Position numbers and translations under genes: made by a program
Shown: positions 1 through 42,292 of the stretch, piece by piece
How positions within the stretch are numbered: position 1 is the first letter of the stretch
How the letters are laid out: each line of letters starts with the position of its first letter
Sequence record: NC_041897.1
Strand: one strand, 5' to 3'
Length of the DNA: 42,292 bases
Source of the DNA: Escherichia phage K1ind1
The notes under the pieces: model-generated
The model's input: the letters and a program-made list of their open reading frames with translations, nothing else
What the model was told of the DNA's origin: nothing
Database searches by the model: none

Positions 1-1251
1 ATGAGTATTCAGCTATCCGCACCGCAGGCGCTGTTCCTGAATTGTGATAACAAATATAAGGCATATGTCGGCGGCTTCGGCAGCGGAAAGACATTTGTTG
101 GCTGCCTTGACCTGCTTACGTTTATGCTCAAGCATCCAGGTACGCGCCTGGGTTACTTCGGCCCGACATACCCGGCTATCCGTGACATCTTCTACCCGAC
201 ATTTGAGGAAGCCGCTAACCTGCTCGGCCTCGATGTGCTGGTTAAATCTGGCGACAAAGAAGTCGTGGTTACTTGCGGTAAGACGGTGCTCGGTACAGTT
301 ATCTGCCGTTCTATGGATAACCCAGGCTCGATAGTCGGCTTCAAAATCGCTGCTGCGGTCGTGGATGAGCTTGATGTATTGAGCCGTGAGAAAGCTGAGC
401 TGGCGTGGAACAAAATAGTCGCCCGTATGCGTCTGGTTATCCCCGGCGTAACTAACCACATCTCTGTCACCACGACACCGGAAGGGTTCAAGTTCGTCTA
501 CGCCAAGTTCAAAGAGAACCCGACGCCGAGTTACTCGATGGTGCAGGCTTCTACACACGAGAACGCGCGATTCCTGCCACCTGACTACATTAGTTCGCTG
601 ACCGAGACTTATCCGGCGCAGTTGATTAACGCGTATCTGAATGGTGAGTTCGTCAACCTTACCTCCGGCAGCGTGTATTACGCATATGACCGCCGTAAGC
701 ACCGCAGCAAAGAGGTAATTCAACCGGGCGACACGTTGTACATCGGGCAGGACTTCAACGTTACGAAGAACGCAAGCGCCGTGTATGTGCAACGTAAAGA
801 CGGCTGGCACGCGGTAGCAGAACTGAAAGGCCTGTTCGATACACCGGATACCGTGCGCGTAATTACTGAGAAGTGGAAGTCGCAAGGCCACCGCATCGTC
901 GTGTACCCGGACGCCAGCGGCAAGAACCGCAAGACCAACTCGGCGTCCATCTCTGACATCGCCCTACTCCAGCAGGCCGGTTTCGATGTACGGGCTAAAT
1001 CCGCCAACCCACCAGTTAAAGACCGTGTTTTAGCCGTGAATACCGCGCTGGAAAAAGGTAAGCTGTGGGTTAACGACCACTTATGCCCGGAGATAGCCAA
1101 GACGCTGGAGCAACAGGCGTACGACGACAACGGAGAGCCAGCTAAAGACGGCATCATTGACCATATGGCGGATGCGCTTGGCTATCCTGTAGTTTACGAG
1201 ATGCCGGTGGTTAAACCAGTAATCAACATCCCGGTGACTTTCGCACTTTAA
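1..1251 (+). CDS. terL: terminase large subunit
   Basis: 416 aa; N-terminal P-loop-like YVGGFGSGKT and Walker-B-like VVDELD; first gene of the morphogenesis block; ATG overlaps the inferred stop of the terS ORF across the window join. Confidence 0.8.
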   Translation: MSIQLSAPQALFLNCDNKYKAYVGGFGSGKTFVGCLDLLTFMLKHPGTRLGYFGPTYPAIRDIFYPTFEEAANLLGLDVLVKSGDKEVVVTCGKTVLGTVICRSMDNPGSIVGFKIAAAVVDELDVLSREKAELAWNKIVARMRLVIPGVTNHISVTTTPEGFKFVYAKFKENPTPSYSMVQASTHENARFLPPDYISSLTETYPAQLINAYLNGEFVNLTSGSVYYAYDRRKHRSKEVIQPGDTLYIGQDFNVTKNASAVYVQRKDGWHAVAELKGLFDTPDTVRVITEKWKSQGHRIVVYPDASGKNRKTNSASISDIALLQQAGFDVRAKSANPPVKDRVLAVNTALEKGKLWVNDHLCPEIAKTLEQQAYDDNGEPAKDGIIDHMADALGYPVVYEMPVVKPVINIPVTFAL

Positions 1252-1263
1252 GAGGATTATTCA

Positions 1264-2745
1264 ATGTTAACTATGAACGGTCAGAATCAGGGTGTTAAGA
1301 CAAAACACCGGGAATGGCTGCATCACTTCGATAAATGGCAGAAGGTGCGCCACGCACTGGAGGGTGACCTTATCCGCTATCTGCGAAACGTCGGGAAGAA
1401 CGAGCCGGACCCAACTTATGCAGCCCAGCGCCAGGAAGAATACGAGAACGGCGCTATCTGCTACAATTTCACCAAGCGTACCCTGTCGGGTATGGTTGGC
1501 TCGGTAATGCGAAAAGACCCGGAGCAGATTATTCCACGTGAACTGGAATACCTGTTACGCAATGCCGATGGCTCGGGTGTCGGCCTGTGGCAGCACGCGC
1601 AGGATACGCTGATGGAGATTGACTCGGTGGGTCGTGGCGGTTTACTGGTGGATGCGCCGGAGACAGCGGCAGCGACGGCAGCCGAACAGAACGCCGGATT
1701 ATTAAACCCGGTCATCGCATTCTATACCGCAGAGAACATCATCAACTGGCGACTCACTCGCGTAGGCTCTGTTAACCGCGTTACGATGGTAGTGCTGCGT
1801 GAGGTATGGGAATATTCAGAACCTGGAGCCGAGTTTGAAACCAAGTTTGGGGAACAATACCGCGTTCTCGACTTGATTGACGGGCGCTACCGTCAGCGCA
1901 TATACCGATTCGATGCGGAAGGCGGCGCGCAAGACGAAGTAATAGAAATCTTCCCGGAACTGGGCGAACAGTTGCGCGGTAAAATCCCGTTCACGTTCAT
2001 CGGGGCCAGCAACAACGACGCGACGGTTGATGACGCGCCTTTGCTGCCGTTAGCTGAGCTTAATATCGGGCATTTTCGCAACAGCGCAGACAATGAGGAA
2101 TCTAGCTTCGTTGTAGGCCAGCCCACTCTGTTCATCGCCCCCGGTGAGAACATGAGCATGGTGCAATGGAAAGAGGCCAACCCCCACGGCGTACGTATGG
2201 GTTCACGTTCGGGCCACAATATCGGCTACGGCGGCAACGCGTTTCTGGTCCAGGCGGGAGAGAATAACCTCGCCAAACAGAACATGTTGGATAAAGAGAA
2301 TCAGGCAATCCAGATTGGTGCACAGCTTATCACGCCTACGCAGCAAATCACCGCCGAATCCGCTCGCCTGCAACGTGCTGCCGATACGTCCGTAATGGCG
2401 ACCATTGCGCGTAACGTAAGCATGGCGTACACCGAAGCGTTGCGTTGGGTGGCTGCGATGCTGGGTCTACGCGAAGGAACGGAAATTGAGTTCAAGCTGA
2501 ATATGGAATTCTTCCTGCAACCAATGACCGCTCAGGACCGTGCGCAGTGGATGGCAGACATTAATGCCGGTTTACTACCGGCAACTGCTTACTACGCCGC
2601 GTTGCGTAAGGCTGGGGTAACTGACTGGACTGACGAGGAGATTACAACGGCTATTGAGGATGCACCTGTGCCGTTAGGCGCTGTTACTCAGGTAACTGGC
2701 GAGATTCCGCAGTCGGCGCAACAGCAGGATGCCACCCAGCAGTAA
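1264..2745 (+). CDS. portal protein
   Basis: 493 aa ORF immediately after terL; size, position and acidic C-terminus typical of portal proteins. Confidence 0.7.
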   Translation: MLTMNGQNQGVKTKHREWLHHFDKWQKVRHALEGDLIRYLRNVGKNEPDPTYAAQRQEEYENGAICYNFTKRTLSGMVGSVMRKDPEQIIPRELEYLLRNADGSGVGLWQHAQDTLMEIDSVGRGGLLVDAPETAAATAAEQNAGLLNPVIAFYTAENIINWRLTRVGSVNRVTMVVLREVWEYSEPGAEFETKFGEQYRVLDLIDGRYRQRIYRFDAEGGAQDEVIEIFPELGEQLRGKIPFTFIGASNNDATVDDAPLLPLAELNIGHFRNSADNEESSFVVGQPTLFIAPGENMSMVQWKEANPHGVRMGSRSGHNIGYGGNAFLVQAGENNLAKQNMLDKENQAIQIGAQLITPTQQITAESARLQRAADTSVMATIARNVSMAYTEALRWVAAMLGLREGTEIEFKLNMEFFLQPMTAQDRAQWMADINAGLLPATAYYAALRKAGVTDWTDEEITTAIEDAPVPLGAVTQVTGEIPQSAQQQDATQQ

Positions 2746-2755
2746 GTCCGCATAT

Positions 2756-2777
2756 AGCCCCGAAAGGGGCTTTCTTA
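2756..2777 (+). terminator. hairpin AGCCCC-GAAA-GGGGCT followed by interrupted T-run (possible partial terminator/RNA stabiliser)
   Basis: stem-loop read directly; same hairpin sequence recurs at 4325. Confidence 0.35.
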
Positions 2778-2781
2778 TAGT

Positions 2782-3858
2782 ATGCTATTAACTTTAGCGC
2801 CACAGGGTTTATCTATGAGCTTACTTACATCGCTAATCAGCCACCAGATATGGCTGCAACGCACCGCATCCGGCGAAGTGAAAGACCTCGCGCCGTTCAT
2901 TAAGGAAATGCGGGACGAAATCAAACGGCAGGTGCTGCTATTCGGTGACGACGGGCGTAGCACCGCGCGACTGAATAAACTGTTACGCGACCTGGAAGAA
3001 GCACTGGCAGGACTTACAGGTGACTGGCGAACAAAGCTGACAGAAGACCTTAAGGAACTGGCAGCGTATGAGGCGGAGTGGAACGTAAAAACGCTGACGA
3101 CTAACGTCAACGCGGAATTTGTTACACCTACCGCCGAACAGGTGTGGGCCGCTGCCGAGTTTCAGCCCTTATCGTTAAGCTACAAACCTGTTGATTTCAC
3201 TAAGCTGATGTCAGGCTGGGGTGAAACCGAAGTCGCGCGCCTGGTAACGGGTGTTAAGATGGGCTTTGTACAAGGTCAAACCACGCGGCAGATTGTTAAG
3301 AATGTTGTTGGTGCCGGTGGGCTAACTGACATATCTGAGCGCACCGCGGCTACCGTCATCCGCACCGCGCTGTCTCACGTGTCCAACGAAGCCCGTAACG
3401 AGACGTACCGCCAGAACGACGACATCATCGAGAAGTACGAGTGGGTGTCAACGCTTGACAGCCGCACCAGTACGATTTGCAGGGTCAGAGACGGAATGAC
3501 GTGGAGAATCGGTAAAGGTCCGATGCCCCCCGCCCATCCTAACTGTCGAAGTACCACGGCCCCTGTAATCAGTTCCGAGTTCGACTTCCTCGATAAAGGC
3601 GCAAAACGCGCGGCTAAAGGCGCATACGGCGGTACTCAGGTAAGCGCGGACACCACTTATTACGAGTTCCTGAAACAACAGCCTGCATGGTTTCAGGACC
3701 AGGCGCTCGGCCCTGTTCGCGGTAAGATTTTCCGTAACAGCGGTATATCGCCGGAAGAGTTTCGCGTAATATCTGTAGATGGTTTCGGGAATCCGCTCAC
3801 GCTTAAACAGATGGCGGAACTCGATAAACGTGTTGCTGATTATCTGAAAGGGGATTAA
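2782..3858 (+). CDS. head morphogenesis / minor head protein (Mu F / SPP1 gp7-like position)
   Basis: 358 aa ORF following portal; assignment by synteny and size, not by a recognised motif. Confidence 0.5.
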   Translation: MLLTLAPQGLSMSLLTSLISHQIWLQRTASGEVKDLAPFIKEMRDEIKRQVLLFGDDGRSTARLNKLLRDLEEALAGLTGDWRTKLTEDLKELAAYEAEWNVKTLTTNVNAEFVTPTAEQVWAAAEFQPLSLSYKPVDFTKLMSGWGETEVARLVTGVKMGFVQGQTTRQIVKNVVGAGGLTDISERTAATVIRTALSHVSNEARNETYRQNDDIIEKYEWVSTLDSRTSTICRVRDGMTWRIGKGPMPPAHPNCRSTTAPVISSEFDFLDKGAKRAAKGAYGGTQVSADTTYYEFLKQQPAWFQDQALGPVRGKIFRNSGISPEEFRVISVDGFGNPLTLKQMAELDKRVADYLKGD

Positions 3859-4319
3859 TGATGGGCTTTTTCAAAGTAACTGATGTACCGTCACGTCGCG
3901 TAGTCCAGTACGCCCGCGTGTCTGGCTCTGGTGAGAACGTGGTGTTTATTGATGATGAAAGTGTACTCGGTACACCCGAAGACGATATGCCGTTTGCAGA
4001 TAAAACCGGTATTGCGTTACCCGCGGCGGGCATGCTTTATGAAATTCCGTATCTGGCGGATGCAGGTGACGTGTATTTCTCGGTGCAACCGAAAGACACC
4101 GAGCTGGTCGACGGTAGCGCCACCATCACCGTCGAAGTTAAGGCGGGTAAAGCGCCGTGTGTACTGACCTGGTACAAAGACGGCAAGGAAGTGGTAAACG
4201 CCCCAGAAGAGGCTTTGTCTCTGACGGTTAATGCTGTCGGTGAATACTTCGTTAAAGTCACCGATGCCGATGGGGTAGAGGCCGTCAGTAAAGCGGCGAA
4301 GGTTACTAAGCCAGAATAA
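3858..4319 (+). CDS. Ig-like (Big_2-type) domain protein, possible capsid decoration
   Basis: 153 aa; C-terminal beta-rich segment with TWYKDGKEV motif typical of phage Ig-like domains; start overlaps upstream stop (TAATG). Confidence 0.5.
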   Translation: MMGFFKVTDVPSRRVVQYARVSGSGENVVFIDDESVLGTPEDDMPFADKTGIALPAAGMLYEIPYLADAGDVYFSVQPKDTELVDGSATITVEVKAGKAPCVLTWYKDGKEVVNAPEEALSLTVNAVGEYFVKVTDADGVEAVSKAAKVTKPE

Positions 4320-4323
4320 ACTG

Positions 4324-4345
4324 AAGCCCCGAAAGGGGCTTTTTA
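4324..4345 (+). terminator. rho-independent terminator
   Basis: AGCCCC-GAAA-GGGGCT hairpin followed by TTTTT. Confidence 0.6.
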
Positions 4346-4614
4346 GTGCCTGTGATTATTCCAGTTATTCCACTCAATTGTAAATGTTGGAATAAACTAT
4401 TCGAATAGTCGACTTTTCACCAAAAATGTGCTAAGCTCCACCTGAGCTTGTGAAGTATGAACAAGCGACCGCGGCGCGGCAGGTAACGGAGCCGGACGTT
4501 AAGTCCGAGTGTAGTTACGCTGACGCGTTCGGAAGGGCCATACTCTATTGCTTGTGTAAAAAGTAACTGGTTTACTGAGATTACGCCGTTTCTATGTTTA
4601 AATGATAAGTACTA

Positions 4615-4641
4615 GCGCCCCGCTTTAAGGCGGGGCTTTAC
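4615..4641 (+). terminator. terminator-like hairpin
   Basis: GCCCCGC-TTTAAG-GCGGGGC stem-loop followed by TTT; ends a 300-bp non-coding stretch. Confidence 0.45.
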
Positions 4642-4660
4642 TTATCGAGAAAGGGGAAAC

Positions 4661-5047
4661 ATGAATCTTAAAGCAACTGTCGTAGCGGGAGCATGTTTCA
4701 TCATCCTGACTTACGCACACGGCATCTACCAGTATCGCATCGGCTGGAACGAAGGCCGGGCCAATCTCGTTTCACAGCAACAGCAGAAAGCACAGGCTGA
4801 GTTAGCGAAGAAAACACAACGGCAGCAGCAGGATGAATCAAAGGCCGCGGCTGCTGACAGCGAAGGCAAGACGAAATCAGAGGTGATTACCCGTGAAGTC
4901 GTTAAGTACATTAAAACGCCTGGTCGCAGCGTGTGCACTTTTGACCCTGAGCGCGTGCAGCTCAAGTCCCGCGCCGTCGCAAACGCCAATTCCATCCCCG
5001 GATATGACGATGATGCAGCCGCCGTGCAAACTGGCCCCGCCAAGTAG
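4661..5047 (+). CDS. i-spanin (Rz-like)
   Basis: 128 aa; N-terminal transmembrane segment (VVAGACFIILTYAHGIY) then Q/A/K-rich coiled-coil; overlapped by a lipoprotein ORF in the +1 frame. Confidence 0.6.
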   Translation: MNLKATVVAGACFIILTYAHGIYQYRIGWNEGRANLVSQQQQKAQAELAKKTQRQQQDESKAAAADSEGKTKSEVITREVVKYIKTPGRSVCTFDPERVQLKSRAVANANSIPGYDDDAAAVQTGPAK

Positions 5048-5156
5048 CGACGCCGACGAGGATTTAGCTATCGACGTTCAGAATGCCGAATGTGTACGGC
5101 AACTGAGACTGAAAGTGTTCATGTTGCAGGATTACGTGAGGAATATTCTGGAATAG
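4893..5156 (+). CDS. o-spanin (Rz1-like) outer-membrane lipoprotein
   Basis: 87 aa; GTG start with GAGGTGA RBS; lipobox LLTLSAC followed by Pro-rich sequence; begins inside the Rz-like gene in +1 frame and extends past it. Confidence 0.6.
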   Translation: MKSLSTLKRLVAACALLTLSACSSSPAPSQTPIPSPDMTMMQPPCKLAPPSSDADEDLAIDVQNAECVRQLRLKVFMLQDYVRNILE

Positions 5157-5238
5157 TTGCCTTGCATGTTGGAATAATTTATTCTTGACATGTAAATCCG
5201 GGTGGCCCGGATTCCAACGTCCAGGGGACATACTGACT

Positions 5239-5940
5239 ATGAATCGTTTTTTACATTATCCGTTCCAGGAAGAAGCTGGGGCAGAAGATAAAGCCGGTGG
5301 CGGTGATGCGCCGAAAATGTTCACCGCGGAAGAAGTTCAGGCGCTGATTGAGAAAGAAGTTGCCGGGCTTAAGGCCAATCAGGAAGCATTACTGGCGGAG
5401 AAGAAAGAAGCCGCCCGTAAAGCAAGAGAGGCCGAAGAAGAACGGCAGCGCGCGCACCAGGAGGCGTTAAAAGCCGCTGGTAAGATGGACGAGTTCGAAA
5501 AGACGATTCGTAGCCAGTATGACCCGGTGTTAGCCGAGAAAGATGGTCGCATCTCTAAAATGGCAGAGCGCATCCTCGGTAGCGAACGTAAAGCGGTGTT
5601 AGGCTCTTTCGCAGGTGACTTTATTACCCCGGAAGCAGTGGACATTCTTGCACCGTTCGTTAAGACTGAGTTCGAAGGCGATGATGTGGTTACTAAGTTT
5701 GTCGGCGCAGATGGCAACGTAATCACGACTGACCCGGAACAGTTCCGCAAATACCTGCGCGAACACAAAGCGTTTTCGCATTTGATTAAAGCAAATGCAG
5801 CTTCCGGCGGCGGGGCTTCCGGTGGCAAAGGCGGCGGGGCCGCACCAGCGTTTAAAGACATGAGTGAAGCGGAGCGTTTAGCTCTGTATAAATCGAACCC
5901 TGCCGAATTTGAACGGCAACTTAAAGCCCTGAGGAAATAA
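5239..5940 (+). CDS. capsid scaffolding protein
   Basis: about 233 aa from ATG 5239; highly charged, A/E/K-rich coiled-coil; immediately upstream of major capsid gene; ORF-track start 5185 is a TTG inside a promoter-like region. Confidence 0.55.
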   Translation: MNRFLHYPFQEEAGAEDKAGGGDAPKMFTAEEVQALIEKEVAGLKANQEALLAEKKEAARKAREAEEERQRAHQEALKAAGKMDEFEKTIRSQYDPVLAEKDGRISKMAERILGSERKAVLGSFAGDFITPEAVDILAPFVKTEFEGDDVVTKFVGADGNVITTDPEQFRKYLREHKAFSHLIKANAASGGGASGGKGGGAAPAFKDMSEAERLALYKSNPAEFERQLKALRK

Positions 5941-5942
5941 TA

Positions 5943-6992
5943 ATGGCAATTACCACTATCGGCGATATCGTAACTGGCAACATCCCGGTCCTGGCGTCTT
6001 ATATGACCGAGGACCCGGTGGAAAAAACCGCGTTCTTCCAGTCCGGTATTCTGACCCCGACTCCGTACGCCGCAGAGATTGCTCGTGGTCCGTCCAACAT
6101 CGCCAACATTCCTTTCTGGAAAGCGATTGATACTTCTATCGAGCCTAATTACTCGAACGACGTATATCAGGACATCGCTACCCAGCGTAATGTGCAAACC
6201 GGTGAGATGATGGCCCGCGTTGCGTACCTGAACGAAGGTTTTGGCCAGGCGGACCTGACTGTCGAACTGACCAGCCAGAACCCGTTGCAATCTGTTGCCT
6301 CTCGTCTGGATAACTTCTGGCAGCGTCAGGCACAGCGCCGTCTGATTGCCACCGCCCTCGGCATCTACAACGACAACGTGTCCGCAACCGACGCGTACCA
6401 CGAACAGAACGACATGGTAATCGACGTGTCTGCAACTCTTGGCTTCGATTCCGGTGCGTTTATCGACGCCACCCAGACTATGGGTGACGCTCTGATGGGT
6501 AATGGTGGCGAAGTGCTGGGCGCAATCGCGATGCACAGCTTCGTATACGCACAGGCACGTAAGCAGCAGCTTATCGACTTCATCCGTGATGCCGACAACA
6601 ACACCATGTTTGCCACCTACCAGGGCTACCGCGTGATTGTTGACGACAGCATGACCGTAGTAGGTACTGGCTCCAGCCGTAAGTTCATCTCCATCATCTT
6701 CGGCAACGGCGCTATTGGTTATGGTGAAGGCAATCCGTCCAATCCGCTGGAATACGAGCGCGAAGCGTCCCGCGGCAACGGCGGTGGCGTCGAAACCTTG
6801 TGGACCCGTAAGACCTGGTTGCTGCATCCGCTGGGCTACAGCTTCACCAGCACAGTAATCACTGGTAACGGTACTGAAACCGTAGCCCGCTCTGCTTCCT
6901 GGCAGGACCTGGCGAACGCCTCCAACTGGAACCGCGTTGTTGACCGTAAGCATGTACCGATTGCCTTCCTGGTAACTGGTGTAGGTGCTTAA
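5943..6992 (+). CDS. major capsid protein
   Basis: 349 aa; follows scaffold; strong codon bias; followed by strong terminator. Confidence 0.7.
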   Translation: MAITTIGDIVTGNIPVLASYMTEDPVEKTAFFQSGILTPTPYAAEIARGPSNIANIPFWKAIDTSIEPNYSNDVYQDIATQRNVQTGEMMARVAYLNEGFGQADLTVELTSQNPLQSVASRLDNFWQRQAQRRLIATALGIYNDNVSATDAYHEQNDMVIDVSATLGFDSGAFIDATQTMGDALMGNGGEVLGAIAMHSFVYAQARKQQLIDFIRDADNNTMFATYQGYRVIVDDSMTVVGTGSSRKFISIIFGNGAIGYGEGNPSNPLEYEREASRGNGGGVETLWTRKTWLLHPLGYSFTSTVITGNGTETVARSASWQDLANASNWNRVVDRKHVPIAFLVTGVGA

Positions 6993-7007
6993 GGTTAAGT
7001 TATAATC

Positions 7008-7032
7008 GAGAGGGACTTCGGTCCCTCTTTTC
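7008..7032 (+). terminator. rho-independent terminator
   Basis: GAGGGAC-TTCG-GTCCCTC hairpin followed by TTTTCATTT. Confidence 0.65.
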
Positions 7033-7051
7033 ATTTACTAAGAGGTAAATT

Positions 7052-7306
7052 ATGGCTAAGACCGGAAAGGGCTTACCGCGCAGCCTTGAGAACACCGATT
7101 TCAGCAATGTTGTGCCAGAAGCAACAGCAGAAACCGCTGGGCTGGTTAAGAAAGGCGCTGCGGTAACGAACATCGGATCACAGACCGTTACTGGCGGAGA
7201 CGCCGCTGCCGTGGCTACGTCCGCGCAGACCGCGGTTAACGCAGTAGGCACTAAATTGAACGCACTTCTGGCGCAACTCCGCGCTGCTGGCGTAATTGAA
7301 TCGTAA
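7052..7306 (+). CDS. hypothetical head-associated protein
   Basis: 84 aa ORF with AAGAGG RBS; A/T/G-rich, low complexity. Confidence 0.45.
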   Translation: MAKTGKGLPRSLENTDFSNVVPEATAETAGLVKKGAAVTNIGSQTVTGGDAAAVATSAQTAVNAVGTKLNALLAQLRAAGVIES

Positions 7307-7318
7307 AGGAGATTTAGC

Positions 7319-7669
7319 ATGGTTGATGTAATCAAGCGTCGCACCACCGGTGTAACTGACGACGGTCCGGCTGACGGTCAACTGGAAATCGACATGGTGA
7401 ACATTTCACCTGCGTCTTTTTCTACCGCGCTGGCCGCCACTACGGCAGTAACCGCCGGGCAGACTATGACCCTGACCGTAGCCGTTACTGGTGGTCTGGC
7501 CCCGTACTCCTACCAGTGGTACAAAGATAACAACGCTATCGCTGGCGCAAACGCTGCTTCTTATGCGAAGGCGTCCACTACTACCGCAGATTCAGGCACG
7601 TATAAAGTGGTTGTTCACGATGTGTATGGTAATATTATCTCCAGCAGCACTGTAGCAACTGTGTCTTAA
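7319..7669 (+). CDS. Ig-like domain protein
   Basis: 116 aa; YQWYKDNNAIAG...SGTYKVVVHD motif pattern typical of bacterial Ig-like domains; AAGGAG RBS. Confidence 0.5.
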   Translation: MVDVIKRRTTGVTDDGPADGQLEIDMVNISPASFSTALAATTAVTAGQTMTLTVAVTGGLAPYSYQWYKDNNAIAGANAASYAKASTTTADSGTYKVVVHDVYGNIISSSTVATVS

Positions 7670-7674
7670 TACAA

Positions 7675-7690
7675 CGGCCCTTCGGGGCCG
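7675..7690 (+). other. stable UUCG-tetraloop hairpin without T-tract
   Basis: CGGCCC-TTCG-GGGCCG read directly; no downstream U-run, so more likely an RNA stabiliser than a terminator. Confidence 0.4.
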
Positions 7691-7705
7691 TAATAAGGAA
7701 AGGTC

Positions 7706-7885
7706 ATGGCAGATAATTATGTAATCCGCGAAAAGTACACCCACGTTGATATGGTTGATGGTCAGGTGATGCCCGTGCGCGGTGTTGTAGATGCGGATGA
7801 GCTTGTGGCAACGCAACCAGATAACGAAGAAGCGCACAACAACGGCGGTGGGACTAAACGTCGTCGCCGTAAGTCTGAGGAATAA
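7706..7885 (+). CDS. small hypothetical protein (59 aa, below ORF-track cutoff)
   Basis: ATG with AGGAAAGG RBS; fills the gap between flanking genes; highly charged C-terminus (KRRRRKSEE). Confidence 0.4.
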   Translation: MADNYVIREKYTHVDMVDGQVMPVRGVVDADELVATQPDNEEAHNNGGGTKRRRRKSEE

Positions 7886-7888
7886 TTT

Positions 7889-8401
7889 ATGCCGCTAATC
7901 GTGGAAACGGGTGAAATCGTCCCTAATGCCGACAGTTACATTAGCCTGGCTGACGCCCGCGCGTTAGCGGCTAATTATGGTCTTGAGTTACCTGTCGACG
8001 ATACCGCCGCAGAGGTGGCCCTGCGAAATGGTGCTACATACGTCGGCCTGTCTGAACCTCAGATGTGCGGTCGCCGTGTGTCAGCAGAGCAGTCGCTGGC
8101 GTACCCGCGCACAGGGGTGACTCTGAACGGCTTCCCTGTGGCGAACAATGTAATCCCTAAGCAGGTAATTCTCGCACAGGTAATCGCCGCGGTAACATAC
8201 GGCGCAGGCACAGAGGTGCGTGCCAACTCGGACGGGCGTTCAGTACAGACTGAGCGCGTAGAGGGCGCAGTAACCATCACCTATTTCAACAACGGCAGTT
8301 CTGGCGCTACTACATCAATCACCGCAGCCGATGATGCATTGCGCCCGCTTCTTTGCGGAGGCCTTAACAATGGCTTCTCGTTTAACGTGTACCGGGGTTA
8401 A
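7889..8401 (+). CDS. hypothetical structural protein (connector region)
   Basis: 170 aa; position between capsid and tail genes. Confidence 0.4.
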   Translation: MPLIVETGEIVPNADSYISLADARALAANYGLELPVDDTAAEVALRNGATYVGLSEPQMCGRRVSAEQSLAYPRTGVTLNGFPVANNVIPKQVILAQVIAAVTYGAGTEVRANSDGRSVQTERVEGAVTITYFNNGSSGATTSITAADDALRPLLCGGLNNGFSFNVYRG

Positions 8402-8403
8402 AA

Positions 8404-9018
8404 ATGGCGAAGACTAAAACAGAGATATTTACGCTAATCGGGTCTGAATTGCCGGATAACACAACCGGGCTAATCACCCCTGAGAAGTTACGCGGTGTTC
8501 TCACTCAAATGGCTGACCCGCCTATTTATGCCAACCCTGGCGTGAAAGAGGTTGAGGTGCTACGTGCGGCATCTACTGTCGTTCAGGCTCCGTCCGCGGT
8601 CGATACCGCGTTGCAACTAACCTTCGGTGCAGCGCAGGGTAGTGCCTCTGACCCTGTCATGATTAATGCCGCGGGTCTGGTAACTTTCAATACCGCGGGC
8701 AACTATGCCGTTCGCATTAAGCTACAGGCTGGGAGAACCGGAGCCAGCGGCACGTCTATCTTGTTGTCACGCATTCTGGTAAACGGCGCTCAGTACGGCT
8801 CGCCGGCAGCTACGAAACTGGTTAGCGCGGAAACTACCATCCCTATTGAATCCCGTGTAGTTATTAACCCAACCTCCGGACAAACATTTGCCGTTCAGAT
8901 TATGCGAGACAGCGCTGGGGCAAACTTCGGCGGCGTATATCCGCAGGCCGCAACAGTGACCGCATGGGGTACAGCACCTTCGGCATTACTGGTTATCTCG
9001 AGACTGGAGGCCGCGTAA
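8404..9018 (+). CDS. hypothetical structural protein
   Basis: 204 aa; stop overlaps next start (TAATG). Confidence 0.4.
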   Translation: MAKTKTEIFTLIGSELPDNTTGLITPEKLRGVLTQMADPPIYANPGVKEVEVLRAASTVVQAPSAVDTALQLTFGAAQGSASDPVMINAAGLVTFNTAGNYAVRIKLQAGRTGASGTSILLSRILVNGAQYGSPAATKLVSAETTIPIESRVVINPTSGQTFAVQIMRDSAGANFGGVYPQAATVTAWGTAPSALLVISRLEAA

Positions 9019-9377
9019 TGAGCACCGCCTTTAGTAAACGTATGCAGGGCGTGGGTACACGCCTGCTAGCCAAATTCGGCAGCACGGTATCTCTGGTTCG
9101 CGCTGGCTCGAAAGTGTGGGATGAAGTTCTCGGCGAATACATCTGGTCAGATGATGAAGTGCTGCCGCTGAAAGCCGTACCCGTTCCGGTTAACTCGGGC
9201 TTGGTTAACGGCACAACCATTCAGGCGGGAGACATGGTTGTTAAAGCGGATTGCAGTGTCGTGCCAAAAATGGAAGACAAGGTACAATTCGGCGGCGAGC
9301 AATGGTCTGTCGTAGCTATCGAGAAGAAGATGGTTAACGATGATGTCGTGGCGTATTTTATTCAGGTGAGAAAATGA
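9018..9377 (+). CDS. head-tail adaptor / head closure-like protein
   Basis: about 119 aa from ATG 9018; position in neck gene run; translationally coupled to flanking genes. Confidence 0.4.
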   Translation: MSTAFSKRMQGVGTRLLAKFGSTVSLVRAGSKVWDEVLGEYIWSDDEVLPLKAVPVPVNSGLVNGTTIQAGDMVVKADCSVVPKMEDKVQFGGEQWSVVAIEKKMVNDDVVAYFIQVRK

Positions 9378-9769
9378 GTTTCGCGCTTGATGTCTCTAAG
9401 TTCGTGGAAAAGGCGAAGAAGAACCCCGAGAAGGTGATGCGTCAGGTGTCTATCAAACTGTTTTCCGCTATCATAAAGGCAAGTCCGGTAGATACAGGTC
9501 GCTTTCGTATGAACTGGATGGCGTCTGGCGGCACTCCCGCTTCCGGAATTACAGACGCTACGGATAAATCAGGAAACACGGCAACCGGAAACGCTACAAG
9601 TTTCGTGCTTAAAGCTACAGACTGGCGCGAGTTCACGCTGACAAATAATCTGCCGTATGCACAACGGCTGGAGTATGGCTGGTCGCAACAGGCGCCACAA
9701 GGTATGGTAAGAACTAATATATCGCGTTTCCAGCAACTCATTAACGAAGAAGCCAACAAGGTGAAATGA
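9374..9769 (+). CDS. neck / tail-completion protein (HK97 gp10-like)
   Basis: 131 aa; size, position and LEYGWS-type motif reminiscent of HK97 gp10 family. Confidence 0.45.
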   Translation: MSFALDVSKFVEKAKKNPEKVMRQVSIKLFSAIIKASPVDTGRFRMNWMASGGTPASGITDATDKSGNTATGNATSFVLKATDWREFTLTNNLPYAQRLEYGWSQQAPQGMVRTNISRFQQLINEEANKVK

Positions 9770-10182
9770 TGGGCTACTTTGAGGACTTAACGAAAGCGTT
9801 TGATGCGCCGCTGGTAGCCTTCGGAACCGCCAACGGCATCAAGGTCGCGCTTGAAAATATCGACGCGCCGACGTCAACCGATACGCCGTATCTGGCAAGT
9901 TATATGTTGCTGGCGGATACGGAACAGGCGGATTTGTTCTTCACGGAACAACGCGCGGGTGTTTATCAGGTCGACATTAACTACGCATCGGTGAAAGGTA
10001 GCGCGCCGATCAATAAAATGGCAGACTTACTTAACACGGCGTTTAAAGCAGGTAAGTCATTTTCACGTAACGACATCTGCGCCGTTGTGAATGAGGTTAG
10101 CCTGGGGCCGCTGATTGTAGAAAACGGATGGGCCAAACGACCATTGTCAATTAACTTTATTGCATTCACCAAGAGGCTGTGA
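9766..10182 (+). CDS. tail terminator-like protein
   Basis: 138 aa; immediately upstream of major tail gene. Confidence 0.4.
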   Translation: MMGYFEDLTKAFDAPLVAFGTANGIKVALENIDAPTSTDTPYLASYMLLADTEQADLFFTEQRAGVYQVDINYASVKGSAPINKMADLLNTAFKAGKSFSRNDICAVVNEVSLGPLIVENGWAKRPLSINFIAFTKRL

Positions 10183-10184
10183 AT

Positions 10185-11351
10185 ATGGCTACAACTCCTT
10201 TTAAGGGCGCGAATACTGCGCAATTCTATGTGGCAGAAACTACCCCGGGCGTAACACCGACTAACCCGGTCTGGTCGCCATTGCGTAACACAGGTGGCGT
10301 TCCTGCCATTACCCGCGACACGCTGACCTCCAACGAACTGGACGGCAGCCGTGAAACTACGTCAATCCGCACCGGTAACAAGCAGGTTAGCGGAGAATAC
10401 GCTATTGAGCTTAGCTCGAAAAGCCAGGACGACTGGCTGGCGGGTGCTTTAGGCTCTACATGGCAATCCGGTAGTTCTCTGACCGGGCTATCAATTACCG
10501 TCGCGCCTGCAGGCAAGACCTTTACCCGTGCCGAAGGTAGCTTTATTTCTGACGGCGTTGAAGTGGGCGACCTGATTGCGTTTACCGACTTAACCGGTGA
10601 CAACGCAAAACCGTTTATCGTAACTGCAGTAGAGGCACTGGTAGTGACCGGGGCGGGTATCCAGCATACCCTGACCACAGAGACAGTAACTACCGCCGCT
10701 AAGACAGGGGATAAACTGGAAACGGGAAGCCAGTGCAAGACGTTCTCTATTCTCACCTGGTACAAAGGCCAGTGCGGCGGGACTGACGCGTACACACTAA
10801 CCAAAGGCGTGGAAGTTTCTGGTTTTACCATCGAACAGGCTGTTAACGCTATGGTAACTGGCAGCTTCCCGTTCATCGGTCGCAGTCAGGAGATTCTCAC
10901 CACGCAGCCGTCTGGTTCTGATTTCTCCTCTGTTACGTTTGGTGACGAGCCGTTCTCCTCGGTCGATGTTTCTGTGTTCGACGGTTCTACGCCGTTGCGT
11001 TGCGACAGCCTGACCATCACCAACGACAACAGCGCGTCCGCACAGTTCGAACTCGGCAACACTAACGTAGCGTTTGTGGAGCGTAGCCGAGCAGCTAACA
11101 CCTTCTCCATCTCCGGTAAGCTGTACGACATGGCGATGATTCAGAAGTTTATCAACGAGCAGCAGGTGGAGATTAACTCTATTCTGGCGGGGGTAAACGG
11201 GGCTATGTCTTTCAGCTTGAAACGTGCAGAACTTACCGCGGTTACACCTGAGATTGGCGGGCCTGAGTCAATCACTCAGTCCATCGAAGGCCAGGCTACT
11301 GGTAACCAGTACCAGTCGTCTATTGTTATTCAGCGCATCACCTACGCATAA
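10185..11351 (+). CDS. major tail protein
   Basis: about 388 aa from ATG 10185 (AAGAGG RBS); T/S/G-rich; precedes chaperone/tape-measure genes; followed by strong terminator. Confidence 0.55.
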   Translation: MATTPFKGANTAQFYVAETTPGVTPTNPVWSPLRNTGGVPAITRDTLTSNELDGSRETTSIRTGNKQVSGEYAIELSSKSQDDWLAGALGSTWQSGSSLTGLSITVAPAGKTFTRAEGSFISDGVEVGDLIAFTDLTGDNAKPFIVTAVEALVVTGAGIQHTLTTETVTTAAKTGDKLETGSQCKTFSILTWYKGQCGGTDAYTLTKGVEVSGFTIEQAVNAMVTGSFPFIGRSQEILTTQPSGSDFSSVTFGDEPFSSVDVSVFDGSTPLRCDSLTITNDNSASAQFELGNTNVAFVERSRAANTFSISGKLYDMAMIQKFINEQQVEINSILAGVNGAMSFSLKRAELTAVTPEIGGPESITQSIEGQATGNQYQSSIVIQRITYA

Positions 11352-11355
11352 AACT

Positions 11356-11380
11356 AAGGCCCCTTTCGGGGCCTTTTTCT
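11356..11380. terminator. bidirectional rho-independent terminator
   Basis: AGGCCCC-TTTC-GGGGCCT hairpin flanked by T-run on plus strand and TTAGTTTT on minus strand; separates major tail gene from convergent island. Confidence 0.6.
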
Positions 11381-11934
11381 TACAAACCTAATATTAAAGC
11401 AATACCTATAGCGTTCGATTTAACGTAACCCGGTATGATGTAGGTGTCATAATCTTTTACACCATCAATATCGTACAGGTAACCGCGGCTGTCCCCTTCA
11501 AACGTATGGCCGTCTCTGTGCAAGCGGACGATTCTCACATCATGCCCTGCGGCAACGATAGGGGCTACTTCGCTGGCGAACCCGCCATCAGACACCACAA
11601 AAACTTCGTCGCCGTCGGGCAAGTTTCCGGCAAGATACTTACCGAAATAATCATCACCGAATACCGGTTTAATGAATTGCTCGGAAATGGCAATCATGAG
11701 CTGACGCCGAGACAACCCGTTAAGGAAACCCTCTGGCTTTTCTTTCCGCGCCCGGTCGTCGTAGCCGTCGAGAAACTCGCGGTAAGCATCCTGGCCTAAC
11801 GCAGCCATAGCAATATTGAACATCGGATTCTTGAAACTGGCGACACCCTTCGCAAAGCCCATTTCTACCAGCGCCCTAGCAAGTGTGTCTTTCCCGCAGC
11901 CCGCAGGACCATTAAGAATAATTACCTTAGCCAT
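11380..11934 (-). CDS. P-loop nucleotide/polynucleotide kinase (dNMP-kinase-like)
   Basis: 184 aa; Walker A GPAGCGKDT near N-terminus; small alpha/beta kinase size; last gene of leftward island. Confidence 0.6.
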   Translation of the reverse strand: MAKVIILNGPAGCGKDTLARALVEMGFAKGVASFKNPMFNIAMAALGQDAYREFLDGYDDRARKEKPEGFLNGLSRRQLMIAISEQFIKPVFGDDYFGKYLAGNLPDGDEVFVVSDGGFASEVAPIVAAGHDVRIVRLHRDGHTFEGDSRGYLYDIDGVKDYDTYIIPGYVKSNAIGIALILGL

Positions 11935-12419
11935 TATTTATCACTCCCATGTGGTTTTAAGTGTGTAGAGTTCCCGTTACAGTCGTATTCAGTAACTGCG
12001 TGAGTGGTTATGCCGAGTTCGCGGAAATGCTTTATTACCGCTGGAGAGTCGTCGAATGCACACAAGATTCTCTCCGGCCCAATAGCACGCAACACCTCTT
12101 CTTTAATTACGATGTCTTTTCTGTTGTCGTGTTTGCTGCGCATGATTAACTGATAAAATTCGACGCGGTGGCGCTGCAACCACATTCTGGTTTCTTTTTC
12201 CGCGTCATCACTACGGCCTGTTAAGATAATAACGGCATAGCGACGATTAAGGGCGTTACACAGTTCGATGTTATCTTTAATGGGTGCATCGTCTTTGCAC
12301 GCCATGTTAAATGGTTTCCACGCCCAGGTTTCGCCGTAGTTATCTTTCGGCAGCAGGTGTAAACGATGAGTACCATCTGCCAATGTCCCGTCTAAATCGA
12401 AAATCACAATATCTTTCAT
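11934..12419 (-). CDS. HAD-superfamily phosphatase
   Basis: 161 aa; HAD motif I FDLDGTL, motif II ILTGR, motif IV FDDS; start overlaps upstream stop (ATGA). Confidence 0.65.
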   Translation of the reverse strand: MKDIVIFDLDGTLADGTHRLHLLPKDNYGETWAWKPFNMACKDDAPIKDNIELCNALNRRYAVIILTGRSDDAEKETRMWLQRHRVEFYQLIMRSKHDNRKDIVIKEEVLRAIGPERILCAFDDSPAVIKHFRELGITTHAVTEYDCNGNSTHLKPHGSDK

Positions 12420-13546
12420 CCAAGCATCTCCGGTGAAATAGTTAAACGTGCGACCTCGCCATATTCGGCGCTATAAGTAATTACGTTTGCACTGCGGCCC
12501 GACATCCACCCACCGCGGGAGGCATATGCATCTTTAGCCGCGAGAGTGCGGTGTTGCTCAACAATCATGTTACGGCTTTCTACAATCTTTTGGTGGTGCA
12601 GGTGACCCACGTGGGCGTAGCTGTAAACACTCTCGCCGAACGCTTTGCGGAACTTGGCGATCATAACCGGTTCGATAGCGTCGAATCGTGCTTTATGCCC
12701 ATGATGGAAGAACAGCGTCGTTTTGCCGTGTTGCACCATCTTGTAAACATCCGGCGACGTATCGACGAACACACGCGGCTCATTGTCGTACAGCGTACTA
12801 AACATCTCAGCTAACCAAATCATTCCGCTTTCGTCGTGGTTACCTTGCACAATAAGCAAGCGAACATTTTTATGCTTAACAAGGGCCATATCAACGACAC
12901 GGCGGACCATACGAATCATGTAGCGGACCAGTTTCTGATAGCGCGTGTCCGCATCGAGAACATGACCACTTGCCGGTGTAACGGCGTCCAGGCTATCGAA
13001 GTGCGCAAGGTCGCCGAGCAGATTAATAACTCCTGTTCCTGCATCCGGCGCTTTCTGAAACGCGGCATCGAACCAACGAGAGAACAGGTCTTCCGCGATT
13101 TTCATATCCCAGTCGTCGCCGCTCTCGTCAGCCCATGCCAGCATACCGAGGTGAAAATCAGATACCGTGTAAAGATTGAGTAGCTTGCCGTCGCGTTTGG
13201 CGCGTGCTGCTTTAACAGGGGCGACTGGCGTAATCTCTGATTTCATTCCTTCGATTACGGCTTTCATCAACTCGACCTGACGTTCAGCATCGGTGTCTGT
13301 CTTAACCCATTGCAACTTAGTGTTGCCGAACTCGTCCACCAGCGACGACGTTCCTTTAATCTTGTAGCCGTCCGGCACAAGGTGACTAACGTCGCGCCCG
13401 TGGCCTACGCCTTTCTTAGCCAGCTTCGCTTTACGGATACGGATAACGCGGTCAGAGATGCCGTATTTACGAGCTATATCGATATTCTTCATCCCGGCGT
13501 TCAATTCTTCCTGCAACTGTTCGTCGGTTATTTTCTTCTGGGCCAT
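12416..13546 (-). CDS. HTH domain fused to calcineurin-like metallophosphoesterase
   Basis: 376 aa; N-terminal HTH (NIDIARKYGISDRVIRIRKAKL); metallophosphoesterase motifs SDFHLG, GDLAHFD, GNHDE, HHGH, GHLHH; GAGGAAG RBS. Confidence 0.65.
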   Translation of the reverse strand: MAQKKITDEQLQEELNAGMKNIDIARKYGISDRVIRIRKAKLAKKGVGHGRDVSHLVPDGYKIKGTSSLVDEFGNTKLQWVKTDTDAERQVELMKAVIEGMKSEITPVAPVKAARAKRDGKLLNLYTVSDFHLGMLAWADESGDDWDMKIAEDLFSRWFDAAFQKAPDAGTGVINLLGDLAHFDSLDAVTPASGHVLDADTRYQKLVRYMIRMVRRVVDMALVKHKNVRLLIVQGNHDESGMIWLAEMFSTLYDNEPRVFVDTSPDVYKMVQHGKTTLFFHHGHKARFDAIEPVMIAKFRKAFGESVYSYAHVGHLHHQKIVESRNMIVEQHRTLAAKDAYASRGGWMSGRSANVITYSAEYGEVARLTISPEMLG

Positions 13547-13584
13547 ACTTACTTCCTCGTGTTTAGGATTTGTCCTATACTAGC

Positions 13585-13776
13585 TCACTTCTCGTTAACA
13601 TTCGAGTTGCACGCCCAGATTAAAATAAAGACCCACGGCAGCAGCGCCCAGCCAAGAAACAGATTAGCCATGAATATCGCTAACTTCGCTTTATGGTTAC
13701 GGAAGTACGCAACCAGGAAAGGCGCAAAATAAACGAGAAGTGCAAACAGAATTAAGGAAACTGGTAAACTTGACAT
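13585..13776 (-). CDS. small membrane protein, superinfection-immunity (Imm) family-like
   Basis: 63 aa from second ATG (GGAGG RBS); two hydrophobic helices flanking RNHKAKLAIF...GWALLPW, a pattern resembling the Imm superinfection family. Confidence 0.5.
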   Translation of the reverse strand: MSSLPVSLILFALLVYFAPFLVAYFRNHKAKLAIFMANLFLGWALLPWVFILIWACNSNVNEK

Positions 13777-13806
13777 TTTAAATCCCTCCATTGTTGGTGT
13801 AAGTGA

Positions 13807-13835
13807 ATAGTACCCTATTATATTGGGGTGTGCAA
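13807..13835 (-). promoter_or_regulatory. sigma70-like promoter TTGCAC-17-TACTAT with embedded AATAG-N4-CTATT palindrome (13806-13819)
   Basis: minus-strand reading CTTGCACACCCCAATATAATAGGGTACTATTCAC is nearly identical to the plus-strand cassette at 35342; lies about 30 nt upstream of the Imm-like gene. Confidence 0.5.
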
Positions 13836-13943
13836 GTAATGTGATAGAATAATTTTGCGCCTAGTGTCGCACACGAAAAGCGGATGGTTACCGTCTGGCG
13901 CATTTATCGTTAACCTGTAACCTCTTAACCAAAGGATTAAAGA

Positions 13944-14360
13944 ATGAAACTTTCTGATTTTTATTTCGAAGAGAAAGCACTGGCGGGCAAGAAGATGCCG
14001 ATTTTGCTGCCGAATGGTGAAGACTCCGGCGAGTGGCTTAATGTCGTAAATCCTGATGCGGATGCCGCCGTTAAAGCGGGGCGTGCTTTCATTATTGCGT
14101 ACCGCCGCGGGCTGGCACGTTTTGAAGAACTGGAAAAAGCTGCCAAAGACTCTGGTGATTATACTGAATATAATCTGGCGGTTAACGAACTGGCGGAAGA
14201 CCTAAACCGGCAACTCGCGGCAGAAGTCGTAAACGGCTGGAGCTTTGATGAGCCTTTCTCTAAGGAAGCGTTTAACAAATTGCTCGACCAGTTCAAAGCA
14301 TTAGGCACACAGGTAGCTGCGTTTCATAACGCTGAGCGCAAAGCATTACAGGAAAAGTAG
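13944..14360 (+). CDS. tail assembly chaperone (gpG-like)
   Basis: 138 aa acidic protein immediately upstream of tape measure; classic position. Confidence 0.55.
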   Translation: MKLSDFYFEEKALAGKKMPILLPNGEDSGEWLNVVNPDADAAVKAGRAFIIAYRRGLARFEELEKAAKDSGDYTEYNLAVNELAEDLNRQLAAEVVNGWSFDEPFSKEAFNKLLDQFKALGTQVAAFHNAERKALQEK

Positions 14361-14725
14361 ACGCGCTGTACAGGTTCGCCACCTACGAGTTCGTTGATAA
14401 GCATAAAATCAGAGAGTTTGATTCTATAGCCGACGGACATGAACAGGCGCTTATCGCGATGGGTGTAATCGATAAGAAAAAACGTGCAGCGCGACGGGGT
14501 GGGCCAGAATGCCCGCCCCTTTTTATATCCACCTTTGAGACGTATTGCGACATTAAGTTTACGCGACACGTGCGCGAGGACGCTGTAGTATTGTTTGCAA
14601 GAGAATCTGTTACGTGGCAAGACCTGAAAGCCTATCTCGATGTTATGCAAAAACAGCTTAGCCTGTTCGAGATAGACATTATCATGGGCTTAGAAGCAAT
14701 CTTTGAAGGTAGAAATCATGGCTGA
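13944..14725 (+). CDS. tail assembly chaperone frameshift fusion product (gpGT-like), inferred
   Basis: 0-frame ORF 13944-14360 joined to -1 frame 14336-14725; downstream ORF lacks its own RBS-ATG near the frame opening. Confidence 0.4.
14351..14357 (+). other. candidate -1 ribosomal slippery site GGAAAAG
   Basis: the -1 frame is open from 14336 to stop at 14725; A_AAA_G-type site 2 codons before the 0-frame stop. Confidence 0.4.
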
Positions 14726-16991
14726 TACCGCTAGCTTGATAGTACGAGTATCATCGACCGGCGTCGATAAAACCACATCACAACTGAACGGGCTTACCAA
14801 GGCGGCGGGGGCCGCCGCCGCCGCCGTTGTCAGTCTGGAAACCGCTAAGCAGGTGTTCAGCGCGCTGGTGGATTCCCAGCGAAACTTCGATAAGCTGAAC
14901 TCCGGCCTCATCACGATGACCGGGAGCGCCGAGAACGCGGCTAAGGCTTTCAGCGTCCTGCAACAGTTCGCAAAAGAGACCCCGTACGGTCTCAATCAGG
15001 CGGTAGAGGGGTTTACCAAGCTCGTTGCGCTCGGTCTGAACCCCAGCAAAGAGGCGTTAATCTCCTACGGCAACACCGCGGCGGCTATGGGTAAAGACCT
15101 TAATCAGATGATTGAGGCAGTTGCCGACGCCAGTACATTTGAATTTGAGCGCTTAAAAGAGTTCGGCATCAAGTCGTCGCAACAGGCAGATACAGTTTCG
15201 TTCACGTTCCGCGGCGTAACGACCACGGTTAAGAAGAACTCCGAAGAGATTCAGAAATACCTCCTGAATATCGGCAACACCGATTTTGCCGGGGCGATGG
15301 AGACGCGCTCTAAGACGCTAGACGGCCAGTTATCGAGCCTCGCCGACTCCTTCGACGGTCTTGTTCTTGCGGTGGCGCAGTCTGGTTTTGGCGACGCCGT
15401 AGGTGAGCAAGCGGCCACAGCGGAAGACGCTATCACGGCGCTTACCGACGCCATCGCGTCTAATGAGATAGCCGCCACGCTCCAGGATTGGGTGGCGCTG
15501 TTCAATGAGTCATTCAAGTTTATTTCCGACGCCTTGAATGACCTGGCATTCGATACCGAGGACAAATCCGTTGATATGTCTGACTCGCTGGGGACTATAC
15601 CGGATGCTATCCGTGAGTGGTTGCCAGACATCCAGCAGACATTTCACGAGGTTATTGCGTGGTTCCAGCGCATCGACGATTACGCTGTAGCGTTAGGGCA
15701 GACCCTTGCCGACGTGTTTGACCCGAGCAAAACGGCGGCGCTAACATTTAAAAACCTGACCGCAGAGGCCGACGCCGCGTACGCCGCTAGCATAAAACGC
15801 GCGGAGGCAGAATCACAGGCAATAACTGACCGCTCGAAACAGCGTAAGAAAGAAATTGAGGAACAGCGCAAGCAGTACGACGAGCGTAAGAAGCAAGAAA
15901 TTGACTTAGCCAGCCTTGTTAATAAAAAGGGCGGAACTGGTGGGGTGGGGACAACCGACGATAAAGCAGCAAAAGCCGCCGCCAAGAAAGCAGAGCAATT
16001 GCGGAATCAGGCGCAAGATTACCTCGACACTTTGGCCCGTCAGAACAACGACGAGTTAAAGGCTATCGACGCGCAGGAACAGCAGAAACTGGCTAAGGCA
16101 AAAGAGTTCTACAGCCAGGGCGCGTTGTCCCTGAAAGAATATGAACAAGCTAAAACAGCTATCGTCCTCGAAGCCGGGCAAAAACGACAAGATGAACTGG
16201 ATAAACGCCAGAAAGAAGCCCAGGAAAAGCAGCAGAAAGGTGACGACTTCATGGCTCAGATTATGGGTCAGAACGCTACTGAGCTTGAGCTTCTCGACAT
16301 CCAGGAACAGCAGAAACTGGCGGTAGCGGATAAGTACCGCGAGCAGGGTTTGATTAGCGAGAAGCAGTATCAGGCCGCTCTTAACGCCATCAACGAGCAA
16401 TACGCAACCAAACGTGCCGATGCAACGGCAACGGCCTTTGGTAACATGGCCTCAAACATCGGGTCTGCGTTGGGTGAGGCTTCTGGCGCGTACAAGGCAT
16501 TCGCTATCGTACAGGCCACTATCGCCACGTACACCGCAGCTATTGAGGCGTACAAGTCAACGGCAGCTATACCTGTAGTTGGCCCGTTCCTGGCCCCTGT
16601 AGCCGCTGCCGCTGCCGTTGGTGCAGGTATGGCGCAGGTTTCCGCTATCCGGTCCGCGCGTGAACAGGGTGGACAGTTATCCGCGGGGCAGGCTTCCACC
16701 ATCGCAGAACGCGGTAAACCAGAAGTTATTATGCCGGCTGGCGCATCTCGTGTTCGCACAGCACAGCAGATGAAAGAAATTATGGGGCAAAACGGGTCTT
16801 CTTCCGGCCCGTCTAATGTTACTATCGTAAACAACACGAGTTCTCAAATCGGCAACGTATCCACTGAGCAAGATGATGAAGGCCGTTTGCGAATCATCAT
16901 CGAGGAGCAGGTGGCTGCCTCTTTGCAGAACAGCAACAGCAAGATTAGCAAGGCCCGCAAAGCCACAAGAAATGCGCCGGGGTTTAAATAA
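14718..16991 (+). CDS. tail tape measure protein
   Basis: about 758 aa; long A/Q/E/K-rich coiled-coil, Gly/Ala-rich hydrophobic C-terminal segment; follows chaperone pair. Confidence 0.8.
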   Translation: MADTASLIVRVSSTGVDKTTSQLNGLTKAAGAAAAAVVSLETAKQVFSALVDSQRNFDKLNSGLITMTGSAENAAKAFSVLQQFAKETPYGLNQAVEGFTKLVALGLNPSKEALISYGNTAAAMGKDLNQMIEAVADASTFEFERLKEFGIKSSQQADTVSFTFRGVTTTVKKNSEEIQKYLLNIGNTDFAGAMETRSKTLDGQLSSLADSFDGLVLAVAQSGFGDAVGEQAATAEDAITALTDAIASNEIAATLQDWVALFNESFKFISDALNDLAFDTEDKSVDMSDSLGTIPDAIREWLPDIQQTFHEVIAWFQRIDDYAVALGQTLADVFDPSKTAALTFKNLTAEADAAYAASIKRAEAESQAITDRSKQRKKEIEEQRKQYDERKKQEIDLASLVNKKGGTGGVGTTDDKAAKAAAKKAEQLRNQAQDYLDTLARQNNDELKAIDAQEQQKLAKAKEFYSQGALSLKEYEQAKTAIVLEAGQKRQDELDKRQKEAQEKQQKGDDFMAQIMGQNATELELLDIQEQQKLAVADKYREQGLISEKQYQAALNAINEQYATKRADATATAFGNMASNIGSALGEASGAYKAFAIVQATIATYTAAIEAYKSTAAIPVVGPFLAPVAAAAAVGAGMAQVSAIRSAREQGGQLSAGQASTIAERGKPEVIMPAGASRVRTAQQMKEIMGQNGSSSGPSNVTIVNNTSSQIGNVSTEQDDEGRLRIIIEEQVAASLQNSNSKISKARKATRNAPGFK

Positions 16992-18391
16992 TGAGCGACT
17001 TATATTTCCCACGTAGCCTTAAGCCAATTGTATCGAAAGGCTACTCAATGACCAGACGTAACAACGTCTGGAGTGTAGATTTAGCCGGTGGCGGGGTGCG
17101 TCAGGGCCGTGACACGTATTACGACGTGTTCCCTGTTAGCGTAACCCTGATTACATCCGCAATGGGGCGACAGGCGTTTCTGTCGTTCCTCGAAAAAGTA
17201 GACGGCGGTGCGTCAAGTTTCTGGATGGCGCACGACTTCGGCATGGGCATCGAAGATTATCAGGTAACCATTACGTCCACCATCGCCGAGTCCACAGAAG
17301 ACGGCATTAACTGGACGATTACTTTCACGGCAACCGCCGAGAAATCACCGTTCCAGGACCTTGAGAACCAGTGCCTGATTAACAATCTTCCGGATTTGTA
17401 CGGCTGTTACGGGGATTGTCTGGGTAGTTTCCTGAAAATATACGCGAACTACGAGACGACGTTCCCGCGCATCTGGAGCAATGAAGGACCCGCAGGTTAT
17501 CCACCGATTAACCTTCTGGCGTCGACTCTTGATAGCCGCGTTGTGTATGACGGGCCACAGGTCTATTACATCAACCGCAACGGCAATCTTGTGCAGTCCG
17601 CCGCCAATGAATGGCCCCTTACGTTTATCGATGGTTCGGCAGTTGGGCGTGTGCCACCAGAGGTATCAGTAACTAACAGATTCCTATATTCAAGCAATTT
17701 CTCTTCGTCAAACTGGAACAAAGGTTTGGTGAGTGTATCAGTATCCGAAACAGGTGTTTTAACAGCCGCAGGCACGTACGACGTAACTGCTACCACCACA
17801 AGCGGTAACCACCTAATAAACCAGACTGTAGATGTTAGCGTTGGTGTTGGAGACATGGTTACTTTTAGTTTCTTCGCAAAAGCAAACGGATACAATTTCA
17901 TACGGATGTACGTGCGAGAACTTCCTACAGTATTAGGCTCAGCAGTTGTGGATTTGCGGGATGGTAGCATTTATTCCGGCCCAGGCGGTACAGATGTAAC
18001 CGACGTAGGCGGAGGGTGGTTCCGGATATCGGAGACAATCACCGCAACAGAAGATAAAACAATGAGCATACGGATGGACGCATGGATATATTCAGACGGA
18101 GTTACCGGGTCCTTTGCGGGGGATGGCGTTTCAGGGATTAAATTATCCGCGGCTACCGTAGAGGTAAACCAAAATACAACATCCCCGGTAATAACCGATG
18201 CCGTTGTTGCCACCCGCACGACAGCATCCGCGAAAGTAACCATGAACGGTGCAACAAGCATCGACATCGCCTATTCCGACGGCTCTGTGGTAAACGTTCC
18301 GTCTGTTGACGGTTACGCCTCCATACCCCAAGCGGATTCGGCGTGGGGTAGTAAATATATCACTCGTATTGATTTTAATGTGGATGGTTAA
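16991..18391 (+). CDS. minor tail protein (distal tail, lambda gpM-like position) with C-terminal extension
   Basis: 466 aa; translationally coupled to tape measure; first of the tail-tip gene run. Confidence 0.45.
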   Translation: MSDLYFPRSLKPIVSKGYSMTRRNNVWSVDLAGGGVRQGRDTYYDVFPVSVTLITSAMGRQAFLSFLEKVDGGASSFWMAHDFGMGIEDYQVTITSTIAESTEDGINWTITFTATAEKSPFQDLENQCLINNLPDLYGCYGDCLGSFLKIYANYETTFPRIWSNEGPAGYPPINLLASTLDSRVVYDGPQVYYINRNGNLVQSAANEWPLTFIDGSAVGRVPPEVSVTNRFLYSSNFSSSNWNKGLVSVSVSETGVLTAAGTYDVTATTTSGNHLINQTVDVSVGVGDMVTFSFFAKANGYNFIRMYVRELPTVLGSAVVDLRDGSIYSGPGGTDVTDVGGGWFRISETITATEDKTMSIRMDAWIYSDGVTGSFAGDGVSGIKLSAATVEVNQNTTSPVITDAVVATRTTASAKVTMNGATSIDIAYSDGSVVNVPSVDGYASIPQADSAWGSKYITRIDFNVDG

Positions 18392-18394
18392 CTT

Positions 18395-18910
18395 ATGAGT
18401 CAGGAATCAGTAGAAGCAGCCTATCGCCGTAAGCTGGCCTCAAATCCCGACGGCGAGATGGACTACATCACGTTGCAAATCAGTCACCCGTTGCTATCGA
18501 AGACGTACTATCTTGTGCGCGGGCTGCAGGAACTTACGGCAACACTGGAGACGGGCGAAACAATCACGTTCGAACCCACCCCGATGGAGGCGTCGGGGGC
18601 CGCTAACAACAGCGATATGGACCAGACGACGACGTTTACTTTACCGGATATTCTCAATCAACTGGATGATGAGATGGATAAAATCCCGATGAGTAACACC
18701 GAGTTACCGAAGTTCGTATTCCGCCGTTACGTCAGCACCGACCTGTCTTACCCAGCGGACGGCCCGGTCGTGTACGAGTTACAGGCTATCAACCAGGAGA
18801 AGGGCGAGTTCTCCGCAGATGTCGGTACACCTATGCTGAACCAACGAAGCACTGGTATACTGATGACACCTAAAGAGATACCGTTATTACGCGGCCTGTT
18901 GACCACATGA
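18395..18910 (+). CDS. minor tail protein (gpL-like position)
   Basis: 171 aa; synteny within tip gene run. Confidence 0.4.
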   Translation: MSQESVEAAYRRKLASNPDGEMDYITLQISHPLLSKTYYLVRGLQELTATLETGETITFEPTPMEASGAANNSDMDQTTTFTLPDILNQLDDEMDKIPMSNTELPKFVFRRYVSTDLSYPADGPVVYELQAINQEKGEFSADVGTPMLNQRSTGILMTPKEIPLLRGLLTT

Positions 18911-19272
18911 ATATTAACGACTACACGGGCATACCTTACGACTTTCGCAAACGCAATTGCTGGCATCACGTGCGCATTGTCCGCGCGGATGCAGGGTTAG
19001 AAACCCCTGCGTTCGACGTTACAAGCCCAACGGCAATTAACGAAGCGTTTGACGAAGGCCACCGTGACACGAAGGGGCTTACAAAAATTGATAAGCCTGA
19101 AAACTTCTGCGCGGTGCTTATGGGTTATCGCCGCGGGGGTCGTATCGTGTGGCATGCGGGAGTTTACTTCGACGGGATGGTTAGCCATTGCGAGCTTGCT
19201 TCTCGTCAGGTACGGCTTGACAGGCTGGCGGACCTCAGAGACACGTACACGGAGATTGAATTTTGGCGATAA
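18907..19272 (+). CDS. tail assembly protein with NlpC/P60-like fold (gpK-like)
   Basis: 121 aa; candidate catalytic Cys (RNCWHHV) and His (WHAGVY) in NlpC/P60 arrangement. Confidence 0.5.
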   Translation: MNINDYTGIPYDFRKRNCWHHVRIVRADAGLETPAFDVTSPTAINEAFDEGHRDTKGLTKIDKPENFCAVLMGYRRGGRIVWHAGVYFDGMVSHCELASRQVRLDRLADLRDTYTEIEFWR

Positions 19273-21818
19273 TCCTGCACTACACGCGAAACGCTGATGG
19301 CGCTTTCGACCGTACAAAACACGTCGGGACGCCGATGGAGTTTGTCGTTAACCGTATCCCGGACGGCGTGCCGGTGCGCGTCTACCTCGGCGAGATTGGC
19401 GATGATACTGATGTAACCGACGACTTCGATGCGCTTAAAGACGAAGACGCCGTGTACCACATTATTGAGGGAGCTGGTAGCGGGGCGCTTGGCGCCGTTA
19501 GTAAGGTGTTTGGTTTTATCCTTAAGCCAATCGCTAAGTTGTTCGGCCTGAACATGTCTGCAAACGCCAACTACACGGCGACTAATAACCAGACAACATC
19601 GCCAAATAATAGCCTTACCGACCGCTCAAACAAGCCGCGTCCTTACGAGCGCTCTTATGACATCTGCGGGACTGTACAGACAATCCCTAACGACCTTATG
19701 CAGACGTATAAGGCGTTCAACTCCACGGGTGCTTTGCTGGAGTATTCGTATTATGACGCTGGGCGCGGGCATCTGCATATCGAGGCTGATGGCGTCACAG
19801 AGGGCGACACCCTGATAAGCGACATCACAGGTTCCTCTGTTGCCATATACGCGCCGTATACGTCACCGAACAACACCACATCTCCGCAACTACAAATCGG
19901 CGACATCATTGACCAGAAACTCTATGTGACATACTCCAACGACGACGTTGACGGTATTGTACTAAAAGCGCCAAACGACATTGGGGCCAACCCAAGCGCT
20001 GATGGTACCGCAAAACGTATTTCAAACACCGGCTACATCTATGACCCGTCAGGGGACTCTGCTTTTTCTGAGTTTCTTAGCGTCGGTGATGTGGCAGTGC
20101 TGAGCAACTTTGACGTTGCTGATGTCACTAACCTGAACGGCTCGTTTGAGGTTTTATACGTTGACGACTTCGAAGTAAGATTAGCCGTAAACGGCGCGTC
20201 TAACTGGGCAGCGTTGACCAGCGGGCAAACGTACGCCCTAACAGAGCGTTCAGATACGTTTATCGGCCCTAGCAACACCTATGACGTATCCCTGACAGAC
20301 TGGTATTACATGGTGCGCGGAGAAGTTGACCGGGTGCTTGCTAACGTTGCCGGGCAGAACGGCCTCTACAAATACGACGGCGGCTATAACCGCACCAGCG
20401 TAACCGTAGAACTCCAGTACCAGATGATTGACTCTCAGCGTAACCCGTTGAGCGATATTTACACGGTACAGGCTACGATTACTGGTAATAGCACGGATTA
20501 CGTCGGCACGTCCATTTATGGGCAGTTGCCAACCGCATCGCGTTTCCGCGCCCGCATGCGCCGTATAACGAATTTCGATAAAGACTACAACGGCACGGTA
20601 AGTGACGAGATAACCTTCATCAACCTGTACGGTCAGTCTCTGGACACCACACCGCACTACGGCAACCGAACTACCGTACATTGCGCCCGTAAACAGACTC
20701 CGCGGGCTGCGAGTATAGACAACCCGGAACTGCGCATGATCGCTACCGAGATGTGCTACAAATACCTCGGCAATGGGGTATTCGATACAGTAATGTCGCC
20801 AAACACTCAGGCCGTGCAGTCGCTAATCAGACTGGCCCATGACCCGGCGGTAGGTAACTTAGAACTGACAACCGCAAACATGGACAAGTTACTCGCTGTG
20901 CAGGAAGAAATTGAGTCCTATTTCGGAAGTGAATTGGCAGGGCAGTTCTGCTACACGTTCGACGACTACGACACCACGATGCAGGACATCGTTCAGACTA
21001 TAGCGGAAGCCGTGTTCTGTACTGCGTACCGTAAAGGCGCGGATATCATGCTGCGATTCGACCGTCCGGTTGCGGGGCCTGAAATGGTGTTCACCCACCG
21101 CAGCAAAACTACCGGTACAGAGAAATGGACCCGCACGTTCAACGATTCGACAACCTACGATAGCCTGTCGTTCTCGTACATCGACCCGGATACTAATGTA
21201 CAGGAAACGATTTATATCCCGGAAGAACTCGGCGCAAATACTGAGGAATACGAATCTAAGGGCGTGCGCAATTATCAGCAAGCGTACTGGCTGGCGTGGC
21301 GTCGCTACCAGCGCAATGCGTTAAGTAAAGTTGTCGTAGAGTTCGAAGCTACCGAAGAGGGGGCACTCGCTACCCCGGGTGGCGTAATCAGCGTGGTTAA
21401 AGGCTCGCGTATCGCGCCTCAGGATGGTTATGTTGTTGCCGTTAATGGGCTTACGCTGACACTGTCTCAGCCCGTTACGTTTACCCCCGGAGACGACCAC
21501 TCCATCATCCTTAAGAAGCGAGACGGTTCGGTGCAGAGTATCTCTGTGGTCGAAGGAAGCCATGACCGTGAGGTGATTATGCTCTCCGCGCCGGAGGAAG
21601 CAATATACACCGGGAATAGCGCACTAAAAACTGAGTTTTCATTCGGCAACGAAGCAAGGCATAATGCTCAGAAGATAGTTGTTTCTTCAATCGACCCGGG
21701 CGACGACCGCACGGTCAAGATTACTGGTTACAACTATGACGACGAATTCTATAAATACGACGGCGTCGCGCCATACGGCAGCGGTTTCTCCGACGGATTC
21801 AGCAATGGTTTTAATTAA
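19263..21818 (+). CDS. tail tip / central tail fiber protein (gpJ-like, with gpI-like N-terminal segment)
   Basis: 851 aa; largest tip protein following M/L/K-like genes; start codon uncertain (TTG at 19263 or internal ATG at 19335). Confidence 0.55.
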   Translation: MAIILHYTRNADGAFDRTKHVGTPMEFVVNRIPDGVPVRVYLGEIGDDTDVTDDFDALKDEDAVYHIIEGAGSGALGAVSKVFGFILKPIAKLFGLNMSANANYTATNNQTTSPNNSLTDRSNKPRPYERSYDICGTVQTIPNDLMQTYKAFNSTGALLEYSYYDAGRGHLHIEADGVTEGDTLISDITGSSVAIYAPYTSPNNTTSPQLQIGDIIDQKLYVTYSNDDVDGIVLKAPNDIGANPSADGTAKRISNTGYIYDPSGDSAFSEFLSVGDVAVLSNFDVADVTNLNGSFEVLYVDDFEVRLAVNGASNWAALTSGQTYALTERSDTFIGPSNTYDVSLTDWYYMVRGEVDRVLANVAGQNGLYKYDGGYNRTSVTVELQYQMIDSQRNPLSDIYTVQATITGNSTDYVGTSIYGQLPTASRFRARMRRITNFDKDYNGTVSDEITFINLYGQSLDTTPHYGNRTTVHCARKQTPRAASIDNPELRMIATEMCYKYLGNGVFDTVMSPNTQAVQSLIRLAHDPAVGNLELTTANMDKLLAVQEEIESYFGSELAGQFCYTFDDYDTTMQDIVQTIAEAVFCTAYRKGADIMLRFDRPVAGPEMVFTHRSKTTGTEKWTRTFNDSTTYDSLSFSYIDPDTNVQETIYIPEELGANTEEYESKGVRNYQQAYWLAWRRYQRNALSKVVVEFEATEEGALATPGGVISVVKGSRIAPQDGYVVAVNGLTLTLSQPVTFTPGDDHSIILKKRDGSVQSISVVEGSHDREVIMLSAPEEAIYTGNSALKTEFSFGNEARHNAQKIVVSSIDPGDDRTVKITGYNYDDEFYKYDGVAPYGSGFSDGFSNGFN

Positions 21819-21830
21819 AGAGGACTCTAT

Positions 21831-23996
21831 ATGTCAAGCGGATGCGGTGACGTTTTAAGCCTGGCGGATTTACAAACTGCCAAGAAACACCAGATTTTCG
21901 AAGCCGAGGTTATCACCGGTAAATCCGGTGGGGTTGCTGGCGGTGCTGATATTGATTACGCGACAAACGCCGTTACGGGGCAGACACAGAAGACACTCCC
22001 TGCGGTTCTTAAAAGCATTGGTTTTGCCGTGGCTGATTTTAGTTTCGATTCTGGGGGTACTCTTGCATCCGGGGACGAGGACAAGATAGTGCTCTGGCCG
22101 TTGCCGGGGGGTGATGGTCAGTACTACTCCTGGACTGGTGCGTATCCTAAGATTGTTCCCGCATCCTCGTCCCCGACAACAGGATGGAAACTTATAGACG
22201 GCTCTGCATTACGAATCGACCTGTCAGAATTTAGTGGGGCTTCTCTGGTTGGGTACTCTTACGACGGTAGCCTAAGCACCACAAAAAGAACGGTTGCTGA
22301 TAAATTAGATGATATGGTCAGCCTGTGGGATTTTCATTGTGACTCATCCGGGGATGTAATTCAGCCTGGGGTTAGCGTTGACAGTCGTCAGTATCTGCAA
22401 GCAGCTATAGACTACCTTAACGCAAACGGCGGTGGAACACTACATATACCGGAAGGTACATGGTATCTGAATAGCGTTAGCACAGGACCTGTATCGGGTC
22501 ATAGTGGCCTAATACAATTGAAAAGCAATGTAAGTATTAAGCTAGACGGTACTATTAAAGTAGGGTCTGCTTTGGCCTCCTCGTCATTTCAGGTGTTTGT
22601 AGGATTTGATAATGGCGACCCCGCAAGCTCCGGTAATCTCAATAATTGCCATATTTACGGCAACGGTACGATAGACTTTGGTGGTTATGACTTTGGGGCG
22701 ACATCACAGTTACGCAACGGTATCGCTTTTGGTCGCAGCTACAACTGCTCAGTAACCGGTATTACTTTCCAGAACGGTGATGTTACTTGGGGTGTTACCC
22801 TTGGCTGGAATGGGTATGGGTCTGATTGCAAGGTATCTAACTGTAAGTTTATTAATTTGATACAGAGTGCTAACAACGCGGACCACAGTACCGTATATGT
22901 TAACTGTCCTTTCAGTGGTGTAGATAACTGCATATTCCGTGCGGTGAGTTCAAGGGCGCAAGTTATAGCGTGTTCAGTGGAGCTACACCAACATGATACC
23001 TGGTACAGAGATTCAATTATCTCCGGATACACACGCGGCTGTTATGTGGCTCTGCATGGGGCAGAATCCGCAGGAGCGGGTACATACCTGTACAATGCTG
23101 TTGTGTCAGGGGTAATTGGTGATATTTCCGGGCAAGCAGTAATTTTAGCCGCGGGTCCGGATTCAACAGCCACCACCCACATTAACGGTGTGTCTATCGA
23201 GAACTGTAGATTTACCGCCGGTAGTCAGGCGGGTATGTGCAGCTTCATAGACTTCTTCCAAGATAGTAACTCGAACTCTAGCCAGTACCTCATTAACCAT
23301 GTAACGGTTAAAGGGTGCAGCTTCATTGTAGACCGTAGCCGGTCTCTGTCTGCGGCAATAACCTTAAACGGTAGTATCCAGGGCATTATTTTTCAGAATA
23401 ATTTCTTTGATGTTAAGCAGGCAATGGTGTCGGAACTGCCTGATGGCCGTACCGTACAATTGGAGCGGTTCAACTGGGATAGCAGTAACATCATTGGCGA
23501 CGATAATACTGGAACCCGTACCGCATTAAATCTGTTTGAGACTCTTCGCGTTTCGAGTATGACAAGATGTAATATAAGTATTCATATGCGGCATCCAAGT
23601 TCGGAACTGTATAGCTTCATGTATTTCAGGCCGAATGCTACAACATTCAGCAACTGTACCTTTGAGGTATTGCCATATAATTGGTCTTGCACATCCGGTA
23701 ATCCTATATTTTTTGACAGTACAGGTGTCCCAGCGTCTGGAATGCGCGTCAGGTTTCCTAAACAAATTTCGTTCACATTGTCAGCCGGGAGTAACGCCCA
23801 ACGTGCAACGGGTGGTTCTTCGTACTCTTGGGTGGCCCGGGCGGACGCTCTTGACCGTCGCGGTATTTCTGGACAATTTGATGCCCCTTCATCGTATGCG
23901 GGATCGAGTAACGGGCAGTTGGTAGGTCTAGGCTGGCAGCTTGACGGCGTACAACATACGTATGACCATAACGTTCTTTTGCAAAGTTTTACCTGA
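21831..23996 (+). CDS. tailspike / tail fiber with right-handed beta-helix (depolymerase-like) domain
   Basis: 721 aa; N-terminal about 150-aa adaptor-like segment then G/N/S/T-rich repeats typical of beta-helix tailspikes; last morphogenesis gene. Confidence 0.55.
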   Translation: MSSGCGDVLSLADLQTAKKHQIFEAEVITGKSGGVAGGADIDYATNAVTGQTQKTLPAVLKSIGFAVADFSFDSGGTLASGDEDKIVLWPLPGGDGQYYSWTGAYPKIVPASSSPTTGWKLIDGSALRIDLSEFSGASLVGYSYDGSLSTTKRTVADKLDDMVSLWDFHCDSSGDVIQPGVSVDSRQYLQAAIDYLNANGGGTLHIPEGTWYLNSVSTGPVSGHSGLIQLKSNVSIKLDGTIKVGSALASSSFQVFVGFDNGDPASSGNLNNCHIYGNGTIDFGGYDFGATSQLRNGIAFGRSYNCSVTGITFQNGDVTWGVTLGWNGYGSDCKVSNCKFINLIQSANNADHSTVYVNCPFSGVDNCIFRAVSSRAQVIACSVELHQHDTWYRDSIISGYTRGCYVALHGAESAGAGTYLYNAVVSGVIGDISGQAVILAAGPDSTATTHINGVSIENCRFTAGSQAGMCSFIDFFQDSNSNSSQYLINHVTVKGCSFIVDRSRSLSAAITLNGSIQGIIFQNNFFDVKQAMVSELPDGRTVQLERFNWDSSNIIGDDNTGTRTALNLFETLRVSSMTRCNISIHMRHPSSELYSFMYFRPNATTFSNCTFEVLPYNWSCTSGNPIFFDSTGVPASGMRVRFPKQISFTLSAGSNAQRATGGSSYSWVARADALDRRGISGQFDAPSSYAGSSNGQLVGLGWQLDGVQHTYDHNVLLQSFT

Positions 23997-24007
23997 CAAA
24001 TAAAACT

Positions 24008-24032
24008 AAGGCCCCAAACGGGGCCTTTTCTC
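24008..24032. terminator. bidirectional rho-independent terminator
   Basis: AGGCCCC-AAAC-GGGGCCT hairpin with T-runs on both strands; separates convergent morphogenesis and replication blocks. Confidence 0.65.
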
Positions 24033-24235
24033 TACTCTTCTGATAACTTCTCCAGTACAAACGCCAGTTGTGCATTAGCGGCGTCTCTTTGCTGCCGTAG
24101 TCGTAGAACCTCTTCTTCTAGTTCCTTGATACGTTTTATTTCTCGCTTTAACTGCATAGCAAGAAGTTGCTCGCGGGCATTAAGAGCAGATTTTACCAAT
24201 TCGTTGCAGGCGTCAATATCAAACTCATTATTCAT
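24032..24235 (-). CDS. hypothetical coiled-coil protein
   Basis: 67 aa; heptad-like LxxLxxE pattern. Confidence 0.4.
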   Translation of the reverse strand: MNNEFDIDACNELVKSALNAREQLLAMQLKREIKRIKELEEEVLRLRQQRDAANAQLAFVLEKLSEE

Positions 24236-24417
24236 TTCTTACCTTCGCTTTTCTTGAAACTGCGCTTTATATCCGGCAGCGTGTAGCACCGTGATTTTTC
24301 GTATTTACCGTCCGAGCTTACCAAAACAAAGCTGTTGCCGTCTTTTGATATGTACTCGATGGCGAAAATATTAAATGAATGTACGCTGTATATTTCATCG
24401 CCAACATTAAGTTTCAT
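24232..24417 (-). CDS. hypothetical protein
   Basis: 61 aa; coupled to helicase gene (overlapping stop/start). Confidence 0.35.
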   Translation of the reverse strand: MKLNVGDEIYSVHSFNIFAIEYISKDGNSFVLVSSDGKYEKSRCYTLPDIKRSFKKSEGKK

Positions 24418-25838
24418 TTCTTACCTCGTCTCTTCATGTAATTAAGCAATTCTTCTTGCACAGATTTCTTTTCGTCAGTACGCGCGGCGACAACCTCGTC
24501 CAGCGTGTCTTTAGCAACGATGTGGTACAGGAACACCGGCCTCTCGTGTCCTGCCTGTTTCTGGCGGACCGGGCCTATTCGCTCGACAACCTGCAAATAG
24601 TGTTCAAGATTCCAGCCTTGCGAAATAAACGCCAGATGATGCCCGCCGTCCTGTAAATTCAAACCATGCCCGGCTGACGCAGGATGCACGCATAAGATTT
24701 CGATTTCCCCGCGGTTCCACGCTTCCATCTGCTTATTGCCCTTAGCGCCTTTGGCGAACGCCTGTGCTTGTGGGAATCGCTTAAGGATACGCTCAAGTTC
24801 GTGCTTAAACTGATAGGCTACCAGTAACGGTGCGCCCTGTAACTCCTCAACAATGGACTCAAGCGCATCCAGTTTCGTATCGTGCACTTTCTCCCAGTCT
24901 TTCGTTGCTTCGCCGTCTGGCCCGGATACATACACGGCACCGGATGCAATCTGCAGGCACTTCGACGTCTTCGCAGCAGCGTTAGCCGCTTCAACTTCCC
25001 CGCTCTCCAGTTCCGCGAATAACTTTTCCTCCATATCGATGTACGCCTGACGCGCCTTCTTCGGCAGGTCAATTTCCACTGGCACGATAATCGGCGCTTC
25101 GCAACCAAACCACTCGGCGGCGTCAATCGTGAGACTAATGTCTTTCATCTTCTGATGAATCTCATTATCCGCACCCGGTCGTGCGTGATACTCCCGCGCC
25201 ATCGCGGATTTCCCTTTCTGTACCGAGTTAAACCAGCGGTCTGTGAATGCCGTGTACGAAGAACCAAGGCGCTCGCCAGCGTCGATAAACCAGTTCTGCC
25301 CCCACAAGTCCTTGAGGCCGTTCGGCGACGGTGTGCCTGTCAGGTTAATGAAACGCTTAACCTTTCCGAACGCCACTTTGCTTAGCGCCTTAGCCCGTTT
25401 GCTTCCTCCAGAACGGCTACGGAAAGATTTCAGCTTCGTGCTCTCATCAGCAACGATAACCGTAAAAGGCCAGTCGTCTTTGCCGTAGTAGTCAATCAGC
25501 CACTCGATAACTTCGTAGTTTGTGCACACCACGTTAGCATCTGACTCCAGCGCCGCGATACGGCGCTTCTCTGAACCGGTTGCGTCTACGACACTCAGAC
25601 AGGGGAAGTTCCAACGTGCCTGTTCCGCGGGCCACGTACCTGACGCAACACGTAAAGGAGCCAGAATTAACACTCGGTCGTCGTCATTAAGTTGCCCATT
25701 ACGGAACAGCCGATTGAGAACCCACAACGTTGACCCCGACTTACCGCTGCCCATGCTCGCCCAGATATTGCAGCGATGGTGCCGCAGCATGAACGAAGTC
25801 ATGAGCTTCTGGTATTCGCGCCTTTGAAACTTACTCAT
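24414..25838 (-). CDS. superfamily-2 helicase (SNF2/DEAD-like)
   Basis: 474 aa; Walker A SMGSGKSGST, DExx box IVADESTK, motif VI-like QVVERIGPVRQKQ. Confidence 0.65.
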   Translation of the reverse strand: MSKFQRREYQKLMTSFMLRHHRCNIWASMGSGKSGSTLWVLNRLFRNGQLNDDDRVLILAPLRVASGTWPAEQARWNFPCLSVVDATGSEKRRIAALESDANVVCTNYEVIEWLIDYYGKDDWPFTVIVADESTKLKSFRSRSGGSKRAKALSKVAFGKVKRFINLTGTPSPNGLKDLWGQNWFIDAGERLGSSYTAFTDRWFNSVQKGKSAMAREYHARPGADNEIHQKMKDISLTIDAAEWFGCEAPIIVPVEIDLPKKARQAYIDMEEKLFAELESGEVEAANAAAKTSKCLQIASGAVYVSGPDGEATKDWEKVHDTKLDALESIVEELQGAPLLVAYQFKHELERILKRFPQAQAFAKGAKGNKQMEAWNRGEIEILCVHPASAGHGLNLQDGGHHLAFISQGWNLEHYLQVVERIGPVRQKQAGHERPVFLYHIVAKDTLDEVVAARTDEKKSVQEELLNYMKRRGKK

Positions 25839-26655
25839 TTACCGCCCCCATGAATGCCTTTATAAATTCAGCGGCTACTTGCGGGACGATGGCATTGCCA
25901 TAACCGCGCAATCGTCCCACTCTGGCGGGTATCCCATTAGCCAGCGGGAATGCGCCGGGTTCAACTGGCCTGAATTTTCCATCCCGGCATCCGAGCCAGT
26001 CAGTATCTGACCAGAAGCCGTGATGCGGATTGGTTGTGTTATTTTCAGACCCTGCTCCGTCGAGTAGTCCAGCCTGTCGAATGTCCTGTCCTTCCCGTCC
26101 TTGCGAATCACTGTCTCTCCGCTCCCCCTGTAGTCGTTCGCTGTCGGTGTAGGCCAATTGGTGCGCACCAAAGAAGAGCCGCTCTCTTTTGTGCGGTGCG
26201 CCGACGCTACAAGCTGGAAGTACGGCAAACCCGACGGCGTAGTCTTCTCTTTCCATGTGAATCTGTAAATCGCACATCCACGATTTTGCAATTGCTGGCG
26301 CAACCTGTTCCCCAAAGAGGACTGGAGGGCGGCACTCGCTGATGAGGTCGAGGAACACAGGTGCAAGGTGTCTAGGGTCGAACTGTCCGAGTTGCTTTCC
26401 CGCCGCGCTAAACGGTTGGCAAGGCGGGCTTCCCGTCCAGAGAGGCGCATCTTCCGGAACTCCCGCAAGTCTGAGCGCGAGAGGCCAGCCGCCGATACCC
26501 GCGAAAAAATGACACTGGGTGAACCCGTCAAGGTCTTCTGGCTTAACTTCGGTAATGCTTCTTTCATCTACAACTCCAAAAGGTATGTGACCCTGTTTTA
26601 TTAATTCACGCAGCCACGCGGCTGCACCTTTATCCCATTCGTTGTAATAGTTCAT
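25831..26655 (-). CDS. DNA (cytosine-5)-methyltransferase
   Basis: 274 aa; motif I FAGIGG, motif IV PCQPFS, ENV-like FGEQV, C-terminal motif X GNAIVPQV; short target-recognition region. Confidence 0.75.
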   Translation of the reverse strand: MNYYNEWDKGAAAWLRELIKQGHIPFGVVDERSITEVKPEDLDGFTQCHFFAGIGGWPLALRLAGVPEDAPLWTGSPPCQPFSAAGKQLGQFDPRHLAPVFLDLISECRPPVLFGEQVAPAIAKSWMCDLQIHMEREDYAVGFAVLPACSVGAPHKRERLFFGAHQLAYTDSERLQGERRDSDSQGREGQDIRQAGLLDGAGSENNTTNPHHGFWSDTDWLGCRDGKFRPVEPGAFPLANGIPARVGRLRGYGNAIVPQVAAEFIKAFMGAVNE

Positions 26656-26843
26656 TTCGCCACCAGAACTAACTCTTTACGCCCGAACGCCGTAACATTG
26701 CCCGTTACATCTTCGATAACCAGTTTACCGTTCGACTCGACGAACACCGTATCTACGGCAACAGGACGACGGGTCTTAACGTTGAAAATCATGTCGCCCG
26801 GTACGATGTCACGTGCTGGTTTGCGGTCGTATTCGTGTTTCAT
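26652..26843 (-). CDS. hypothetical protein
   Basis: 63 aa; coupled to methyltransferase gene. Confidence 0.4.
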   Translation of the reverse strand: MKHEYDRKPARDIVPGDMIFNVKTRRPVAVDTVFVESNGKLVIEDVTGNVTAFGRKELVLVAK

Positions 26844-26873
26844 TTCTCAATTCCTTATATTGTTGGTGTATGA

Positions 26874-27158
26874 CTAACTATAATAGTTCGCTATTAGGTC
26901 GTCAACCTGTTTAAACGAACCAACGACAAAAACATTTGCACCGCGTTTACGCATCCGCCCGTGCTCTCGTAGCTGGTGTGGGTCTGGCTTCGTGCTTTCG
27001 TCTTTCTTAACCTCAACGAACCAGATGATGCCGCCGGGGAGAATTACCAGCAGGTCGGGGGCGCCCACTCTATTTTCGTACGACAATTTGCGTACGAGGC
27101 CCCCCAGGGCCTCGAATCGCTCTTTTGCGTATTTCTGTACGCGGCCCTCTTTAGTCAT
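26874..27158 (-). CDS. VRR-NUC domain nuclease (PD-(D/E)xK)
   Basis: about 94 aa from ATG 27158; GAPDLLVI ... VEVKK motif arrangement typical of VRR-NUC. Confidence 0.55.
   Translation of the reverse strand: MTKEGRVQKYAKERFEALGGLVRKLSYENRVGAPDLLVILPGGIIWFVEVKKDESTKPDPHQLREHGRMRKRGANVFVVGSFKQVDDLIANYYS
26877..26905 (-). promoter_or_regulatory. sigma70-like promoter TTGACG-17-TATAGT with AATAG-N4-CTATT palindrome in spacer (26882-26895)
   Basis: read on minus strand; lies inside the last codons of the VRR-NUC gene; drives 26843 and downstream genes. Confidence 0.45.
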
Positions 27159-27307
27159 GAGCGCAGAACCCAAGTAAGGAAAGCCCCTCCGAGAACGGCA
27201 ACGCCCACAAACTTAAAGAACAGGCCGTAACAGAACATCGCGGCTATTCCCGCACCGAGTAACAGCGCGAGCATGGTTACTATTGACCTAAATACAAACA
27301 TCTTCAT
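27155..27307 (-). CDS. small hydrophobic membrane peptide (50 aa, below ORF-track cutoff)
   Basis: ATG with GGAGG RBS; single predicted TM helix; stop overlaps VRR-NUC start (ATGA). Confidence 0.3.
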   Translation of the reverse strand: MKMFVFRSIVTMLALLLGAGIAAMFCYGLFFKFVGVAVLGGAFLTWVLRS

Positions 27308-27389
27308 AACACGCACCCCTCCCGTTTTGTATGCTCAATACCGCAGCGCGGGCAGATTCGGCAGTCTTCTTCATAGAACCAGTAAATTT

Positions 27390-27521
27390 TCATTCCAGCA
27401 CCCACAGATAAATTGCAACTAACATACACAATACGGCGACCATCATGCCGTATTGCCCCTCATGACAGTAGACACCCGCGGCGAATCCCGCCAGTACCGC
27501 GATAATCAGTTTACTTAGCAT
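27390..27521 (-). CDS. small hydrophobic membrane peptide (43 aa, below ORF-track cutoff)
   Basis: ATG overlapping polymerase stop; hydrophobic throughout. Confidence 0.25.
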   Translation of the reverse strand: MLSKLIIAVLAGFAAGVYCHEGQYGMMVAVLCMLVAIYLWVLE

Positions 27522-29613
27522 AACGCTTCATCTCCGCACCTTCTGCTACAAGAGGGAACCCCTCAGCCCATTCCGGTAATTCGCACATCAACCGCTCAAG
27601 CTCTGCAACATTGTATTCTGGTAAATCTGGTGTCTCGCAGATAATCTCATCGTGTACGTGAAGCACAATCGGATAGCCGTTTGCTTCTACGTTAAGCAGC
27701 GCATTAGCCAACAAATCACGGCACAGCGCCTGAGTGCAGTTTTCCACGAGTTTACCGGAATATGTGTACTGGAAGCCCCACTGCCGTGTTAACTGGTTTT
27801 CGCCCTGGTACTTGATGCGGACGTTAGTGGACACCTTCCCGTCTTCGTCTGTCTCTTTCGACACGCTTAACCCGACACCTGGATAAGACATAACGCGGCC
27901 CGACGGCAACGTCATGCGCAACCACCAACCGGCGACTTTGTTGCCGTTGTTATCTGTCTCTACGTTACGCGAAAACTTAACGCCGCGAGGCCCTGCAGTG
28001 AACTCTTTACCTGGATTGCGGATAGCTGCCATAGCTGCGTCTTCAATATCCCGCCAGAAAGCTACTGTTTCAGGGTGAGACTCCCGCCACATACGCTTGA
28101 TGGCGTCGCATGTACGCCACACTTTCTTGTCCAGAATATATGATGGTCGGTCATCTTTTTCACCGGGACGTGGCGGTCTCTTGGCTTCCTGAATACGCGC
28201 CCACTCATACCCACGCGCGGTAGCGGCCCAGATGTGGTCGGGGAAAGTCCCGTCCATTGTTTTTGCCATATCAACAAGGTCAAGGCCGAGGTTCTTGGCG
28301 AACTGTACGAATGCGCCGACACCACCCGCGTAGCCAAGTCCCAGTTCGCATGCCTTACCAATCTGGCGTAAGTCTTTACGTTCTTTCTTAATGTAATCCG
28401 GCTCCATACCGAACATCTTACCCGCGGTTACGCAGTAAATATCCAGTCCGGCACGGAACGTATCTAGCGCGGTTTCTTCCCCCGCCAGCCACGCAAGCCC
28501 GCGGCCTTCGACGTTAGAGTAATCGGCAACGACAAACTTATGTCCAGTTTCCGGTATGATGCAGCTACGAACGGTAGATGCCGTTAGCTTGGCTACGTCA
28601 AATCGACGATGAGCGCGGCCCTTAAGTAACGCAGAAATTCCTTTATCCAGTTCATCATCGTGATAGTACCCGCGCGCGAGGTTCTGCGGCTGGAAGCCTT
28701 TACCTGCAAACCGTAACGTACGCTTAGCTCCACCATATTGTATGCAACCGCGACGGCGGTCGTCAGAAGAGCGGCCCAACAACAGCGGGTTATATTTCGT
28801 TGACGCGGTAGACGCGGCCCCGAGTCGCATCTCGATAATCGCGCTGGCGTCGTCCGGTAAATCGTCGTCAGCAAGCAGGTCGTTAAGCGTTGACTTCTGT
28901 GCGTTGTGAATACGGTGCGCCGGTGCGAGTTCACGCAGAATAGGAAGGAAGTCCTTTCCGGTAAGCGAGCCGCCGTATTTACGTTGGGCTTCTTCCTGTA
29001 ACTGCGCTTTGTGTTTCTCCACGGCTTCAATCGCGGCTTCCGCCAGTGCAACGTCAACCTTAAACCCGCGGTCGTTGATTAACTGGTCCAGTTCCAGCAC
29101 ACGGTCTTCGAACTCGGAGTTGCCCCAACGTGGCAGCTTATGGAACACTTCACGCATCGCGGTGATGTCGCTAACGGCGTACTTGATGAACAGCGCCCAC
29201 TCATCCGGGTGCGTTTCAGCAGTGTAGCGGCGGATTTTGTAGTTCTTCGGTGTCGGTTTAGAAAAACGCTGAATAAGCGCTTTGCCTCGTTTGTCTTTCG
29301 CGTTGTCTGCGGACACGCCAAGCACTTCGCACAATGCGTCGAGTGAACCCGGCAGCGCGTGACGAAACGCCCAAATCATCGTATCAATGGTGTTGCTTAC
29401 GGGAATATCAAAACCCCAGCAGTGCTTCATGATGAGTCTGTCGAACATTGAGCCGTTGTGCCACACCATCTTAATACGGCTGTTTGGTTTCACCAGACGG
29501 CGTAACGCGCGGTGCAAATCACCCGGCATGTCGCTGCCGTTGGTGCAATCCCATACCTGCACAGGCTCGTCGTCAAAAGCATACGCCGTGTGACACTTCA
29601 ATCGCATCGGCAT
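27511..29613 (-). CDS. DNA polymerase, family A, with 3'-5' proofreading exonuclease domain
   Basis: about 700 aa; exo motifs FDDEP, HNGSMFD, YAVSD; polymerase motif A DYSNVEGR, motif B RQIGKACELGLGYAGG, motif C HVHDE. Confidence 0.85.
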   Translation of the reverse strand: MPMRLKCHTAYAFDDEPVQVWDCTNGSDMPGDLHRALRRLVKPNSRIKMVWHNGSMFDRLIMKHCWGFDIPVSNTIDTMIWAFRHALPGSLDALCEVLGVSADNAKDKRGKALIQRFSKPTPKNYKIRRYTAETHPDEWALFIKYAVSDITAMREVFHKLPRWGNSEFEDRVLELDQLINDRGFKVDVALAEAAIEAVEKHKAQLQEEAQRKYGGSLTGKDFLPILRELAPAHRIHNAQKSTLNDLLADDDLPDDASAIIEMRLGAASTASTKYNPLLLGRSSDDRRRGCIQYGGAKRTLRFAGKGFQPQNLARGYYHDDELDKGISALLKGRAHRRFDVAKLTASTVRSCIIPETGHKFVVADYSNVEGRGLAWLAGEETALDTFRAGLDIYCVTAGKMFGMEPDYIKKERKDLRQIGKACELGLGYAGGVGAFVQFAKNLGLDLVDMAKTMDGTFPDHIWAATARGYEWARIQEAKRPPRPGEKDDRPSYILDKKVWRTCDAIKRMWRESHPETVAFWRDIEDAAMAAIRNPGKEFTAGPRGVKFSRNVETDNNGNKVAGWWLRMTLPSGRVMSYPGVGLSVSKETDEDGKVSTNVRIKYQGENQLTRQWGFQYTYSGKLVENCTQALCRDLLANALLNVEANGYPIVLHVHDEIICETPDLPEYNVAELERLMCELPEWAEGFPLVAEGAEMKRYAK

Positions 29614-30658
29614 CTTTCCACGCACGATTACCCGGGCGGCCTTCTACCAGTTTGTACCCTGGCACTTTCTTACCGGAATGCAATGCGGCGGACATCGCTT
29701 TCTCAACCTTGTCGATGTGCTGGCGCAACAGCGGCAACTTCTCATACTCAACTACGAGTTGCTCCGTCGTCAGTTCCAGCACAAAGTCGTCTTCAAGTTC
29801 TTCCGCCAGTACAGAATTAACCGTCTTTGTACGCGCGGCACACTGTTCAGAGAACCGGCACCACTGACAACCATCGACCGACGGCTTGAAGTCCGATGCT
29901 TTCAGGTTCTTCTTACCGCGGAAATACGCATCGAGCGCTAACAGTGCGCGTTTCTGCGCAAACTTAGCGAACAGTTCCAGGCCTTCAACAGAGATATCCC
30001 ACTCTGACGCACCGCCAGCATACGGCTGGAAGATGACCAGACGGACAACTGTGACGTTATAACGTCTCTTGAGTCGGCGATAAACACTGAGAGCGTAAAG
30101 CATAAGCTGCTTGTTTTCTTTCGCTTCGACACGGTGCCGTCCGGTTTTCAGGTCTCCGATAATGAGCATGTGCTCGTCTGTGTTCGCCAGTTCCTGAACG
30201 GCAACAAGGTCAGCAGTTCCGAATGTCTCAACGCCTTCGTAGCCTGGATGCAATACCTCAGTAAGATTTACCCGCATCTCCAGCTTTGCGTAAGTTGCAA
30301 CGTCGATAATCGCTTTGCAGTAGTCGGTGTACTTGCGCACCTGTTCAATCATGTCGGCGGTAATCAGTACCGAGCCTTTCATTGGGCTGATTAGCGCCTT
30401 AATCTGGCCTTTTCCTTCATCCAGTACATACGCGCCAACTTCACGCGCTAACGGCAGCGCGGTGCCTTTGATGTACTGGTTAAGGTGCATCTCAGCTATG
30501 GTGTGCATAGCTGTGCCTAATACCGCCGCTTTACCTGACGTGTTAGGAATATCTTTTTCACAGGCCAGTGATGCGGGGCAGGTTAACCACTTTTTAGCTC
30601 CAGACGGCGACAGTAAGGCGTGCACATCGTTATTGCCGCCGCGTTCTTTTAGAATCAT
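29573..30658 (-). CDS. Cas4/RecB-like PD-(D/E)xK exonuclease with Fe-S cysteine cluster
   Basis: 361 aa; N-terminal Cys (TCPASLAC), GDLKTG and QxxxY-like nuclease motifs, C-terminal CQWCRFSEQC. Confidence 0.65.
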   Translation of the reverse strand: MILKERGGNNDVHALLSPSGAKKWLTCPASLACEKDIPNTSGKAAVLGTAMHTIAEMHLNQYIKGTALPLAREVGAYVLDEGKGQIKALISPMKGSVLITADMIEQVRKYTDYCKAIIDVATYAKLEMRVNLTEVLHPGYEGVETFGTADLVAVQELANTDEHMLIIGDLKTGRHRVEAKENKQLMLYALSVYRRLKRRYNVTVVRLVIFQPYAGGASEWDISVEGLELFAKFAQKRALLALDAYFRGKKNLKASDFKPSVDGCQWCRFSEQCAARTKTVNSVLAEELEDDFVLELTTEQLVVEYEKLPLLRQHIDKVEKAMSAALHSGKKVPGYKLVEGRPGNRAWKDADAIEVSHGVCF

Positions 30659-31002
30659 CGTACCGCCTCCAAATACAAGTTTAATGCCTGTAACTGTCCT
30701 TCTGTGGGAATGAAAGAATCATCACGATGTAAGTCACTTAACTGTTGCAGCATCCCTGCGAACTTACGTCTTGCGTCAACTGACACCATGTGATGCTTTT
30801 CACTTTTGTATATTAATGTTTTTGGGTAATCCTCAAGCCTGCCGGACGATTTATTCACGCGGAGCGTCCGCTCTTCATGCGCAATGTGTATGTACTTTTT
30901 GCCATTTTGTAGCACAGTAGCTGCGCCACTGTTCTTTCTGCGGTCGCCGACGGTGTAAACCTTGTCACCGCTGCGCAAATTAAGCCACCATTTATCCGTC
31001 AT
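30655..31002 (-). CDS. hypothetical protein
   Basis: about 115 aa from ATG 31002 (ATGA overlap with upstream gene). Confidence 0.4.
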   Translation of the reverse strand: MTDKWWLNLRSGDKVYTVGDRRKNSGAATVLQNGKKYIHIAHEERTLRVNKSSGRLEDYPKTLIYKSEKHHMVSVDARRKFAGMLQQLSDLHRDDSFIPTEGQLQALNLYLEAVR

Positions 31003-31271
31003 ACCCTGTTCTCCCACTGGTCAATTAAATGTCGTGTCTTATGGTCGCAGTGCATAGCCCAGCCATACATCGACTCGAAGACGTAAAAGTCCGGTTTGGC
31101 GAAAGTCGTGCGCTTAATCTGCGACACGTGACGGCCTATGTCTTTAGGCCGTGGCACTTTGCCTAAGTACGCCATATCTTCCATCTGGTGTGCACCGGAC
31201 GGCGCACGCAATAACCATAGCGCCTCTGTGTTATCCCGCCGGTCAACGGCGCGGTATAGTTGGTAAATCAT
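30999..31271 (-). CDS. hypothetical protein
   Basis: 90 aa ORF in leftward operon. Confidence 0.4.
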   Translation of the reverse strand: MIYQLYRAVDRRDNTEALWLLRAPSGAHQMEDMAYLGKVPRPKDIGRHVSQIKRTTFAKPDFYVFESMYGWAMHCDHKTRHLIDQWENRV

Positions 31272-31314
31272 AATCCCGACCCTCAGTTAAAGCGGCCCGA
31301 AGGCCGCGGGATAA

Positions 31315-31833
31315 TTATTCTTCTTCGAAATACTTGTTCTTGATTGCCGTCAGGCGTTCCAGGTATTCGGCAAGGTCTTCGTCTTTAATCGCGGCAATCT
31401 TCATCTTCTTACCGGTGAACTCTTCCAGCAGTTCATCGGAATCATCGCACGCGGCGTCGCTCGGACCTTCGTTAATTGCATCGTCGATAGCCTGAATCTG
31501 GTCACGCAGAGACTGGTAATCTACTTCTTCCTTCTCTTCCGGTTCTGGCGTCGGTTCCTCTACTTTAGATTTACGCGGCTTGCGTTTCGGCTTCTCTTCT
31601 TCTGCTGGTTTAGTGTCGACGATGTCTTCACCTTCAACCGGGATTTCTTTCGCCTTCTCGACTTCTTCAAGTGCTTTAGCCAGTTCTTTTTTAACTGTCT
31701 CTACCCCAGTTACCGCGACGTCAACAGTCAATTCACCTACAGATTTGCTAGTCGGTTGTTTCACACTGTTTGCAGCAATCAGTTCGTGGGCGACTACGAA
31801 ACGTTCCAGTAATACCAAGAATTTCTCTAACAT
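31315..31833 (-). CDS. hypothetical acidic protein
   Basis: 172 aa; E/K/P-rich central linker, acidic C-terminus; first gene downstream of leftward promoter. Confidence 0.45.
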   Translation of the reverse strand: MLEKFLVLLERFVVAHELIAANSVKQPTSKSVGELTVDVAVTGVETVKKELAKALEEVEKAKEIPVEGEDIVDTKPAEEEKPKRKPRKSKVEEPTPEPEEKEEVDYQSLRDQIQAIDDAINEGPSDAACDDSDELLEEFTGKKMKIAAIKDEDLAEYLERLTAIKNKYFEEE

Positions 31834-31865
31834 TTGTTTCTCTCCTCTCGTTTGGTATGTGTTAA

Positions 31866-31894
31866 ATATAATAGCGAACTATTCACGTTGTCAA
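31866..31894 (-). promoter_or_regulatory. sigma70-like promoter TTGACA-17-TTATAT with AATAG-N4-CTATT palindrome in spacer (31870-31883)
   Basis: consensus -35 on minus strand (plus 31889-31894), -10 at plus 31866-31871; upstream of 31833 gene. Confidence 0.5.
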
Positions 31895-31914
31895 TGGGCT
31901 TTTCTAAAATAATT

Positions 31915-31928
31915 AATATGGTACTATT
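31915..31928 (+). promoter_or_regulatory. imperfect copy of the palindrome (AATAT-GGTA-CTATT) upstream of Cro-like gene
   Basis: 45 bp from the perfect copy at 31870; followed by AAGGAG RBS and ATG 31959. Confidence 0.4.
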
Positions 31929-31958
31929 CACATATCAACTGACTAAGGAGTAATTGAC

Positions 31959-32174
31959 ATGCAACCATCTGAACTAGGCATCCGTGTAGAACAGCGCCGT
32001 AAAGAACTCGGCATTTCCCAACGCCGTCTGGCTGTCCTGGCCGGTGTTTCCCAGGGCGCGATTAACCAGCTGGCACTCGGTGTAACTAAGGACGTCCGCC
32101 CAGCGACGCTGTTTAAACTGGCGGAAGTGCTGCAAGTAGATGCCAAGTGGCTGGCGTTCGGTGAAGGGGCTTAA
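31959..32174 (+). CDS. HTH XRE-family (Cro/CI-like) transcriptional regulator
   Basis: 71 aa; RRKELGISQRRLAVLAGVSQGAINQL helix-turn-helix; AAGGAG RBS; followed by terminator. Confidence 0.7.
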   Translation: MQPSELGIRVEQRRKELGISQRRLAVLAGVSQGAINQLALGVTKDVRPATLFKLAEVLQVDAKWLAFGEGA

Positions 32175-32190
32175 CGCCCCTTTCTTTTTG
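32164..32190 (+). terminator. rho-independent terminator
   Basis: GGGGC-TTAAC-GCCCC hairpin followed by TTTCTTTTT. Confidence 0.55.
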
Positions 32191-32191
32191 C

Positions 32192-34450
32192 CTATTCTAA
32201 ATCCTCCTCTGTCACTGTTAACAGTTCATTCGGTTCGTATATCGTCTTCGGTCTTAATCTGTCCCCCATCTTTTCAGGTATCCGGTATGTGCCTGGTATA
32301 ACTTCACCGTTAACATCGCACCCGAGCATCAACTCACCGTCTTTCAGCATCTTCTCAAGATGGTGGTTGGTGATGGCGTGGTCCCCCGAGTTCGCCACTA
32401 TCTGCCGTTGGGTAAAACCTCGTCCGGTGTCGTCGGACTGTTGCAGGTCTTCCAGCGCGGCGAGTATTGATTCCTTACGCCCTTCATCCTTCCCGCGTTT
32501 TACAGCATTCTTTACGTTTTCTTTACCTTCTTTAGTTAACCCTTCTTCCCGCTCCTTCTCCTCGTCAGTTTTGAACGGCTCGAAGCCCCACGGCATCAGC
32601 ACAAGCGCCTTGTGCGGCTCAGGCAGATCGAGGTTTACGATTGTGCCGTATTCCTCTGTGCTACCGAGGAACTCAACCGCACGGTATTCTTTCGGAGGCG
32701 GGGCTTCACGGAACTGTACCGACTCCAGAACCATGCCAACCGTTTTCTGTTGAGGCCCATGCTTAAATTTCGAGTGGTATACGTTTATCTGGCGGTCGGT
32801 AGCGCGCTCAATTGTCAGCTCCACATCAACACCTGCATACAGCGCCCCGCTACCACGGGCTTTCTTTCCACCCTTAGGCGTATGGTGGACGACACCCACA
32901 GCGGCTTTAGTCGCATCACGTACTTCTTTCAGGATGGCGATAACTTTACCCATACCGATTGCCGTTGATGAGCTGTTCTCGTCGAACTTATCAATCGTCA
33001 GGGCCAGCGTCTGGTTGAGGGTATCGAACGCGACCATACCAATAGGCTCGTCCCCTGCAGCTTCACGCATCCTGCGGATTAGCGCGGGGATTTTTTTATC
33101 ACCATGCGCGGCGAGCACCTCACCCATATCAATGACATGTACGTAATCTTTACCTTCCTCGCCGTATTTAGCCGCGAGCGCGTCAATACGTGTGCGTGTA
33201 GCTGCGCCTCCCTCACCGTCGATATAGAAATGGTGGCAACGCTGGGTATCCGCCCCGGCAAACCGGTATCCGGCGGCGCTCAGGTACATCATCCCCAGCG
33301 TATAGAACGATTTGTACGTACCAGATTCCCCGACAATATCCCAGATGCAATCAGACGGCATGTACCCTTCAACGACGAAATCGGCCTTTACCGGTTCTGG
33401 TAACTCGTCCTCCTCTGAGTCCTCGTCGTCTTCCAGGTCATCCAGGCTGCATGAGACAGATTCACGCGCGCCCCAGCCGATAGCCTCGGCCACTTCACTG
33501 AACGGCAGTCCGGTCGCATCACACGCGTATTTCCACACTTCTTTCGGGGGCATTCCTTCGGTCGCGGCAATGTCGGTGTCGTGAATCATGGTTACGTTCG
33601 GCGCTTCGTATCCCTCGCGCGGGAAACATAACAGGAAGTCGTCCGGGCGTGGTGTCGGGTCGCTGTAGTTTTCTGCGTGTTCTGGCGTAGCTGGCATCTT
33701 AAGGCCACGCGGCGTCATGATGCCGCCGTACTCGAATGCCAGTGCTTCAAACGCATCTGTAAACGCGGTGCGCAGTTCTTCCGGTATCTGGTAATCAGAT
33801 GCGCTGCTGATGTCAACGGCTGGGACGCCTTCCAGTAACTCATCAGGGTCAATCAGGTCGTTGCGGCGCGACCAGATAACGGTAGCGCCGACAGGAGGCA
33901 AGTACATCGGCTGCGAAAGAGTGAACCCGCTGCGGTCGGCGCCCATGCCTTTGAAGAAGTGCTCCAGCAATCCATGACGAACACGAATGATGTCACCGCC
34001 CTCAACCGTTCGGGCCAGCGGCATGACGACGCGAAAGCGCGGGGCTTCGTCTGTGTGTGATGCCGTGGTATAGAGGCACATCGCCCGCCGGCTGCGCTTA
34101 ACCAGGCGCACAGCTTCCTGATACTCTTCCAGGGTTGCACTGTCAAAGTCCAGGTACGCCAGCGACGATTTGCTTACAGACGCGTCGCAGCGATAGAAAA
34201 AGCCTTTACGCGCTTGCTTAAAGTCACCTGTTTCCGGGTCTTTTACGGTGCTGTGCGTAGAGTCGCACGCAGCGGTGATGTAACCAGGCGCGGTCTTCGG
34301 GTTAATTCCGTCACGGACAGCATCAAGCGGCTGGATTAAATCTTTCAGGTCGTCCAGCGTTGCCGTGTGTGTGGTTCTGACGTTTATATCCTTTTTCTCG
34401 GCCCGCGCGTTGCGACGAGACCACGAGTAGGATAAAATTACATCGGACAT
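32192..34450 (-). CDS. DNA primase / replicative helicase-like protein (primase N-terminal region plus RecA-like ATPase)
   Basis: 752 aa; central Walker A GESGTYKS with downstream Walker B-like hydrophobic-DE; largest replication protein. Confidence 0.6.
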   Translation of the reverse strand: MSDVILSYSWSRRNARAEKKDINVRTTHTATLDDLKDLIQPLDAVRDGINPKTAPGYITAACDSTHSTVKDPETGDFKQARKGFFYRCDASVSKSSLAYLDFDSATLEEYQEAVRLVKRSRRAMCLYTTASHTDEAPRFRVVMPLARTVEGGDIIRVRHGLLEHFFKGMGADRSGFTLSQPMYLPPVGATVIWSRRNDLIDPDELLEGVPAVDISSASDYQIPEELRTAFTDAFEALAFEYGGIMTPRGLKMPATPEHAENYSDPTPRPDDFLLCFPREGYEAPNVTMIHDTDIAATEGMPPKEVWKYACDATGLPFSEVAEAIGWGARESVSCSLDDLEDDEDSEEDELPEPVKADFVVEGYMPSDCIWDIVGESGTYKSFYTLGMMYLSAAGYRFAGADTQRCHHFYIDGEGGAATRTRIDALAAKYGEEGKDYVHVIDMGEVLAAHGDKKIPALIRRMREAAGDEPIGMVAFDTLNQTLALTIDKFDENSSSTAIGMGKVIAILKEVRDATKAAVGVVHHTPKGGKKARGSGALYAGVDVELTIERATDRQINVYHSKFKHGPQQKTVGMVLESVQFREAPPPKEYRAVEFLGSTEEYGTIVNLDLPEPHKALVLMPWGFEPFKTDEEKEREEGLTKEGKENVKNAVKRGKDEGRKESILAALEDLQQSDDTGRGFTQRQIVANSGDHAITNHHLEKMLKDGELMLGCDVNGEVIPGTYRIPEKMGDRLRPKTIYEPNELLTVTEEDLE

Positions 34451-34508
34451 GTTATATTTCCTTCAGCAAGTAATTTAGCCTCGGCGTTCACCGCGTCGGG
34501 GCTTTCTT

Positions 34509-34742
34509 TTATTCCAGGTCTTCTAAAGTAGCGGTCATTCCGCGAACTTCGGCAACAGCACTATATTTCCCGCCAACATTTTTCACGACACCAGATTTAA
34601 CCAGTACCTTCAACGACCCTTCAATAATGGCGGAACTATAGTACCTAAAATAACTACGGCGCAAGTCCATAACGCTGCACGACCCTTTTTTACGGGTTAA
34701 TGAAACGACTGCCGTAAATACGCGGGACTGGAACTCGGTCAT
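34509..34742 (-). CDS. hypothetical protein
   Basis: 77 aa; coupled downstream of AlpA-like gene. Confidence 0.35.
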   Translation of the reverse strand: MTEFQSRVFTAVVSLTRKKGSCSVMDLRRSYFRYYSSAIIEGSLKVLVKSGVVKNVGGKYSAVAEVRGMTATLEDLE

Positions 34743-34909
34743 TTTACATTCTCCTTAATCCACGCTTCCACTTTCTCCGGGTCGAAAGTACCCGGCTGCC
34801 GGCGGCCCATAATACGGATACAACAATCCGGGAACTTCCCACTCTTTAACCAGTTATTCAGCGTGCGACGGGTAACCCCAATACGCTCGGCTACTTCATT
34901 CTGTGTCAT
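34739..34909 (-). CDS. AlpA/excisionase-family HTH DNA-binding protein
   Basis: about 56 aa from ATG 34909; MTQNEVAERIGVTRRTLNNWLKSGKFP ... EKVEAWI pattern typical of AlpA-like regulators. Confidence 0.5.
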   Translation of the reverse strand: MTQNEVAERIGVTRRTLNNWLKSGKFPDCCIRIMGRRQPGTFDPEKVEAWIKENVK

Positions 34910-34941
34910 TCTCAAACCCCCATTATCAGTTAACGAAACCA

Positions 34942-34970
34942 AGTATACATTGCGAATAATGGGAAATCAA
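34942..34970 (-). promoter_or_regulatory. sigma70-like promoter TTGATT-17-TATACT
   Basis: read on minus strand about 30 nt upstream of AlpA-like ATG. Confidence 0.4.
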
Positions 34971-35343
34971 ACATAATCGCACCTATTGACATTATGGAAA
35001 TCTTCGTTTAAGGTGCTTCTGTATCTTAGTTACTTTGATTCTTGTTCACCTTGTAAAACCCGCCGAAAACGAGCGCCCAACGCGAAGTGTTAGGCGGCAG
35101 TTTACTGAACATTCGAATTATCGTAACTTTCCTTCCTAAGTATCTCCGGTTGCCATGGGCAAGCTCTATTCCCATCGGCGGAATATATCTTAAGTATCTG
35201 ATTTTCTTAAAGTGCCGTAGATTCGCAACCGTAAAAATGTAACGATTATTGGGCAGGCTTAGGGCCTGCCCTTTAGTTACCAAGTAATAAGAATAAAGGC
35301 ACAACCCTACCTGAAGAATCACAACGGCAACGTAACTAATCTC

Positions 35344-35372
35344 TTGCACACCCCAACATAATAGGATACTAT
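35344..35372 (+). promoter_or_regulatory. sigma70-like promoter TTGCAC-17-TACTAT with AATAG-N4-CTATT palindrome (35360-35373)
   Basis: conserved cassette CTTGCACACCCCAACATAATAGGATACTATTCAC; GAGGAG RBS and ATG 35407 downstream. Confidence 0.5.
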
Positions 35373-35406
35373 TCACTTATCGAAACGAGACAGAGGAGTG
35401 AGGGTT

Positions 35407-35589
35407 ATGTTTAAGAATGGTCAGTTGGTGAAAACAAAGCGCAGCCGGCAACACGTAATAGTTACCAAAGACGAGGATGAATATGGTGTTGTCGCCGTAT
35501 TTAGCCTTATACGGAGGAAACATGGTTATGTTCGTCACGATAATTTAGAACTCATCGGCAACAATTTTAAATTCAAAGGGGCGAAGTGA
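35407..35589 (+). CDS. hypothetical early protein
   Basis: 60 aa from ATG 35407; first gene after promoter. Confidence 0.4.
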   Translation: MFKNGQLVKTKRSRQHVIVTKDEDEYGVVAVFSLIRRKHGYVRHDNLELIGNNFKFKGAK

Positions 35590-35777
35590 TGGGAGAATTA
35601 ATTTACGACGTATACGTCGACGGGGTCATAACAGAGACAACAAGTAATAAAGATTACGCAATAAAGCGGTATGTGTATTATGCCGCAGTGGTAGGAAGGA
35701 TGGTAGAAGTGCGGGAGCAAACGGCATCGAATCATGATGCTTGTGCCGACGACTCTGAGGGAGGTCGCCGTGAATAA
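35589..35777 (+). CDS. hypothetical early protein
   Basis: 62 aa; ATG overlaps upstream stop (GTGATG). Confidence 0.35.
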   Translation: MGELIYDVYVDGVITETTSNKDYAIKRYVYYAAVVGRMVEVREQTASNHDACADDSEGGRRE

Positions 35778-35812
35778 GTTTATTTTATCGCCGCTTATGT
35801 GGAGCACGAGTT

Positions 35813-36007
35813 ATGGGGGTTGATATGAGCCCGTATAACGAATTCCGCTTACGCCGTCTGGTTGGGGGTATGCGCGCCGCCGAGTTCGGTGTTGAATGCC
35901 GGGAAAAGGAGGAATACACCCCCTGGAAGTCGTGGCATTTGGCTCATGCCAAGTATTGTGAGTACAAGTTAAACAGTTTCCTTAAGCACCACGGAGTTGA
36001 GTTATGA
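35813..36007 (+). CDS. hypothetical early protein
   Basis: 64 aa ORF. Confidence 0.35.
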   Translation: MGVDMSPYNEFRLRRLVGGMRAAEFGVECREKEEYTPWKSWHLAHAKYCEYKLNSFLKHHGVEL

Positions 36008-36192
36008 GTAATTACGATGCTACTAAATTCGACCATGCGTTTTTGATTAACAAGTTCTATGAGCGTTATCCGCTATCCGAGTTTAAAACAGATTCTGAAC
36101 GCGCCGATGCTCTGGGCTATTTTATGGCGGGTGCCGAGTTGCAGCGACTGGGCGCGTTCATCGAGTACTGGGAAGAAGACGAGGAGTATTGA
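36004..36192 (+). CDS. hypothetical early protein
   Basis: 62 aa; ATGA overlap. Confidence 0.4.
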   Translation: MSNYDATKFDHAFLINKFYERYPLSEFKTDSERADALGYFMAGAELQRLGAFIEYWEEDEEY

Positions 36193-36195
36193 GTT

Positions 36196-36339
36196 ATGAG
36201 AGAAGCATTCGAACGGTGGGCCGTCGTCGAGGGCCTGCCGGTTAACAAGGGTTCAAAGAAAGAGTACCTGAACGTTAAGACCCGTCTTGCGTGGCGGGCG
36301 TGGAAAGCTGGCGTGCAATCTGTGATGAATAAGGGGTGA
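36196..36339 (+). CDS. small hypothetical protein (47 aa, below ORF-track cutoff)
   Basis: ATG with GAGGAG RBS; fills gap between flanking ORFs. Confidence 0.35.
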   Translation: MREAFERWAVVEGLPVNKGSKKEYLNVKTRLAWRAWKAGVQSVMNKG

Positions 36340-36342
36340 TTT

Positions 36343-36537
36343 ATGGGTGAGTGGATTAAGTGTAGTGAGCGGATGCCGAACGAAGAAGATGTTTTGGTTT
36401 ATTGTTCAGATACAAAAGAGCAGATGGTGGGGTTTCACAAAGGTAAAGGGCTATTTCAATTCTTTTACATGAATGGTGTTGAGGGGGTATGTGAACCAAC
36501 ACACTGGATGCCGTTACCCGAGCCGCCAGAAGTGTGA
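36343..36537 (+). CDS. DUF551-like protein
   Basis: 64 aa; WIKCSERMP ... WMPLPEPP pattern characteristic of the phage-associated DUF551 family. Confidence 0.5.
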   Translation: MGEWIKCSERMPNEEDVLVYCSDTKEQMVGFHKGKGLFQFFYMNGVEGVCEPTHWMPLPEPPEV

Positions 36538-36671
36538 TGTTCAATAGTTTGGGATTTTATTGAGTGACTTACGCTGCTACACAGCAGCGTACAACTTTAA
36601 CTTAGTGTCGTCAAAAGGCGACACTTTCATCAAACGCAACAATCGAAGCGACTATTGCAGGAGATGCAACA

Positions 36672-36845
36672 ATGATTACTAAAGAACAGGCTGAACGACT
36701 AATAACGTTAATCGACACGATGATTGACGTAAAAACCGATTTAGCAACGGCAACAGAGGAATCCGCTACCTGGTCGCTTGAAGAAAGAGAAGCAGAAGCG
36801 GAAAGGGAGTTACTTGCGTTCATCGACTCTATAACACACCAATAA
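36672..36845 (+). CDS. small hypothetical protein (57 aa, below ORF-track cutoff)
   Basis: ATG with AGGAG RBS; competes with a low-complexity antisense ORF. Confidence 0.3.
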   Translation: MITKEQAERLITLIDTMIDVKTDLATATEESATWSLEEREAEAERELLAFIDSITHQ

Positions 36846-36852
36846 AATTTAC

Positions 36853-36881
36853 TTGCACACTAAGATAGAATAGGCTACTAT
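36853..36881 (+). promoter_or_regulatory. sigma70-like promoter TTGCAC-17-TACTAT with AATAG-N4-CTATT palindrome (36869-36882)
   Basis: second plus-strand copy of conserved cassette; GAGGAGAG RBS and ATG 36913 downstream. Confidence 0.5.
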
Positions 36882-36912
36882 TCATTTACACAAACGAGAG
36901 GAGAGACGGAAG

Positions 36913-37128
36913 ATGTTTAATGCAGTGGCGAGATGTTTTCACGCAATTTTCGGTGCTCCGCAAGAAGTATGCACCAAGCATAAATTTGTACTGTCTTGCG
37001 TGGTAGGGGATGAGTTTGATGGGTTCGATAAACTGTTGGTTTGCGACCATTGTGGGCAAGAAGCCATTAAGCACGCAAACGGTAAATTCGAACTAATTAG
37101 CGAGGAAGGGGACGGTGATGGTGAGTAA
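36913..37128 (+). CDS. small Cys-containing protein, zinc-ribbon-like
   Basis: 71 aa; C-x-x-C-like pair CDHCG plus upstream Cys; acidic tail. Confidence 0.4.
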   Translation: MFNAVARCFHAIFGAPQEVCTKHKFVLSCVVGDEFDGFDKLLVCDHCGQEAIKHANGKFELISEEGDGDGE

Positions 37129-37630
37129 CAAAAACGAAGTATTCGAGCACCTGATTGACCAGCTACGGCATCAGGTAAATAACAACCGGTGCGAAGACCT
37201 GGCGCATGAGGTGCAGATTAAGGAGTTGCGGGAAGACAACATTAAGAAATCTGAGCACATATCGCACCTGACCGGGCAAGTTAAGGAGTTGCGTCTGGCA
37301 TTGGCCGAGGCTACTGGTGACGTGGAGGCATACAAACTTATCCGCAAAGGTGCGTACGGTTCGGAGCAATCTGGTTGCCGAAAAGAAGATACGCAGGAAT
37401 GTGACCACAATTGGATTATCGCTCCAGGATTGTTTATTGCCGAAGGCCACAAGGACAACGTGCCCGGTAGCCTGTTTTGCTGCGAATGCGGCAAGCGTGA
37501 GTGGGACGGACTTGAGTATGGGGCAACAGCCTGTACACAGGAGTGCAAACACAGTTTCTATTATGTAATAACAGATGGCTCCGCGCCGTTCGGTACGAAA
37601 GTATGTAAAACGTGTGGGGAATACTTCTGA
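37115..37630 (+). CDS. hypothetical protein with coiled-coil N-terminus and Cys-rich C-terminus
   Basis: 171 aa; CCECG and CKTCG pairs. Confidence 0.45.
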   Translation: MMVSNKNEVFEHLIDQLRHQVNNNRCEDLAHEVQIKELREDNIKKSEHISHLTGQVKELRLALAEATGDVEAYKLIRKGAYGSEQSGCRKEDTQECDHNWIIAPGLFIAEGHKDNVPGSLFCCECGKREWDGLEYGATACTQECKHSFYYVITDGSAPFGTKVCKTCGEYF

Positions 37631-37833
37631 TGACCAGCATCTTATTTATCTGGGTACTGTCGGCGGGCCAGATGCAACTAGCGGCATCGGAAACGTTTTA
37701 TTCGATGGAGGCGTGCCAGTCAGCGGCACGCGCCGCAGAGAACGCGCACTTTCTGTTTCAGGGTGACAAGCCCAACGATTCAGAGGTACGCGCTATCTGC
37801 TCACCTAAGCGACTTGGTAAACAGGAGAAATAA
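37630..37833 (+). CDS. small protein with N-terminal signal/TM segment
   Basis: 67 aa from ATG 37630 (ATGA overlap); MTSILFIWVLSAG hydrophobic N-terminus. Confidence 0.4.
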   Translation: MTSILFIWVLSAGQMQLAASETFYSMEACQSAARAAENAHFLFQGDKPNDSEVRAICSPKRLGKQEK

Positions 37834-38126
37834 TGTCGTTAGCAACTGACATCCTGAAACGAAGCGGCCTTGCGCCGCTGTCGCCGAGAGCGAATACGCG
37901 TATACACAAGCGCCGCCGTAATGCACTGTACCCCGAGATTCAGGCCAGACGCAAAGCGGTACGCGCCTGCGGATTCCAGAACGGGAAGGCTGTGAATCTC
38001 GGTGAGTTTAAAACACAGGAACGCGCAGCAATCGCTAATCGGCTATTTAATTACTGGAAATCGCTTGGATACGATGATATTCCGACGAAACCACAGAGAC
38101 GACAATACATCTGGCGCCATAAATAA
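37833..38126 (+). CDS. hypothetical basic protein
   Basis: 97 aa; R/K-rich. Confidence 0.4.
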   Translation: MSLATDILKRSGLAPLSPRANTRIHKRRRNALYPEIQARRKAVRACGFQNGKAVNLGEFKTQERAAIANRLFNYWKSLGYDDIPTKPQRRQYIWRHK

Positions 38127-38156
38127 ACCGTTATTAAGATAATTCCTAACCGTGCT

Positions 38157-38196
38157 ATCCTCCAGTTACTGCATACTTAATACGCACCTGGAGGAT
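38157..38196 (+). promoter_or_regulatory. hairpin sequestering the holin Shine-Dalgarno
   Basis: 9-bp stem ATCCTCCAG / CTGGAGGAT with 22-nt loop; 3' arm contains GGAGGA RBS located 6 nt before TTG start at 38202. Confidence 0.4.
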
Positions 38197-38201
38197 TCAT
38201 C

Positions 38202-38510
38202 TTGGATAAATTTACTGAAACAGTGACGGGGTGGCTTCTCGCCGCCGCACTGGTCGGTGGATTGGTCGGGCTAAGACAACATAAAAAGTCTATATCCGGG
38301 CCGATTGACGGACTGGTATTTCTTCTCACCGGCTTCGCGTGTGCTATTTTCGGTGCACCTCTTGCCGCTCAATGGTTCGGTATTACCGGTGAGCGTGAGA
38401 TAGCTGGCCTCGGATTCATCATTGCCATTCTCTGGATGCCTATCTATTCCCGCCTTTCTGGCATCGTATCGGGTGGCGATATTGCCCGCCCAGGAGGACC
38501 GCATGACTGA
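38202..38510 (+). CDS. holin-like membrane protein
   Basis: 102 aa; TTG start; three predicted TM segments; immediately upstream of endolysin. Confidence 0.5.
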   Translation: MDKFTETVTGWLLAAALVGGLVGLRQHKKSISGPIDGLVFLLTGFACAIFGAPLAAQWFGITGEREIAGLGFIIAILWMPIYSRLSGIVSGGDIARPGGPHD

Positions 38511-38775
38511 GCTATTCTGGTTTGTCACAATGCTTTCAATGGGCGCTTCGTCCCTGTTCAACGTGTATAATGAACGCGTGGACGACGGGCTGTTCGGGCG
38601 TGTTCTCTATATCCTGACTGCTATCGTCTGTGCCGCCGGATGTATTCACCTGTTACAGGGCAGCATGTCGCCTACGCTGCCTGAGACATTAATCACATTA
38701 GTCGCGCTGCGCCAGATTCGCCAGGCGTGGCTGTCATACGGAGGACATAAGCGTGTCTCGAAATATTTCAGATAA
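38503..38775 (+). CDS. second holin/antiholin-like membrane protein
   Basis: 90 aa from ATG 38503 (GGAGGA RBS); two to three hydrophobic helices; overlaps endolysin start. Confidence 0.4.
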   Translation: MTELFWFVTMLSMGASSLFNVYNERVDDGLFGRVLYILTAIVCAAGCIHLLQGSMSPTLPETLITLVALRQIRQAWLSYGGHKRVSKYFR

Positions 38776-39238
38776 TGGATTGCATTTCTGTGCCGCGTTC
38801 GAGGGATTCCGCGGAACTGCGTATCGCGCTACGCCGAACGAGAAGTACCTGACTATTGGTTATGGTCACTACGGGCCAGACGTAACACCAGGTAAGACCA
38901 TCACACCAGGACAGGGCTTGCTGTTACTGAATCGCGATATGGCTAAGGCTGTAGCTGCTGTTGACGCAGCAGCACACCATTCGCTTACACAGGCACAGTT
39001 CGATGCGGTGTGTGACCTGGTCTATAACGTGGGGGCTGGCGTGATTTCGGCTACTACCGGTACAGGTAAGGCACTGCGCTCCGGTGATATCGCGACGTTA
39101 CGGGCTAAGCTGGCGCTGTTCATCAACCAGAACGGCAAACCACTACTTGGCCTGCGTCGCCGTACAGCCGGGCGTCTGGCGCTGTTCGACGGTAAACCGT
39201 GGCAAGAGGCTGAGGCTATCGGTAGGGCGGTTAAATGA
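38753..39238 (+). CDS. endolysin, GH24 lysozyme (T4/lambda R-like)
   Basis: 161 aa; catalytic-region pattern HFCAAFEGFRGTAYRA ... IGYGHY typical of phage lysozymes. Confidence 0.75.
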   Translation: MSRNISDNGLHFCAAFEGFRGTAYRATPNEKYLTIGYGHYGPDVTPGKTITPGQGLLLLNRDMAKAVAAVDAAAHHSLTQAQFDAVCDLVYNVGAGVISATTGTGKALRSGDIATLRAKLALFINQNGKPLLGLRRRTAGRLALFDGKPWQEAEAIGRAVK

Positions 39239-39367
39239 TGGACGAATACGAAGGCGTTTAGTAAACTTACATCCACGCTGTTTGTGCCTGCATACTAAGC
39301 CCCGGTAAACCCGAAGCAGCAGCCCAAGCGGTGGAGACTGCGTAGGGTTCAGGGGCTTATGCCCGAA

Positions 39368-39396
39368 ACCCGGACCGCGAATCCGGGTTTTATTTT
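39368..39396 (+). terminator. rho-independent terminator
   Basis: ACCCGGA-CCGCGAA-TCCGGGT hairpin followed by TTTTATTTT. Confidence 0.6.
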
Positions 39397-39402
39397 ACCA
39401 AT

Positions 39403-39430
39403 TGACACCTGAGACTAATCCGACGATACT
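39403..39430 (+). promoter_or_regulatory. sigma70-like promoter TTGACA-16-GATACT
   Basis: consensus -35 hexamer read directly; followed 40 nt later by strong terminator. Confidence 0.45.
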
Positions 39431-39469
39431 TAAATCACCTCCTGTTCCATCCCTCTGCTCTCCAGTTTT

Positions 39470-39503
39470 ATCCCGGCCCTTACCCAGCCGGGATTTTTTT
39501 TAT
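39470..39503 (+). terminator. strong rho-independent terminator
   Basis: ATCCCGGC-loop-GCCGGGAT hairpin followed by T8. Confidence 0.65.
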
Positions 39504-39523
39504 CTGTTTTCTGTAATGACTAG

Positions 39524-39552
39524 TTGACTATTACCTTAGACCCTATTATATT
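39524..39552 (+). promoter_or_regulatory. sigma70-like promoter TTGACT-17-TATATT
   Basis: near-consensus hexamers; about 30 nt upstream of ATG 39586. Confidence 0.5.
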
Positions 39553-39585
39553 TACTCCATCGACAACGAGAACGGAGTAGAGAAA

Positions 39586-39735
39586 ATGAAAATCACAGAC
39601 ATCGAAGCATTCAAAGACGCACAACTGATGGCACGCATCGCCGTTAGTAACCTGAGCAACAGCATTCCAGCGGACGCGTTCTGGTTCGCTGCGATGCAGA
39701 CACTTAAAGCAGCTTATGCAGGAGAGAAGAAATGA
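39586..39735 (+). CDS. small hypothetical protein (49 aa)
   Basis: ATG with GGAGTAGAG RBS; below ORF-track cutoff. Confidence 0.3.
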   Translation: MKITDIEAFKDAQLMARIAVSNLSNSIPADAFWFAAMQTLKAAYAGEKK

Positions 39736-39893
39736 GCGAACAAGGCCCAGTAAGCCAGCCGTTACGAGTAGGCCGTAAAGTCAGTCACACCCCGTTCCCG
39801 ACACGCGAGGAACTGATGAAACGTAACAGTTTCCCCGGCCCGGACAAGAACAAGTATCTCAATCGCATGTGGGGAGAGTGTAAAAATGACTGA
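39732..39893 (+). CDS. small hypothetical protein (53 aa)
   Basis: ATGA-coupled to flanking ORFs. Confidence 0.3.
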   Translation: MSEQGPVSQPLRVGRKVSHTPFPTREELMKRNSFPGPDKNKYLNRMWGECKND

Positions 39894-40131
39894 CCGTGAA
39901 TACGAAAAGATGATGGTTGAGGCCGTTAACGGCGGCGCAGACATTAGCCATGTGATGTACGTCCTGAATACTAAAATCGCTGTAGCTGAGCAAATGGTTG
40001 AGTCGCTTTATGAGACGCGCCGTGAACTGATTAACCGCTTCAACCTGAACAAGTGCGAACATGAGTTCGACTACAATCCGAAGGATATGTGCGGGCAGTG
40101 TATTAAATGCGGGGTACAGCGTCATGCCTAA
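39886..40131 (+). CDS. small zinc-ribbon-like protein
   Basis: 81 aa; C-terminal CEHEFDY ... CGQCIKCG. Confidence 0.4.
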   Translation: MTDREYEKMMVEAVNGGADISHVMYVLNTKIAVAEQMVESLYETRRELINRFNLNKCEHEFDYNPKDMCGQCIKCGVQRHA

Positions 40132-40372
40132 AATCACAATCGCATCGCTCGAGCGCCGTATTCTGGTGCTTGAGTCGGAGAAACAGACGCTAGGCGGGCA
40201 ACTGTCGATTAACGGTGAGTACCAGTTAGCCGCATTTAAGGTTCTTCTCATGTTGTTGAGAGGAGAAGAGGAAAAGATGAACGCCTGCGAGCATGATTAC
40301 CGCCTGCATTTAGTTGATGGGGTGCATCGAGCCACGTGCATTAAATGTGGTAAAGCGTATGGAGTCGCCTAA
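40124..40372 (+). CDS. small zinc-ribbon-like protein (paralog of previous)
   Basis: about 82 aa from ATG 40124; C-terminal CEHDYRL ... CIKCG mirrors the preceding gene. Confidence 0.4.
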   Translation: MPKITIASLERRILVLESEKQTLGGQLSINGEYQLAAFKVLLMLLRGEEEKMNACEHDYRLHLVDGVHRATCIKCGKAYGVA

Positions 40373-40541
40373 ACCAGTAGTCATTGACGGCGTCCTGTGG
40401 AAACCTTACTCGGTTAACCACATCGACGCCGACGGGAAGAAGTTCAGCTTCTACATTTTTGCAATTAGCCGGGAACACGCCGCTTGTGTGGTCGACGACA
40501 TACGAGAAACGGCGTGGCTCGGTGATGAGATAGTGGGGTGA
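40359..40541 (+). CDS. hypothetical protein
   Basis: about 60 aa from ATG 40359. Confidence 0.35.
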   Translation: MESPKPVVIDGVLWKPYSVNHIDADGKKFSFYIFAISREHAACVVDDIRETAWLGDEIVG

Positions 40542-40545
40542 GAGT

Positions 40546-40776
40546 ATGTTTCATGAATTAAAGATATTACCTGAGCATTTTGAGCCTGTTTTAGCAGGCG
40601 TTAAGTTGGCGGAACTTCGATTAAACGACCGTAACTTTAAAGTGGACGATACTTTGTGTCTGAGAGAATACGAAAACGGTGGGTACACAGGCCGTATCGT
40701 TTACCGCCGCGTTATTCATGTTGCGGACGTAGGGGCTTACCTACCAGGGTATGTACTATTAAGTATGGAGGATTGA
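40546..40776 (+). CDS. DUF3850 / ASCH (PUA-like) domain protein
   Basis: 76 aa; ELKILPEHFEPVLAGVK..ELRLNDRNFKVDDTLCLRE pattern typical of this phage-associated family. Confidence 0.45.
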   Translation: MFHELKILPEHFEPVLAGVKLAELRLNDRNFKVDDTLCLREYENGGYTGRIVYRRVIHVADVGAYLPGYVLLSMED

Positions 40777-40778
40777 TT

Positions 40779-40862
40779 ATGAGTCTCGAGGTTGTTATCG
40801 GTCTTGTAGCGGCAAGCTATTTTATCGGCGTATTGATTGGGTTTATGTGGGGCCGTAAATAA
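40779..40862 (+). CDS. very small hydrophobic peptide (27 aa), tentative
   Basis: ATG with GGAGGA RBS; single hydrophobic helix; the longer ORF-track version starts inside the upstream gene. Confidence 0.25.
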   Translation: MSLEVVIGLVAASYFIGVLIGFMWGRK

Positions 40863-41143
40863 TGGCACGTACTGTCGCCGCGAGATTCACAGACATTGAA
40901 TCCGCTATTGAAGAAGCCGTTTACAGTAAGTTCTGCAACCCTTCTGCGGTTCATAACTACGGTATTATCATGCGGTACGGTAAGTTTGAAATTCGCAGGG
41001 TGCGCAGCAGTCGCCCGCAAGAGTTTTTATGGACCACAGAAAGCCTTGTCCCTAGATGCCACATCTACACAAGCGGTGCTCATACAGTTTTCGTAGACCT
41101 GGACAAGAAAGATATTACAGTTACTAAGGGAGAGATTAATTGA
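40862..41143 (+). CDS. hypothetical protein
   Basis: 93 aa ORF. Confidence 0.4.
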   Translation: MARTVAARFTDIESAIEEAVYSKFCNPSAVHNYGIIMRYGKFEIRRVRSSRPQEFLWTTESLVPRCHIYTSGAHTVFVDLDKKDITVTKGEIN

Positions 41144-41376
41144 TTACCAGCATTCCGAACCTGATTAAAGAATTTGGCACGATGGCGGAGACATGCCGAC
41201 AAACCGGCATCAACGAAATGACGATTGCGAAGTACAGCAAAGACGTAGATTGTGAACGCCATGTAATTTATAACAATCGTCTGATGACGCACGTTAAGAC
41301 AAGCCCGGTGTTATTCACGCGCCGGGGTATTACTAAAACAGAGCAACGTATTGCTAAAGAGGATAGTGGGGAATGA
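41140..41376 (+). CDS. hypothetical protein, possible HTH
   Basis: 78 aa from TTG (GGGAGAG RBS) or 64 aa from ATG 41182; ETCRQTGINEMTIAKY segment is HTH-like. Confidence 0.35.
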   Translation: MITSIPNLIKEFGTMAETCRQTGINEMTIAKYSKDVDCERHVIYNNRLMTHVKTSPVLFTRRGITKTEQRIAKEDSGE

Positions 41377-41531
41377 TTAGTATTCTGGAGTTCATCGACA
41401 ACCAAGTTTGGTACGAGCCAGAGTTAAATAAGTATTCAGTTAATGGGAAAATATTTCGGCGCAAAGGCCAGGCAGAGCGTTACGCAGCTAAACTATACCG
41501 TCAGCTTGTCAAGGATGGTTTCTTCAAATGA
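41373..41531 (+). CDS. small hypothetical protein (52 aa)
   Basis: ATGA-coupled; below ORF-track cutoff. Confidence 0.3.
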   Translation: MISILEFIDNQVWYEPELNKYSVNGKIFRRKGQAERYAAKLYRQLVKDGFFK

Positions 41532-41632
41532 GACTACTAATCATCCCTAACGCCTGGGCCATTCCCGTAGCTAACGACCATTACGGCGGCGACGGTAAAA
41601 GAGCACCACGCCACGGCCTATACAACTGATAC

Positions 41633-41656
41633 AAGCCCTCTACCGAGGGCTTTTCT
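41633..41656 (+). terminator. rho-independent terminator
   Basis: AGCCCTC-TACC-GAGGGCT hairpin followed by TTTT. Confidence 0.55.
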
Positions 41657-41750
41657 GTACATCCTGCCCAATCACCTTATATAATCCATTTAGACGCGTA
41701 GGGCGCGTCTGGTGCGCTCTGATGGTCAGACGCATATGCAAGGGGATTAT

Positions 41751-42292
41751 ATGAAGCTGAAACTCAAGCAGCCATCGCCAGAGGTGGTGCAAGCTGCACA
41801 TGAAGAAGCTGTTAGCGCAAACCGCCGACGTAAACGACCGCGCGGTAAACAGAGCCTTTATCAATCGTCCCGTAATTCCGCAGCGTTGTGGGACCCGGAC
41901 TATTGCGACGCGTTAATCGAGTTCTTCGACCGCACGTCATGGGAACTGGTGCCTACATCTAAGGGTGACGAACGCCCACTGATTCAGGATAAACCGCCGT
42001 CACTGGCCCGCTTTGCCTTACACATCGGCGTCACTATCCCTATTATTAAGCTATGGCTGCGTGAGATTCCAGCATTCGCAGAAGCCTGGGAGACCGCACA
42101 GGCACTGGAAGAGGCATACTTCACTGAGACCGGGGCCGCGGGCATCTCGGCTACATTTGCTGCCGCTAAGCTGAGCCTCGGCAAAGAGAAACCAGTTGAA
42201 TCCACCGAAGAAACGGTACCGACCGAGATTATTTTTAGTGTTGCAGAGCCTGTAGGTAAAATTGTAACAACGAATATGGGTGAGGTAGAGGA
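41751..42292 (+). CDS. terS: terminase small subunit (3' end runs off the window; closes onto position 1-4 if the molecule is circular)
   Basis: ORF open to the window edge with AAGGGGA RBS; position directly upstream of terL; at least 180 codons; the ORF was absent from the track because no stop lies inside the window. Confidence 0.55.
   Translation, partial: MKLKLKQPSPEVVQAAHEEAVSANRRRKRPRGKQSLYQSSRNSAALWDPDYCDALIEFFDRTSWELVPTSKGDERPLIQDKPPSLARFALHIGVTIPIIKLWLREIPAFAEAWETAQALEEAYFTETGAAGISATFAAAKLSLGKEKPVESTEETVPTEIIFSVAEPVGKIVTTNMGEVE

Follow-up and report, generated by a model that had tools for sequence, protein, structure and literature searches.

A candidate transcription-control module with a structured untranslated RNA ahead of the Rz/Rz1 spanin genes of Escherichia phage K1ind1

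What occupies the 315 bp that separate a head gene from the spanin genes in Escherichia phage K1ind1? The window we analyzed, the whole 42,292-nucleotide stretch of record NC_041897.1, is a near-complete Kagunavirus genome with 99.5% identity to phage K1ind2 over the stretch queried. The gap (4346-4660) has a Hoc-like head gene on one side, with its stop codon at 4317-4319, and the Rz/Rz1 spanin genes on the other. The Rz-like i-spanin, recognized from annotations in relatives and the first gene 3' of the RNA described here, begins on the plus strand with the ribosome-binding site AAAGGGG and the ATG at 4661 (4650-4663), and the o-spanin is embedded at 4893-5156; the holin and endolysin of this phage lie away from the spanin locus, at 38-39 kb. 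In the gap we found a block of TATTCC/GGAATA repeats, an extended -10 promoter and a predicted plus-strand RNA of ~200 nt; no tRNA or tmRNA gene was found in the whole window. The initial annotation had read the gap as a small non-coding RNA or a regulatory hub, a reading that is supported by compensatory changes, by the rejection of a coding function, and by the conservation of the promoter and repeat block. For these comparisons we grouped the RNA into sequence types 1-4, of which K1ind1 carries type 1, and we refer to aligned relatives' sequences by L-numbers.

We confirmed the earlier statement on ORFs: every one that overlaps the gap is shorter than 60 aa, and the longest has 38 aa (4450-4566). 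In several GenBank records (e.g., Shashou gp7) this stretch carries a 36-aa ORF, in type 2 records it carries one of 39 aa, and types 1 and 2 share an open frame encoding AFGRA.LYC, all of which would favor a small protein gene at the RNA locus. However, a 1-nt deletion in K1ind1 removes the ATG frame, natural isolates carry frameshifts (L011, L028, and L032) or have lost the start codon (L017) or the stop codon (L016), and no ribosome-binding site precedes the ORF. The changes observed were 17 non-synonymous against 6 synonymous, they fell 8, 8, and 7 times on the codon positions without three-base periodicity, and the peptide stretch shared between types coincides with a conserved RNA motif. 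We regard a small protein gene as extremely improbable, and rejected the annotated 36-aa ORF as a gene for its lack of coding constraint; the locus is non-coding.

Just left of the gap, the terminator hairpin AAGCCCCGAAAGGGGCTT (4324-4341) closes the Hoc-like head gene; its T run is on the plus side, and the scan flagged it as terminator-like on the minus strand. The same 18-mer also ends the portal gene at 2756-2773. The hairpin is missing from relatives that have an extra minus-strand gene at this junction, a place where additional genes naturally insert. These relatives bring with them their own AATAGTACCCTATT palindrome promoter region.

An upstream control block follows at 4355-4395, with two direct TATTCC repeats (4357-4362 and 4366-4371), TGTAAAT (4379-4385), and GGAATA(A) in inverted orientation (4389-4395). 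The block precedes the transcription start that we infer below by about 50-88 bp. The direct repeats are identical in types 1-3 despite diverged surroundings, while the inverted GGAATA differs in L033 and TGTAAAT is missing in type 3. Clusters of GGAATA/TATTCC (three within 80 bp) occur at only two sites in the genome, here and at 5140-5176 upstream of the scaffold gene, and these repeats are candidate binding sites for a regulator. On the minus strand the block contains a sigma-70-like match (TTTACA-18-TGgAATAAT, 4355-4384) that scores 10/12 plus the TG both here and in type 2. This match would fire directly into the terminator at 4341-4324 and its -35 is absent in type 3; we consider it probably a by-product of the repeat block and not a working promoter. 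We rejected it as the promoter of the relatives' extra minus-strand gene, as exactly those relatives have a spoiled -10 (AATACG).

Separating the repeat block from the -35 hexamer is the perfect 12-bp palindrome CTATTCGAATAG (4397-4408), to which the initial annotation had drawn attention. The palindrome is present, but it is no more than chance would give and it is not conserved: one everted palindrome of this kind was found against 0.46 expected, at least one appeared in 42 of 100 shuffles, and the equivalent site is non-palindromic in other sequence types (TATTCCAAAAAT, TATTCAAAAAG), with only the TATTC half kept in types 2 and 3.

The AT-rich, promoter-like start that had been noted for the region is real. 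A plus-strand extended -10 promoter spans 4409-4437, with the -35 TCGACT at 4409-4414, a 17-bp spacer, the TG at 4429-4430, and the -10 TAAGCT at 4432-4437. The simple scan missed this promoter because the -10 matches only 3/6 consensus bases; its second base is nevertheless A and its sixth T, and TGn precedes it (TGcTAAGCT, 4429-4437). The -35 matches consensus at 4/6 positions in K1ind1, and nearly all type 1 relatives have TTGACT (5/6). Position, spacing, and TG motif are kept in three divergent types as the pattern xxGAxT-17-TGn-TAxxCT (TAGACT with TGtTACGCT in type 2, TGGATT with TGaTAACCT in type 3), while the spacer letters vary. Transcription from it would start at about 4444-4445.

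Downstream of this promoter, the plus strand from about 4444 to 4646 has the fold, the covariation, and the lack of coding constraint of an untranslated structured RNA of ~200 nt, either a leader or a small RNA. Its predicted fold has a free energy of -73.5 kcal/mol, compared with -60.1 +/- 4.4 for shuffles (z = -3.1) and -62.7 kcal/mol for the minus strand. The functional strand is plus, because the G-U pairs in its helices would be C-A on the opposite strand. The initial annotation had pointed to conservation and compensatory change in related phages as a test of the RNA, and both were found, as helix swaps and as an RNA better conserved than its neighboring genes. In an alignment made on sequence only, 91.7% of cells at predicted pairs could pair, compared with 31-41% when partners were slid, and the covariation score was 0.156 versus 0.077, a level reached by 0 of 500 shuffles. 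Six distant metagenomic relatives, analyzed apart from this alignment, had the same nested hairpin, with compensatory changes in 12 of 68 predicted pairs. The RNA of K1ind1 is 93.6-94.6% identical to that of Salmonella phages, while the spanin (71-81%), Hoc-like gene (85%), and scaffold (82%) are less so; between types 1 and 2 the RNA is only ~50% identical, with flanking genes at 65-82%. The RNA occurs as discrete, sharply different sequence types that share one architecture.

At the 5' end is the hairpin P1, GCTTGT-N9-ACAAGC (4446-4466, plus strand), the position of which is held in other sequences by unrelated hairpins, such as TACGCT-TTC-AGCGTA in type 2 and an 8-bp version in L033; type 4 has AAGATGC-GAAA-GCATCTT, GAGGGAC-GAAT-GTCCCTC, or CGCCCC-ACA-GGGGCG as counterparts. 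We rejected a sigma-dependent pause repeat at this end: the -10-like TGAGCT (type 1) and TACGCT (type 2), which come after the -10 hexamer, belong to P1, and type 3 has no equivalent. Next on the plus strand is a long irregular hairpin of 64 nt and about 22 bp (4469-4532), built from CCG/CGG, GGCGCG/CGCGTT, CAG/CTG, GTAAC/GTTAC, and an apex. This apex, at 4493-4507, is the CGGAC-GTTAA-GTCCG hairpin of the initial annotation, which holds up as part of this larger structure with compensatory changes in relatives: CGGGAC/GTCCTG becomes CGGTGC/GCACTG in L021 and L033 and GGGCGC/GCGCCC in type 2. Elsewhere in the long hairpin, GTAAC/GTTAC becomes GGAAC/GTTCC in L033, and one pair is swapped between C-G and U-A (21 versus 10 sequences) with none broken. 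The nested hairpin recurs in type 4, where its loop is GUAA and GGGGC/GCCCC is swapped for GGGAC/GTCCC. No part of the RNA is more widely conserved than the purine-rich, ribosome-binding-site-like motif CGGAAGGG (4530-4537, plus strand), whose core CGGAAGG is invariant in types 1-2 and whose eighth base differs in four type 1 sequences; the motif is also in type 3. A second small hairpin proposed earlier, AGTAA-CTGGT-TTACT, is present at 4562-4576 on the plus strand, but comparison backs it weakly: changes in type 1 are mostly A-to-G, giving G-U pairs, L016 breaks one pair, L033 has the hairpin deleted, and it does not align in type 2.

The RNA would end in a bipartite plus-strand hairpin at 4604-4646, with a lower stem GATAAGTA/TACTTATC (4604-4611/4639-4646) and an upper GC stem GCCCCGC/GCGGGGC (4617-4623/4630-4636) capped by CTTTAAG. 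One upper-stem pair is found as C-G, G-C, A-U, and U-A across relatives, and the lower stem changes from GATAAG/CTTATC in type 1 to TATACG/CGTATA in type 2. In each of the four types, 24-25 nt separate the GC stem from the spanin ATG; in K1ind1 the GC stem ends 24 nt and the lower stem 14 nt ahead of it. The scan flagged 4617-4636 as a terminator (8 pairs, 7 of them G-C, with the tail TTTACTTATC), so the terminator-like end of the initial annotation stands as a hairpin with a tail, but the hairpin is a plausible terminator only in type 1: there UUUACUUAU passes the simple scan, while UUAGCGUAU in type 2 fails and types 3 and 4 have no U tract. Even UUUACUUAU is imperfect, with three consecutive U only, and it pairs with the conserved lower stem. 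Phage K1G has a second, inverted copy of the 3' hairpin at 36775-36802, and this reuse suggests that the hairpin probably terminates. With little or no U tract in the other types and the same distance to the spanin gene, a leader or attenuator is likelier than a purely free-standing small RNA.

In each genome, a covariance model built from types 1 and 2 found a single match, invariably directly ahead of the spanin gene. It did not recover types 3 and 4, so the 5' half of type 3 is a putative homologue, as judged from a visual alignment. The element is nearly full-length and highly identical in at least 177 deposited genomes, and ~320 further matches are weak or partial, some of them in unrelated phages. 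The RNA family is common to hundreds of Kagunavirus and Jerseyvirus phages, in which it is unannotated. A search of Rfam 15 (4227 models), which the initial annotation had suggested, matched no known family: the best E-value in the region was 1.5, to unrelated families, with 12-16 bits against gathering thresholds of 35-75, and seven relatives of types 2-4 gave no match at E ≤ 1. We found no description of the RNA in the literature on Kagunavirus, Jerseyvirus, Guernseyvirinae, Jerseyvirinae, or MB78, and the Kagunavirus RNA-seq that we found in the literature covers annotated genes only. With no Rfam match and no description found, the RNA family is apparently new. IMG/VR was also scanned with a degenerate DNA pattern, which lacked specificity and gave chance matches only. 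Host origin or mimicry was rejected, as 5,426 E. coli genomes contained no homologue.

The reading we prefer, to which we give about even chances of being correct, is that the 315-bp gap is a compact transcription-control module whose RNA acts in cis as a leader or attenuator setting the Rz/Rz1 message. The head-gene transcript arriving from the left would stop at the hairpin at 4324-4341, and host sigma-70 polymerase would restart at the extended -10 promoter (4409-4437), behind repeats that are probably bound by a regulator. The product would be the untranslated plus-strand RNA of ~200 nt, consisting of the 5' hairpin, the 64-nt hairpin, the purine-rich stretch, and the bipartite 3' hairpin. 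The short U-rich tail of the 3' hairpin would halt part of the polymerases and release the ~200-nt RNA, while the remaining polymerases would continue into Rz/Rz1, the ribosome-binding site of which starts a few bases past the hairpin. Acting in cis as a leader or attenuator plus a stability or processing element, the RNA would set the amount of spanin message. A cis link is suggested by the constant spacing of the 3' hairpin to the spanin ATG and by the single copy that is always ahead of the spanin gene. Sequestration of the ribosome-binding site by the leader was predicted in type 3 and was inconsistent in types 1 and 2.

Against a leader, the RNA seems far more conserved than simple attenuation of a low-need gene requires, and its discrete types suggest co-evolution with a partner, which would fit a trans-acting or factor-binding role better. 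It is possible, if rather unlikely, that the RNA is functional in its own right, either as a put-like polymerase modifier or as a protein-binding or decoy RNA, co-evolving with a phage or host partner. If true, partner co-evolution would explain why the RNA is better conserved than the surrounding proteins, and also why mutually ~50%-identical "alleles" are exchanged among Kagunavirus, Jerseyvirus, Cornellvirus, and metagenomic relatives. In a three-genome tile comparison the RNA moved in a ~2-kb block with the head-morphogenesis and Hoc-like genes, and no distant partner gene co-varying with RNA type stood out. We give similarly modest credence to a free-standing trans-acting small RNA, most transcripts of which would stop at 4637-4646 and which would have host or phage targets or sequester a protein, with spanin expression resulting from read-through. 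Its own promoter and terminator-like end in type 1, the terminal hairpins at both ends that are typical of stable RNAs, the conservation above neighboring proteins in discrete types, and the reuse of the terminator hairpin in K1G all fit such an RNA. However, types 2-4 lack the U tract, which even in K1ind1 is weak (a three-U tail makes a poor Hfq-type 3' end, which counts against a trans-acting RNA), the distance to the spanin ATG is fixed, the element is never found apart from the spanin gene, and E. coli genomes have no homologue. Complementarity to the rest of the phage did not exceed chance, the only matches elsewhere being terminator look-alikes and chance-level ones.

We think it improbable that the RNA is a processive antitermination element, whether like HK022 put or a factor loading site like lambda nut or qut, by which polymerase would pass the hairpins at 4617-4636, 5198-5210, and 7008-7029 into the long structural operon. 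In its favor, folded hairpins directly follow a promoter that heads a late operon with several terminator-like hairpins, the discrete co-evolving types resemble nut/put specificity types, and the main hairpin of types 1 and 4 ends in a GNRA-type loop (GUAA; GUUAA here). Set against these points, no Q-like or N-like family was found in the 20 small ORFs tested and no such gene is annotated in K1ind2, K1G, or SETP3; the loops differ between types (CACA, UCC), which indicates no common loop-recognition signal. We also rejected a boxA or nut site, the nearest look-alike of boxA (GCUCUUUA-like) being ACTCTATTGC. Type 1 RNAs vary more in this stretch than anywhere else, and they do so at exactly the CUC positions (AGTCT, AGGCT, ATTCT, and ACTAT). 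Outside the gap, a second conserved plus-strand promoter (TTGCCT-17-TATTCT, 5157-5162/5180-5185) and the plus-strand hairpin CCGGGTGGCCCGG (5198-5210) stand ahead of the scaffold gene; with this promoter just before the scaffold gene, read-through from the gap is not needed for capsid expression. This region (5157-5210) is almost invariant in types 1-3 and is flanked by the other GGAATA cluster, and its hairpin and ribosome-binding site are still recognizable in a Dhillonvirus. We judge just as doubtful a processing or stability signal in which RNase III (or RNase E) would cut the 64-nt hairpin, the 3' hairpin, or both, as at T7 intergenic sites, so that the upstream part would become a stable fragment and the spanin mRNA would start just before its ribosome-binding site. 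T7 and lambda use irregular hairpins of this kind for processing, and the RNA has two long ones with internal loops (about 22 bp and about 15 bp), the 3' one keeping its distance of 24-25 nt to the start codon even without a U tract, but classical RNase III substrates have longer stems; processing is compatible with the leader explanation and not exclusive of it. A further reading is a purely DNA-level element without functional RNA, such as a packaging site, an operator cluster, or a replication origin. The AT-rich block, the repeated TATTCC hexamers, and the palindrome would suit it, but we consider it very unlikely, as compensatory changes and strand-specific G-U pairs reach 200 nt past the repeats and the palindrome is not conserved. 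A replication origin at the gap was rejected, since the GC skew changes direction near 24 kb and 35 kb and not here.

Among candidate therapeutic phages for E. coli and Salmonella, Guernseyvirinae (Kagunavirus, Jerseyvirus, and Cornellvirus) belong to those most frequently isolated, and in their genomes the locus is left blank or is mis-annotated as "hypothetical protein", annotations that a promoter and RNA reading corrects. The module would give a first handle on late and lysis gene control in a phage group without a known late regulator. It would add a new, well-populated RNA family whose natural sequence types are built-in compensatory mutants, and it marks a site for phage engineers to leave undisturbed.

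Several known systems resemble the arrangement proposed here. The put sites of HK022 and the nut sites of lambda likewise have stem-loops right after a promoter, an operon with internal terminators, and distinct specificity types; however, the RNA here is about three times longer than put and lacks a boxA, with N-like or Nus-dependent features not found. The RNase III hairpins of T7 are also irregular bipartite hairpins with an internal loop at a fixed short distance upstream of the next ribosome-binding site, and they belong to a virulent phage that relies on host RNases; the stems here are shorter, and this element has its own promoter. The leader proposed here resembles in anatomy, and in anatomy only, the pR'-tR' region of lambda, in which a promoter, a ~200-nt untranslated RNA, and a terminator are likewise followed by lysis genes. 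Lambdoid phages have no sequence similarity to this phage, the lambda-type pause element has no conserved counterpart, and lambda has Q, whereas no antiterminator Pfam family was found in the 20 small ORFs of K1ind1 that were tested. Rz/Rz1 form the end of the lambda lysis cassette, and Rz/Rz1 are the downstream genes here. Lambda pR'-tR' produces the 194-nt "6S" RNA (StxS in Stx phages), a terminated by-product that can itself be functional, and the terminated ~200-nt product of the K1ind1 module may be a by-product of the same kind.

By its sequence, the window is essentially the whole genome of a Kagunavirus (subfamily Guernseyvirinae); positions 4300-4700 were 99.5% identical to Escherichia phage K1ind2, whose record has the same gene order of terminase, portal, head morphogenesis, Hoc-like, gap, spanins, scaffold, and major capsid protein. 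The gap (4346-4660) directly follows a Hoc-like Ig-domain head protein (3858-4319) and directly precedes an Rz-like i-spanin (4661-5047) in which an o-spanin (4893-5156) is embedded, and an untranslated 318-390 bp lay before the spanin gene in every relative examined. The initial annotation had proposed a small non-coding RNA or regulatory hub between two terminators, and every item it listed was present: there was no ORF of 60 or more residues in 4346-4660, and both bracketing hairpins were confirmed (4324-4341 and 4617-4636). The palindrome CTATTCGAATAG was also found at 4397-4408, but its frequency was at chance level and other sequence types do not keep it. The genome's real recurrent palindrome was AATAG-N4-CTATT, with five copies against 0.36 expected (13806-13819, 26882-26895, 31870-31883, 35360-35373, and 36869-36882) and none in the gap; these precede early or middle genes, mostly on the minus strand. 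The same motif was published as a predicted "phage promoter" for the relative fBC-Eco01 (PMC9825357); despite that label these phages encode no RNA polymerase, and the motif probably serves as the operator of a phage regulator.

Identical copies of an 18-nt terminator hairpin, AGCCCCGAAAGGGGCTTT, close the portal gene (2756-2773) and the Hoc-like gene (about 4324-4342), and it also occurs at 11356-11375. Since the copy at 2756-2773 is only 8-10 nt from the next head gene with no promoter between, transcription must read through it. The strongest plus-strand terminator-like hairpin in the window (14496-14519; 9 pairs, tail TTTTTATATC) lies 3' of a tail-assembly-chaperone short ORF (13944-14360) and 5' of the tape-measure gene, roughly where the K1ind2 annotation puts the chaperone gene's programmed frameshift product.

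BLAST searches found the stretch nearly full-length and at high identity (>90% in almost all) in at least 177 phage records, from Kagunavirus and some Jerseyvirus (e.g., SP-101, S100, and ER10-14), and in a far more diverged version in SETP3-like Jerseyviruses. Further loci, retrieved from IMG/VR and metagenomes through the spanin protein, resulted in four alignable types: type 1 (this phage and close relatives; the window and loci L001-L003), type 2 (SETP3-like Jerseyviruses; L004-L006 and L043-L052), type 3 (Cornellvirus; L175, L178, L181, and L222), and type 4 (uncultured relatives; L219 and L226-L231), with L021 and L033 as intermediates. A fifth, more distant metagenomic group (L217-L223) had, in the ~300 nt upstream of the spanin gene, an unrelated but equally long untranslated leader with repeated TTGCGAG(T) motifs, so a long leader before the head-module spanin seems to be a general feature regardless of sequence. 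Among relatives the point where the Hoc-like gene meets the conserved promoter block (~4320-4352) is an insertion hotspot, occupied in many by a minus-strand gene for 83 aa with no known function (L009 1872-2123) and in Cornellviruses by a gene for 283 aa that weakly resembles PAPS reductase (L175 256-1110). The head-morphogenesis gene of L009 (205-1383) is apparently interrupted, with a 269-aa ORF nested on the opposite strand (256-1065) that by eye suggests the insertion of an intein or homing endonuclease.

The plus strand of 4444-4646 folded three standard deviations better than shuffles, in agreement with the structured RNA proposed initially. Its predicted plus-strand elements are a 5'-end hairpin, P1 (4446-4466; GCTTGT/ACAAGC), whose position is occupied by other sequences in types 2 and 4 and L033; an irregular 64-nt hairpin (4469-4532), of which the previously noted CGGAC-GTTAA-GTCCG hairpin is the apex; the conserved purine-rich CGGAAGGG (4530-4537), whose core CGGAAGG is kept in types 1-3; and a bipartite 3' hairpin (4604-4646). 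Conservation and compensatory changes, suggested earlier as a check, were evident in an alignment of types 1 and 2 and in a separate type 4 set. Within the 64-nt hairpin one pair swapped from C-G to U-A (21 versus 10 distinct sequences) and was disrupted in none of them. The apex changed from CGGGAC/GTCCTG to CGGTGC/GCACTG or GGGCGC/GCGCCC, and GTAAC/GTTAC changed to GGAAC/GTTCC. One position of the 3' hairpin's upper stem was seen as C-G, G-C, A-U, and U-A, and type 1 forms the lower stem from GATAAG/CTTATC, type 2 from TATACG/CGTATA. Using a MAFFT alignment built without reference to structure, the model paired 91.7% of cells, versus 31-41% with partners slid 1-3 columns, and scored 0.156 for covariation versus a shuffle value of 0.077, with none of 500 shuffles scoring higher. 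Shuffling is known to be a lenient control when sequences are related, and the slid control and specific swaps weigh more. Six distant type 4 sequences, folded independently, also gave the nested hairpin, here capped by a GUAA loop, and had compensatory changes in 12 of 68 predicted pairs, and type 4 has UAGCG, ATAGTCTATT, and the 3'-hairpin apex GCUUWRGGC in common with types 1-3, indicating that the RNA family extends beyond the named genera. Because several plus-strand pairs are G-U, which on the minus strand would turn into C-A, and the plus strand folded 11 kcal/mol better, the evidence indicates that the functional molecule is plus-strand RNA. Relative to nearly all of type 1, the window has a 1-nt deletion in a GGCGCGG run (4477/4478), and its apical hairpin (4492-4507) closes a GUUAA pentaloop with a 5-bp stem where those relatives have a GUAA tetraloop on a stem of 6 bp; locus L032 has both features.

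Conservation started at ~4355 and ran rightward, even in relatives in which all sequence to the left was replaced. It includes TATTCC-AGT-TATTCC (4357-4371); GGAATA(A) in inverted orientation (4389-4395), present in nearly all relatives and varied in L033; and TGTAAAT (4379-4385), which types 1 and 2 have and type 3 lacks. The promoter pattern xxGAxT-17 bp-TGn-TAxxCT is also conserved; the window has -35 TCGACT (4409-4414) and TGcTAAGCT (4429-4437), and most relatives have a better -35, TTGACT, differing at 4410. Types 2 and 3 kept the spacing, TG, and TA..CT with a changed spacer sequence, which is the evolution expected of a real extended -10 promoter, and transcription is predicted to start at ~4444. 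The genome has only two clusters of GGAATA/TATTCC hexamers, one here and one shortly before the scaffold gene. The latter site also has a second promoter (TTGCCT-17-TATTCT) followed by a hairpin (CCGGG-TGG-CCCGG), both within 5157-5210 just before the ribosome-binding site and almost invariant across types 1-3; it is a reasonable inference that the two late promoters have one candidate regulator-binding motif in common. The scaffold-gene hairpin and ribosome-binding site are recognisable even in a Dhillonvirus (L177 3340-3390). A leftward promoter-like match, directed into a terminator, is probably incidental; it is spoiled in exactly those relatives with the adjoining leftward gene, which bring their own AATAGTACCCTATT palindrome. 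Small genes at 40546-40776 and 41140-41376, which belong to a block resembling lambda nin immediately before the terminase genes, have ASCH/DUF3850 (putative RNA-binding fold) and NinH-like (DNA-binding) matches, and their products may be partners of the RNA or of the repeat block.

The main puzzle is that the RNA is conserved more strongly than the surrounding proteins. In Salmonella phages with a type 1 RNA, the RNA was 93.6-94.6% identical to the window, compared with ~85% for the Hoc-like gene, 71-81% for the spanin gene, and ~82% for the scaffold gene. Between types 1 and 2 the pattern reversed (RNA ~50%, flanking genes 65-82%); thus, each type is tightly constrained but the types are far apart. 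In ER10 the RNA and the genes for head morphogenesis and the Hoc-like protein lie together in a ~2-kb block that resembles Kagunavirus more than it does SETP3, which looks like an exchange of alternative modules, and these patterns leave room for a co-evolving partner.

We consider it very probable that the element is a conserved, transcribed, structured non-coding RNA. An element acting solely as DNA is disfavoured and highly improbable, and a small protein more so: database records annotate a 36-aa ORF here in some phages and a 39-aa ORF in type 2, but the window's 1-nt deletion destroys the 36-aa frame, other isolates show different frameshifts or loss of the start or stop codon, and type 1 has 17 non-synonymous versus 6 synonymous changes (codon positions 8/8/7).

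As to function, the 3' hairpin of type 1 (4617-4636) scores as a terminator, but its tail has only three consecutive U and is part of the conserved lower stem, and in types 2-4 the hairpin is kept with a U tract that is poor or missing, which together argue against pure termination. Phage K1G re-uses this hairpin as a second, inverted copy in its early region (27/28 nt; L236 36775-36802), a copy that the window lacks. The GC stem ends 24-25 nt before the spanin ATG in all types, and a covariance model found exactly one copy per genome, always before the spanin gene. A trans-acting small RNA, for which the element's own promoter and end, stability features, and allele-like types speak, is unlikely given the weak or absent U tail, the fixed position before the spanin gene, and a search of the phage that found no targets. 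Less likely again is an antitermination element: the RNA heads an operon with several terminator-like hairpins, but we found neither Q-like or N-like proteins among 20 small ORFs tested nor a conserved boxA, and the scaffold gene has a separate promoter. The most economical reading is that the RNA acts in cis as the 5' leader of the Rz/Rz1 mRNA, which in this phage would also attenuate transcription and leave a ~200-nt terminated RNA; our opinion of this specific leader/attenuator mechanism is evenly divided. RNase III-type processing is plausible and compatible with such a leader, although we give it little weight as the explanation.

The Rfam search suggested initially matched no family, 5,426 E. 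coli genomes had no homologue, our literature search found no mention of the RNA, and the one Kagunavirus transcriptome paper found covers annotated genes only. Phage promoter-leader-attenuators and small RNAs are a familiar kind of element; the RNA family itself appears undescribed. In layout it is like the pR'-6S-tR' unit of lambda, which lies upstream of the lysis genes, in that a terminated RNA would precede the genes for lysis.

Follow-up and report, generated by a model that had tools for sequence, protein, structure and literature searches.

Organisation of the locus

The window analysed in this study, i.e. the whole stretch of 42,292 nucleotides from Escherichia phage K1ind1 (NC_041897.1), carries between a head-decoration gene and the scaffold gene (ATG at position 5239) two overlapping genes, encoding proteins of 128 and 87 aa residues, which are predicted to specify an i-spanin and an o-spanin, respectively. 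The coordinates of these genes, of the signals that surround them and of the holin and lysozyme genes are given in Table 1.

Table 1. Coordinates of the features discussed in this study (positions are those of the window)
Feature	Position	Strand	Remarks
Terminator-like hairpin	4324-4341		upstream of the pair
Hexamer cluster TATTCC-AGT-TATTCC, 17 nt, GGAATA-AAC-TATTC	4357-4403		just upstream of the 4409-4437 promoter-like site
Promoter-like site TCGACT-17-TGcTAAGCT (extended -10)	4409-4437	+	from conservation
Conserved non-coding leader, approximately 200 nt	4440-4645	+	from promoter-like site to the 4617-4636 hairpin
Leader core, three-tier hairpin of approximately 72 nt	4465-4536	+	from covariation
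Terminator-like hairpin GCCCCGC-TTTAA-GGCGGGGC then TTTACTTAT	4617-4636	+	ends 24 nt before the i-spanin ATG
Predicted i-spanin gene, 128 aa, ATG start	4661-5047	+	ORF call
Predicted i-spanin transmembrane helix	about residues 5-21		a predicted long helical stalk comes next; single periplasmic Cys92 in the protein
Two-frame region, 155 nt	4893-5047	+	i-spanin C-terminus; o-spanin signal peptide and linker
Predicted o-spanin gene, 87 aa, GTG start, +1 frame	4893-5156	+	ORF call
Second GGAATA cluster	5140-5185		spans the o-spanin stop and scaffold spacer; overlaps promoter-like 5157-5185
Promoter-like site TTGCCT (5157-5162)-17-TATTCT (5180-5185)	5157-5185		between o-spanin stop and scaffold ATG; conserved
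Holin gene	38202-38510	+
Second holin/antiholin gene	38503-38775	+
Lysozyme gene, soluble T4-type	38753-39238	+	PF00959

In a megablast comparison against phage records, positions 4300-5600 of the window matched 349 records in all and were found to be 99.8% identical, over their full length, to Escherichia phage K1ind2 (GU196280/NC_041898; Kagunavirus, Guernseyvirinae), from whose record the window differs by a few substitutions at the spanin locus and by indels elsewhere in the genome. The window represents a K1ind2-like Kagunavirus genome that is complete and circular: the ORF of the small terminase subunit crosses the window end and finishes in the first four bases of the window, and as it thereby reads across the end into the start the sequence represents a closed circle. 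The window was opened at the ATG of the large terminase gene, as is the K1ind2 record; since headful packaging has been predicted for one member of the Guernseyvirinae (PMC6763661), this map origin is arbitrary.

Sequence features of the predicted spanins

The presence of a 128-aa ORF with an N-terminal transmembrane helix, as proposed in an earlier note made from the raw sequence, was confirmed with exact coordinates. The gene is preceded by a Shine-Dalgarno sequence (AGGGG, positions 4652-4656), and its product displays a Kyte-Doolittle maximum of 2.04 over residues 5-19 and no other hydrophobic segment. In a single-sequence AlphaFold2 model residues 3-62 form one long helix with block-mean pLDDT values of 77-93, and residues 73-124 mostly score below 50, so that the C-terminal half of the model is of low confidence; for the "Jersey" i-spanin subfamily, two helices connected by a linker with beta strands have been predicted by Kongari et al. 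(2018; PMC6139136). The protein is 100% identical to gp06 of K1ind2, which is annotated as an Rz-like spanin, and matches phrog_2536 ("Rz-like spanin") in the PHROGs collection at 1.8e-56. Searches of Pfam returned for this protein only DUF2514 (E = 0.015, 15.7 bits versus a cut-off of 26) and Nucleoside_tran (E = 0.073), both of which are sub-threshold.

The second gene is likewise the GTG-initiated ORF that had been put forward as encoding a lipoprotein with a Pro-rich body in the +1 frame. A Shine-Dalgarno sequence of its own (GAGGTGA) is located at positions 4880-4886, its spacing from the start codon being suitable, as it is in the first gene, and the encoded N-terminus, MKSLSTLKRLVAACALLTLSAC, comprises an n-region with K2, K8 and R9, a 10-residue h-region (LVAACALLTL) and the lipobox LSAC, whose Cys22 is encoded by positions 4956-4958; the residue at +2 after the lipobox Cys is Ser, with no Asp there. 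The mature part of the protein contains nine Pro among its 65 residues and consists of a Pro-rich linker followed by a Pro-free C-terminal segment. It is 98.9% identical to its K1ind2 counterpart and matches phrog_5672 (4.6e-30) and phrog_1267 (1e-20), both of which are described as "Rz-like spanin", and no Pfam match was obtained for it at E ≤ 0.1. The lipoprotein assignment is made at the level of signal-peptide and lipobox pattern, and at that level it was upheld by the lipobox-type Cys that every relative examined has at residue 22 or 23 (see below). An alternative lipobox, VAAC at Cys14, was rejected, its h-region being only four residues long and Cys14 being missing in Jerseyvirus homologues.

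A six-frame scan of the whole genome for lipoprotein signals yielded four rows, among which the predicted o-spanin ORF was the only credible one, the remaining three being two internal starts in the holin ORF and one out-of-frame ORF in a tail gene. A u-spanin of the T1 gp11 type was also considered: the 87-aa lipoprotein is devoid of a C-terminal hydrophobic segment, and no lipobox ORF in the genome fits this type. Similarly, the genome scan detected no second spanin or u-spanin near the endolysin, the ORF at 39084-39308 having no family matches in Pfam or PHROGs.

Conservation of the two reading frames

Forty-seven related loci were gathered from IMG/VR and from several annotated phages, and the 496-nt pair was extracted from each. 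The 45 distinct pair loci could be aligned without gaps, and the stop codon of the i frame was located at the position seen in the window in 40 of them and displaced by one codon, to either side, in the other five. Cys92 of the predicted i-spanin proved invariant in this set, as did Cys45 and Cys67 of the predicted o-spanin, the latter two at the positions given by Kongari et al. (2018). The overlap of the two ORFs in the +1 frame, which had been claimed from the sequence, extends over 155 nt. In the part of the pair that is read in the i frame only, variation was highest at the third codon position of that frame (0.266); the same position was the most variable one in the overlap (0.238), which indicates that the i frame dominates the constraint there.

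This dominance, together with the GTG start, might be taken to mean that only the 128-aa protein is real and that the 87-aa ORF is a by-product of sequence composition. However, the o frame lacks an internal stop in all 45 distinct relatives, and in the 109 nt past the i-spanin stop variation at the third position of the o frame reached 0.265, compared with 0.093 at the first position and 0.039 at the second. Furthermore, the start codon, GTG in 40 relatives, is ATG at the same position in the other five, the lipobox Cys is conserved along with the two invariant cysteines, and in addition to the PHROG matches (to 4.6e-30) tblastn detected the protein in 663 phage records, mainly of Salmonella and Escherichia phages. 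The by-product explanation is very improbable and would appear to be effectively refuted by the alignment of the 45 relatives; by the same alignment, the spanin pair is judged not to be a chance feature.

The +1 relationship of the two ORFs also raises the question of a programmed +1 ribosomal frameshift, by which the N-terminal part of the i-spanin would be fused to the C-terminal part of the o-spanin, and ribosomal frameshifting is indeed annotated in this gene neighbourhood in an old GenBank entry for MB78, a related phage. The site annotated in MB78, however, is situated in the scaffold gene (p26/p28) and not in the spanin ORFs, and the o ORF possesses its own Shine-Dalgarno sequence, start codon and a complete signal peptide, which would be pointless inside a fusion protein. 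Since both proteins are, moreover, retained in relatives whose overlap amounts to only 8-41 nt, we regard such a frameshift as exceedingly improbable and retain the reading of two separately initiated genes.

Genomic context and distance to the holin and endolysin genes

Holin-like genes and a lysozyme had been placed at 38202-39238, and a holin gene, a second holin/antiholin gene and a lysozyme gene with a PF00959 domain were found there. The distance of approximately 33 kb that was derived from these positions holds on the linearised map, but not on the circle, on which the endolysin stop precedes the i-spanin start by 7,715 nt, both genes being on one strand. The larger figure is due to where the map was opened, and the case illustrates how a linear map may inflate distances on a circular phage genome. 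The annotated genes that intervene on the circle are all co-oriented and comprise small ORFs, both terminase subunits, the portal, head morphogenesis and decoration genes.

The separation of the spanin genes from those of the holin and endolysin is nonetheless real and was borne out across the lineage; it had already been stated for the subfamily in the Guernseyvirinae genome announcement by Schulenberg (PMC6763661). In Jerseyvirus AG11, Dhillonvirus KarlBarth, Pantoea phage AH01 and St162 the pair is likewise flanked by head morphogenesis/decoration genes on one side and scaffold/capsid genes on the other, a position thus shared by Kagunavirus, Jerseyvirus, Dhillonvirus and an unclassified Pantoea phage. 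The relatives carry differing reverse-strand inserts on either side of the locus.

The plasticity of this region is of relevance to an alternative interpretation, according to which the pair would be a membrane protein and a lipoprotein with a role other than lysis, such as superinfection exclusion or receptor masking (compare the Llp lipoprotein of T5 and the Cor lipoprotein of phi80), carried as a moron-like insertion at a variable site within the head gene cluster. Besides the differing inserts, this interpretation draws on the promoter-like site and terminators that precede the pair, on the lack of linkage to holin and endolysin, and on the circumstance that the role of the Jersey family is based, in the available account, on alignments and predictions. 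Conversely, the two-component spanin architecture was matched in every respect tested, including a periplasmic Cys on both partners; the pair is the sole spanin candidate in a genome that encodes holins and an endolysin; unlike typical morons, the two genes have stayed together at the same place in several genera; and the pair has been curated as a spanin by spanin specialists. A non-lysis role is for these reasons considered improbable, and the pair is treated as a spanin pair in what follows.

Transcription signals around the pair

The earlier note had located the pair between two terminators, which was not confirmed: both terminator-like hairpins lie upstream of it, and the next terminator found on the + strand is that at positions 7008-7029, past the major capsid gene. 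The U-tract of the 4617-4636 hairpin is interrupted, and in two independent relatives (L002 and L019) compensatory changes preserve its stem. As this hairpin precedes the i-spanin ATG, spanin mRNA would have to come from read-through, and expression of the spanins would most likely depend on read-through of this structure by transcripts initiated at the 4409-4437 promoter-like site or at points farther upstream. That site hardly varies among 13 relatives, most of which have TTGACT as opposed to TCGACT in K1ind1; it scores below the threshold of a consensus scan, so that the promoter is a putative one. The counts of a sigma-70 consensus scan did not exceed shuffled expectation in any region scanned, and all promoters discussed here are accordingly inferred from conservation.

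A further hairpin (positions 5196-5214), which has no U-tract, is present upstream of the scaffold gene and exhibits a compensatory change in Jerseyvirus (AUCC..GGAU to CACC..GGUG). Given this conserved hairpin and the promoter-like site at 5157-5185, the spanin and scaffold genes need not share a promoter, and the scaffold and capsid genes may have a start site of their own. With regard to the proposal that the spanins are expressed with the capsid genes, a common timing is plausible and a common transcript conjectural. In the only Kagunavirus RNA-seq time course that was found, that of K1B4, the genes for the lysozyme and the capsid and one for head morphogenesis were all assigned to the "middle" class (PMC12645636); the text of that paper does not mention the spanins, and its supplements contain no phage expression table. 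The literature search on promoters and terminators of Jersey-like phages retrieved nothing useful.

GGAATA/TATTCC hexamers occur as clusters at only two places in the 42-kb genome, and these flank the spanin pair. Both clusters contain the exact 12-mer ATGTTGGAATAA; the layout of the upstream cluster is conserved in Jerseyvirus despite diverged flanks, and the downstream cluster is conserved from Kagunavirus to Jerseyvirus. The clusters look like candidate binding sites of a regulator. TGT-N12-ACA sites were absent at both clusters, and the ORF at 40546-40776 ("RNA-binding protein, similar to P2"), which was considered as a late activator of the P2 Ogr type, was dismissed, as it encodes instead a DUF3850/ASCH-domain protein.

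The conserved leader RNA

The 315-nt spacer in front of the pair (positions 4346-4660) holds the promoter-like site, a hairpin of approximately 72 nt that is supported by covariation, and a terminator. In conservation this spacer surpasses its neighbouring genes, and it displays 90-99% identity in 179 phage records, including those of phages whose i-spanin protein is only 68-74% identical. Analysis of the leader using RNAalifold returned a long hairpin and the terminator, with compensatory changes. A small ORF within it (positions 4450-4566), which is annotated as a hypothetical protein in phage Shashou, was rejected as a gene on account of frameshifting indels and truncations in relatives.

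Built solely on Kagunavirus sequences, a covariance model of the 72-nt core detected the diverged Jerseyvirus leaders upstream of the spanins at 36-40 bits. In an alignment of 23 distinct sequences, which was fitted to the model and hence favours the structure, 96.4% of cells were paired as compared to 29-40% in slid controls, the variety of pair types still being substantial; both sides had changed in 11 of the 23 pairs, and the covariation score amounted to 0.404 versus 0.156 in shuffles, none of 500 of which reached it. The model furthermore revealed a second copy of the element in many Kagunavirus genomes. In Shashou this copy (positions 37558-37631) lies in the leader of the rightward early operon, where it is followed by a terminator-like hairpin, and the promoter and the first 47 or so transcribed nucleotides are common to both copies; in sister phages the operon headed by the second copy also carries the holin and endolysin genes. 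The K1ind1 genome contains the copy in the spanin leader only. Phages AH01 and St162 harbour at the same place a different, longer structured leader (z = -3.59).

Searches against Rfam gave no match in the window at gathering thresholds and none for positions 4300-5300 at E ≤ 1, and only chance-level matches for four related loci; the leader RNA was without a match in 5,426 E. coli genomes, and no description of it was found in the literature. With its succession of promoter, structured RNA, terminator and genes, the region is suggestive of cis-acting control of read-through, and it is possible, if rather doubtful, that the leader RNA represents a cis-acting antitermination or attenuation element that would gate read-through into the spanin, scaffold and capsid genes and thereby tie the spanins to the late programme. 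A trans-acting small RNA, or an element of mRNA processing or stability, fits this arrangement equally well.

Discussion

Employing a computational analysis of the K1ind1 locus, we conclude that the two overlapping genes most probably encode the two-component spanin of a K1ind2-type Kagunavirus, belonging to the published "Jersey" family of overlapped spanins and acting in lysis by the spanning-complex mechanism (estimated probability approximately 0.88). As predicted from the sequences, the pair displays the architecture of two-component spanins, i.e. adjacent and overlapped genes, the i-spanin gene first, with a periplasmic Cys on both partners. The proposal of an Rz/Rz1-like spanin pair thus stands, in agreement with the PHROG matches, the public annotation and the listing of K1ind2 in the Jersey family: in RefSeq both K1ind2 genes are described as "Rz-like spanin" with the note "overlapping gene", and their orthologues in Shashou were annotated as i-spanin and o-spanin by the Center for Phage Technology. 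That the raw sequence alone sufficed for the author of the earlier note to recognise the spanins is worth recording.

The mechanism can be outlined on the paradigm of the lambda Rz/Rz1 proteins. The N-terminal helix of the 128-aa protein would hold it in the inner membrane, with a largely helical domain reaching into the periplasm. For the 87-aa protein, translation in the +1 frame would begin at a GTG of its own, served by a separate Shine-Dalgarno sequence. After export this protein would receive a lipid on Cys22 and be processed by signal peptidase II, and, because its residue at +2 is Ser, the Lol system would direct it to the outer membrane. Binding of the C-terminal regions of the two proteins to each other, with the conserved cysteines forming intermolecular disulfides, would then yield a complex reaching across the periplasm. 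Once the murein has been destroyed by the action of holins and lysozyme, the spanin complex would fuse the inner and outer membranes and so complete lysis.

The genes, their identification as spanins, the overlap, the conserved cysteines and the separation from holin and endolysin are already known from GenBank/RefSeq and the literature, and the upstream RNA element may be the only part that is new. Should read-through into the spanin and capsid genes be governed by this leader RNA, a new case of RNA-based control of late genes would be at hand, in a widespread group of coliphages and salmonella phages that are candidates for therapy. The lambda pR'-6S RNA-tR' region and the put antiterminator RNAs of HK022 are promoter-RNA-terminator leaders, and a comparison of layout alone reveals the same order of a promoter, a structured transcript of approximately 200 nt, a terminator and late or lysis genes in K1ind1; the likeness to these systems extends to the second copy, which heads another operon in sister phages. 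The put RNAs of HK022 are two short stem-loops, whereas the K1ind1 element is one long three-tier hairpin, and no Q-like protein was identified.

As regards the proteins, no match of either one to the Pfam families of lambda Rz or Rz1 was obtained at E ≤ 0.1, and the resemblance of the pair to Rz/Rz1 is therefore one of function and architecture and not of detectable homology. In lambda, and by prediction in K1ind1, a type II inner-membrane protein is combined with an outer-membrane lipoprotein specified by the +1 frame of the same DNA, and both pairs share periplasmic cysteines, a Pro-rich lipoprotein and a predicted role in disruption of the outer membrane. In contrast, Rz1 is fully embedded in Rz in lambda and the K1ind1 genes are merely overlapped; the lambda spanin genes are the last of the S-R-Rz/Rz1 cassette and those of K1ind1 are located among head genes; and the K1ind1 o-spanin possesses a Pro-free C-terminal segment. 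Helices have been predicted for the Jersey o-spanins, and lambda Rz1 is described as being without helical structure, by Kongari et al. (2018; PMC6139136). The spanins of T4, pseT.3/pseT.2, resemble those of K1ind1 in being unlinked to holin and endolysin (same source), which makes unlinked spanins an accepted arrangement, but they differ in having a separated architecture and belonging to an unrelated sequence family, and in T4 the holin and endolysin genes are also unlinked to each other.

The closest comparison is with the Jersey family itself. The 27-member overlapped i-/o-spanin families of this name comprise, among others, the spanins of phages Jersey, SETP3, K1G, K1H and K1ind1-3, K1ind2 being named in both the i- and the o-spanin family (Kongari et al. 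2018, BMC Bioinformatics 19:326, PMC6139136). In the available portion of that report the family is treated through alignments and predictions only, and no experiment on any Jersey-family spanin was found in the literature examined. According to Kongari et al. (2018), the overlap in phage Jersey amounts to 155 bp and Cys45 and Cys67 of the o-spanin are conserved in the family. The K1ind1 pair is like the Jersey family in its overlap, in these two cysteines and in its genomic position, and nothing of substance sets it apart.

A structured leader precedes the i-spanin gene

The region directly upstream of the i-spanin gene consists of a conserved non-coding leader, in which a promoter-like site is followed by a structured transcript of approximately 200 nt and then by a terminator (coordinates of all features are listed in the table below). 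The predicted 72-nt core hairpin of this leader is backed by covariation across Kagunavirus and Jerseyvirus, as 96.4% of cells are paired and both sides have changed in 11 of the 23 pairs. Matches to the spanin leader were found neither in Rfam nor in E. coli.

The spanin pair is flanked on either side by a cluster of GGAATA/TATTCC hexamers, these being the only two such clusters in the 42-kb genome. The exact 12-mer ATGTTGGAATAA occurs in both (at 4384 and 5166), as does a GGAATA-N3-TATTC palindrome, and the arrangement is kept in Jerseyvirus despite divergence of the adjoining bases. The clusters may represent binding sites of a regulator.

Features of the spanin locus and of the related loci compared with it
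Feature	Sequence	Position	Strand	Remark
Conserved non-coding leader	Window	4346-4660	+	Directly 5' of i-spanin
GGAATA/TATTCC hexamer cluster	Window	4357-4403		Upstream flank of spanin pair
Promoter-like site of spanin leader	Window	4409-4437	+	
Core hairpin of spanin leader	Window	4465-4536	+	72 nt
Terminator hairpin of spanin leader	Window	4617-4636	+	
Lipobox region	Window	4947-4961		o-spanin residues 19-23
GGAATA/TATTCC hexamer cluster	Window	5140-5185		Other flank of spanin pair
Hairpin 3' of promoter-like TTGCCT-17-TATTCT	Window	5196-5214		Preserved by compensatory change in Jerseyvirus
TTTAAAG heptamer	Window	5851-5857		Inside scaffold gene
TTTAAAG heptamer	MB78, L055 (X87092.1)	2252-2258		Annotated frameshift site
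MB78 spanin-homologue regions	L055 (X87092.1)	1232-1555 and about 1050-1390		
Strongly structured non-coding leader	L006 (Pantoea phage AH01)	1785-2062		Different, longer
Strongly structured non-coding leader	L007 (St162)	about 1770-2060		Different, longer
Second copy of leader element	Shashou (MK931440)	37558-37631		Rightward early operon leader

Spanin genes, scaffold start and genome ends

Among close relatives the predicted lipidated Cys of the o-spanin lies at residue 22 (LSAC-S) or 23 (LAS-C), a switch achieved through substitutions alone, without an indel. The bases of this lipobox region also encode i-spanin residues ~96-101, which vary alongside the switch (PERVQL to DARVLL).

Between the spanin pair and the scaffold gene (5157-5241), the promoter-like sequence TTGCCT-17-TATTCT is followed by a hairpin, the Shine-Dalgarno sequence AGGGGA and the ATG at 5239. 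The RefSeq annotation of K1ind2 starts the scaffold CDS at a TTG equivalent to position 5185, with the consequence that the CDS would take in the greater part of the promoter-like site as well as the hairpin, while that of the sister phage Shashou places the start at the equivalent of ATG 5239, which looks like the true start. Immediately past this spacer, the scaffold N-terminus differs in some relatives.

Salmonella phage MB78 has a GenBank record from 1995 that annotates the heptamer TTTAAAG as a "ribosomal frame shifting" site in the scaffold homologue (p26/p28), and the same heptamer is present in the K1ind1 scaffold gene. What that record calls ORF "p11.5" is the frame of the o-spanin, with an ATG further upstream taken as its start. 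No gene is annotated there for the i-spanin homologue, whose N-terminus is apparently in a different frame from the remainder, a break which is probably an old sequencing error.

The small-terminase ORF (about 41710-42292) runs over the end of the window into bases 1-4, where its stop codon shares bases with the ATG of the large terminase (GAGGA|ATGA at the 42292/1 junction). It follows that the window represents a whole, circularised genome and that any distance measured linearly over this junction is an artefact.

Leaders in related phages

In AH01 and St162, both Guernseyvirinae, the leader located between a promoter-like sequence and the i-spanin gene is of a different kind, its final hairpin lying just 5' of the ribosome-binding site (structure z = -3.59 for AH01); the covariance model built for the K1ind2-type hairpin detects neither of them. 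The K1ind1 genome contains a single copy of the leader element, whereas in many sister phages, such as Shashou, it occurs again behind the same promoter in the leader of the rightward early operon.

What the first reader, a model, noticed from the sequence alone, without database searches (positions are those of the whole stretch)
11380..13546. Kinase + HAD phosphatase + metallophosphoesterase trio: candidate nucleic-acid end-healing or nucleotide-signal-processing module
The three enzymes together resemble the catalytic parts of polynucleotide kinase-phosphatase systems. T4 Pnkp joins a P-loop 5'-kinase to a DxDGT HAD 3'-phosphatase, and bacterial Pnkp adds a calcineurin-like phosphoesterase. 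Here they are separate genes and the phosphoesterase carries a DNA-binding HTH. No ligase is seen nearby, so the substrate is open. Alternatives are dNMP kinase plus nucleotidase (nucleotide-pool remodelling), or degradation of defence signalling nucleotides. Any of these would be an unusual cargo in a tail operon.
Basis: inference. Interest (0 to 1): 0.75.

Follow-up and report, generated by a model that had tools for sequence, protein, structure and literature searches.

The report
Phage dNMP-kinase, phosphatase, nuclease operon
Three neighbouring phage genes proposed as a kit for repairing broken nucleic-acid ends are more likely a set for recycling DNA building blocks, and they are a common, already annotated feature of this phage group.

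Summary
Three overlapping minus-strand ORFs at 11380-13546 encode a P-loop kinase, a DxDGT HAD phosphatase and an HTH-fused metallophosphoesterase (MPE). The window is a near-complete Kagunavirus genome (Guernseyvirinae), 96-97% identical to K1G and fTaEco01, where these genes are already annotated.

The end-healing reading fails for two of the three proteins.
- **MPE:** it is closest to Mre11, SbcD and PolD-DP1, not to the lambda-phosphatase type found in bacterial Pnkp.
- **HAD:** it does belong to the T4 Pnkp-phosphatase clade, which also holds the T5 5'-dNMPase Dmp, so its substrate is undecided.
- **Ligase:** none is encoded in the window.

HAD→kinase linkage recurs in 16 of 31 kinase lineages, and the full MPE→HAD→kinase order in 7. 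Each gene also occurs alone.

The best reading is a separately transcribed accessory operon for DNA breakdown and dNMP salvage. It is a new member of a known kind, of modest interest.

The parts
13817..13845 (-). sigma70-like promoter candidate (ATCACA-17-TATAAT) upstream of the island's first gene
   Evidence: Consensus scan, 10 of 12 matches; sequence read. A pattern match only, not shown to be active.
13585..13791 (-). 68-aa membrane protein of the superinfection-immunity family; first gene of the antisense island
   Evidence: Pfam Imm_superinfect, 50.1 bits against a cut-off of 27.9; PHROG 1039, E=2e-23.
12416..13546 (-). 376-aa protein: N-terminal HTH (about residues 5-45), a beta-hairpin/helix linker (about 60-105) and a metallophosphoesterase domain (about 119-376) of the Mre11/SbcD/DP1 type
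11934..12419 (-). 161-aa stand-alone HAD (DxDxT) phosphatase of the T4 Pnkp-phosphatase / T5 Dmp clade; its start overlaps the MPE stop (ATGA)
   Evidence: Pfam HAD_PNKP, 72.1 bits; PHROG 415, E=8e-67. hhalign against the T4 Pnkp phosphatase domain gives probability 98.1, and against T5/VPG01 Dmp 96.1. Catalytic residues align as D8, D10, T67, R69, K106, D123, D124. Overlap read.
11380..11934 (-). 184-aa dNMP kinase (DNK) of the T4 gp1 / Rao1 R1DNK family; its start overlaps the HAD stop (TAATG)
11356..11375 (.). bidirectional hairpin terminator between the convergent tail-tube gene and the kinase gene
   Evidence: 8-bp stem with 6 GC pairs and T-runs on both strands; sequence read.

Best explanation
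The island is a separately transcribed accessory operon (imm, HTH-MPE, HAD, DNK) concerned with DNA breakdown and the deoxynucleotide pool. It is not an end-healing system.

Step shown in an orthologue: the last gene is a broad-specificity dNMP kinase. It converts 5'-dNMPs to dNDPs, which host Ndk raises to dNTPs for phage DNA synthesis.

Steps inferred:
- The HAD phosphatase, translationally coupled to the kinase and placed upstream of it in half of all kinase lineages sampled, conditions the substrate stream. It could remove 3'-phosphates from DNA fragments or 3'-dNMPs (T4 Pnkp-like chemistry, the closer relative). Or it could selectively dephosphorylate certain 5'-dNMPs (T5 Dmp-like chemistry).
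- The HTH-MPE is an Mre11/SbcD-like DNA phosphodiesterase. It binds DNA through its HTH and generates the fragments or dNMPs.

The MPE is a core gene of a very large group of siphophages and may also act independently of the other two. The HAD-DNK pair is the tighter functional unit.
For: Kinase:
- It shares PHROG 139 with T4 gp1 and R1DNK.
- It is 49% identical over 172 aa to Rao1 gp58. The preprint 10.1101/2024.12.20.629578 reports that this protein phosphorylates dAMP, dGMP, dCMP and dTMP in vitro, raises dADP in vivo and contributes to dATP levels during infection.
- Two further members of the same family, from vB_KpnS-VAC2 and KarlJaspers, trigger Kongming.
- In rV5 the homologue lies near thymidylate synthase and RNR.

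Linkage:
- In 31 kinase clusters (70% identity) from IMG/VR loci, 7 carry adjacent MPE→HAD→DNK, 7 carry HAD→DNK with a gap, 2 carry adjacent HAD→DNK without the MPE, and 15 carry DNK alone. Wherever both are present, HAD precedes DNK on the same strand.
- The trio occurs in the same order in KP36, PsgS01F and Rao1.
- The start and stop codons overlap.

HAD: the catalytic set of T4 Pnkp phosphatase is conserved, and the family profile is closer to T4 Pnkp than to Dmp (40.5 against about 20 bits).

MPE: motifs are invariant, and the best folds are Mre11, SbcD and DP1.

Precedents:
- A phage MPE that degrades host genomic DNA: mycobacteriophage A10ZJ24 gp48, PMC12287305.
- Host DNA degraded to dNMPs and recycled in T4-type phages, as summarised in 10.64898/2026.01.15.699771.

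No other nucleotide-metabolism enzyme, ligase or Rad50 is found in the window.
Against: - No activity was measured for any of the three window proteins.
- Deleting dnk in Rao1 had no apparent fitness cost in the laboratory, so salvage is dispensable there.
- The HAD substrate is undecided between 3'-phosphate and 5'-dNMP. A 5'-dNMPase co-translated with a dNMP kinase would be partly futile.
- The MPE occurs without HAD or DNK in Jerseyvirus, Dhillonvirus and Tempevirinae. Its link to the pair may be synteny by descent.
- Host-DNA degradation by Kagunavirus has not been documented in anything I found.
Confidence: 0.55

Rival explanations
1. Split Pnkp-like end-healing module. The kinase phosphorylates 5'-OH ends, the HAD removes 3'-phosphates, the MPE opens 2',3'-cyclic phosphates, and a host ligase seals the break.
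For: - The HAD is a true T4 Pnkp-phosphatase relative: Pfam HAD_PNKP 72 bits, PDB hits Pnkp1 and T4 Pnkp, hhalign probability 98.1.
- It is persistently linked to a P-loop kinase.
- A 3'-phosphatase alone could prepare DNA nicks for host ligase.
Against: - The kinase is a dNMP kinase by fold, family and characterised orthologue. Pfam AAA_33, the T4 Pnkp kinase family, matches only residues 4-25 at 16 bits, against 82 bits for T4 Pnkp itself.
- The MPE is not of the lambda-phosphatase/CthPnkp type.
- Gene order is the reverse of the T4 Pnkp domain order.
- No RNA or DNA ligase is encoded in the window.
Confidence: 0.1
2. Counter-defence pairing. The HAD is a T5 Dmp-like 5'-dNMPase that trims dAMP, dIMP or other 'danger' dNMPs, so that the phage's own DNK does not feed dITP-type immune signalling (Kongming) or dNMP-sensing systems.
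For: - T5 Dmp falls in the same PHROG 415 as the window HAD, full length, E=3.6e-57.
- It aligns over the whole domain with identical catalytic residues and a shared 'HR...N.AC..D' cap segment.
- The Kongming preprint reports frequent co-existence of Dmp and DNK and shows that Dmp blocks DNK-triggered immunity.
- HAD→DNK adjacency occurs in 16 of 31 DNK clusters.
Against: - Rao1 carries the same trio, gp56 to gp58, yet is sensitive to Kongming. It escapes only by mutating gp58 or its promoter region, and it is protected when T5 Dmp is supplied in trans.
- The HAD family scores twice as high against T4 Pnkp as against Dmp.
- It lacks Dmp's internal insertion and its C-terminal extension of roughly 65 aa.
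- T5 Dmp does not hit Pfam HAD_PNKP, whereas the window HAD does.
Confidence: 0.15
3. The MPE, or the trio together, degrades cyclic-nucleotide or other defence signalling nucleotides (CBASS, Thoeris or Pycsar type).
Against: - The best fold matches are DNA nucleases and polymerase exonuclease subunits.
- An N-terminal HTH argues for a DNA substrate.
- The family behaves as a core gene of huge breadth: 2053 phage records and 4632 clusters at 50% identity. It does not look like a patchy anti-defence gene.
- Sequence searches against solved structures returned only weak P-loop, HTH and Mre11/SbcD matches, and no known signal-degrading enzyme.
Confidence: 0.04
4. The three genes are functionally unrelated neighbours. 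The MPE is a core replication, recombination or regulatory gene, and HAD and DNK are independent accessory genes that happen to sit in the same insertion hot-spot.
For: - Each gene occurs alone in many phages: MPE only in Jersey, Dhillonvirus and Tempevirinae; HAD only in Drulisvirus; DNK only in 15 of 31 clusters.
- In Jersey the same island carries different cargo downstream of the MPE.
- In T1 the homologues are numbered p16 and p62, which suggests they lie far apart (notes).
Against: - HAD→DNK order and strand are conserved in every one of the 16 clusters that have both.
- Seven diverged clusters (kinase 43-55% identical) keep the full trio adjacent.
- The start and stop codons overlap.
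Confidence: 0.15

Closest known systems
Phage dNMP kinases: T4 gp1 (PDB 1DEK) and Rao1 gp58 (R1DNK), PHROG 139
   Same: P-loop GxxGxGKD(T) with K15, the same PHROG, the best structural match, and 49% identity to R1DNK. The mechanism is expected to be identical: dNMP + ATP gives dNDP.
   Different: Shorter than T4 gp1 (184 against 241 aa) and only 21% identical to it. Profile searches do not reach 1DEK by sequence. Substrate range is untested for this protein.
T4 polynucleotide kinase-phosphatase (Pnkp/PseT), C-terminal DxDxT phosphatase domain; Capnocytophaga Pnkp1
   Same: The HAD shares the catalytic residues Asp-nucleophile, Asp acid/base, Ser/Thr, Lys and Mg-binding Asp, plus the 'DxRKDxV(I/V)KEE' segment.
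   Different: It is a stand-alone 161-aa protein with a longer cap insertion. It is not fused to a Pnk-type kinase, no ligase partner is present, and the neighbouring kinase belongs to a different kinase family.
T5 deoxyribonucleotide 5'-monophosphatase (Dmp), an anti-Kongming factor
   Same: Same PHROG 415, homologous over the whole HAD core, a shared N-terminal 'DLDGTxxxxxHR' and cap motif, and co-occurrence with a phage DNK.
   Different: Only 22-23% identity. The HAD lacks Dmp's insertion and C-terminal extension. Its profile score is half that for T4 Pnkp. Rao1, which has the same HAD, is not protected from Kongming.
Mre11 / SbcD nucleases and the PolD DP1 exonuclease subunit
   Different: The alignment covers only about 185-200 residues of the catalytic core. 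The window has no Rad50/SbcC partner and no polymerase catalytic subunit of the D family. The N-terminal HTH and linker are unique to this family.
Bacterial Pnkp of the Pnkp-Hen1 system (Clostridium thermocellum)
   Same: At superfamily level only: a P-loop kinase plus a binuclear metallophosphoesterase.
Mycobacteriophage A10ZJ24 gp48 (PMC12287305)
   Same: A phage MPE with phosphodiesterase activity, expressed early, that breaks up host genomic DNA. It is a working precedent for the role proposed for the window MPE.
   Different: Motif I lies at residue 10, so it has no HTH. No Mycobacterium phages appear among the ten most frequent genera in the tblastn matches of the window MPE. This is a functional analogy, not demonstrated orthology.

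Membership tests
T4-type polynucleotide kinase-phosphatase (Pnkp) | Pnk-type P-loop 5'-OH kinase domain (Pfam AAA_33-like; Lys15, Asp35 general base, Arg126) | tested here: not met
T4-type polynucleotide kinase-phosphatase (Pnkp) | DxDxT acylphosphatase domain with the nucleophile Asp, acid/base Asp, Ser/Thr, Lys and Mg-binding Asp (T4 D165, D167, S211, K258, D278; PMC3592404) | tested here: met
   These align to D8, D10, T67, K106 and D124. R19 and R69 align with the T4 arginines in the same columns. Pfam HAD_PNKP 72.1 bits; hhalign probability 98.1.
T4-type polynucleotide kinase-phosphatase (Pnkp) | Kinase and phosphatase fused in one polypeptide (kinase N-terminal), working with a cognate ligase | tested here: not met
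   The genes are separate and in the reverse order, HAD then kinase. No ligase appears among the window ORFs or in the annotation of the 96%-identical fTaEco01.
Bacterial Pnkp (Pnkp-Hen1 RNA repair) | Lambda-phosphatase-type metallophosphoesterase module, with ligase domain and Hen1 partner | tested here: not met
Phage dNMP kinase (T4 gp1 / R1DNK, PHROG 139) | P-loop GxxGxGKD(T) with catalytic Lys15 and the family's conserved substrate-side residues | tested here: met
   G14, K15, D16, K35, R61, K64, R77, S84, E85, D116, G118, F119, E122, D148, S149 and R150 are invariant in 49 homologues. K15 is the residue mutated to inactivate R1DNK.
Phage dNMP kinase (T4 gp1 / R1DNK, PHROG 139) | Fold and sequence similarity to characterised members | tested here: met
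Phage dNMP kinase (T4 gp1 / R1DNK, PHROG 139) | dNMP to dNDP phosphotransfer activity | not testable with these tools
   Shown for the orthologue R1DNK only (10.1101/2024.12.20.629578).
T5 Dmp-type 5'-deoxyribonucleotidase | HAD core homologous to T5 Dmp with the conserved Asp (D22 in T5) | tested here: met
   PHROG 415 is shared. hhalign probability 96.1 over 135 columns. D8 aligns with T5 D22.
T5 Dmp-type 5'-deoxyribonucleotidase | Dmp-specific architecture (internal insertion before the Lys motif, C-terminal extension) and closest-relative status | tested here: not met
   161 aa against 244 aa; both the insertion and the C-terminal tail are missing. The family HMM scores T4 Pnkp at 40.5 bits and the Dmps at 19-20 bits.
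T5 Dmp-type 5'-deoxyribonucleotidase | Protects a DNK-encoding phage from Kongming | tested here: inconclusive
   Indirect only. Rao1 encodes the orthologous HAD gp57 next to R1DNK and is still Kongming-sensitive. Expression timing or level could explain this.
Mre11/SbcD nuclease | Five phosphoesterase motifs with the metal-ligand His, Asp and Asn residues | tested here: met
   D130, H132, D179, N236, H237, H282, H315 and H317 are invariant.
Mre11/SbcD nuclease | Capping domain and a Rad50/SbcC ATPase partner | tested here: not met
Mre11/SbcD nuclease | DNA exo- or endonuclease activity | not testable with these tools

The most novel reading that the evidence does not exclude
The HAD is a dedicated partner of the dNMP kinase that edits the salvage stream. 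It would be a selective phosphatase, intermediate between the T4 Pnkp phosphatase and T5 Dmp, that removes non-canonical or 'danger' nucleotides released when the HTH-MPE nuclease degrades DNA (3'-dNMPs, dIMP, dUMP, m6-dAMP). The phage could then recycle host DNA without feeding dNMP-sensing immunity such as Kongming or PUA-Cal-HAD. On this reading the conserved MPE→HAD→DNK order would be a three-step 'degrade, filter, recharge' cassette.
Probability: 0.15. Interest if true: 0.6.

Novelty: new member of a known kind. Interest (0 to 1): 0.3.

Why it matters
The re-reading corrects a widespread annotation habit. 'Polynucleotide kinase' or 'kinase-phosphatase' is attached to a HAD phosphatase that contains no kinase, and the true kinase next door is left as 'ATPase', 'replication factor C' or 'hypothetical'.

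It also links this Kagunavirus to current work on nucleotide-based immunity. The phage encodes a member of the kinase family that triggers Kongming, so it is predicted to be a Kongming target.

It identifies an uncharacterised, persistently linked phosphatase (Rao1 gp57 and its orthologues). That phosphatase is homologous both to the T4 Pnkp phosphatase and to the T5 anti-Kongming enzyme Dmp. One cheap biochemical experiment would settle which chemistry it performs.

The HTH-MPE is one of the largest uncharacterised phage enzyme families seen here (4632 clusters at 50% identity), so assigning it a function would annotate thousands of genomes.

Tried and rejected
- **First homologue search with the MPE alone.** It returned 120 near-identical proteins, useless for modelling. 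I repeated it with diverse alignments as queries.
- **Profile of the MPE family against PDB sequences.** It gave only marginal hits (GerE 0.11, Nuclease MPE 0.19, SbcD/Mre11 about 0.8), so fold comparison was needed.
- **NCBIfam.** It added nothing.
- **Literature searches on Kagunavirus/Guernseyvirinae plus these enzymes.** They found only genome announcements.
- **HAD as a simple anti-Kongming Dmp.** Considered, and downgraded because Rao1 carries the trio and is sensitive.
- **Signal-nucleotide degradation by the MPE.** Considered, and rejected as unsupported by fold and distribution.
Full report
**What the window is.** The 4-kb stretch around the finding is 96-97% identical to Escherichia phages P AB-2017, fTaEco01, K1ind2/3 and K1G. 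All are Kagunavirus, subfamily Guernseyvirinae, with genomes of 41-44 kb. The 42.3-kb window is therefore essentially a whole phage genome. In those records the three genes already carry names such as 'metallophosphoesterase', 'putative polynucleotide kinase/phosphatase' and 'putative deoxynucleotide kinase'.

**The observation.** It is correct. Three minus-strand ORFs occupy 11380-11934 (184 aa), 11934-12419 (161 aa) and 12416-13546 (376 aa). Their starts and stops overlap: ATGA between the MPE and the HAD, and TAATG between the HAD and the kinase.

- A fourth co-oriented gene at 13585-13791 encodes a 68-aa Imm_superinfect membrane protein.
- The unit lies antisense between the tail-tube gene (10179-11351, Phage_tube_2) and the tail-assembly-chaperone gene (13944-14360).
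- A sigma70-like site lies upstream at 13845-13817. An 8-bp GC-rich hairpin at 11356-11375, with T-runs on both strands, lies between the convergent stops.
- The genes are therefore embedded in the tail region but are not part of the tail transcript. The promoter and terminator calls are pattern matches only.

**The kinase.** Pfam sees only the P-loop, below threshold. PHROGs places the protein in family 139, 'deoxynucleoside monophosphate kinase', at E=5.8e-46. T4 gp1 (1.8e-65) and Rao1 gp58 (5.7e-44) fall in the same family.

- An AF2 model built on 49 diverse homologues has mean pLDDT 92.2.
- The decisive link is in the literature. The preprint 10.1101/2024.12.20.629578 identified gp58 of coliphage Rao1 (R1DNK) as the trigger of the Kongming defence system. 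It showed that the purified protein phosphorylates dAMP, dGMP, dCMP and dTMP, and weakly dIMP. A K15A mutant is inactive, and deleting the gene moderately lowers dATP during infection without an apparent fitness cost.
- The R1DNK sequence from that paper's supplementary table is 49% identical to the window kinase over 172 residues (E=1e-59), with the same numbering of K15.
- Two more members of the family, from Klebsiella phage VAC2 and coliphage KarlJaspers, also triggered Kongming.

The kinase is therefore a dNMP kinase, and the claim that it is a Pnk-type 5'-OH kinase fails its membership test.

**The HAD.** It matches Pfam HAD_PNKP at 72.1 bits against a cut-off of 27.6. Its best solved relatives are Capnocytophaga Pnkp1 and the T4 Pnkp phosphatase domain.

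- In a joint alignment, the residues that PMC3592404 lists as driving T4 phosphatase chemistry (Asp165, Asp167, Ser211, Lys258, Asp278) align with D8, D10, T67, K106 and D124.
- As a control I ran T5 Dmp, the 5'-deoxyribonucleotidase shown in the Kongming preprint to deplete dAMP and protect phages. It has no Pfam hit. It does fall full-length in PHROG 415, the same family as the window HAD, which PHROGs labels 'polynucleotide kinase'.
- T5 Dmp aligns over the whole core with the same catalytic residues, and shares a cap segment with the window HAD that T4 lacks.
- Quantitatively the window HAD family is nearer T4. hhalign gives probability 98.1 (E=8e-14) against the T4 phosphatase domain and 96.1 (E=3e-9) against the Dmps. 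The family HMM scores T4 Pnkp at 40.5 bits and the Dmps at 19-20 bits.

The family assignment is secure, but the substrate is not: 3'-phosphate ends and 3'-dNMPs, or 5'-dNMPs.

**The MPE.** PHROG 704, 'DNA repair exonuclease', matches at E=1e-167. The family is very large: 2053 phage records and 4632 clusters at 50% identity.

- All metal-ligand residues are invariant among homologues of 31-49% identity, so it is an active enzyme.
- The AF2 model (pLDDT 79.9) shows a three-helix N-terminal bundle, a hairpin/helix linker and the phosphoesterase sandwich.
- The margin over generic small MPEs is small, so 'Mre11/SbcD-like nuclease' is the best reading but not a proven one. No Rad50/SbcC partner is encoded.
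- A functional precedent exists. Mycobacteriophage A10ZJ24 gp48, an HTH-less MPE, has phosphodiesterase activity and breaks up host genomic DNA early in infection (PMC12287305).

**Is the trio a module?**

- In Guernseyvirinae the MPE is the constant. Salmonella phage Jersey has the MPE in the same island, followed by other genes, with no HAD or kinase.
- Dhillonvirus and Tempevirinae have the MPE alone. Drulisvirus has the HAD alone beside endonuclease VII and an exonuclease. phiR8-01 and rV5 have the kinase alone, in rV5 near thymidylate synthase and RNR.
- The same three genes in the same order occur in Webervirus KP36, Pseudomonas phage PsgS01F and Rao1 (gp56, gp57, gp58), there next to the lysis genes.
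- I fetched 159 IMG/VR loci anchored on the HAD or the kinase and scanned them with family HMMs. Clustered at 70% kinase identity, the 31 lineages split as follows: 7 with adjacent MPE→HAD→DNK, 7 with HAD→DNK separated by a gap, 2 with adjacent HAD→DNK without the MPE, and 15 with the kinase alone. Wherever both are present, the HAD precedes the kinase on the same strand.

The HAD-kinase pair is therefore a recurrent unit. The MPE is frequently, but not obligatorily, attached. The sample is not phylogenetically corrected, and shared ancestry of these siphophages inflates the counts.

**Mechanism proposed.** The only nucleotide-metabolism enzymes in the genome are these. No ligase, RNR, thymidylate synthase or Rad50 is present. 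The coherent reading is salvage.

- DNA is broken down by a nuclease. The MPE is the candidate, and this step is inferred.
- Phosphate-blocked ends or unsuitable mononucleotides are handled by the HAD. This step is inferred and the substrate is open.
- 5'-dNMPs are raised to dNDPs by the kinase, as shown for the orthologue, and on to dNTPs by host Ndk.
- This parallels T4 (EndoII/IV, then gp1) as summarised in 10.64898/2026.01.15.699771. From my own knowledge it also parallels T7 (gp3 and gp6, then gp1.7).
- T4's gene 1 also sits among tail genes, so the location is not exceptional.

**Rivals.**

- End-healing is disfavoured by the kinase identity, the MPE type and the absence of any ligase. 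It survives only as 'the HAD alone may clean 3'-phosphate DNA ends'.
- The Dmp-like counter-defence idea is attractive because of the homology and the conserved pairing. However, Rao1 carries the orthologous HAD and is nevertheless Kongming-sensitive, escapes by mutating gp58 or its promoter region, and is protected by T5 Dmp in trans.
- Signal-nucleotide degradation has no specific support.
- Functional independence of the MPE from the pair remains quite possible.

**Verdict.** The kinase belongs to a family characterised in 2024. The HAD and the MPE are new members of known kinds with undetermined substrates. Interest is modest at 0.3. The testable residue is the chemistry of the DNK-linked HAD and the role of the very widespread HTH-MPE.

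Noticed in passing
L002 3992-5134; L003 3995-5113; L006 3827-4957; L095 2192-3325; L176/L177 6001-7122; L178 6001-7125: Outside Guernseyvirinae, the HTH-MPE gene repeatedly sits as the last sizeable gene before the lysis cassette or the terminase genes. This holds in Dhillonvirus, Tempevirinae, Webervirus, Rao1 and lambdoid-like metagenomic contigs with NinB and RecA_dep_nuc upstream. That is the position usually held by late-gene regulators. Its HTH gives a weak hit to PHROG 836 'late transcriptional activator' (E=0.0013), and KP36's annotators noted Sigma70_r4_2. A regulatory role for the HTH cannot be excluded.
   Followed up: partly
PHROG 415 / 505; annotations listed: The HAD is widely annotated as 'polynucleotide kinase' or 'kinase-phosphatase' although it has no kinase domain. 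The real kinase next door is labelled 'ATPase', 'replication factor C large subunit', 'GTP-binding protein era', 'phosphomevalonate kinase' or 'hypothetical'. T5 Dmp, a proven 5'-dNMPase, sits in the PHROG called 'polynucleotide kinase' and has no Pfam hit at E<=0.01.
   Followed up: yes
L095 3403-3951 (Rao1 gp57) and 2192-3325 (gp56): The phage used to discover the Kongming trigger carries the same MPE→HAD→DNK trio. A term search for 'gp57' found nothing in the paper's supplements, and the main-text passages I read do not mention gp56 or gp57. Some escape mutations map to the 'promoter region of gp58', which would lie in or near the roughly 50-bp gap after the HAD gene.
   Followed up: partly
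window 13585-13791 (-): The first gene of the island encodes a T4 Imm-type superinfection-immunity membrane protein (Pfam 50.1 bits). The island therefore mixes an exclusion function with the three enzymes, which is typical of an accessory or moron hot-spot. In phage Jersey the flanking small genes differ.
   Followed up: no
window 21831-23996 (+): The ORF at about the position where K1-specific relatives such as fTaEco01 carry an endosialidase tailspike is a 721-aa protein with a Phage_spike_2 domain. This phage may have a different receptor specificity from the K1 phages it otherwise resembles.
   Followed up: no
window 25831-26655 (-) and 25875-26567 (-): Two long ORFs overlap on the same strand in the C5-cytosine methyltransferase region. 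The relative fTaEco01 annotates both, one as a DNA cytosine methyltransferase and one as an 'Mte8-like' methyltransferase.
   Followed up: no
phage records MG065641.1, MG065669.1, MG065682.1: Several records named 'Campylobacter phage' (A14a, A123, A112b) carry close homologues of coliphage T1-like or rV5-like proteins, at 46-52% identity to the window MPE or kinase and with matching genome sizes. This suggests that the host or name labels in those unannotated records are doubtful.
   Followed up: no
L013 1650-2375 (T4 gene 1): T4's own dNMP kinase gene lies between the tail-fibre chaperone gene 57A and the tail-terminator gene 3. A dNMP kinase embedded among tail genes therefore has a classical precedent.
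   Followed up: yes

Follow-up and report, generated by a model that had tools for sequence, protein, structure and literature searches.

The locus examined here, from a 42,292-nucleotide stretch of Escherichia phage K1ind1 (NC_041897.1; "the window"), raises the question of what a phage protein does when it carries an N-terminal helix-turn-helix (HTH) in front of a calcineurin-like metallophosphoesterase. An earlier note, made from the sequence alone, had pointed to such a fusion; the ORF lies where that note placed it, begins with ATG and encodes 376 amino acids plus a stop codon on the minus strand (ORF list; Table 1). The source phage belongs to the K1ind-type Kagunaviruses, and its protein shares 99.5% identity with ORF20 of K1ind3 (GenBank entry). 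The description of the fusion as unusual did not survive comparison with phage protein families. The PHROG 704 HMM ("DNA repair exonuclease") matches the protein over its full length (E=1e-167, 559 bits), aligning residues 3-375 with positions 1-389 of its 390; tblastn recovered relatives in 2042 of 50,697 phage records (~4%), with 1955 covering at least 80% of the protein, and 4632 clusters at 50% identity were matched, nearly all with the same N-terminal module. The tblastn matches include T1-like Drexlerviridae, Dhillonvirus, Jersey-like, Vibrio and Campylobacter phages and N4-like roseophages. PHROG 704 members (T1 p16, Era103 gp26, K1ind3 ORF20, and those of Jersey, Dhillonvirus, Vibrio, Campylobacter and N4-like roseophages) share the HTH, adaptor and core architecture, identical invariant residues and a length class of mostly 360-420 aa, and the K1ind1 protein is a typical member in which we saw no difference. 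The HTH-metallophosphoesterase is a catalogued phage family, already known, and as a sequence feature is no discovery. Routine annotations of its relatives read 'metallophosphoesterase', 'winged helix-turn-helix domain-containing protein' or 'DNA repair exonuclease'; the last, as the name of PHROG 704, is a transferred annotation.

The earlier note had also not recognised the architecture from well-characterised phage proteins, and here our searches agree with it. A literature search aimed at this family (by its PHROG and VOG identifiers and its domain combination), at phosphoesterases of Kagunavirus, Jersey, Dhillon and T1-like phages, and at escape mutants found no characterised function, biochemical or genetic, for any PHROG 704-type phage protein, and turned up only non-orthologous mycobacteriophage work. 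Sequence searches with the protein alone or with a 76-sequence profile returned nothing significant among solved structures.

Table 1. Features of the HTH-metallophosphoesterase locus of K1ind1 (window coordinates)
Feature	Coordinates	Strand	Basis
Candidate sigma-70-like promoter of the island, ATCACA-17-TATAAT, 10/12 matches	13817..13845	-	Consensus scan only
Superinfection-immunity membrane protein, 68 aa, upstream gene of same minus-strand island	13585..13791	-	Pfam Imm_superinfect E=2.4e-13; PHROG 1039
Shine-Dalgarno GAGGAAG, 5 nt 5' of ATG	13552..13558	-	Sequence read directly
Complete ORF, HTH-metallophosphoesterase	12416..13546	-	K1ind3 ORF20 equivalent; PHROG 704
Tri-helical HTH, residues 5-45, KITDEQLQEELNAGMKNIDIARKYGISDRVIRIRKAKLAKK	13412..13534	-	AF2 helices, weak GerE/FixJ matches, Pfam HTH across relatives
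Flexible linker, residues 46-60, GVGHGRDVSHLVPDG	13367..13411	-	Low pLDDT
Adaptor: beta-hairpin 61-85 and helix 87-102	13241..13366	-	AF2 secondary structure
Binuclear metallophosphoesterase core, residues 119-376	12419..13192	-	Predicted
Motif I, VSD130-F-H132-LG	13145..13165	-	D130, H132 100% conserved
Motif II, LLG178-D179-LAH182-FD184	12995..13021	-	G178, D179 100%; H182 96%; D184 95%
Family-specific conserved loop TPASGHVLDADTR (T190, P191, L197, D198, D200, R202)	12941..12979	-	Conservation 88-99%
Motif III, VQG235-N236-H237-D238	12833..12850	-	N236, H237 100% conserved
Motif IV, FFH281-H282-G-H284	12695..12712	-	H282 100% conserved
Motif V, HVG314-H315-L-H317-H	12593..12613	-	H315 94%, H317 99% conserved
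HAD-type polynucleotide 3'-phosphatase, 161 aa, downstream gene	11934..12419	-	Pfam HAD_PNKP 72.1 bits vs cutoff 27.6; PHROG 415 E=8e-67
P-loop kinase, 184 aa, dNMP-kinase/polynucleotide-kinase-like	11380..11934	-	PHROG 139 E=5.8e-46
Bidirectional GC-rich hairpin terminator, closes island and converging tail gene	11356..11375	.	Scan: 8-bp stem, 6 GC pairs, both strands

Conservation was calculated from a MAFFT alignment of 139 representatives with mutual identity of at most 50%. Two of the three large homology searches gave only Kagunavirus proteins 95-99% identical, which were of no use for a deep alignment, and a profile made from 55 distant representatives was needed instead. All of the canonical metallophosphoesterase motifs claimed for the protein were recovered: five are present, conserved at 88-100% in the 139 divergent relatives, and the motif residues are invariant in further family alignments too. 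This predicted five-motif set is far beyond chance, and the predicted core is missing none of the metal ligands or catalytic residues (D130, H132, D179, N236, H237, H282, H315 and H317). In the AF2 model (pLDDT 83, pTM 0.71) the core is canonical and compact, with the calcineurin-like beta-alpha-beta-alpha-beta sandwich fold, and the family-specific loop at residues 190-202 has pLDDT values of 68-75 and no regular secondary structure. The protein misses the Pfam gathering cutoffs (21.5 bits versus 27 for Metallophos_2, 18.9 versus 21.5 for Metallophos), and some relatives pass a Pfam metallophosphoesterase cutoff (P0144, for example, with 25.1 bits); the Pfam metallophosphoesterase models are, by these scores, too distant from the PHROG 704 family.

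The note's proposal of a roughly 45-residue HTH upstream of the phosphoesterase held, with one correction. A predicted HTH does occupy residues ~5-45, but the catalytic domain does not follow it directly, since ~75 residues lie between them, comprising the linker, the conserved beta-hairpin and helix of the adaptor, and a second linker. AF2 places helices at residues 8-16, 21-28 and 32-44 with pLDDT values of 72-89. Taken alone, the K1ind1 protein matches HTH models weakly at residues 8-45 (GerE, E=0.012 and 15.7 bits versus a cutoff of 23.5; FixJ, E=0.0035), and NCBIfam gave a weak FixJ HTH match and nothing else. Pfam HTH models match 42 of 76 relatives (HTH_1, best E=7e-12), and among the 25 listed of the 32 Pfam families matched in 124 divergent representatives, every non-phosphoesterase family is an HTH family (among them HTH_1, HTH_8, HTH_50, Sigma70_r4_2, GerE and Fis-type). 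Relatives with divergent or longer N-termini still carry HTHs, and 109-181 residues precede motif I in all 139 representatives. Judged from sequence matches and the model, a tri-helical HTH is present family-wide at a homologous N-terminal position. The N-terminal segment does not fold within the catalytic domain, the outcome that the earlier note had named as contrary to its proposal; the AF2 model instead supports a real two-module architecture in which the HTH would be a separate, flexibly tethered unit.

The linker has pLDDT values of ~54-59, falling below 50 at residues 46-51; within it G46 is invariant and P49 and P58 are at least 90% conserved (alignment A3), and a G[YF]SPEHD-like motif recurs in the linker of most relatives (representative N-termini). 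In the adaptor hairpin, G74 and W80 are conserved at 93% and 94%. The 320-aa relative from Campylobacter phage PC5 aligns over 317 columns and therefore probably lacks only ~56 N-terminal residues; to go by these lengths, the adaptor module is apparently retained together with the catalytic core in relatives that have no HTH.

HTHs are not confined to targeting an enzyme to DNA; autoregulation and contacts with other proteins are further uses, which counts against the nuclease reading set out below. Alternatively, the protein could be primarily a transcription regulator, whose HTH (LuxR/GerE, sigma-70 region 4 or LysR-like) controls the early-to-late switch or its own operon, with the phosphoesterase as sensor or accessory. 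The Sigma70_r4_2 matches in 14 of the 124 representatives (best E=1.5e-9), those to GerE, HTH_1 and Fis-type models, and the frequent location of the gene immediately before Q-like antiterminators and late genes are in keeping with such a role. We nevertheless find this regulator role very unlikely: the near-absolute conservation of all catalytic residues argues for a probably active enzyme, and 5' of the operon we found only short, chance-level matches and no convincing operator-like repeat.

As the earlier note had anticipated, the catalytic fold is shared with Mre11/SbcD; the nearest solved folds of the core are the DNA nucleases PolD-DP1, Mre11 and SbcD. The similarity to Mre11/SbcD (e.g. 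3qg5, 7dog, 6s6v) lies at the level of fold only, with 183-192 residues aligning against chains of 319-476, and no Mre11/SbcD chain in the PDB sequence set was hit by phmmer (E up to 10) or by the 76-sequence profile (E up to 1). The K1ind1 protein lacks the Mre11/SbcD capping domain; in the AF2 model the chain stops at residue 376, after the final strands of the core and a short helix. Mre11/SbcD bind DNA via Rad50, whereas the K1ind1 protein has its N-terminal HTH, and no Rad50/SbcC-like gene was found among window ORFs of 150 aa or more, in the K1ind3 annotation, or among the 25 commonest PHROGs listed for the three flanking genes per side in 33 lineages. The PolD small subunit DP1, a 3'-5' proofreading exonuclease (5ihe), is 14% identical to the K1ind1 protein; it has an OB fold and works in the DP1-DP2 polymerase, whereas the phage protein has the HTH and the hairpin/helix and is accompanied by no DP2-like gene. 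For the phage polymerase, the K1ind3 annotation says no more than 'putative DNA polymerase'. The small stand-alone phosphodiesterases MJ0936 and YfcE (Pfam Metallophos_2) differ in being single-domain proteins of 165-185 aa with no HTH, adaptor or 190-202 loop.

Phage-encoded enzymes offer a functional comparison. Mycobacteriophage metallophosphoesterases are nucleases experimentally and are needed for replication or counter-defence (PMC11795197, PMC12287305): A10ZJ24 gp48 breaks down DNA both in vitro and in vivo (PMC12287305), and Bxb1 gp47 is a recombination directionality factor and replication protein (PMC11795197, PMC12287305). Both are likewise calcineurin-like enzymes of the DNA-replication module, and the structural neighbours of Bxb1 gp47 are Mre11 and DP1, as for the K1ind1 protein. 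These PHROG 221 proteins are nevertheless ~255 aa long, with motif I at the very N-terminus (D10 in gp48) and neither HTH nor adaptor. Orthology was rejected, as hhalign against the mycobacteriophage family gave a probability of 6.6% over 20 columns around GNHD and Bxb1 gp47 matches PHROG 221, not 704. To judge from these comparisons, the mycobacteriophage enzymes are superfamily relatives and not orthologues of the K1ind1 protein, and by analogy they are its best functional precedent. The missing Mre11 capping domain and Rad50-like partner, and the lack of a detectable sequence relation to Mre11/SbcD or the mycobacteriophage proteins, count against a nuclease.

Because the core is closest to PolD-DP1, Mre11 and SbcD, an HTH-targeted DNA phosphodiesterase or nuclease is the best available reading. 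We give about even chances to a stand-alone, HTH-tethered two-metal DNA phosphodiesterase, most probably a DNA exo/endonuclease, and on this best reading the protein may be functionally comparable to Bxb1 gp47 and A10ZJ24 gp48. The HTH would anchor the enzyme on duplex DNA, and the binuclear centre would then cleave phosphodiester bonds at DNA ends or in structured or damaged DNA; the role in phage DNA metabolism could be the processing of replication/recombination intermediates or the degradation of host DNA. A protein phosphatase analogous to lambda NinI, the lambda Ser/Thr phosphatase, would belong to the same superfamily, and in lambdoid-like contigs the gene occupies the equivalent position, after NinB/NinG and before Q or late genes. 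The PPP-type combination of GDxHG, GDxVDRG and GNHE motifs with a closest fold match was not found, however, and this alternative is highly improbable.

In K1ind1 the gene appears to be the second in a four-gene minus-strand operon, with translational coupling to the split polynucleotide kinase/phosphatase that follows it; the ATG of the HAD phosphatase overlaps the phosphoesterase stop codon (ATGA), and the kinase start overlaps the stop of the HAD phosphatase (TAATG). Under the nuclease reading, the three products could form an end-processing set in which the nuclease trims, the HAD enzyme takes off the 3'-phosphate and the kinase adds the 5'-phosphate. The same overlaps also fit an end-healing enzyme that acts like the metallophosphoesterase domain of bacterial Pnkp, opening 2',3'-cyclic phosphates or removing 3'-blocking groups; together with the HAD 3'-phosphatase and the P-loop kinase, it would mend tRNA or DNA that host defence nucleases have cut. 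Counting for both readings, the identical order of metallophosphoesterase, HAD phosphatase and kinase, followed by DNA ligase, recurs in the unrelated podovirus Era103 (gp26-28), and also in L038 and L040, and P-loop nucleotide kinases adjoin the gene in a few other lineages. We consider end healing unlikely, if the foremost of the alternatives. The kinase/phosphatase association is limited to few lineages, which counts against the nuclease reading, and is variable even among near-identical Kagunaviruses; the pair was rejected as an obligate partner.

The wider context, which speaks for the nuclease reading, was surveyed in 33 non-redundant lineages over the three genes closest to the gene on either side. 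Upstream of it lie, among others, NinB/Orf, NinG/Rap, endonuclease VII, exonuclease, HNH endonucleases, DnaB and primase, and downstream neighbours include Q-like antiterminators, lysis genes or TerS-TerL-portal. Most relatives thus sit at the boundary of DNA-metabolism and late genes, that is, at the end of the DNA-metabolism module. Within these limits of three genes per side in 33 lineages there is no recurrent conserved partner gene, only this module-boundary position, and relatives are present in phages with and without their own polymerase.

Terminase adjacency suggests another role, as a packaging accessory nuclease or DNA-binding factor that aids terminase at pac/cos sites. HNH endonucleases encoded beside terminases provide an analogy. 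TerS-TerL-portal directly follows the gene in Dhillonvirus and in many contigs that look temperate, an HNH endonuclease comes after it in a Vibrio phage, and its HTH segment looks, by eye, like the HTH at the N-terminus of small terminase subunits encoded nearby. Yet an early-then-late module order explains this adjacency equally well, TerL is among the three nearest downstream genes in only 2 of the 33 lineages, and the gene is far from terminase in Kagunavirus, Jersey-like, T1-like, N4-like and Era103 phages, which leaves packaging with a low probability. We rate equally low a phosphodiesterase for small nucleotides (cyclic or linear signalling nucleotides, Ap4A and similar) serving counter-defence or nucleotide scavenging; the universally kept, predicted DNA-binding HTH would have no obvious role in a soluble-nucleotide hydrolase, the neighbours are DNA-metabolism genes and not anti-defence islands, and the protein matched neither the PADLOC defence models nor an anti-defence family.

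Beyond K1ind1, we raise the tentative and somewhat doubtful possibility that PHROG 704 is a distinct class of Rad50-independent, HTH-tethered Mre11/DP1-like nucleases, on which ~4% of sequenced phages, both virulent and temperate, would rely for a DNA transaction that is essential or conditionally so. Candidates would be the processing of replication/recombination intermediates, host-chromosome breakdown, and repair of defence-inflicted damage together with polynucleotide kinase/phosphatase; the T190-R202 loop and the conserved linker motif would be a new device for substrate or partner recognition.

Ordinary as a sequence feature, the HTH-metallophosphoesterase is a worthwhile experimental target. 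Among tailed phages it is one of the more frequent accessory proteins of DNA metabolism; it is spread over T1-like, Jersey/Kagunavirus, Dhillonvirus, Vibrio, Campylobacter, N4-like and lambdoid phages and carries a transferred name only, and many phages of these groups are used in phage therapy. Its recurrence in one cassette with a split polynucleotide kinase/phosphatase is a hint of a module for repair or counter-defence. Should the protein prove to be an Mre11-like nuclease that is self-sufficient and guided by its HTH, it would reveal how phages do without Rad50, and could explain host-DNA degradation or damage tolerance in these phage groups.

The 2.6-kb region around the HTH-phosphoesterase gene shows 98.7% identity with Escherichia phages K1ind3 and K1ind2 (Kagunavirus, Guernseyvirinae), and its K1ind3 counterpart, ORF20 (protein identity 99.5%), was deposited as 'hypothetical protein; similar to SETP3, Era103 and T1'. 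The ORF has GAGGAAG as ribosome-binding site, and PHROG 704 ('DNA repair exonuclease') matches its product end to end (E=1e-167). An earlier note had called this fusion unusual, a claim that did not hold: besides the full PHROG 704 match, tblastn found the protein in 2042 of 50,697 phage records (1955 of them covering >=80% of it), from phages that infect Escherichia, Klebsiella, Salmonella, Vibrio, Campylobacter, Flavobacterium, Rhodobacter and Ruegeria, among others. When 1.84 billion representatives were scanned exhaustively with HMMER, 4632 clusters matched at E<=1e-3 and 1138 at E<=1e-30, nearly all of 360-420 aa, under names such as 'metallophosphoesterase', 'winged helix-turn-helix domain-containing protein', 'DNA repair exonuclease' and 'DNA polymerase II small subunit'. 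Given this breadth, the architecture is therefore not unusual, and the protein is a standard item in tailed-phage genomes.

All metallophosphoesterase motifs reported earlier are indeed present (VSD130-F-H132-LG, LLG178-D179-LAH-FD, VQG235-N236-H237-D238, FFH-H282-GH and HVG314-H315-L-H317-H). In an alignment of 139 representatives, drawn from a library with 50% identity clustering, D130, H132, G178, D179, N236, H237 and H282 were conserved in 100%, H317 in 99% and H315 in 94%; independent alignments gave an identical invariant set. This conservation reflects selection, not chance. Pfam picks up the phosphoesterase domain weakly (Metallophos_2, 21.5 bits versus a cutoff of 27; Metallophos, 18.9 versus 21.5), so the protein could look unfamiliar to a reader. 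Outside the canonical motifs, family-wide conservation extends to a loop that follows motif II (T190, P191, L197, D198, D200 and R202) and to the N-terminal hairpin (G74 and W80).

The HTH signal is weak in the window protein alone (GerE, E=0.012, and FixJ-type matches, residues 8-45) and clear at family level, with HTH_1 in 42 of 76 relatives (best E=7e-12). Among the matches listed for 124 divergent representatives, the non-phosphoesterase Pfam families were all HTHs (HTH_1, 26; HTH_8, 19; HTH_50, 18; Sigma70_r4_2, 14; HTH_23, 10; plus others). Relatives with longer or unalignably divergent N-termini also have HTHs, some of them two, and the stretch ahead of motif I measures 109-181 residues in 139/139 representatives. 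These family-wide matches and the predicted helices bear out the proposed HTH upstream of the phosphoesterase. Function as a regulator would account for part of the context, and fits the whole less well than the nuclease role discussed below.

The AlphaFold2 model, built from a 76-sequence alignment with most rows 37-48% identical to the window protein, has a mean pLDDT of 83 and a pTM of 0.71. The earlier note had named folding of the N-terminus into the catalytic domain as an outcome that would refute its reading; the model does not show that. In a Campylobacter phage, a relative of 320 aa aligns across 317 columns and thus lacks only approximately the first 56 residues; the hairpin and following helix probably belong with the catalytic core. 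Within the otherwise disordered linker, a G[YF]SPEHD-like motif is conserved after the HTH in most relatives (GVGHGRD in the window protein), and could act as a peptide through which a partner docks.

Mre11 and DP1 rank top in fold comparison, with Foldseek in agreement; generic members of the superfamily such as Vps29, YfcE, GpdQ, Rv0805 and LpxH score 11-13 and PPP-type protein phosphatases <=9.3. In the predicted structure, the nuclease branch is thus nearest, by a modest margin. Action as a small-nucleotide phosphodiesterase or as a protein phosphatase would explain part of the context, and both fit the whole less well. No relative came up when the PDB was searched by sequence and by profile, so no solved family member is detectable by sequence; BFVD holds many viral relatives, none characterised.

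Features of the window, the predicted protein and related loci
Feature	Position	Strand	Remark
Superinfection-immunity protein	13585-13791	minus	first island gene
HTH-metallophosphoesterase ORF	12416..13546	minus	376 aa, ATG start
HAD-type polynucleotide 3'-phosphatase	11934-12419	minus	HAD_PNKP 72 bits
P-loop kinase	11380-11934	minus	PHROG 139
Promoter-like site ahead of island	13817-13845 (island, 11380-13845)	minus	
Shared bidirectional terminator	11356-11375		closes island
HTH helices	residues 8-16, 21-28, 32-44		AlphaFold2
Low-confidence linker	residues 46-58		AlphaFold2
Linker motif	residues 46-60 (13367-13411)		
Long beta-hairpin	residues 61-85		AlphaFold2
Conserved G74, W80	residues 74-80 (13307-13327)		
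Helix after hairpin	residues 87-102		AlphaFold2
Second linker	between helix 87-102 and core		AlphaFold2
Alternating beta/alpha core	residues 119-376		AlphaFold2; pLDDT >90 at motif blocks
Conserved loop	residues 190-202 (12941-12979)		
Phosphoesterase/HAD phosphatase/kinase/ligase gene order	L007 (Era103) 18114-21316; L038 6001-9252; L040 6001-9264		
HAD phosphatase + kinase present	L010, L011, L016-L018, L020-L022		Kagunavirus loci
HAD phosphatase + kinase absent	L008, L009, L012-L015, L019, L028		Kagunavirus loci
Tail tube-like gene	10179-11351		flanks island
Tail chaperone genes	from 13944		flank island
ORF22A/22B counterpart	13944-14360, 14459-14725 (span 13944-14725)		
ORF15A/15B counterpart	9766-10182		
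Overlapping ORFs	25831-26655, 25875-26567	minus	

Four minus-strand genes, of which the HTH-phosphoesterase gene is the second, sit within the plus-strand tail module, and the last three overlap through ATGA and TAATG. On one flank, two overlapping ORFs correspond to K1ind3 ORF22A/22B, annotated as a joined (frameshifted) product, the programmed frameshift usual for tail assembly chaperones; in the K1ind3 annotation, ORF15A/15B upstream of the tail tube gene are likewise joined. Elsewhere, two long minus-strand ORFs in different frames cover nearly the same stretch, and the K1ind3 annotation calls their counterparts a C-specific methylase and an 'Mte8-like protein'.

In Era103, an SP6-like podovirus, gp26 (48% identity with the window protein) is followed by gp27 (phosphatase), gp28 (kinase) and an ATP-dependent DNA ligase, and two IMG/VR contigs have this arrangement, ligase directly after kinase included, which suggests a mobile end-processing cassette common to unrelated phage groups. 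The phosphatase/kinase pair is variably present in Kagunaviruses whose phosphoesterase is 93-99% identical, and looks like a split polynucleotide kinase/phosphatase cassette recently gained or lost. Among 87 loci (80 from IMG/VR and seven GenBank phage regions), the pair adjoins the phosphoesterase only in some Kagunaviruses and the Era103-like group, a restriction that rules it out as a general partner; end healing together with the pair would cover part of the context and fits the whole less well.

Across 33 non-redundant lineages (three nearest genes each side), upstream neighbours include NinB/Orf, NinG/Rap, endonuclease VII, exonuclease, HNH endonucleases, nucleotide kinases and primase; downstream are Q-like antiterminators, lysis genes, HNH endonucleases or terminase, among others. 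Temperate-looking contigs run from DnaB through nin-type genes (NinB, NinG) to the HTH-phosphoesterase, an optional Q and TerS-TerL-portal. Thus, the gene typically closes the DNA-metabolism module. A terminase accessory would likewise match part of this context, and the whole less well. No Rad50/SbcC-like gene occurs among the window's ORFs of at least 150 aa or among the 25 commonest PHROGs listed for the neighbours in these lineages. Two phosphoesterases occur in a Paraburkholderia prophage (L091), a separate Metallophos protein of 242 aa (2340-3068), in the nin region upstream of NinB and NinG, and an HTH-phosphoesterase (8001-9188) just before TerS, and are therefore not redundant; the 1.1-kb upstream gap holds a tRNA-Thr.

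The fusion is thus confirmed but ordinary, in a family already catalogued with a putative role, on which we found no paper. Its most likely role, to which we give roughly even odds, is that of an HTH-anchored two-metal DNA phosphodiesterase: the HTH would hold the binuclear enzyme on DNA, where it would act as exo/endonuclease in phage DNA metabolism, no Rad50-type partner being needed, and in K1ind1 it would be combined locally with 3'-phosphatase and 5'-kinase activities. Among characterised phage proteins, the mycobacteriophage metallophosphoesterases come closest, with ~255 aa and no HTH, whereas the window protein has 376 aa and an HTH; orthology was rejected (PHROG 221, hhalign probability only 6.6%). 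Bxb1 gp47 likewise has Mre11 and DP1 as best structural neighbours, and its exonuclease activity is weak (PMC11795197); A10ZJ24 gp48 combines phosphodiesterase with DNase activity, breaks down host DNA and is required to overcome M. tuberculosis defences (PMC12287305). These enzymes illustrate what a stand-alone phage enzyme of the same fold can do.

What the first reader, a model, noticed from the sequence alone, without database searches (positions are those of the whole stretch)
14336..14725. Programmed -1 frameshift candidate in the tail assembly chaperone genes
The -1 frame relative to the chaperone ORF is open from 14336 to 14725 and overlaps the last 8 codons of the 0-frame gene, which contain the slippery-type heptamer GGAAAAG (14351-14357, A_AAA_G class) just before the TAG stop. 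The downstream ORF's first ATG is 100 nt into the open frame and has no convincing RBS. This matches the conserved gpG/gpGT arrangement upstream of tape measure genes.
Basis: partly seen in the sequence, partly recalled or inferred. Interest (0 to 1): 0.45.

Follow-up and report, generated by a model that had tools for sequence, protein, structure and literature searches.

The report
Tail chaperone frameshift, already annotated
This is the usual phage trick of making a short and a long tail-assembly chaperone from one gene by a ribosome slipping back one base; it is already annotated in near-identical phages, but the slip signal is unusual and an apparent transcription terminator sits inside the extension.

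Summary
The window is a Kagunavirus (K1G/K1ind-like E. coli phage). The chaperone gene G (13944-14360) ends CAG GAA AAG TAG. The -1 frame is open 14336-14725 with no ATG/GTG/TTG before 14459, and it ends on the tape-measure start (14718).

Comparative evidence for a -1 shift on the last codon is strong:
- About 60 diverged relatives (42-99% G identity) all keep G-N-A_AAG + TAR.
- The 34 start-less codons evolve as protein.
- The ATG at 14459 is not conserved.
- Synonymous-site conservation across the whole 260-codon fusion peaks exactly at the junction.

In phase the heptamer is G_GAA_AAG, so only the tetramer A_AAG is canonical. I found no downstream RNA structure. The adjacent stop and an invariant GCGCUG five bases downstream are the only conserved neighbours.

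The frameshift is already annotated as a joined CDS in K1ind2 RefSeq and in phage Shemara. It has not been shown experimentally, and many records split the two ORFs.

In passing: a covarying GC-rich hairpin plus T-run (14496-14527) lies inside the extension in 49 of 76 relatives. It is probably a partial terminator.

The parts
13932..13936 (+). Shine-Dalgarno-like AAGGA, 7 nt before the ATG of the chaperone gene G
   Evidence: read directly
13944..14360 (+). G: tail assembly chaperone ORF, 138 aa, 0 frame, stop TAG at 14358-14360
   Evidence: Pfam PF08748 Phage_TAC_4 at 25.1 bits (cut-off 21.1); PHROG 15027 positions 1-138, E 4.8e-72
14351..14357 (+). Heptamer as reported. In phase it reads G_GAA_AAG, which is non-canonical: the first base and the middle base of the penultimate codon vary among relatives
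   Evidence: penultimate codon GAA 44, GCA 15, GTA 3, GGA 1 of 63 unique contexts
14354..14357 (+). A_AAG, the conserved slippery tetramer. tRNA-Lys on AAG (14355-14357) re-pairs with AAA (14354-14356)
   Evidence: invariant in all relatives with 42-99% G identity; AAG in 24 of 24 non-redundant sequences although AAG is only 42% of Lys codons in this phage's tail genes
14358..14360 (+). G stop codon TAG, directly 3' of the slip tetramer. Its first two bases become part of the first -1 codon, GTA (14357-14359)
   Evidence: TAG 40 and TAA 23 of 63 contexts, next base always A or C; one natural exception with the stop one codon later (L104)
14363..14369 (+). GCGCTGT, invariant at the nucleotide level (codons Ala GCG and Leu CTG of the -1 frame), 5 nt after the tetramer. 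Role unexplained
   Evidence: among 76 conserved amino-acid columns only N77, K138, V139, A141 and L142 keep 100% codon identity; CTG 61 and TTG 2 of 63 contexts
14357..14725 (+). T extension: -1 frame, 122 codons from GTA to the stop TGA at 14723-14725. The fused product join(13944..14357,14357..14725) is 260 aa
   Evidence: Pfam PF23812 Phage_TAC_18, E 3.6e-18; PHROG 15027 positions 139-259, E 2e-69
14366..14368 (+). CTG used as the 'start' of a separate downstream gene in some public annotations (Bas74, Golestan; TTG in Shashou). Here read as an internal Leu codon
14459..14461 (+). First ATG of the -1 frame (rival start). Not conserved: it is Ile (ATC/ATA) in diverged relatives
14496..14527 (+). 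Terminator-like element inside the T extension: stem GGGGTGGGC / GCCCGCCCC (9 bp, 8 GC), loop CAGAAT, then TTTTTATA
14718..16991 (+). Tape measure protein gene. Its ATG overlaps the end of the T extension (ATGGCTGA)
   Evidence: PHROG 1538, E 6e-195; Pfam TMP_3 at 38.6 bits, just below its cut-off of 41; K1ind2 annotation

Best explanation
Most ribosomes translating G (13944-14360) terminate at TAG 14358 and release the 138-aa chaperone. A minority slip back one base while tRNA-Lys sits on the last sense codon: AAG 14355-14357 re-pairs with AAA 14354-14356. They then read GTA GAC GCG CTG... to the TGA at 14723 and make a 260-aa G-T fusion (...ALQEK|VDALYRF...).

By analogy with lambda gpG/gpGT, the G part would bind the tape measure protein and the T part would recruit the tail tube protein.

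Shown here:
- the frame anatomy;
- coding constraint on the start-less extension;
- nucleotide-level conservation of the junction;
- family membership of both halves.

Inferred:
- that slippage actually occurs;
- that it is a single-tRNA slip, because the penultimate codon cannot re-pair in the GCA and GTA lineages;
- that the adjacent stop codon (slow decoding of the A site) and perhaps the invariant GCGCUG hexamer replace the missing RNA structure as stimulators.
For: (1) Anatomy.

(2) All relatives with 42-99% G identity end G with G-N-A AAG TAR, and the -1 frame stays open for 365-368 nt more. The first possible start codon in that frame wanders from +11 to +323 after the stop, and in two records lies upstream of it.

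(3) The 34 codons between the stop and ATG 14459 behave as coding sequence. Mean pairwise differences at codon positions 1, 2 and 3 are 0.24, 0.24 and 0.49. pN/pS is 0.39. The other two frames are closed in nearly all sequences. The Met is Ile in diverged lineages.

(4) tblastn with the 122-aa extension finds 492 phage records; 490 cover at least 80% of it, and in 39 of the 40 rows listed the match starts at residue 1.

(5) A synonymous-site scan over 24 sequences sharing less than 93% nucleotide identity puts the top 5-codon windows of the whole fusion at residues 136-142: 98% identical codons against 47% overall. K138 AAG, V139 GTA, A141 GCG and L142 CTG are four of only five fully codon-invariant columns out of 76. 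The phage's codon usage is only weakly biased.

(6) More distant homologues (28-36% identity) keep the -1 relationship. They carry canonical heptamers (T_TTT_TTC, A_AAT_TTT) 7-19 codons before the G stop. RP180 has the lambda heptamer G_GGA_AAG.

(7) PHROG 15027 is a fused-product family with its junction at position 138|139. Joined CDSs exist in K1ind2 RefSeq and Shemara.

(8) A_AAG is the most shift-prone tetramer in E. coli, which has a single tRNA-Lys. N_NNA_AAG sites are used by IS1222 and occur in B. subtilis cdd (PMC4066793 and PMC5009743). The phage encodes no tRNA.
Against: There is no experimental evidence for this phage group, and GT is not a virion component.

In reporter assays tetramers without a stimulator were barely above background (0.147% against 0.112%). 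A_AAG reached 5.6% only with a strong pseudoknot (PMC4066793).

I found no conserved downstream structure. The window's z-score is -0.92. The RNAalifold consensus energy is -0.58 kcal/mol. The mean z over 26 sequences is 0.03. The upstream AGGA is not conserved.

One natural variant (L104) has the stop one codon further on, so strict stop adjacency may not be essential.

A published genome note on the related phage Shashou states that there is 'no canonical slippery sequence' (PMC6776780).
Confidence: 0.85

Rival explanations
1. The downstream frame is a separate gene. It would be translated by independent initiation or termination-reinitiation at CTG 14366 (as annotated in Bas74 and Golestan; TTG in Shashou) or at ATG 14459 (as annotated in EM1). 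No fusion to G would be made.
For: Many public records annotate it this way. The CTG is nearly invariant (61 of 63 contexts) and is a legitimate TTG in Shashou. PHROG 4557 is a family of such stand-alone calls starting at that Leu. T4-like phages are reported to make their chaperone pair without frameshifting (Vladimirov et al. 2022, seen only as a reference in PMC10885494).
Against: This model gives no reason for the invariant AAG (rather than AAA) Lys codon, or for the invariant third-position A of the preceding codon. The AGGA before the CTG is absent from the GCA and GTA lineages. CTG is a very poor initiator in E. coli (my knowledge). ATG 14459 is Ile in diverged relatives, and the 34 codons before it are under purifying selection. 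Distant homologues carry canonical heptamers in the overlap. A free T domain would lose the link to the tape measure that the G part provides (inference from the lambda model, PMC5009743).
Confidence: 0.08
2. The fusion is made by transcriptional slippage: RNA polymerase adds an extra A in the A-run. The ribosome does not slip.
For: A short A-run (AAAA, 14353-14356) is present, and transcriptional slippage does generate frame changes in some systems (PMC5009743).
Against: The run is only 4 A in the window and 3 A in the GCA, GTA and GGA lineages. That is well below the roughly 7 or more needed for productive slippage (my knowledge). In addition, an inserted A moves the ribosome into the +1 frame, which closes within about 40 nt. 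Only a 1-nt deletion or a 2-nt insertion would give the T frame.
Confidence: 0.02
3. The -1 ORF is not expressed at useful levels, or the tetramer-stop junction is conserved for a reason unrelated to recoding, such as a nucleic-acid binding site.
For: Tetramers alone shift at near-background levels in reporters. The GCGCUG invariance has no known recoding role.
Against: The extension shows protein-level purifying selection over its full 122 codons, in hundreds of phages. It matches a curated chaperone domain (Phage_TAC_18).
Confidence: 0.05

Closest known systems
Phage lambda gpG/gpGT (Levin, Hendrix and Casjens 1993; Xu, Hendrix and Duda 2004, 2013, 2014, as summarised in PMC5009743)
   Same: A small chaperone gene sits directly before the tape measure gene. 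A -1 extension lacks its own start. The slip is on a Lys AAG codon at the very end of G. The products are presumed to be non-virion proteins made at a fixed ratio (about 30:1 in lambda). One close relative (RP180) even carries lambda's heptamer G_GGA_AAG.
   Different: In the window the P-site half of the heptamer is not slippery (G_GAA_AAG; C_GCA_AAG and G_GTA_AAG in relatives). The tetramer abuts the stop codon. An invariant GCGCUG follows it. The tail tube gene is separated from G by a 2.4-kb cassette on the opposite strand. I did not test direct sequence similarity to lambda G or T; membership rests on Pfam and PHROG chaperone families.
Annotated frameshift products in the same subfamily: K1ind2 ORF21A/ORF21B (NC_041898, YP_009597354/5) and Shemara CPT_Shemara_024/025
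   Same: It is the same gene pair with the same junction. K1ind2 DNA is 96.9% identical over 13900-14760. Both records carry a two-piece joined CDS.
   Different: Nothing substantive. These are annotations, not experiments. Other records of the same genes split them (SETP3, Golestan, Bas74, EM1, Shashou).
Tetra- and hexanucleotide A_AAG -1 sites: IS1222 (G_CGA_AAG) and B. subtilis cdd (A_CGA_AAG) (PMC5009743, PMC4066793)
   Same: A single-tRNA slip of tRNA-Lys on A_AAG follows a codon ending in A whose own tRNA cannot re-pair. The review notes that efficiency depends on the 5' codon (NNA_AAG).
   Different: According to the literature those sites use a downstream structure and/or an upstream Shine-Dalgarno stimulator. 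None is detectable here. The 5' codon here is always G-N-A.
'Shifty stop' frameshifting (Weiss et al. 1987, cited in PMC5009743)
   Same: A stop codon directly 3' of a slippery codon provides the pause. The adjacency is conserved in 63 of 64 unique contexts, and the base after the stop is always A or C, which is reported to be a weak termination context in E. coli (my recollection of Poole et al. 1995).
   Different: The well-studied natural examples are mostly +1 shifts (prfB, antizyme). The natural variant L104 moves the stop by one codon.

Membership tests
gpG/gpGT-type tail assembly chaperone pair with programmed frameshift | Two overlapping ORFs immediately upstream of the tape measure gene and downstream of the major tail (tube) gene | tested here: met
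   G is 13944-14360, T is 14357-14725 and the tape measure gene is 14718-16991. The tube gene is 10179-11351 (Phage_tube_2, 141 bits). The order is kept, but four minus-strand genes (11380-13791) lie between the tube gene and G.
gpG/gpGT-type tail assembly chaperone pair with programmed frameshift | The second ORF is in the -1 frame, has no conserved start codon of its own, and is conserved as coding sequence from the overlap onward | tested here: met
gpG/gpGT-type tail assembly chaperone pair with programmed frameshift | A canonical X_XXY_YYZ slippery heptamer in the overlap | tested here: not met
   The window has G_GAA_AAG and relatives have C_GCA_AAG or G_GTA_AAG. Only RP180 (G_GGA_AAG) and the distant homologues L096-L099 are canonical. 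The conserved unit is the tetramer A_AAG.
gpG/gpGT-type tail assembly chaperone pair with programmed frameshift | Sequence membership of both halves in chaperone families | tested here: met
   PF08748 on G (25.1 bits, cut-off 21.1); PF23812 on T (65.9 bits, cut-off 27); PHROG 15027 across both halves
gpG/gpGT-type tail assembly chaperone pair with programmed frameshift | Both G and G-T proteins are made at a fixed ratio and both are needed for tail assembly | not testable with these tools
   This needs protein analysis and genetics.
gpG/gpGT-type tail assembly chaperone pair with programmed frameshift | Chaperone fold of G | tested here: inconclusive
   The AlphaFold model had pLDDT 64.5 and pTM 0.39. 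Foldseek against the PDB gave no hit with E below 1. A sequence search of the PDB gave nothing relevant.
Z_ZZN tetranucleotide / NNA_AAG -1 frameshift sites | A_AAG in phase with the upstream ORF, and a -1 frame open across it | tested here: met
   It is the only in-phase Z_ZZN unit in the 22-nt overlap (read directly from the sequence).
Z_ZZN tetranucleotide / NNA_AAG -1 frameshift sites | A flanking stimulator: a downstream hairpin or pseudoknot, or an upstream Shine-Dalgarno sequence | tested here: not met
   No conserved structure was found. There was no Rfam match. AGGA is present in the window but not in the GCA and GTA lineages.
Shifty-stop frameshifting | A stop codon directly 3' of the slip codon, conserved among relatives | tested here: met
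   63 of 64 unique contexts. Its functional contribution was not testable.
Intrinsic (Rho-independent) terminator (for the element at 14496-14527) | A GC-rich hairpin immediately followed by a T-run on the transcribed strand | tested here: met
   9-bp stem with 8 GC pairs, loop of 6, then TTTTTATA. It is the top-ranked site in the first 20 kb of the window.
Intrinsic (Rho-independent) terminator (for the element at 14496-14527) | The structure is maintained by compensatory change | tested here: met
   Covariation score 0.319 against 0.135 +/- 0.021 in shuffles (0 of 500 reach it). 44 cells changed on both sides against 21.7 expected. There are 19 distinct stems, all at one position, in 49 of 76 sequences, and none elsewhere in G-T. 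Caveat: sliding the partner by +3 still scores 0.261.
Intrinsic (Rho-independent) terminator (for the element at 14496-14527) | RNA 3' ends are formed there | not testable with these tools
   This needs Term-seq, 3' RACE or in vitro transcription.

The most novel reading that the evidence does not exclude
The Guernseyvirinae chaperone module may set its G : G-T : tape-measure ratios with two devices that have not been described together.

(a) A structure-less -1 slip signal, G-N-A_AAG_UAR-NN-GCGCUG. The adjacent stop and an invariant 3' hexamer at a fixed 5-nt spacing would act as the stimulators. This would be a sequence-type 3' stimulator rather than a hairpin.

(b) A covarying intrinsic terminator inside the rarely translated T extension. 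It would stop part of the transcripts after G, so that G is over-produced relative to G-T and to the tape measure. Only read-through transcripts could yield full-length G-T.
Probability: 0.3. Interest if true: 0.55.

Novelty: already known. Interest (0 to 1): 0.3.

Why it matters
As a frameshift call it matters mainly for annotation. About 490 Guernseyvirinae records hold this gene pair. Of the eight I inspected, only two join it; the others call a 'hypothetical protein' that starts at a CTG, a TTG or a non-conserved ATG. One published genome note states that no slippery sequence exists. The family-wide motif G-N-A_AAG_TAR gives a simple rule to correct these records.

Two things are of wider interest. 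First, this is a natural, deeply conserved A_AAG tetramer site with no detectable RNA structure, with a conserved stop and a conserved 3' hexamer. It is therefore a convenient system for asking what stimulates low-level -1 slippage in E. coli. Second, the terminator-like hairpin inside the extension suggests that transcription attenuation and recoding jointly fix chaperone stoichiometry.

Tried and rejected
- Downstream stimulatory RNA. I folded 14358-14460 and 14320-14420 singly, ran RNAalifold on 12 diverged sequences, and computed per-sequence folds with shuffles for 26 sequences. No structure stood out.
- Pairing of GCGCUG with the upstream AGCGC (14335-14339) or the downstream CAGGCGC (14444-14450). 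It is present in the window but not conserved in relatives (by inspection). A ribosome on the slip site would also cover the upstream arm.
- Rfam scan of 14200-14800 at E up to 10. It returned only two sub-threshold snoRNA hits.
- Stop-codon readthrough. The 0 frame closes 22 codons after the TAG (read).
- A +1 shift. That frame closes within about 40 nt.
- Transcriptional slippage. The A-run is too short and gives the wrong frame for an insertion.
- Word-indexed protein database search with the fusion. It returned only 7 proteins, none fused. It was useful only for finding the L104 variant.
- Structure prediction of G plus Foldseek against the PDB. The model was low-confidence and gave no meaningful match. 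The PDB sequence search found nothing relevant.
- Whole-collection scan for the 18-nt cassette. Of 117 new loci, 68 belong to the same family and 49 are chance hits with no matching ORF arrangement, so I found no second family using the cassette.
- Literature search for Kagunavirus or Jerseyvirinae frameshift descriptions. Only the Shashou note turned up. Anany et al. 2015 (PMID 25663216) is not held.
Full report
**What the window is.**
The 861 bases around the finding match 97 phage records at 80-99% identity. The best matches are Escherichia phages K1ind3 and K1ind2 at 96.9% (genus Kagunavirus, subfamily Guernseyvirinae). The window is therefore a K1G/K1ind-like lytic siphophage genome.

**Checking the observation.**
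- The 0-frame ORF runs 13944-14360 (138 aa) and ends CAG GAA AAG TAG.
- The -1 frame is closed by TGA at 14333-14335. It is then open from 14336 to the TGA at 14723-14725.
- Its first ATG/GTG/TTG is the ATG at 14459.
- The tape measure gene starts at ATG 14718, overlapping the end of the -1 frame. It matches PHROG 1538 at E 6e-195. Its Pfam TMP_3 match (38.6 bits) falls just below the cut-off of 41.
- GGAAAAG is at 14351-14357 as reported.

The coordinates are right. In the phasing of the upstream gene, however, the heptamer is G_GAA_AAG. Only the last four bases, A_AAG (14354-14357), form a canonical slippery unit. No other in-phase Z_ZZN unit exists in the 22-nt overlap.

**What the two halves are.**
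- The G part matches Pfam Phage_TAC_4, above its cut-off.
- The -1 part matches Phage_TAC_18 at E 3.6e-18.
- PHROG 15027, annotated 'tail assembly chaperone', has a 259-position profile. G aligns to positions 1-138 and the -1 extension to 139-259. The family was therefore built from fused products with the junction exactly at the last G codon.
- The tail tube gene (Phage_tube_2, 141 bits) lies upstream at 10179-11351. Four minus-strand genes (11380-13791) separate it from G.

**Comparative test of the frameshift.**
I collected relatives from IMG/VR in three ways: with the G protein, with an alignment of G proteins, and with the DNA motif. I added GenBank and Logan records.

- Every relative with 42-99% G identity ends G with G-N-A AAG TAR and then keeps the -1 frame open for 365-368 nt.
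- The first possible start codon in that frame moves between +11 and +323 after the stop, and in two records it lies upstream of the stop. In two lineages only 14 codons remain after it.
- The extension aligns from its first residue across all lineages (V-x-A-L-Y...). The Met of ATG 14459 is Ile in diverged lineages.
- In the 34 codons between the stop and that ATG, mean pairwise differences at codon positions 1, 2 and 3 are 0.24, 0.24 and 0.49. pN/pS is 0.39. The other two frames are closed in nearly all sequences.
- tblastn with the 122-aa extension finds 492 phage records. 490 cover at least 80% of it, and the listed matches begin at residue 1.

Together these results show that the start-less stretch is translated in the -1 frame. 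That requires entry from G.

**Where the slip occurs.**
- Across 12 diverged sequences, only two runs of five or more invariant bases occur in 183 nt: AAAGTA (14354-14359) and GCGCTGT (14363-14369).
- I scanned synonymous-site conservation over 24 sequences sharing less than 93% nucleotide identity. The three top 5-codon windows of the whole 260-codon fusion fall on residues 136-142 (QEK|VDAL). They hold 96-98% identical codons against 47% overall.
- Of 76 well-conserved amino-acid columns, only five keep one codon throughout. Four of them are K138 AAG, V139 GTA, A141 GCG and L142 CTG.
- Codon bias does not explain this. In the phage's tail genes AAG is 42% of Lys codons, GTA 31% of Val, GCG 32% of Ala and CTG 33% of Leu.
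- The penultimate codon is GAA, GCA, GTA or GGA (44, 15, 3 and 1 of 63 contexts). It encodes four different amino acids but always has the form G-N-A.
- The stop is TAG (40) or TAA (23). The base after it is always A (50) or C (13).

In the GCA and GTA lineages the P-site tRNA cannot re-pair in the -1 frame. The mechanism shared by the family must therefore be a single slip of tRNA-Lys on A_AAG, not a tandem slip.

**Stimulators.**
I found no downstream structure.
- The window's 103 nt after the slip fold no better than shuffles (z = -0.92).
- RNAalifold on 12 sequences gives -0.58 kcal/mol with three pairs and no covariation.
- 26 sequences folded singly have a mean z of 0.03, and none is below -2.
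- Rfam has nothing.
- The phage carries no tRNA genes.

The literature sets the frame. A_AAG is the best tetramer in E. coli, but tetramers alone were near background (0.147% against 0.112%). A_AAG reached 5.6% with a pseudoknot (PMC4066793). N_NNA_AAG sites are used by IS1222 and occur in B. subtilis cdd, and their efficiency depends on the 5' codon's tRNA (PMC5009743).

Something must therefore raise the level here, or the level is simply low. Lambda needs only about 1 G-T per 30 G (PMC5009743). The candidates are the conserved adjacent stop ('shifty stop'), the G-N-A codon and the invariant GCGCUG.

One assembled natural variant (L104) reads GCA AAG TTG TAG CGCTGT. It keeps the tetramer and keeps the hexamer at the same spacing, but moves the stop one codon on. 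This argues that stop adjacency helps rather than being indispensable. The role of GCGCUG remains unexplained.

**Wider family.**
Homologues with 28-36% G identity keep a -1 extension of about 100 codons. They carry canonical heptamers (T_TTT_TTC, A_AAT_TTT, T_TTT_TTT) 7-19 codons before the G stop. Raoultella phage RP180 differs from the window by one base and has lambda's G_GGA_AAG. The window's signal is thus a lineage-specific variant of an ancestral G/G-T frameshift. A collection-wide scan for the 18-nt cassette found it in no other ORF arrangement.

**What is already known.**
- RefSeq K1ind2 carries ORF21A (13945..14361) and a two-piece joined ORF21B (13945..14726). The 782-nt span is what a -1 join requires.
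- Phage Shemara carries a 'tail assembly chaperone frameshift product'.
- SETP3, Golestan, Bas74, EM1 and Shashou annotate two separate genes. The second starts at the CTG/TTG five bases after the stop or at the ATG.
- The Shashou genome note says there is 'no canonical slippery sequence' (PMC6776780), although Shashou has CAG GAA AAG TAG.
- I found no experimental demonstration and no description of the conserved cassette in the searchable literature.

The frameshift itself is therefore already known at the level of annotation. The conserved non-canonical signal appears to be undescribed.

**Rivals.**
- Independent initiation or reinitiation at CTG 14366 or ATG 14459 does not explain the invariant AAG and the preceding A. 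It lacks a conserved Shine-Dalgarno sequence, and it conflicts with the coding constraint upstream of the ATG.
- Transcriptional slippage fails on run length (3-4 A) and on frame.
- Readthrough and a +1 shift fail because those frames close quickly.

**Side finding.**
The promoter/terminator scan flagged a hairpin inside the extension at 14496-14519. It is GGGGTGGGC-CAGAAT-GCCCGCCCC (9 bp, 8 GC), followed by TTTTTATATC.
- It is the top-ranked terminator-like site in the first 20 kb. The other strong sites lie at gene-module boundaries, for example the bidirectional one at 11356-11375.
- It encodes R-G-G-P-E-C-P-P-L-F-I.
- Relatives carry different stems at the same place: GAGAGGGGC/GCCCCTCTC, AAGGGGC/GCCCCTT, GACGGGGC/GCCCCGTT and GGCGGA/TCCGCC.
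- On a 32-sequence alignment the covariation score is 0.319 against 0.135 +/- 0.021 in shuffles (0 of 500 reach it). 44 cells changed on both sides against 21.7 expected. Sliding the partner by +3 still scores 0.261, so this control is less clean.
- In 76 unique G-T sequences of 780 nt each, 49 have a terminator-like hairpin. All are at +120 to +159 after the G stop, and none lies anywhere else. There are 19 distinct sequences.
- No plus-strand promoter-like site lies between the hairpin and the tape measure start.

The hairpin is too far from the slip site (139 nt) to stimulate slippage. The most economical reading is a partial intrinsic terminator, or a 3' stabiliser, in a stretch that few ribosomes enter. 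It would raise G relative to G-T and the tape measure. This is inference only.

**Verdict.**
The feature is ordinary in kind and already annotated in close relatives. Interest is modest. It is raised a little by the conserved structure-less signal and by the internal terminator-like element.

Noticed in passing
window 14496-14527 (+): A strong terminator-like hairpin (9 bp, 8 GC) plus T-run lies inside the -1 extension ORF. It is 139 nt after the slip site and about 190 nt before the tape measure ATG. It is present with 19 different, covarying stem sequences at the same position in 49 of 76 unique relatives, and nowhere else in their G-T regions. It may be a partial terminator or attenuator that sets the ratio of G to tape measure.
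   Followed up: partly
window 14363-14369 (+): GCGCTGT is invariant at synonymous sites (Ala GCG, Leu CTG) across lineages that share only about 45% protein identity. It lies 5 nt after the slip tetramer. No pairing partner is conserved, and the role is unexplained.
   Followed up: partly
L104 1925-1945 (Logan SRR27755633 contig, 41 kb): A natural variant reads GCA AAG TTG TAG CGCTGT. The tetramer and the hexamer keep their spacing, but the G stop lies one codon further downstream. It could be an assembly error. If real, it argues against a strict need for stop adjacency.
   Followed up: partly
L096-L099 (IMG/VR contigs, 28-36% G identity): Distant homologues keep the -1 extension but use canonical heptamers (T_TTT_TTC, A_AAT_TTT, T_TTT_TTT) 7-19 codons before the G stop.
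   Followed up: partly
L015/L046 (Raoultella phage RP180), junction region: A single A-to-G change turns the site into CAG GGA AAG TAG, which is lambda's canonical G_GGA_AAG heptamer, in an otherwise 96% identical G protein (94.7% identical DNA).
   Followed up: no
window 11380-13791 (-), and 11356-11375: Four minus-strand genes sit between the tail tube gene and the chaperone gene, which interrupts the usual tube-G-T-tape measure block. They are a 184-aa P-loop protein and, in K1ind2's annotation, polynucleotide kinase, DNA repair exonuclease and superinfection immunity. A bidirectional terminator-like hairpin lies at the tube-gene end.
   Followed up: no
window 13842-13850 (+): TGATAGAAT reads as an extended -10 promoter element about 94 nt upstream of the G start. 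The consensus scan, which needs a -35 match, did not list it (read). It may be the start of the tail-gene transcription unit.
   Followed up: no
public records Bas74 (L002 1960), Golestan (L102 610), Shashou (L103 14816), EM1 (L003 2060), SETP3 (L101 631): The T extension is annotated inconsistently as a stand-alone gene starting at CTG, TTG or a non-conserved ATG. Shashou even annotates the GGAA of the slip site as its ribosome binding site.
   Followed up: yes
window 14718-14725 (+): The tape measure start overlaps the end of the extension (ATGGCTGA). The second-highest peak of synonymous conservation in the fusion lies at its C-terminal codons, as expected for an overlapping ribosome binding site and start.
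   Followed up: no

Follow-up and report, generated by a model that had tools for sequence, protein, structure and literature searches.

The methyltransferase gene and the frame nested within it

The window analysed here is the complete genome of Escherichia phage K1ind1 (42,292 bp), which carries in its replication block a 274-aa open reading frame encoding a C5-cytosine methyltransferase and, wholly within it, a second open reading frame of 230 aa in the +1 frame. We refer to the outer gene as alpha and to the inner one as beta. Neighbouring alpha on the same strand are genes for an SNF2 helicase and a family A DNA polymerase, together with two small ORFs of 63 aa and 99 aa, the latter annotated as VRR-NUC in relatives. 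A restriction endonuclease gene is not among these neighbours, i.e. the partner gene of an M.EcoHK31I-type system is missing there, in agreement with the preliminary description, which had placed an orphan enzyme within this replication block. The features of alpha are as follows.

25831..26655, minus strand: alpha gene, ATG start, open, 274 aa (stop codon counted in the coordinates)
26488..26505, minus strand: motif I, FAGIGG, residues 51-56, AdoMet binding, aligned to HhaI FAGLGG
26407..26427, minus strand: motif IV, PPCQPFS, residues 77-83, with the catalytic Cys79, aligned to HhaI FPCQAFS
26302..26313, minus strand: motif VI, GEQV, residues 115-118, an ENV variant, aligned to HhaI MENV
26173..26193, minus strand: motif VIII, HKRERLF, residues 155-161, aligned to HhaI QKRERIY
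26020..26163, minus strand: linker, residues 165-212, G/R/E/D-rich, varying in length and sequence (high entropy, gaps)
25906..26019, minus strand: C-terminal block, residues 213-250, FWSDTDWLGCRDGKFRPVEPGAFPL..G.P.RVGRLR, with invariant columns
25882..25899, minus strand: motif X candidate, GNAIVP, residues 253-258, recognised by pattern, with G253, N254 and A255 conserved

Profile comparisons confirm the earlier assignment of alpha as a C5-cytosine methyltransferase. Residues 68-170 match Pfam PF00145 (E 1e-16), the protein matches PHROG 363 (E 7.5e-87), and in hhalign, using a profile of 58 relatives, residues 34-169 align to residues 1-177 of M.HhaI (probability 98.8%, E 5.5e-17), the catalytic motifs I and IV-VIII being shared with M.HhaI and the monomeric PF00145 enzymes. 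Invariant across the 58 relatives are motifs I and IV, residues G115, E116, Q117 and V118 of motif VI, in which Q stands family-wide in place of the N of ENV, and R157 and R159 of motif VIII. Motifs I, IV, VI-like and X had been listed previously; the first three are supported by alignment, whereas motif X is recognised by pattern only and was undetected by hhalign (including the comparison with an M.HhaI family profile), by Pfam and by a short-profile test with shuffles.

In contrast to M.HhaI and the monomeric PF00145 enzymes, alpha lacks an in-frame target-recognition domain (TRD) and motif IX, and its motif IV follows motif I without II-III in between. In the hhalign comparison with M.HhaI, no part of alpha aligned with the TRD or motif IX of HhaI, so that the order of TRD and motif IX between motifs VIII and X in one chain is not found in alpha. 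An N-terminal segment, YYNEWDK...VDERSI, resembles motifs II-III, and the motif order in alpha of the proteobacterial branch may be permuted with II-III preceding I. The short variable region from which the enzyme had been called compact is indeed short, about 85 aa from motif VIII to motif X, but protein-level selection on alpha is absent there: residues 165-212 show no alpha-frame selection, and from motif VIII to the C-terminal block alpha has no selected segment able to act as a recognition domain. Judged from these patterns, the linker is a passenger read-through of the beta module described below. The C-terminal block of alpha is doubly constrained because it overlaps the motif-IX-like block of beta; codon position 3 of alpha varies least at residues 231-240 (0.40 bits), and a short sub-profile of the block gave no signal against HhaI when compared with shuffles.

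The nested 230-aa beta ORF had been missed in the preliminary description. It has the following layout.

25875..26567, minus strand: beta gene, +1 frame, wholly within alpha, 230 aa (stop codon counted in the coordinates)
26574..26577, minus strand: Shine-Dalgarno sequence GGAG, 6 nt upstream of the beta ATG at 26565-26567
26358..26567, minus strand: N-terminal tail, residues 1-70, probably translated but unconstrained as beta protein
26148..26345, minus strand: conserved core, residues 75-140, overlapping alpha motifs V-VIII
26031..26156, minus strand: W-x-T-P module, residues 138-179, WPTPTANDYRGSGETVIRKDGKDRTFDRLDYSTEQGLKITQP, a single repeat copy and proposed target-recognition domain
25914..25967, minus strand: C-terminal motif-IX-like block, residues 201-218, QLNPAHSRWLMGYPPEWD, LNP..SRWLMG.P..W

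Beta matches PHROG 1008 (E 2.6e-54), a methyltransferase PHROG other than that of alpha, and is already present in GenBank as 'Mte8-like' in the K1H, K1G and K1ind records; the origin of the label 'Mte8' was not found in our searches. Its Shine-Dalgarno sequence sits within alpha codons G27-V28, and a start-site survey revealed conserved beta starts preceded by Shine-Dalgarno sequences embedded in alpha codons. Searches of Pfam, NCBIfam, the PDB sequences and PDB profiles returned nothing significant for beta, and short C-terminal fragments had no match in Pfam. AlphaFold2 models of alpha alone (pLDDT 39) and of beta alone (pLDDT 48) are of low confidence because the underlying alignments comprised close relatives only.

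Conservation and selection of the two frames

A homologous +1-frame ORF lies within the alpha gene in 166/166 related loci, comprising 80 viral loci from IMG/VR, 80 bacterial-genome loci and 6 named phages. It was present in 80/80 of the IMG/VR loci, with a median open stretch of 273 aa versus 59 aa, and in 80/80 of the bacterial-genome loci, in which beta never occurs without an overlapping alpha. The sampled chromosomal copies reside in P2-like prophages, adjoining the GpA and Dam genes. For N15, epsilon15, eiAU and RcMcDreamy the annotated methylase is alpha, the +1 frame carrying a beta homologue of 242-355 aa and the +2 frame containing 18-24 stops. The beta profile also matches the +1 frame, and only this frame, of Mycobacterium phage SG4 gp64 (E 3e-6) and Paenibacillus phage Paisley gp72 (E 1e-12); the Paisley gene has a GC content of 45%, yet its +1 ORF is open and homologous. 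The inner ORF is unannotated in these actinophage and Paenibacillus phage examples, and many records list alpha only. The alpha frame, in turn, is open across the entire module region in every locus, and none of the ten longest (389-758 aa) of the 150 best-scoring beta proteins contains a catalytic domain.

Across very distant phages, both frames remain open and homologous and show selection at the protein level. When the K1ind1 alpha gene was permuted synonymously, a +1 ORF of 230 codons was reached in 1/5000 trials. Beta-frame identity amounts to 0.458 in the beta core and 0.578 at the beta C-terminus, compared to 0.253 and 0.284, respectively, under a null of alpha-only recoding. Between homologous modules, beta codon position 3 accounts for 53% of the differences; identity reaches 0.74 when they are read in the beta frame versus 0.47 in the alpha frame, the latter value being equal to that of the unused frame. 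On these sequence comparisons, protein-level selection acts on the beta core, the W-x-T-P module and the C-terminal block, and within the module region it is confined to the beta frame. Identity of the +2 control frame is also raised where two frames are constrained, and this frame is a non-independent control because double constraint conserves all frames. Counts of nonsynonymous and synonymous changes among 8 close relatives point in the expected direction but are small, and within the module region the two frames differ weakly in amino-acid composition (hydrophobic fraction 0.32 versus 0.27).

The preliminary description regarded the 274-aa protein as a self-contained compact enzyme, a view that is not supported, since selection in the +1 frame acts on these very nucleotides, which there encode the conserved beta. 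In its strict form this view would have alpha work alone as a compact orphan monomer and would make the nested ORF a functionless consequence of composition or ancestry; we judge this very improbable. The conservation of the +1 ORF in all 166 loci, including the gene of 45% GC in Paisley, is difficult to reconcile with the argument that GC-rich genes give long chance alternative ORFs. Moreover, the catalytic motifs are recognisable in alpha alone and many records annotate alpha alone, as a monomer would predict, but the beta frame bears codon-position signatures of purifying selection, its conserved starts are equipped with Shine-Dalgarno sequences, and alpha has no selected candidate for recognition in the stretch from motif VIII to its C-terminal block.

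The tail, core and C-terminal block of beta differ in how they are constrained. The tail shows an entropy of about 1.5 bits at codon position 2 and an identity not exceeding the recoding null plus background, but it avoids stop codons (10 observed versus 64 expected in 70 loci). Conserved in the core are L81, L85, L89, G97, W105, K106, T110 and P111, as well as A121, S122, R125, W138 and T140; we consider this core probably to be the alpha-binding part. Within the C-terminal block P204, L210 and W217 are invariant, and L202, N203, W209, M211, G212 and P214 are conserved to at least 90%.

This nested layout is of a known kind, that of M.EcoHK31I, and proves to be widespread among phages; the likeness is drawn from the published description of that enzyme's architecture. 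M.EcoHK31I has an alpha of 309 aa and a beta of 176 aa, sizes differing from the 274 + 230 aa found here. As summarised in PMC2836561 and PMC3404938, M.EcoHK31I of E. coli HK31 (Lee, Kam and Shaw 1995) is a two-polypeptide C5-cytosine methyltransferase with the target YGGCCR, its beta ORF being fully contained in the alpha gene but read in a different frame. The same accounts describe that activity needs both chains, that expression from separate plasmids works, that internal methionines of beta can initiate translation and that association depends on the N-terminal part of beta (PMC2836561, PMC3404938). M.EcoHK31I belongs to a restriction-modification system, whereas the genes described here are orphans in the replication block of a lytic phage.

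A different way to read the two frames is a single polypeptide generated by programmed frameshifting, in which translation would follow alpha up to motif VIII, shift +1 into the module and motif IX and return by -1 for motif X. The pieces in that order give the canonical succession I-VIII, TRD, IX and X, and the family may descend from such a single-chain gene. However, residues 75-137 of the beta core overlap alpha motifs V-VIII and both are selected, and therefore the same nucleotides must be translated in both frames. Two consecutive frameshifts would be required. Moreover, stops are avoided in the beta frame far upstream of any plausible shift site, beta possesses a Shine-Dalgarno sequence and an ATG of its own, the alpha frame stays open over the module region in every locus, and M.EcoHK31I is functional with alpha and beta supplied on separate plasmids. 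We hold frameshifting into one chain to be highly implausible for the present-day genes.

Proposed recognition modules and the motif-IX-like block of beta

K1ind1 beta contains one W-x-T-P module, whereas the beta proteins of its relatives carry 1-8 in tandem. We counted 766 modules with a median length of 39 aa, of which single-linkage clustering at 45% identity chained 512 into one family. By this similarity the beta modules are repeats of one unit, the clustering defining no specificity types. Near-identical phages gain, lose and swap beta modules; K1ind2 and K1ind3 have one more than K1ind1, and there are relatives with three. We infer from this behaviour that the modules probably act as target-recognition domains, each possibly with its own specificity.

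The sole match of beta to HhaI in hhalign is to motif IX (residues 269-292), and it is non-significant (E about 0.09 in three runs). An M.HhaI family profile left this signal unimproved (E 0.085, profile-profile), and the score of the beta motif IX sub-profile against HhaI was reached by 10/1000 shuffles and is marginal; short sub-profiles of the beta core and the beta module gave no signal against HhaI in the test with shuffles. Presumably, this block of beta corresponds to motif IX and the GNAIVP pattern of alpha to motif X.

The assignment of target recognition to beta has to be weighed against the possibility of beta being a genuine protein unrelated to it, for instance one that regulates the methyltransferase or acts on its own against host defences, with the linker or C-terminal block of alpha finding the target. 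Beta has no significant similarity to characterised domains, the alpha block at residues 213-250 is strongly conserved, and for M.EcoHK31I the TRD was predicted in alpha, motif IX alone being assigned to beta (PMC2836561, PMC3404938, as far as these accounts describe it). In K1ind1 and its relatives, in contrast, selection on the module region is seen in the beta frame alone, i.e. the sole variable, module-structured sequence is not that of alpha, and a strongly conserved alpha block cannot account for varying specificity. The end block of beta aligns to HhaI motif IX and nowhere else in HhaI, and beta is always accompanied by an overlapping alpha. We regard a role of beta outside target recognition as unlikely, and the proposed placement of recognition in beta calls the published TRD placement in M.EcoHK31I alpha into question.

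Shuffled recognition domains are known from temperate Bacillus phages. SPR, phi3T and rho11s encode multispecific orphan C5-methyltransferases (Trautner et al. 1996, as reviewed in PMC12707154), in which tandem short target-recognising domains are described to protect against several restriction systems (PMC12707154). The relatives analysed here likewise have tandem modules of ~39 aa shuffled between genomes, but the Bacillus enzymes are single chains with several tandem in-frame domains, whereas here a second subunit, encoded by an overlapping frame, carries the modules, of which K1ind1 beta has one. [quoted passage not shown] Two polypeptides are common to both systems, but M.AquI is not nested dual-coding and has motif X on the small subunit.

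A probable two-subunit methyltransferase and its consequences

We consider it likely that a two-subunit C5-cytosine methyltransferase is encoded by one DNA stretch in two frames. Given the conserved +1-frame polypeptide with its module and motif-IX-like block, the enzyme is most likely built from alpha and beta together, in the manner of M.EcoHK31I, rather than being a compact monomer. In the model we propose, alpha would supply the AdoMet-binding and catalytic motifs I, IV, VI and VIII and the probable motif X, its 'variable region' being a flexible read-through linker from the catalytic core to the C-terminal block. Translation of beta would start at the internal GGAG-N6-ATG in the +1 frame and give a protein consisting of an unconstrained tail, an alpha-binding core, one recognition module of ~40 aa and the motif-IX-like block. 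Alpha and beta would then assemble into the active enzyme, which may methylate phage DNA during replication and shield it from host restriction; relatives would alter specificity by addition, loss or swap of beta modules. Orphan methylation protecting the phage against restriction is the most plausible role, and the target sequence can still, as stated previously, not be read from the protein. In our literature searches, neither an account of the nested arrangement in phages nor methylation data for kagunaviruses turned up.

These considerations have practical consequences. An inactive recombinant protein, named in the preliminary description as evidence against a functional methyltransferase, would be misleading if the expressed construct covered the 274-aa frame but had lost the internal start of beta. 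Recoding or codon-optimising the outer frame would silently destroy beta and probably yield an inactive enzyme. If nested genes are the normal architecture of the whole family, as proposed below, thousands of annotated 'compact' phage methylases would be inactive without their hidden partner, and the overlap (about 690 nt) would be among the longest and most deeply conserved same-strand dual-coding regions of prokaryotic viruses. Should the modules be recognition domains, their shuffling would let kagunaviruses and many prophages retune their anti-restriction protection, in parallel to the Bacillus phages but in a separate subunit.

A wider proposition, on which we are close to evenly divided and which we advance tentatively, is that nested alpha/beta genes are the normal architecture of a very large phage and prophage C5-methyltransferase family and not the rare exception, known from M.EcoHK31I, for which the literature takes them, beta being a shufflable array of ~39-aa recognition units and the alpha variable region mere read-through.

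An exhaustive search returned 10,007 beta clusters at 50% identity, to be taken as at least this number, which span phages of Proteobacteria, Actinobacteria and Firmicutes. With more than 10,000 clusters the family provides a large natural data set for overlapping genes, in which ~230 codons are read twice and fall clearly into stretches where only alpha, only beta or both proteins are constrained.

The outer and inner reading frames of the methyltransferase gene

In the kagunavirus Escherichia phage K1ind1, whose complete genome is the 42,292-bp window, the methyltransferase gene most likely codes for one subunit, alpha, of a nested enzyme of the M.EcoHK31I kind. Two reading frames make up the locus:

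25831..26655, minus strand: alpha, ATG start, 274 aa
25875..26567, same strand as alpha, +1 frame: beta, 230 aa, wholly within the alpha ORF

The preliminary description had presented the 274-aa protein as a compact orphan C5-methyltransferase, and the ORF is present in the ORF list exactly as it was described there. PF00145 matches residues 68-170 (Pfam, E 1e-16), and hhalign, given a profile of 58 diverse relatives, matches residues 34-169 with M.HhaI and proteins related to it over motifs I, IV, VI and VIII (probability 98.8%, E 5.5e-17; the HhaI query being 100% identical to database protein P0387). Motifs I and IV and the VI-like motif, which had been claimed from the sequence, are borne out by this alignment, while the claimed motif X is a pattern (GNAIVP) conserved within the family that gained no statistical support from hhalign, Pfam or short-profile tests.

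The same-strand neighbours are an SNF2 helicase, a 63-aa ORF, a 99-aa ORF carrying a VRR-NUC annotation in relatives and a family A DNA polymerase; no restriction endonuclease is among them, agreeing with the orphan status proposed earlier. The 99-aa ORF (26874-27173, minus) is annotated as VRR-NUC or Holliday junction resolvase in relatives and has no Pfam match at E 1e-3 or better. The alpha start codon shares an ATGA (26652-26655) with the stop of the 63-aa ORF upstream, and the helicase ATG (25836-25838) still lies within alpha, 8 nt from its end (25831-25838). So close an arrangement is consistent with coupled translation across the replication genes. In a transcriptome study of a kagunavirus, the methylase genes and the DNA polymerase were assigned to one temporal class.

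Motifs II-III are missing between motifs I and IV of alpha, where hhalign leaves a gap of ~35 aa. The N-terminus (26551-26655, residues 1-35; YYNEWDKGAA...GVVDERSI) resembles HhaI motifs II-III (SNEWDKYAQ...GDITQV), suggesting that the motif order may be permuted to II-III-I-IV. An N-terminal alpha profile finds HhaI residues 36-46 above 300/300 shuffles, at a score of only 3.1. The alphas of actinophages and Paenibacillus show the normal motif order.

Occurrence of the inner frame

After permutation of the synonymous codons of alpha, a +1 ORF of 230 codons appeared in 1 of 5000 trials. The alpha and beta translations hit separate PHROG families, each bearing the label DNA methyltransferase (alpha, phrog_363, E 7.5e-87; beta, phrog_1008, E 2.6e-54). 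Both ORFs are annotated in the GenBank records of K1H, K1G, K1ind3 and some Finnish isolates, where the inner one is called "putative Mte8-like protein"; other records list just the outer ORF. The annotated proteins of N15 gene 58, the epsilon15 cytosine methylase, the eiAU methyltransferase and Rhodobacter phage RcMcDreamy gp22 are alpha-like throughout (41-44% identity) and do not match beta; all four genes carry a beta homologue in the +1 frame (242-355 open codons, E 1e-17 to 1e-33), with 18-24 stops in the +2 frame. A +1-frame beta homologue is also present at 80/80 IMG/VR loci collected using alpha (45-82% identity), with open stretches of 273 codons at the median, versus 59 in the +2 frame. 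Conversely, at 80/80 bacterial-genome loci found with a beta pattern, alpha overlaps with beta in its +1 frame. An exhaustive search using beta residues 75-230 returned 10,007 representative clusters at E 1e-3 or better.

A beta profile built from proteobacterial-phage loci only matches solely the +1 frame of two annotated methylase genes of ~250 aa, Mycobacterium phage SG4 gp64 (E 3.2e-6, Z = 1e6) and Paenibacillus phage Paisley gp72 (45% GC, E 1.4e-12). The inner ORF is annotated in neither record, and the hidden subunit has therefore probably been left out of many actinophage and Firmicutes phage annotations. The unannotated beta-homologous ORFs have 223 codons in SG4 gp64 (L088:1000-1758) and 172 in Paisley gp72 (L089:967-1749).

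Sampled chromosomal copies lie in P2-like prophages adjoining GpA and Dam genes, with no restriction enzymes next to the sampled alpha/beta pairs. GpA adjoins three P2-like prophage copies, in Symbiopectobacterium (L097), Klebsiella (L168) and Erwinia (L131), two of which also adjoin a Dam methylase gene. On the Pseudomonas sp. NUPR-001 chromosome (L134:2666-3820) a reverse transcriptase gene (RVT_1, E 3e-15) is located directly upstream of alpha/beta.

Selection along the gene and the proposed recognition modules

Codon-position entropies from 71 sequences of <80% identity show an ordinary codon pattern for alpha residues 1-100 (position 3, 1.3-1.8 bits) and no protein-level constraint on the overlapping beta residues 1-70. 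A conserved beta core starts at about residue 75, overlying alpha motifs V-VIII (L81, L85, L89, G97, W105, K106, T110, P111, A121, S122, R125, W138, T140). Variation is almost absent from beta residues 201-220 (LNP..SRWLMG.P..W..C), where the least variable position is alpha codon position 3 (0.40 bits). Compared with an alpha-only null in which every gene was recoded synonymously, beta-frame pairwise identity is 0.458 versus 0.253 in the core, 0.578 versus 0.284 at the C-terminus and 0.329 versus 0.299 in the tail, the small excess in the tail equalling that of the +2 control. The +2 frame is not an independent control, since its identity is also raised where two frames are constrained.

In the tail, 10 stop codons were observed versus 64 expected at 70 loci, and 61 of these loci versus 28 expected have no stop at all. 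An unconstrained tail kept free of stops argues for translation starting upstream of the core. Beta starts are concentrated around two points, alpha residue ~29 (gATGaa in V-D-E, behind GGAG), as in K1ind1, and residue ~35 behind an AGGAG, which in many relatives is encoded by the conserved (D/E)-R-S codons of alpha; some betas begin at the core (e.g. P0367, 162 aa). In K1ind1 the tail (beta residues 1-70) spans 26358-26567.

Between core and C-terminal block lie units starting W-x-T-P, which link up into one family of homologues (766 modules in 332 betas, median length 39 aa, 1-8 per protein). The beta of K1ind1 has one (WPTPTANDYRGSG...), and near-identical kagunaviruses have two or three in differing combinations. 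K1ind3 (L002:832-1761) carries, relative to K1ind1, an in-frame 105-bp insertion adding 35 residues to alpha and to beta with both frames open; any module gain must satisfy both frames. For 56 homologous module pairs from loci with alphas <80% identical, beta codon positions 1, 2 and 3 account for 27%, 20% and 53% of the differences, and amino-acid identity is 0.74 in the beta, 0.47 in the alpha and 0.49 in the unused frame. Judged by this codon-position bias and beta-frame identity, the modules belong to the beta protein and alpha just reads through. G, R, E and D are enriched in the overlying alpha segment (0.42 versus 0.27). The orphan C5-methyltransferase gene of the preliminary description stands, whereas its short "variable region" is encoded by the same nucleotides as the beta modules and alpha is most likely one of two subunits. 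In eight close relatives, all with intact alpha and beta ORFs, the N/S pattern moves toward beta in the module region (alpha 16/7, beta 12/11; upstream alpha 6/10, beta 13/3; small counts).

Relation to known systems and variant forms

M.EcoHK31I is described as an alpha/beta C5-methyltransferase whose beta chain is read wholly in a second frame inside the alpha gene. [quoted passage not shown] In its nested layout K1ind1 agrees with this published description. It differs in being an orphan in a phage context and in having its module region selected in beta, not alpha. The module arrays are reminiscent of multispecific methyltransferases from temperate phages of Bacillus, where one polypeptide holds several recognition domains (PMC12707154). 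An annotation of the inner ORF already exists for this phage, so that the case of K1ind1 itself adds to a known kind; in the literature searched, we found no description of the nested arrangement in phages. Our sequence comparisons support the further possibility that nested alpha/beta would be the rule in a very large phage family spanning several phyla, whose betas would hold recognition modules that can be shuffled.

Searches of Pfam, NCBIfam and PDB sequences gave no significant match for beta. Its sole hhalign alignment to M.HhaI, recurring in three runs with different profiles, covers HhaI residues 269-292 (motif IX) at a non-significant E of about 0.09. AlphaFold2 models of alpha and of beta are of low confidence. 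Among the 150 beta-like proteins with the best scores, no catalytic domain occurs in the 10 longest (389-758 aa), which are betas with many modules or read-throughs that run on into a Dam or PD-(D/E)XK gene downstream. Two beta-like proteins, P0254 (758 aa; C-terminal DUF2800/PD-(D/E)XK nuclease domain) and P0255 (497 aa; C-terminal Dam N6-adenine methyltransferase domain), represent either true fusions or gene calls that read through. P0078 (286 aa), from a single contig, starts as beta and after the second module runs in the alpha frame to the normal C-terminus of alpha, representing either a frameshift variant or a sequencing error.
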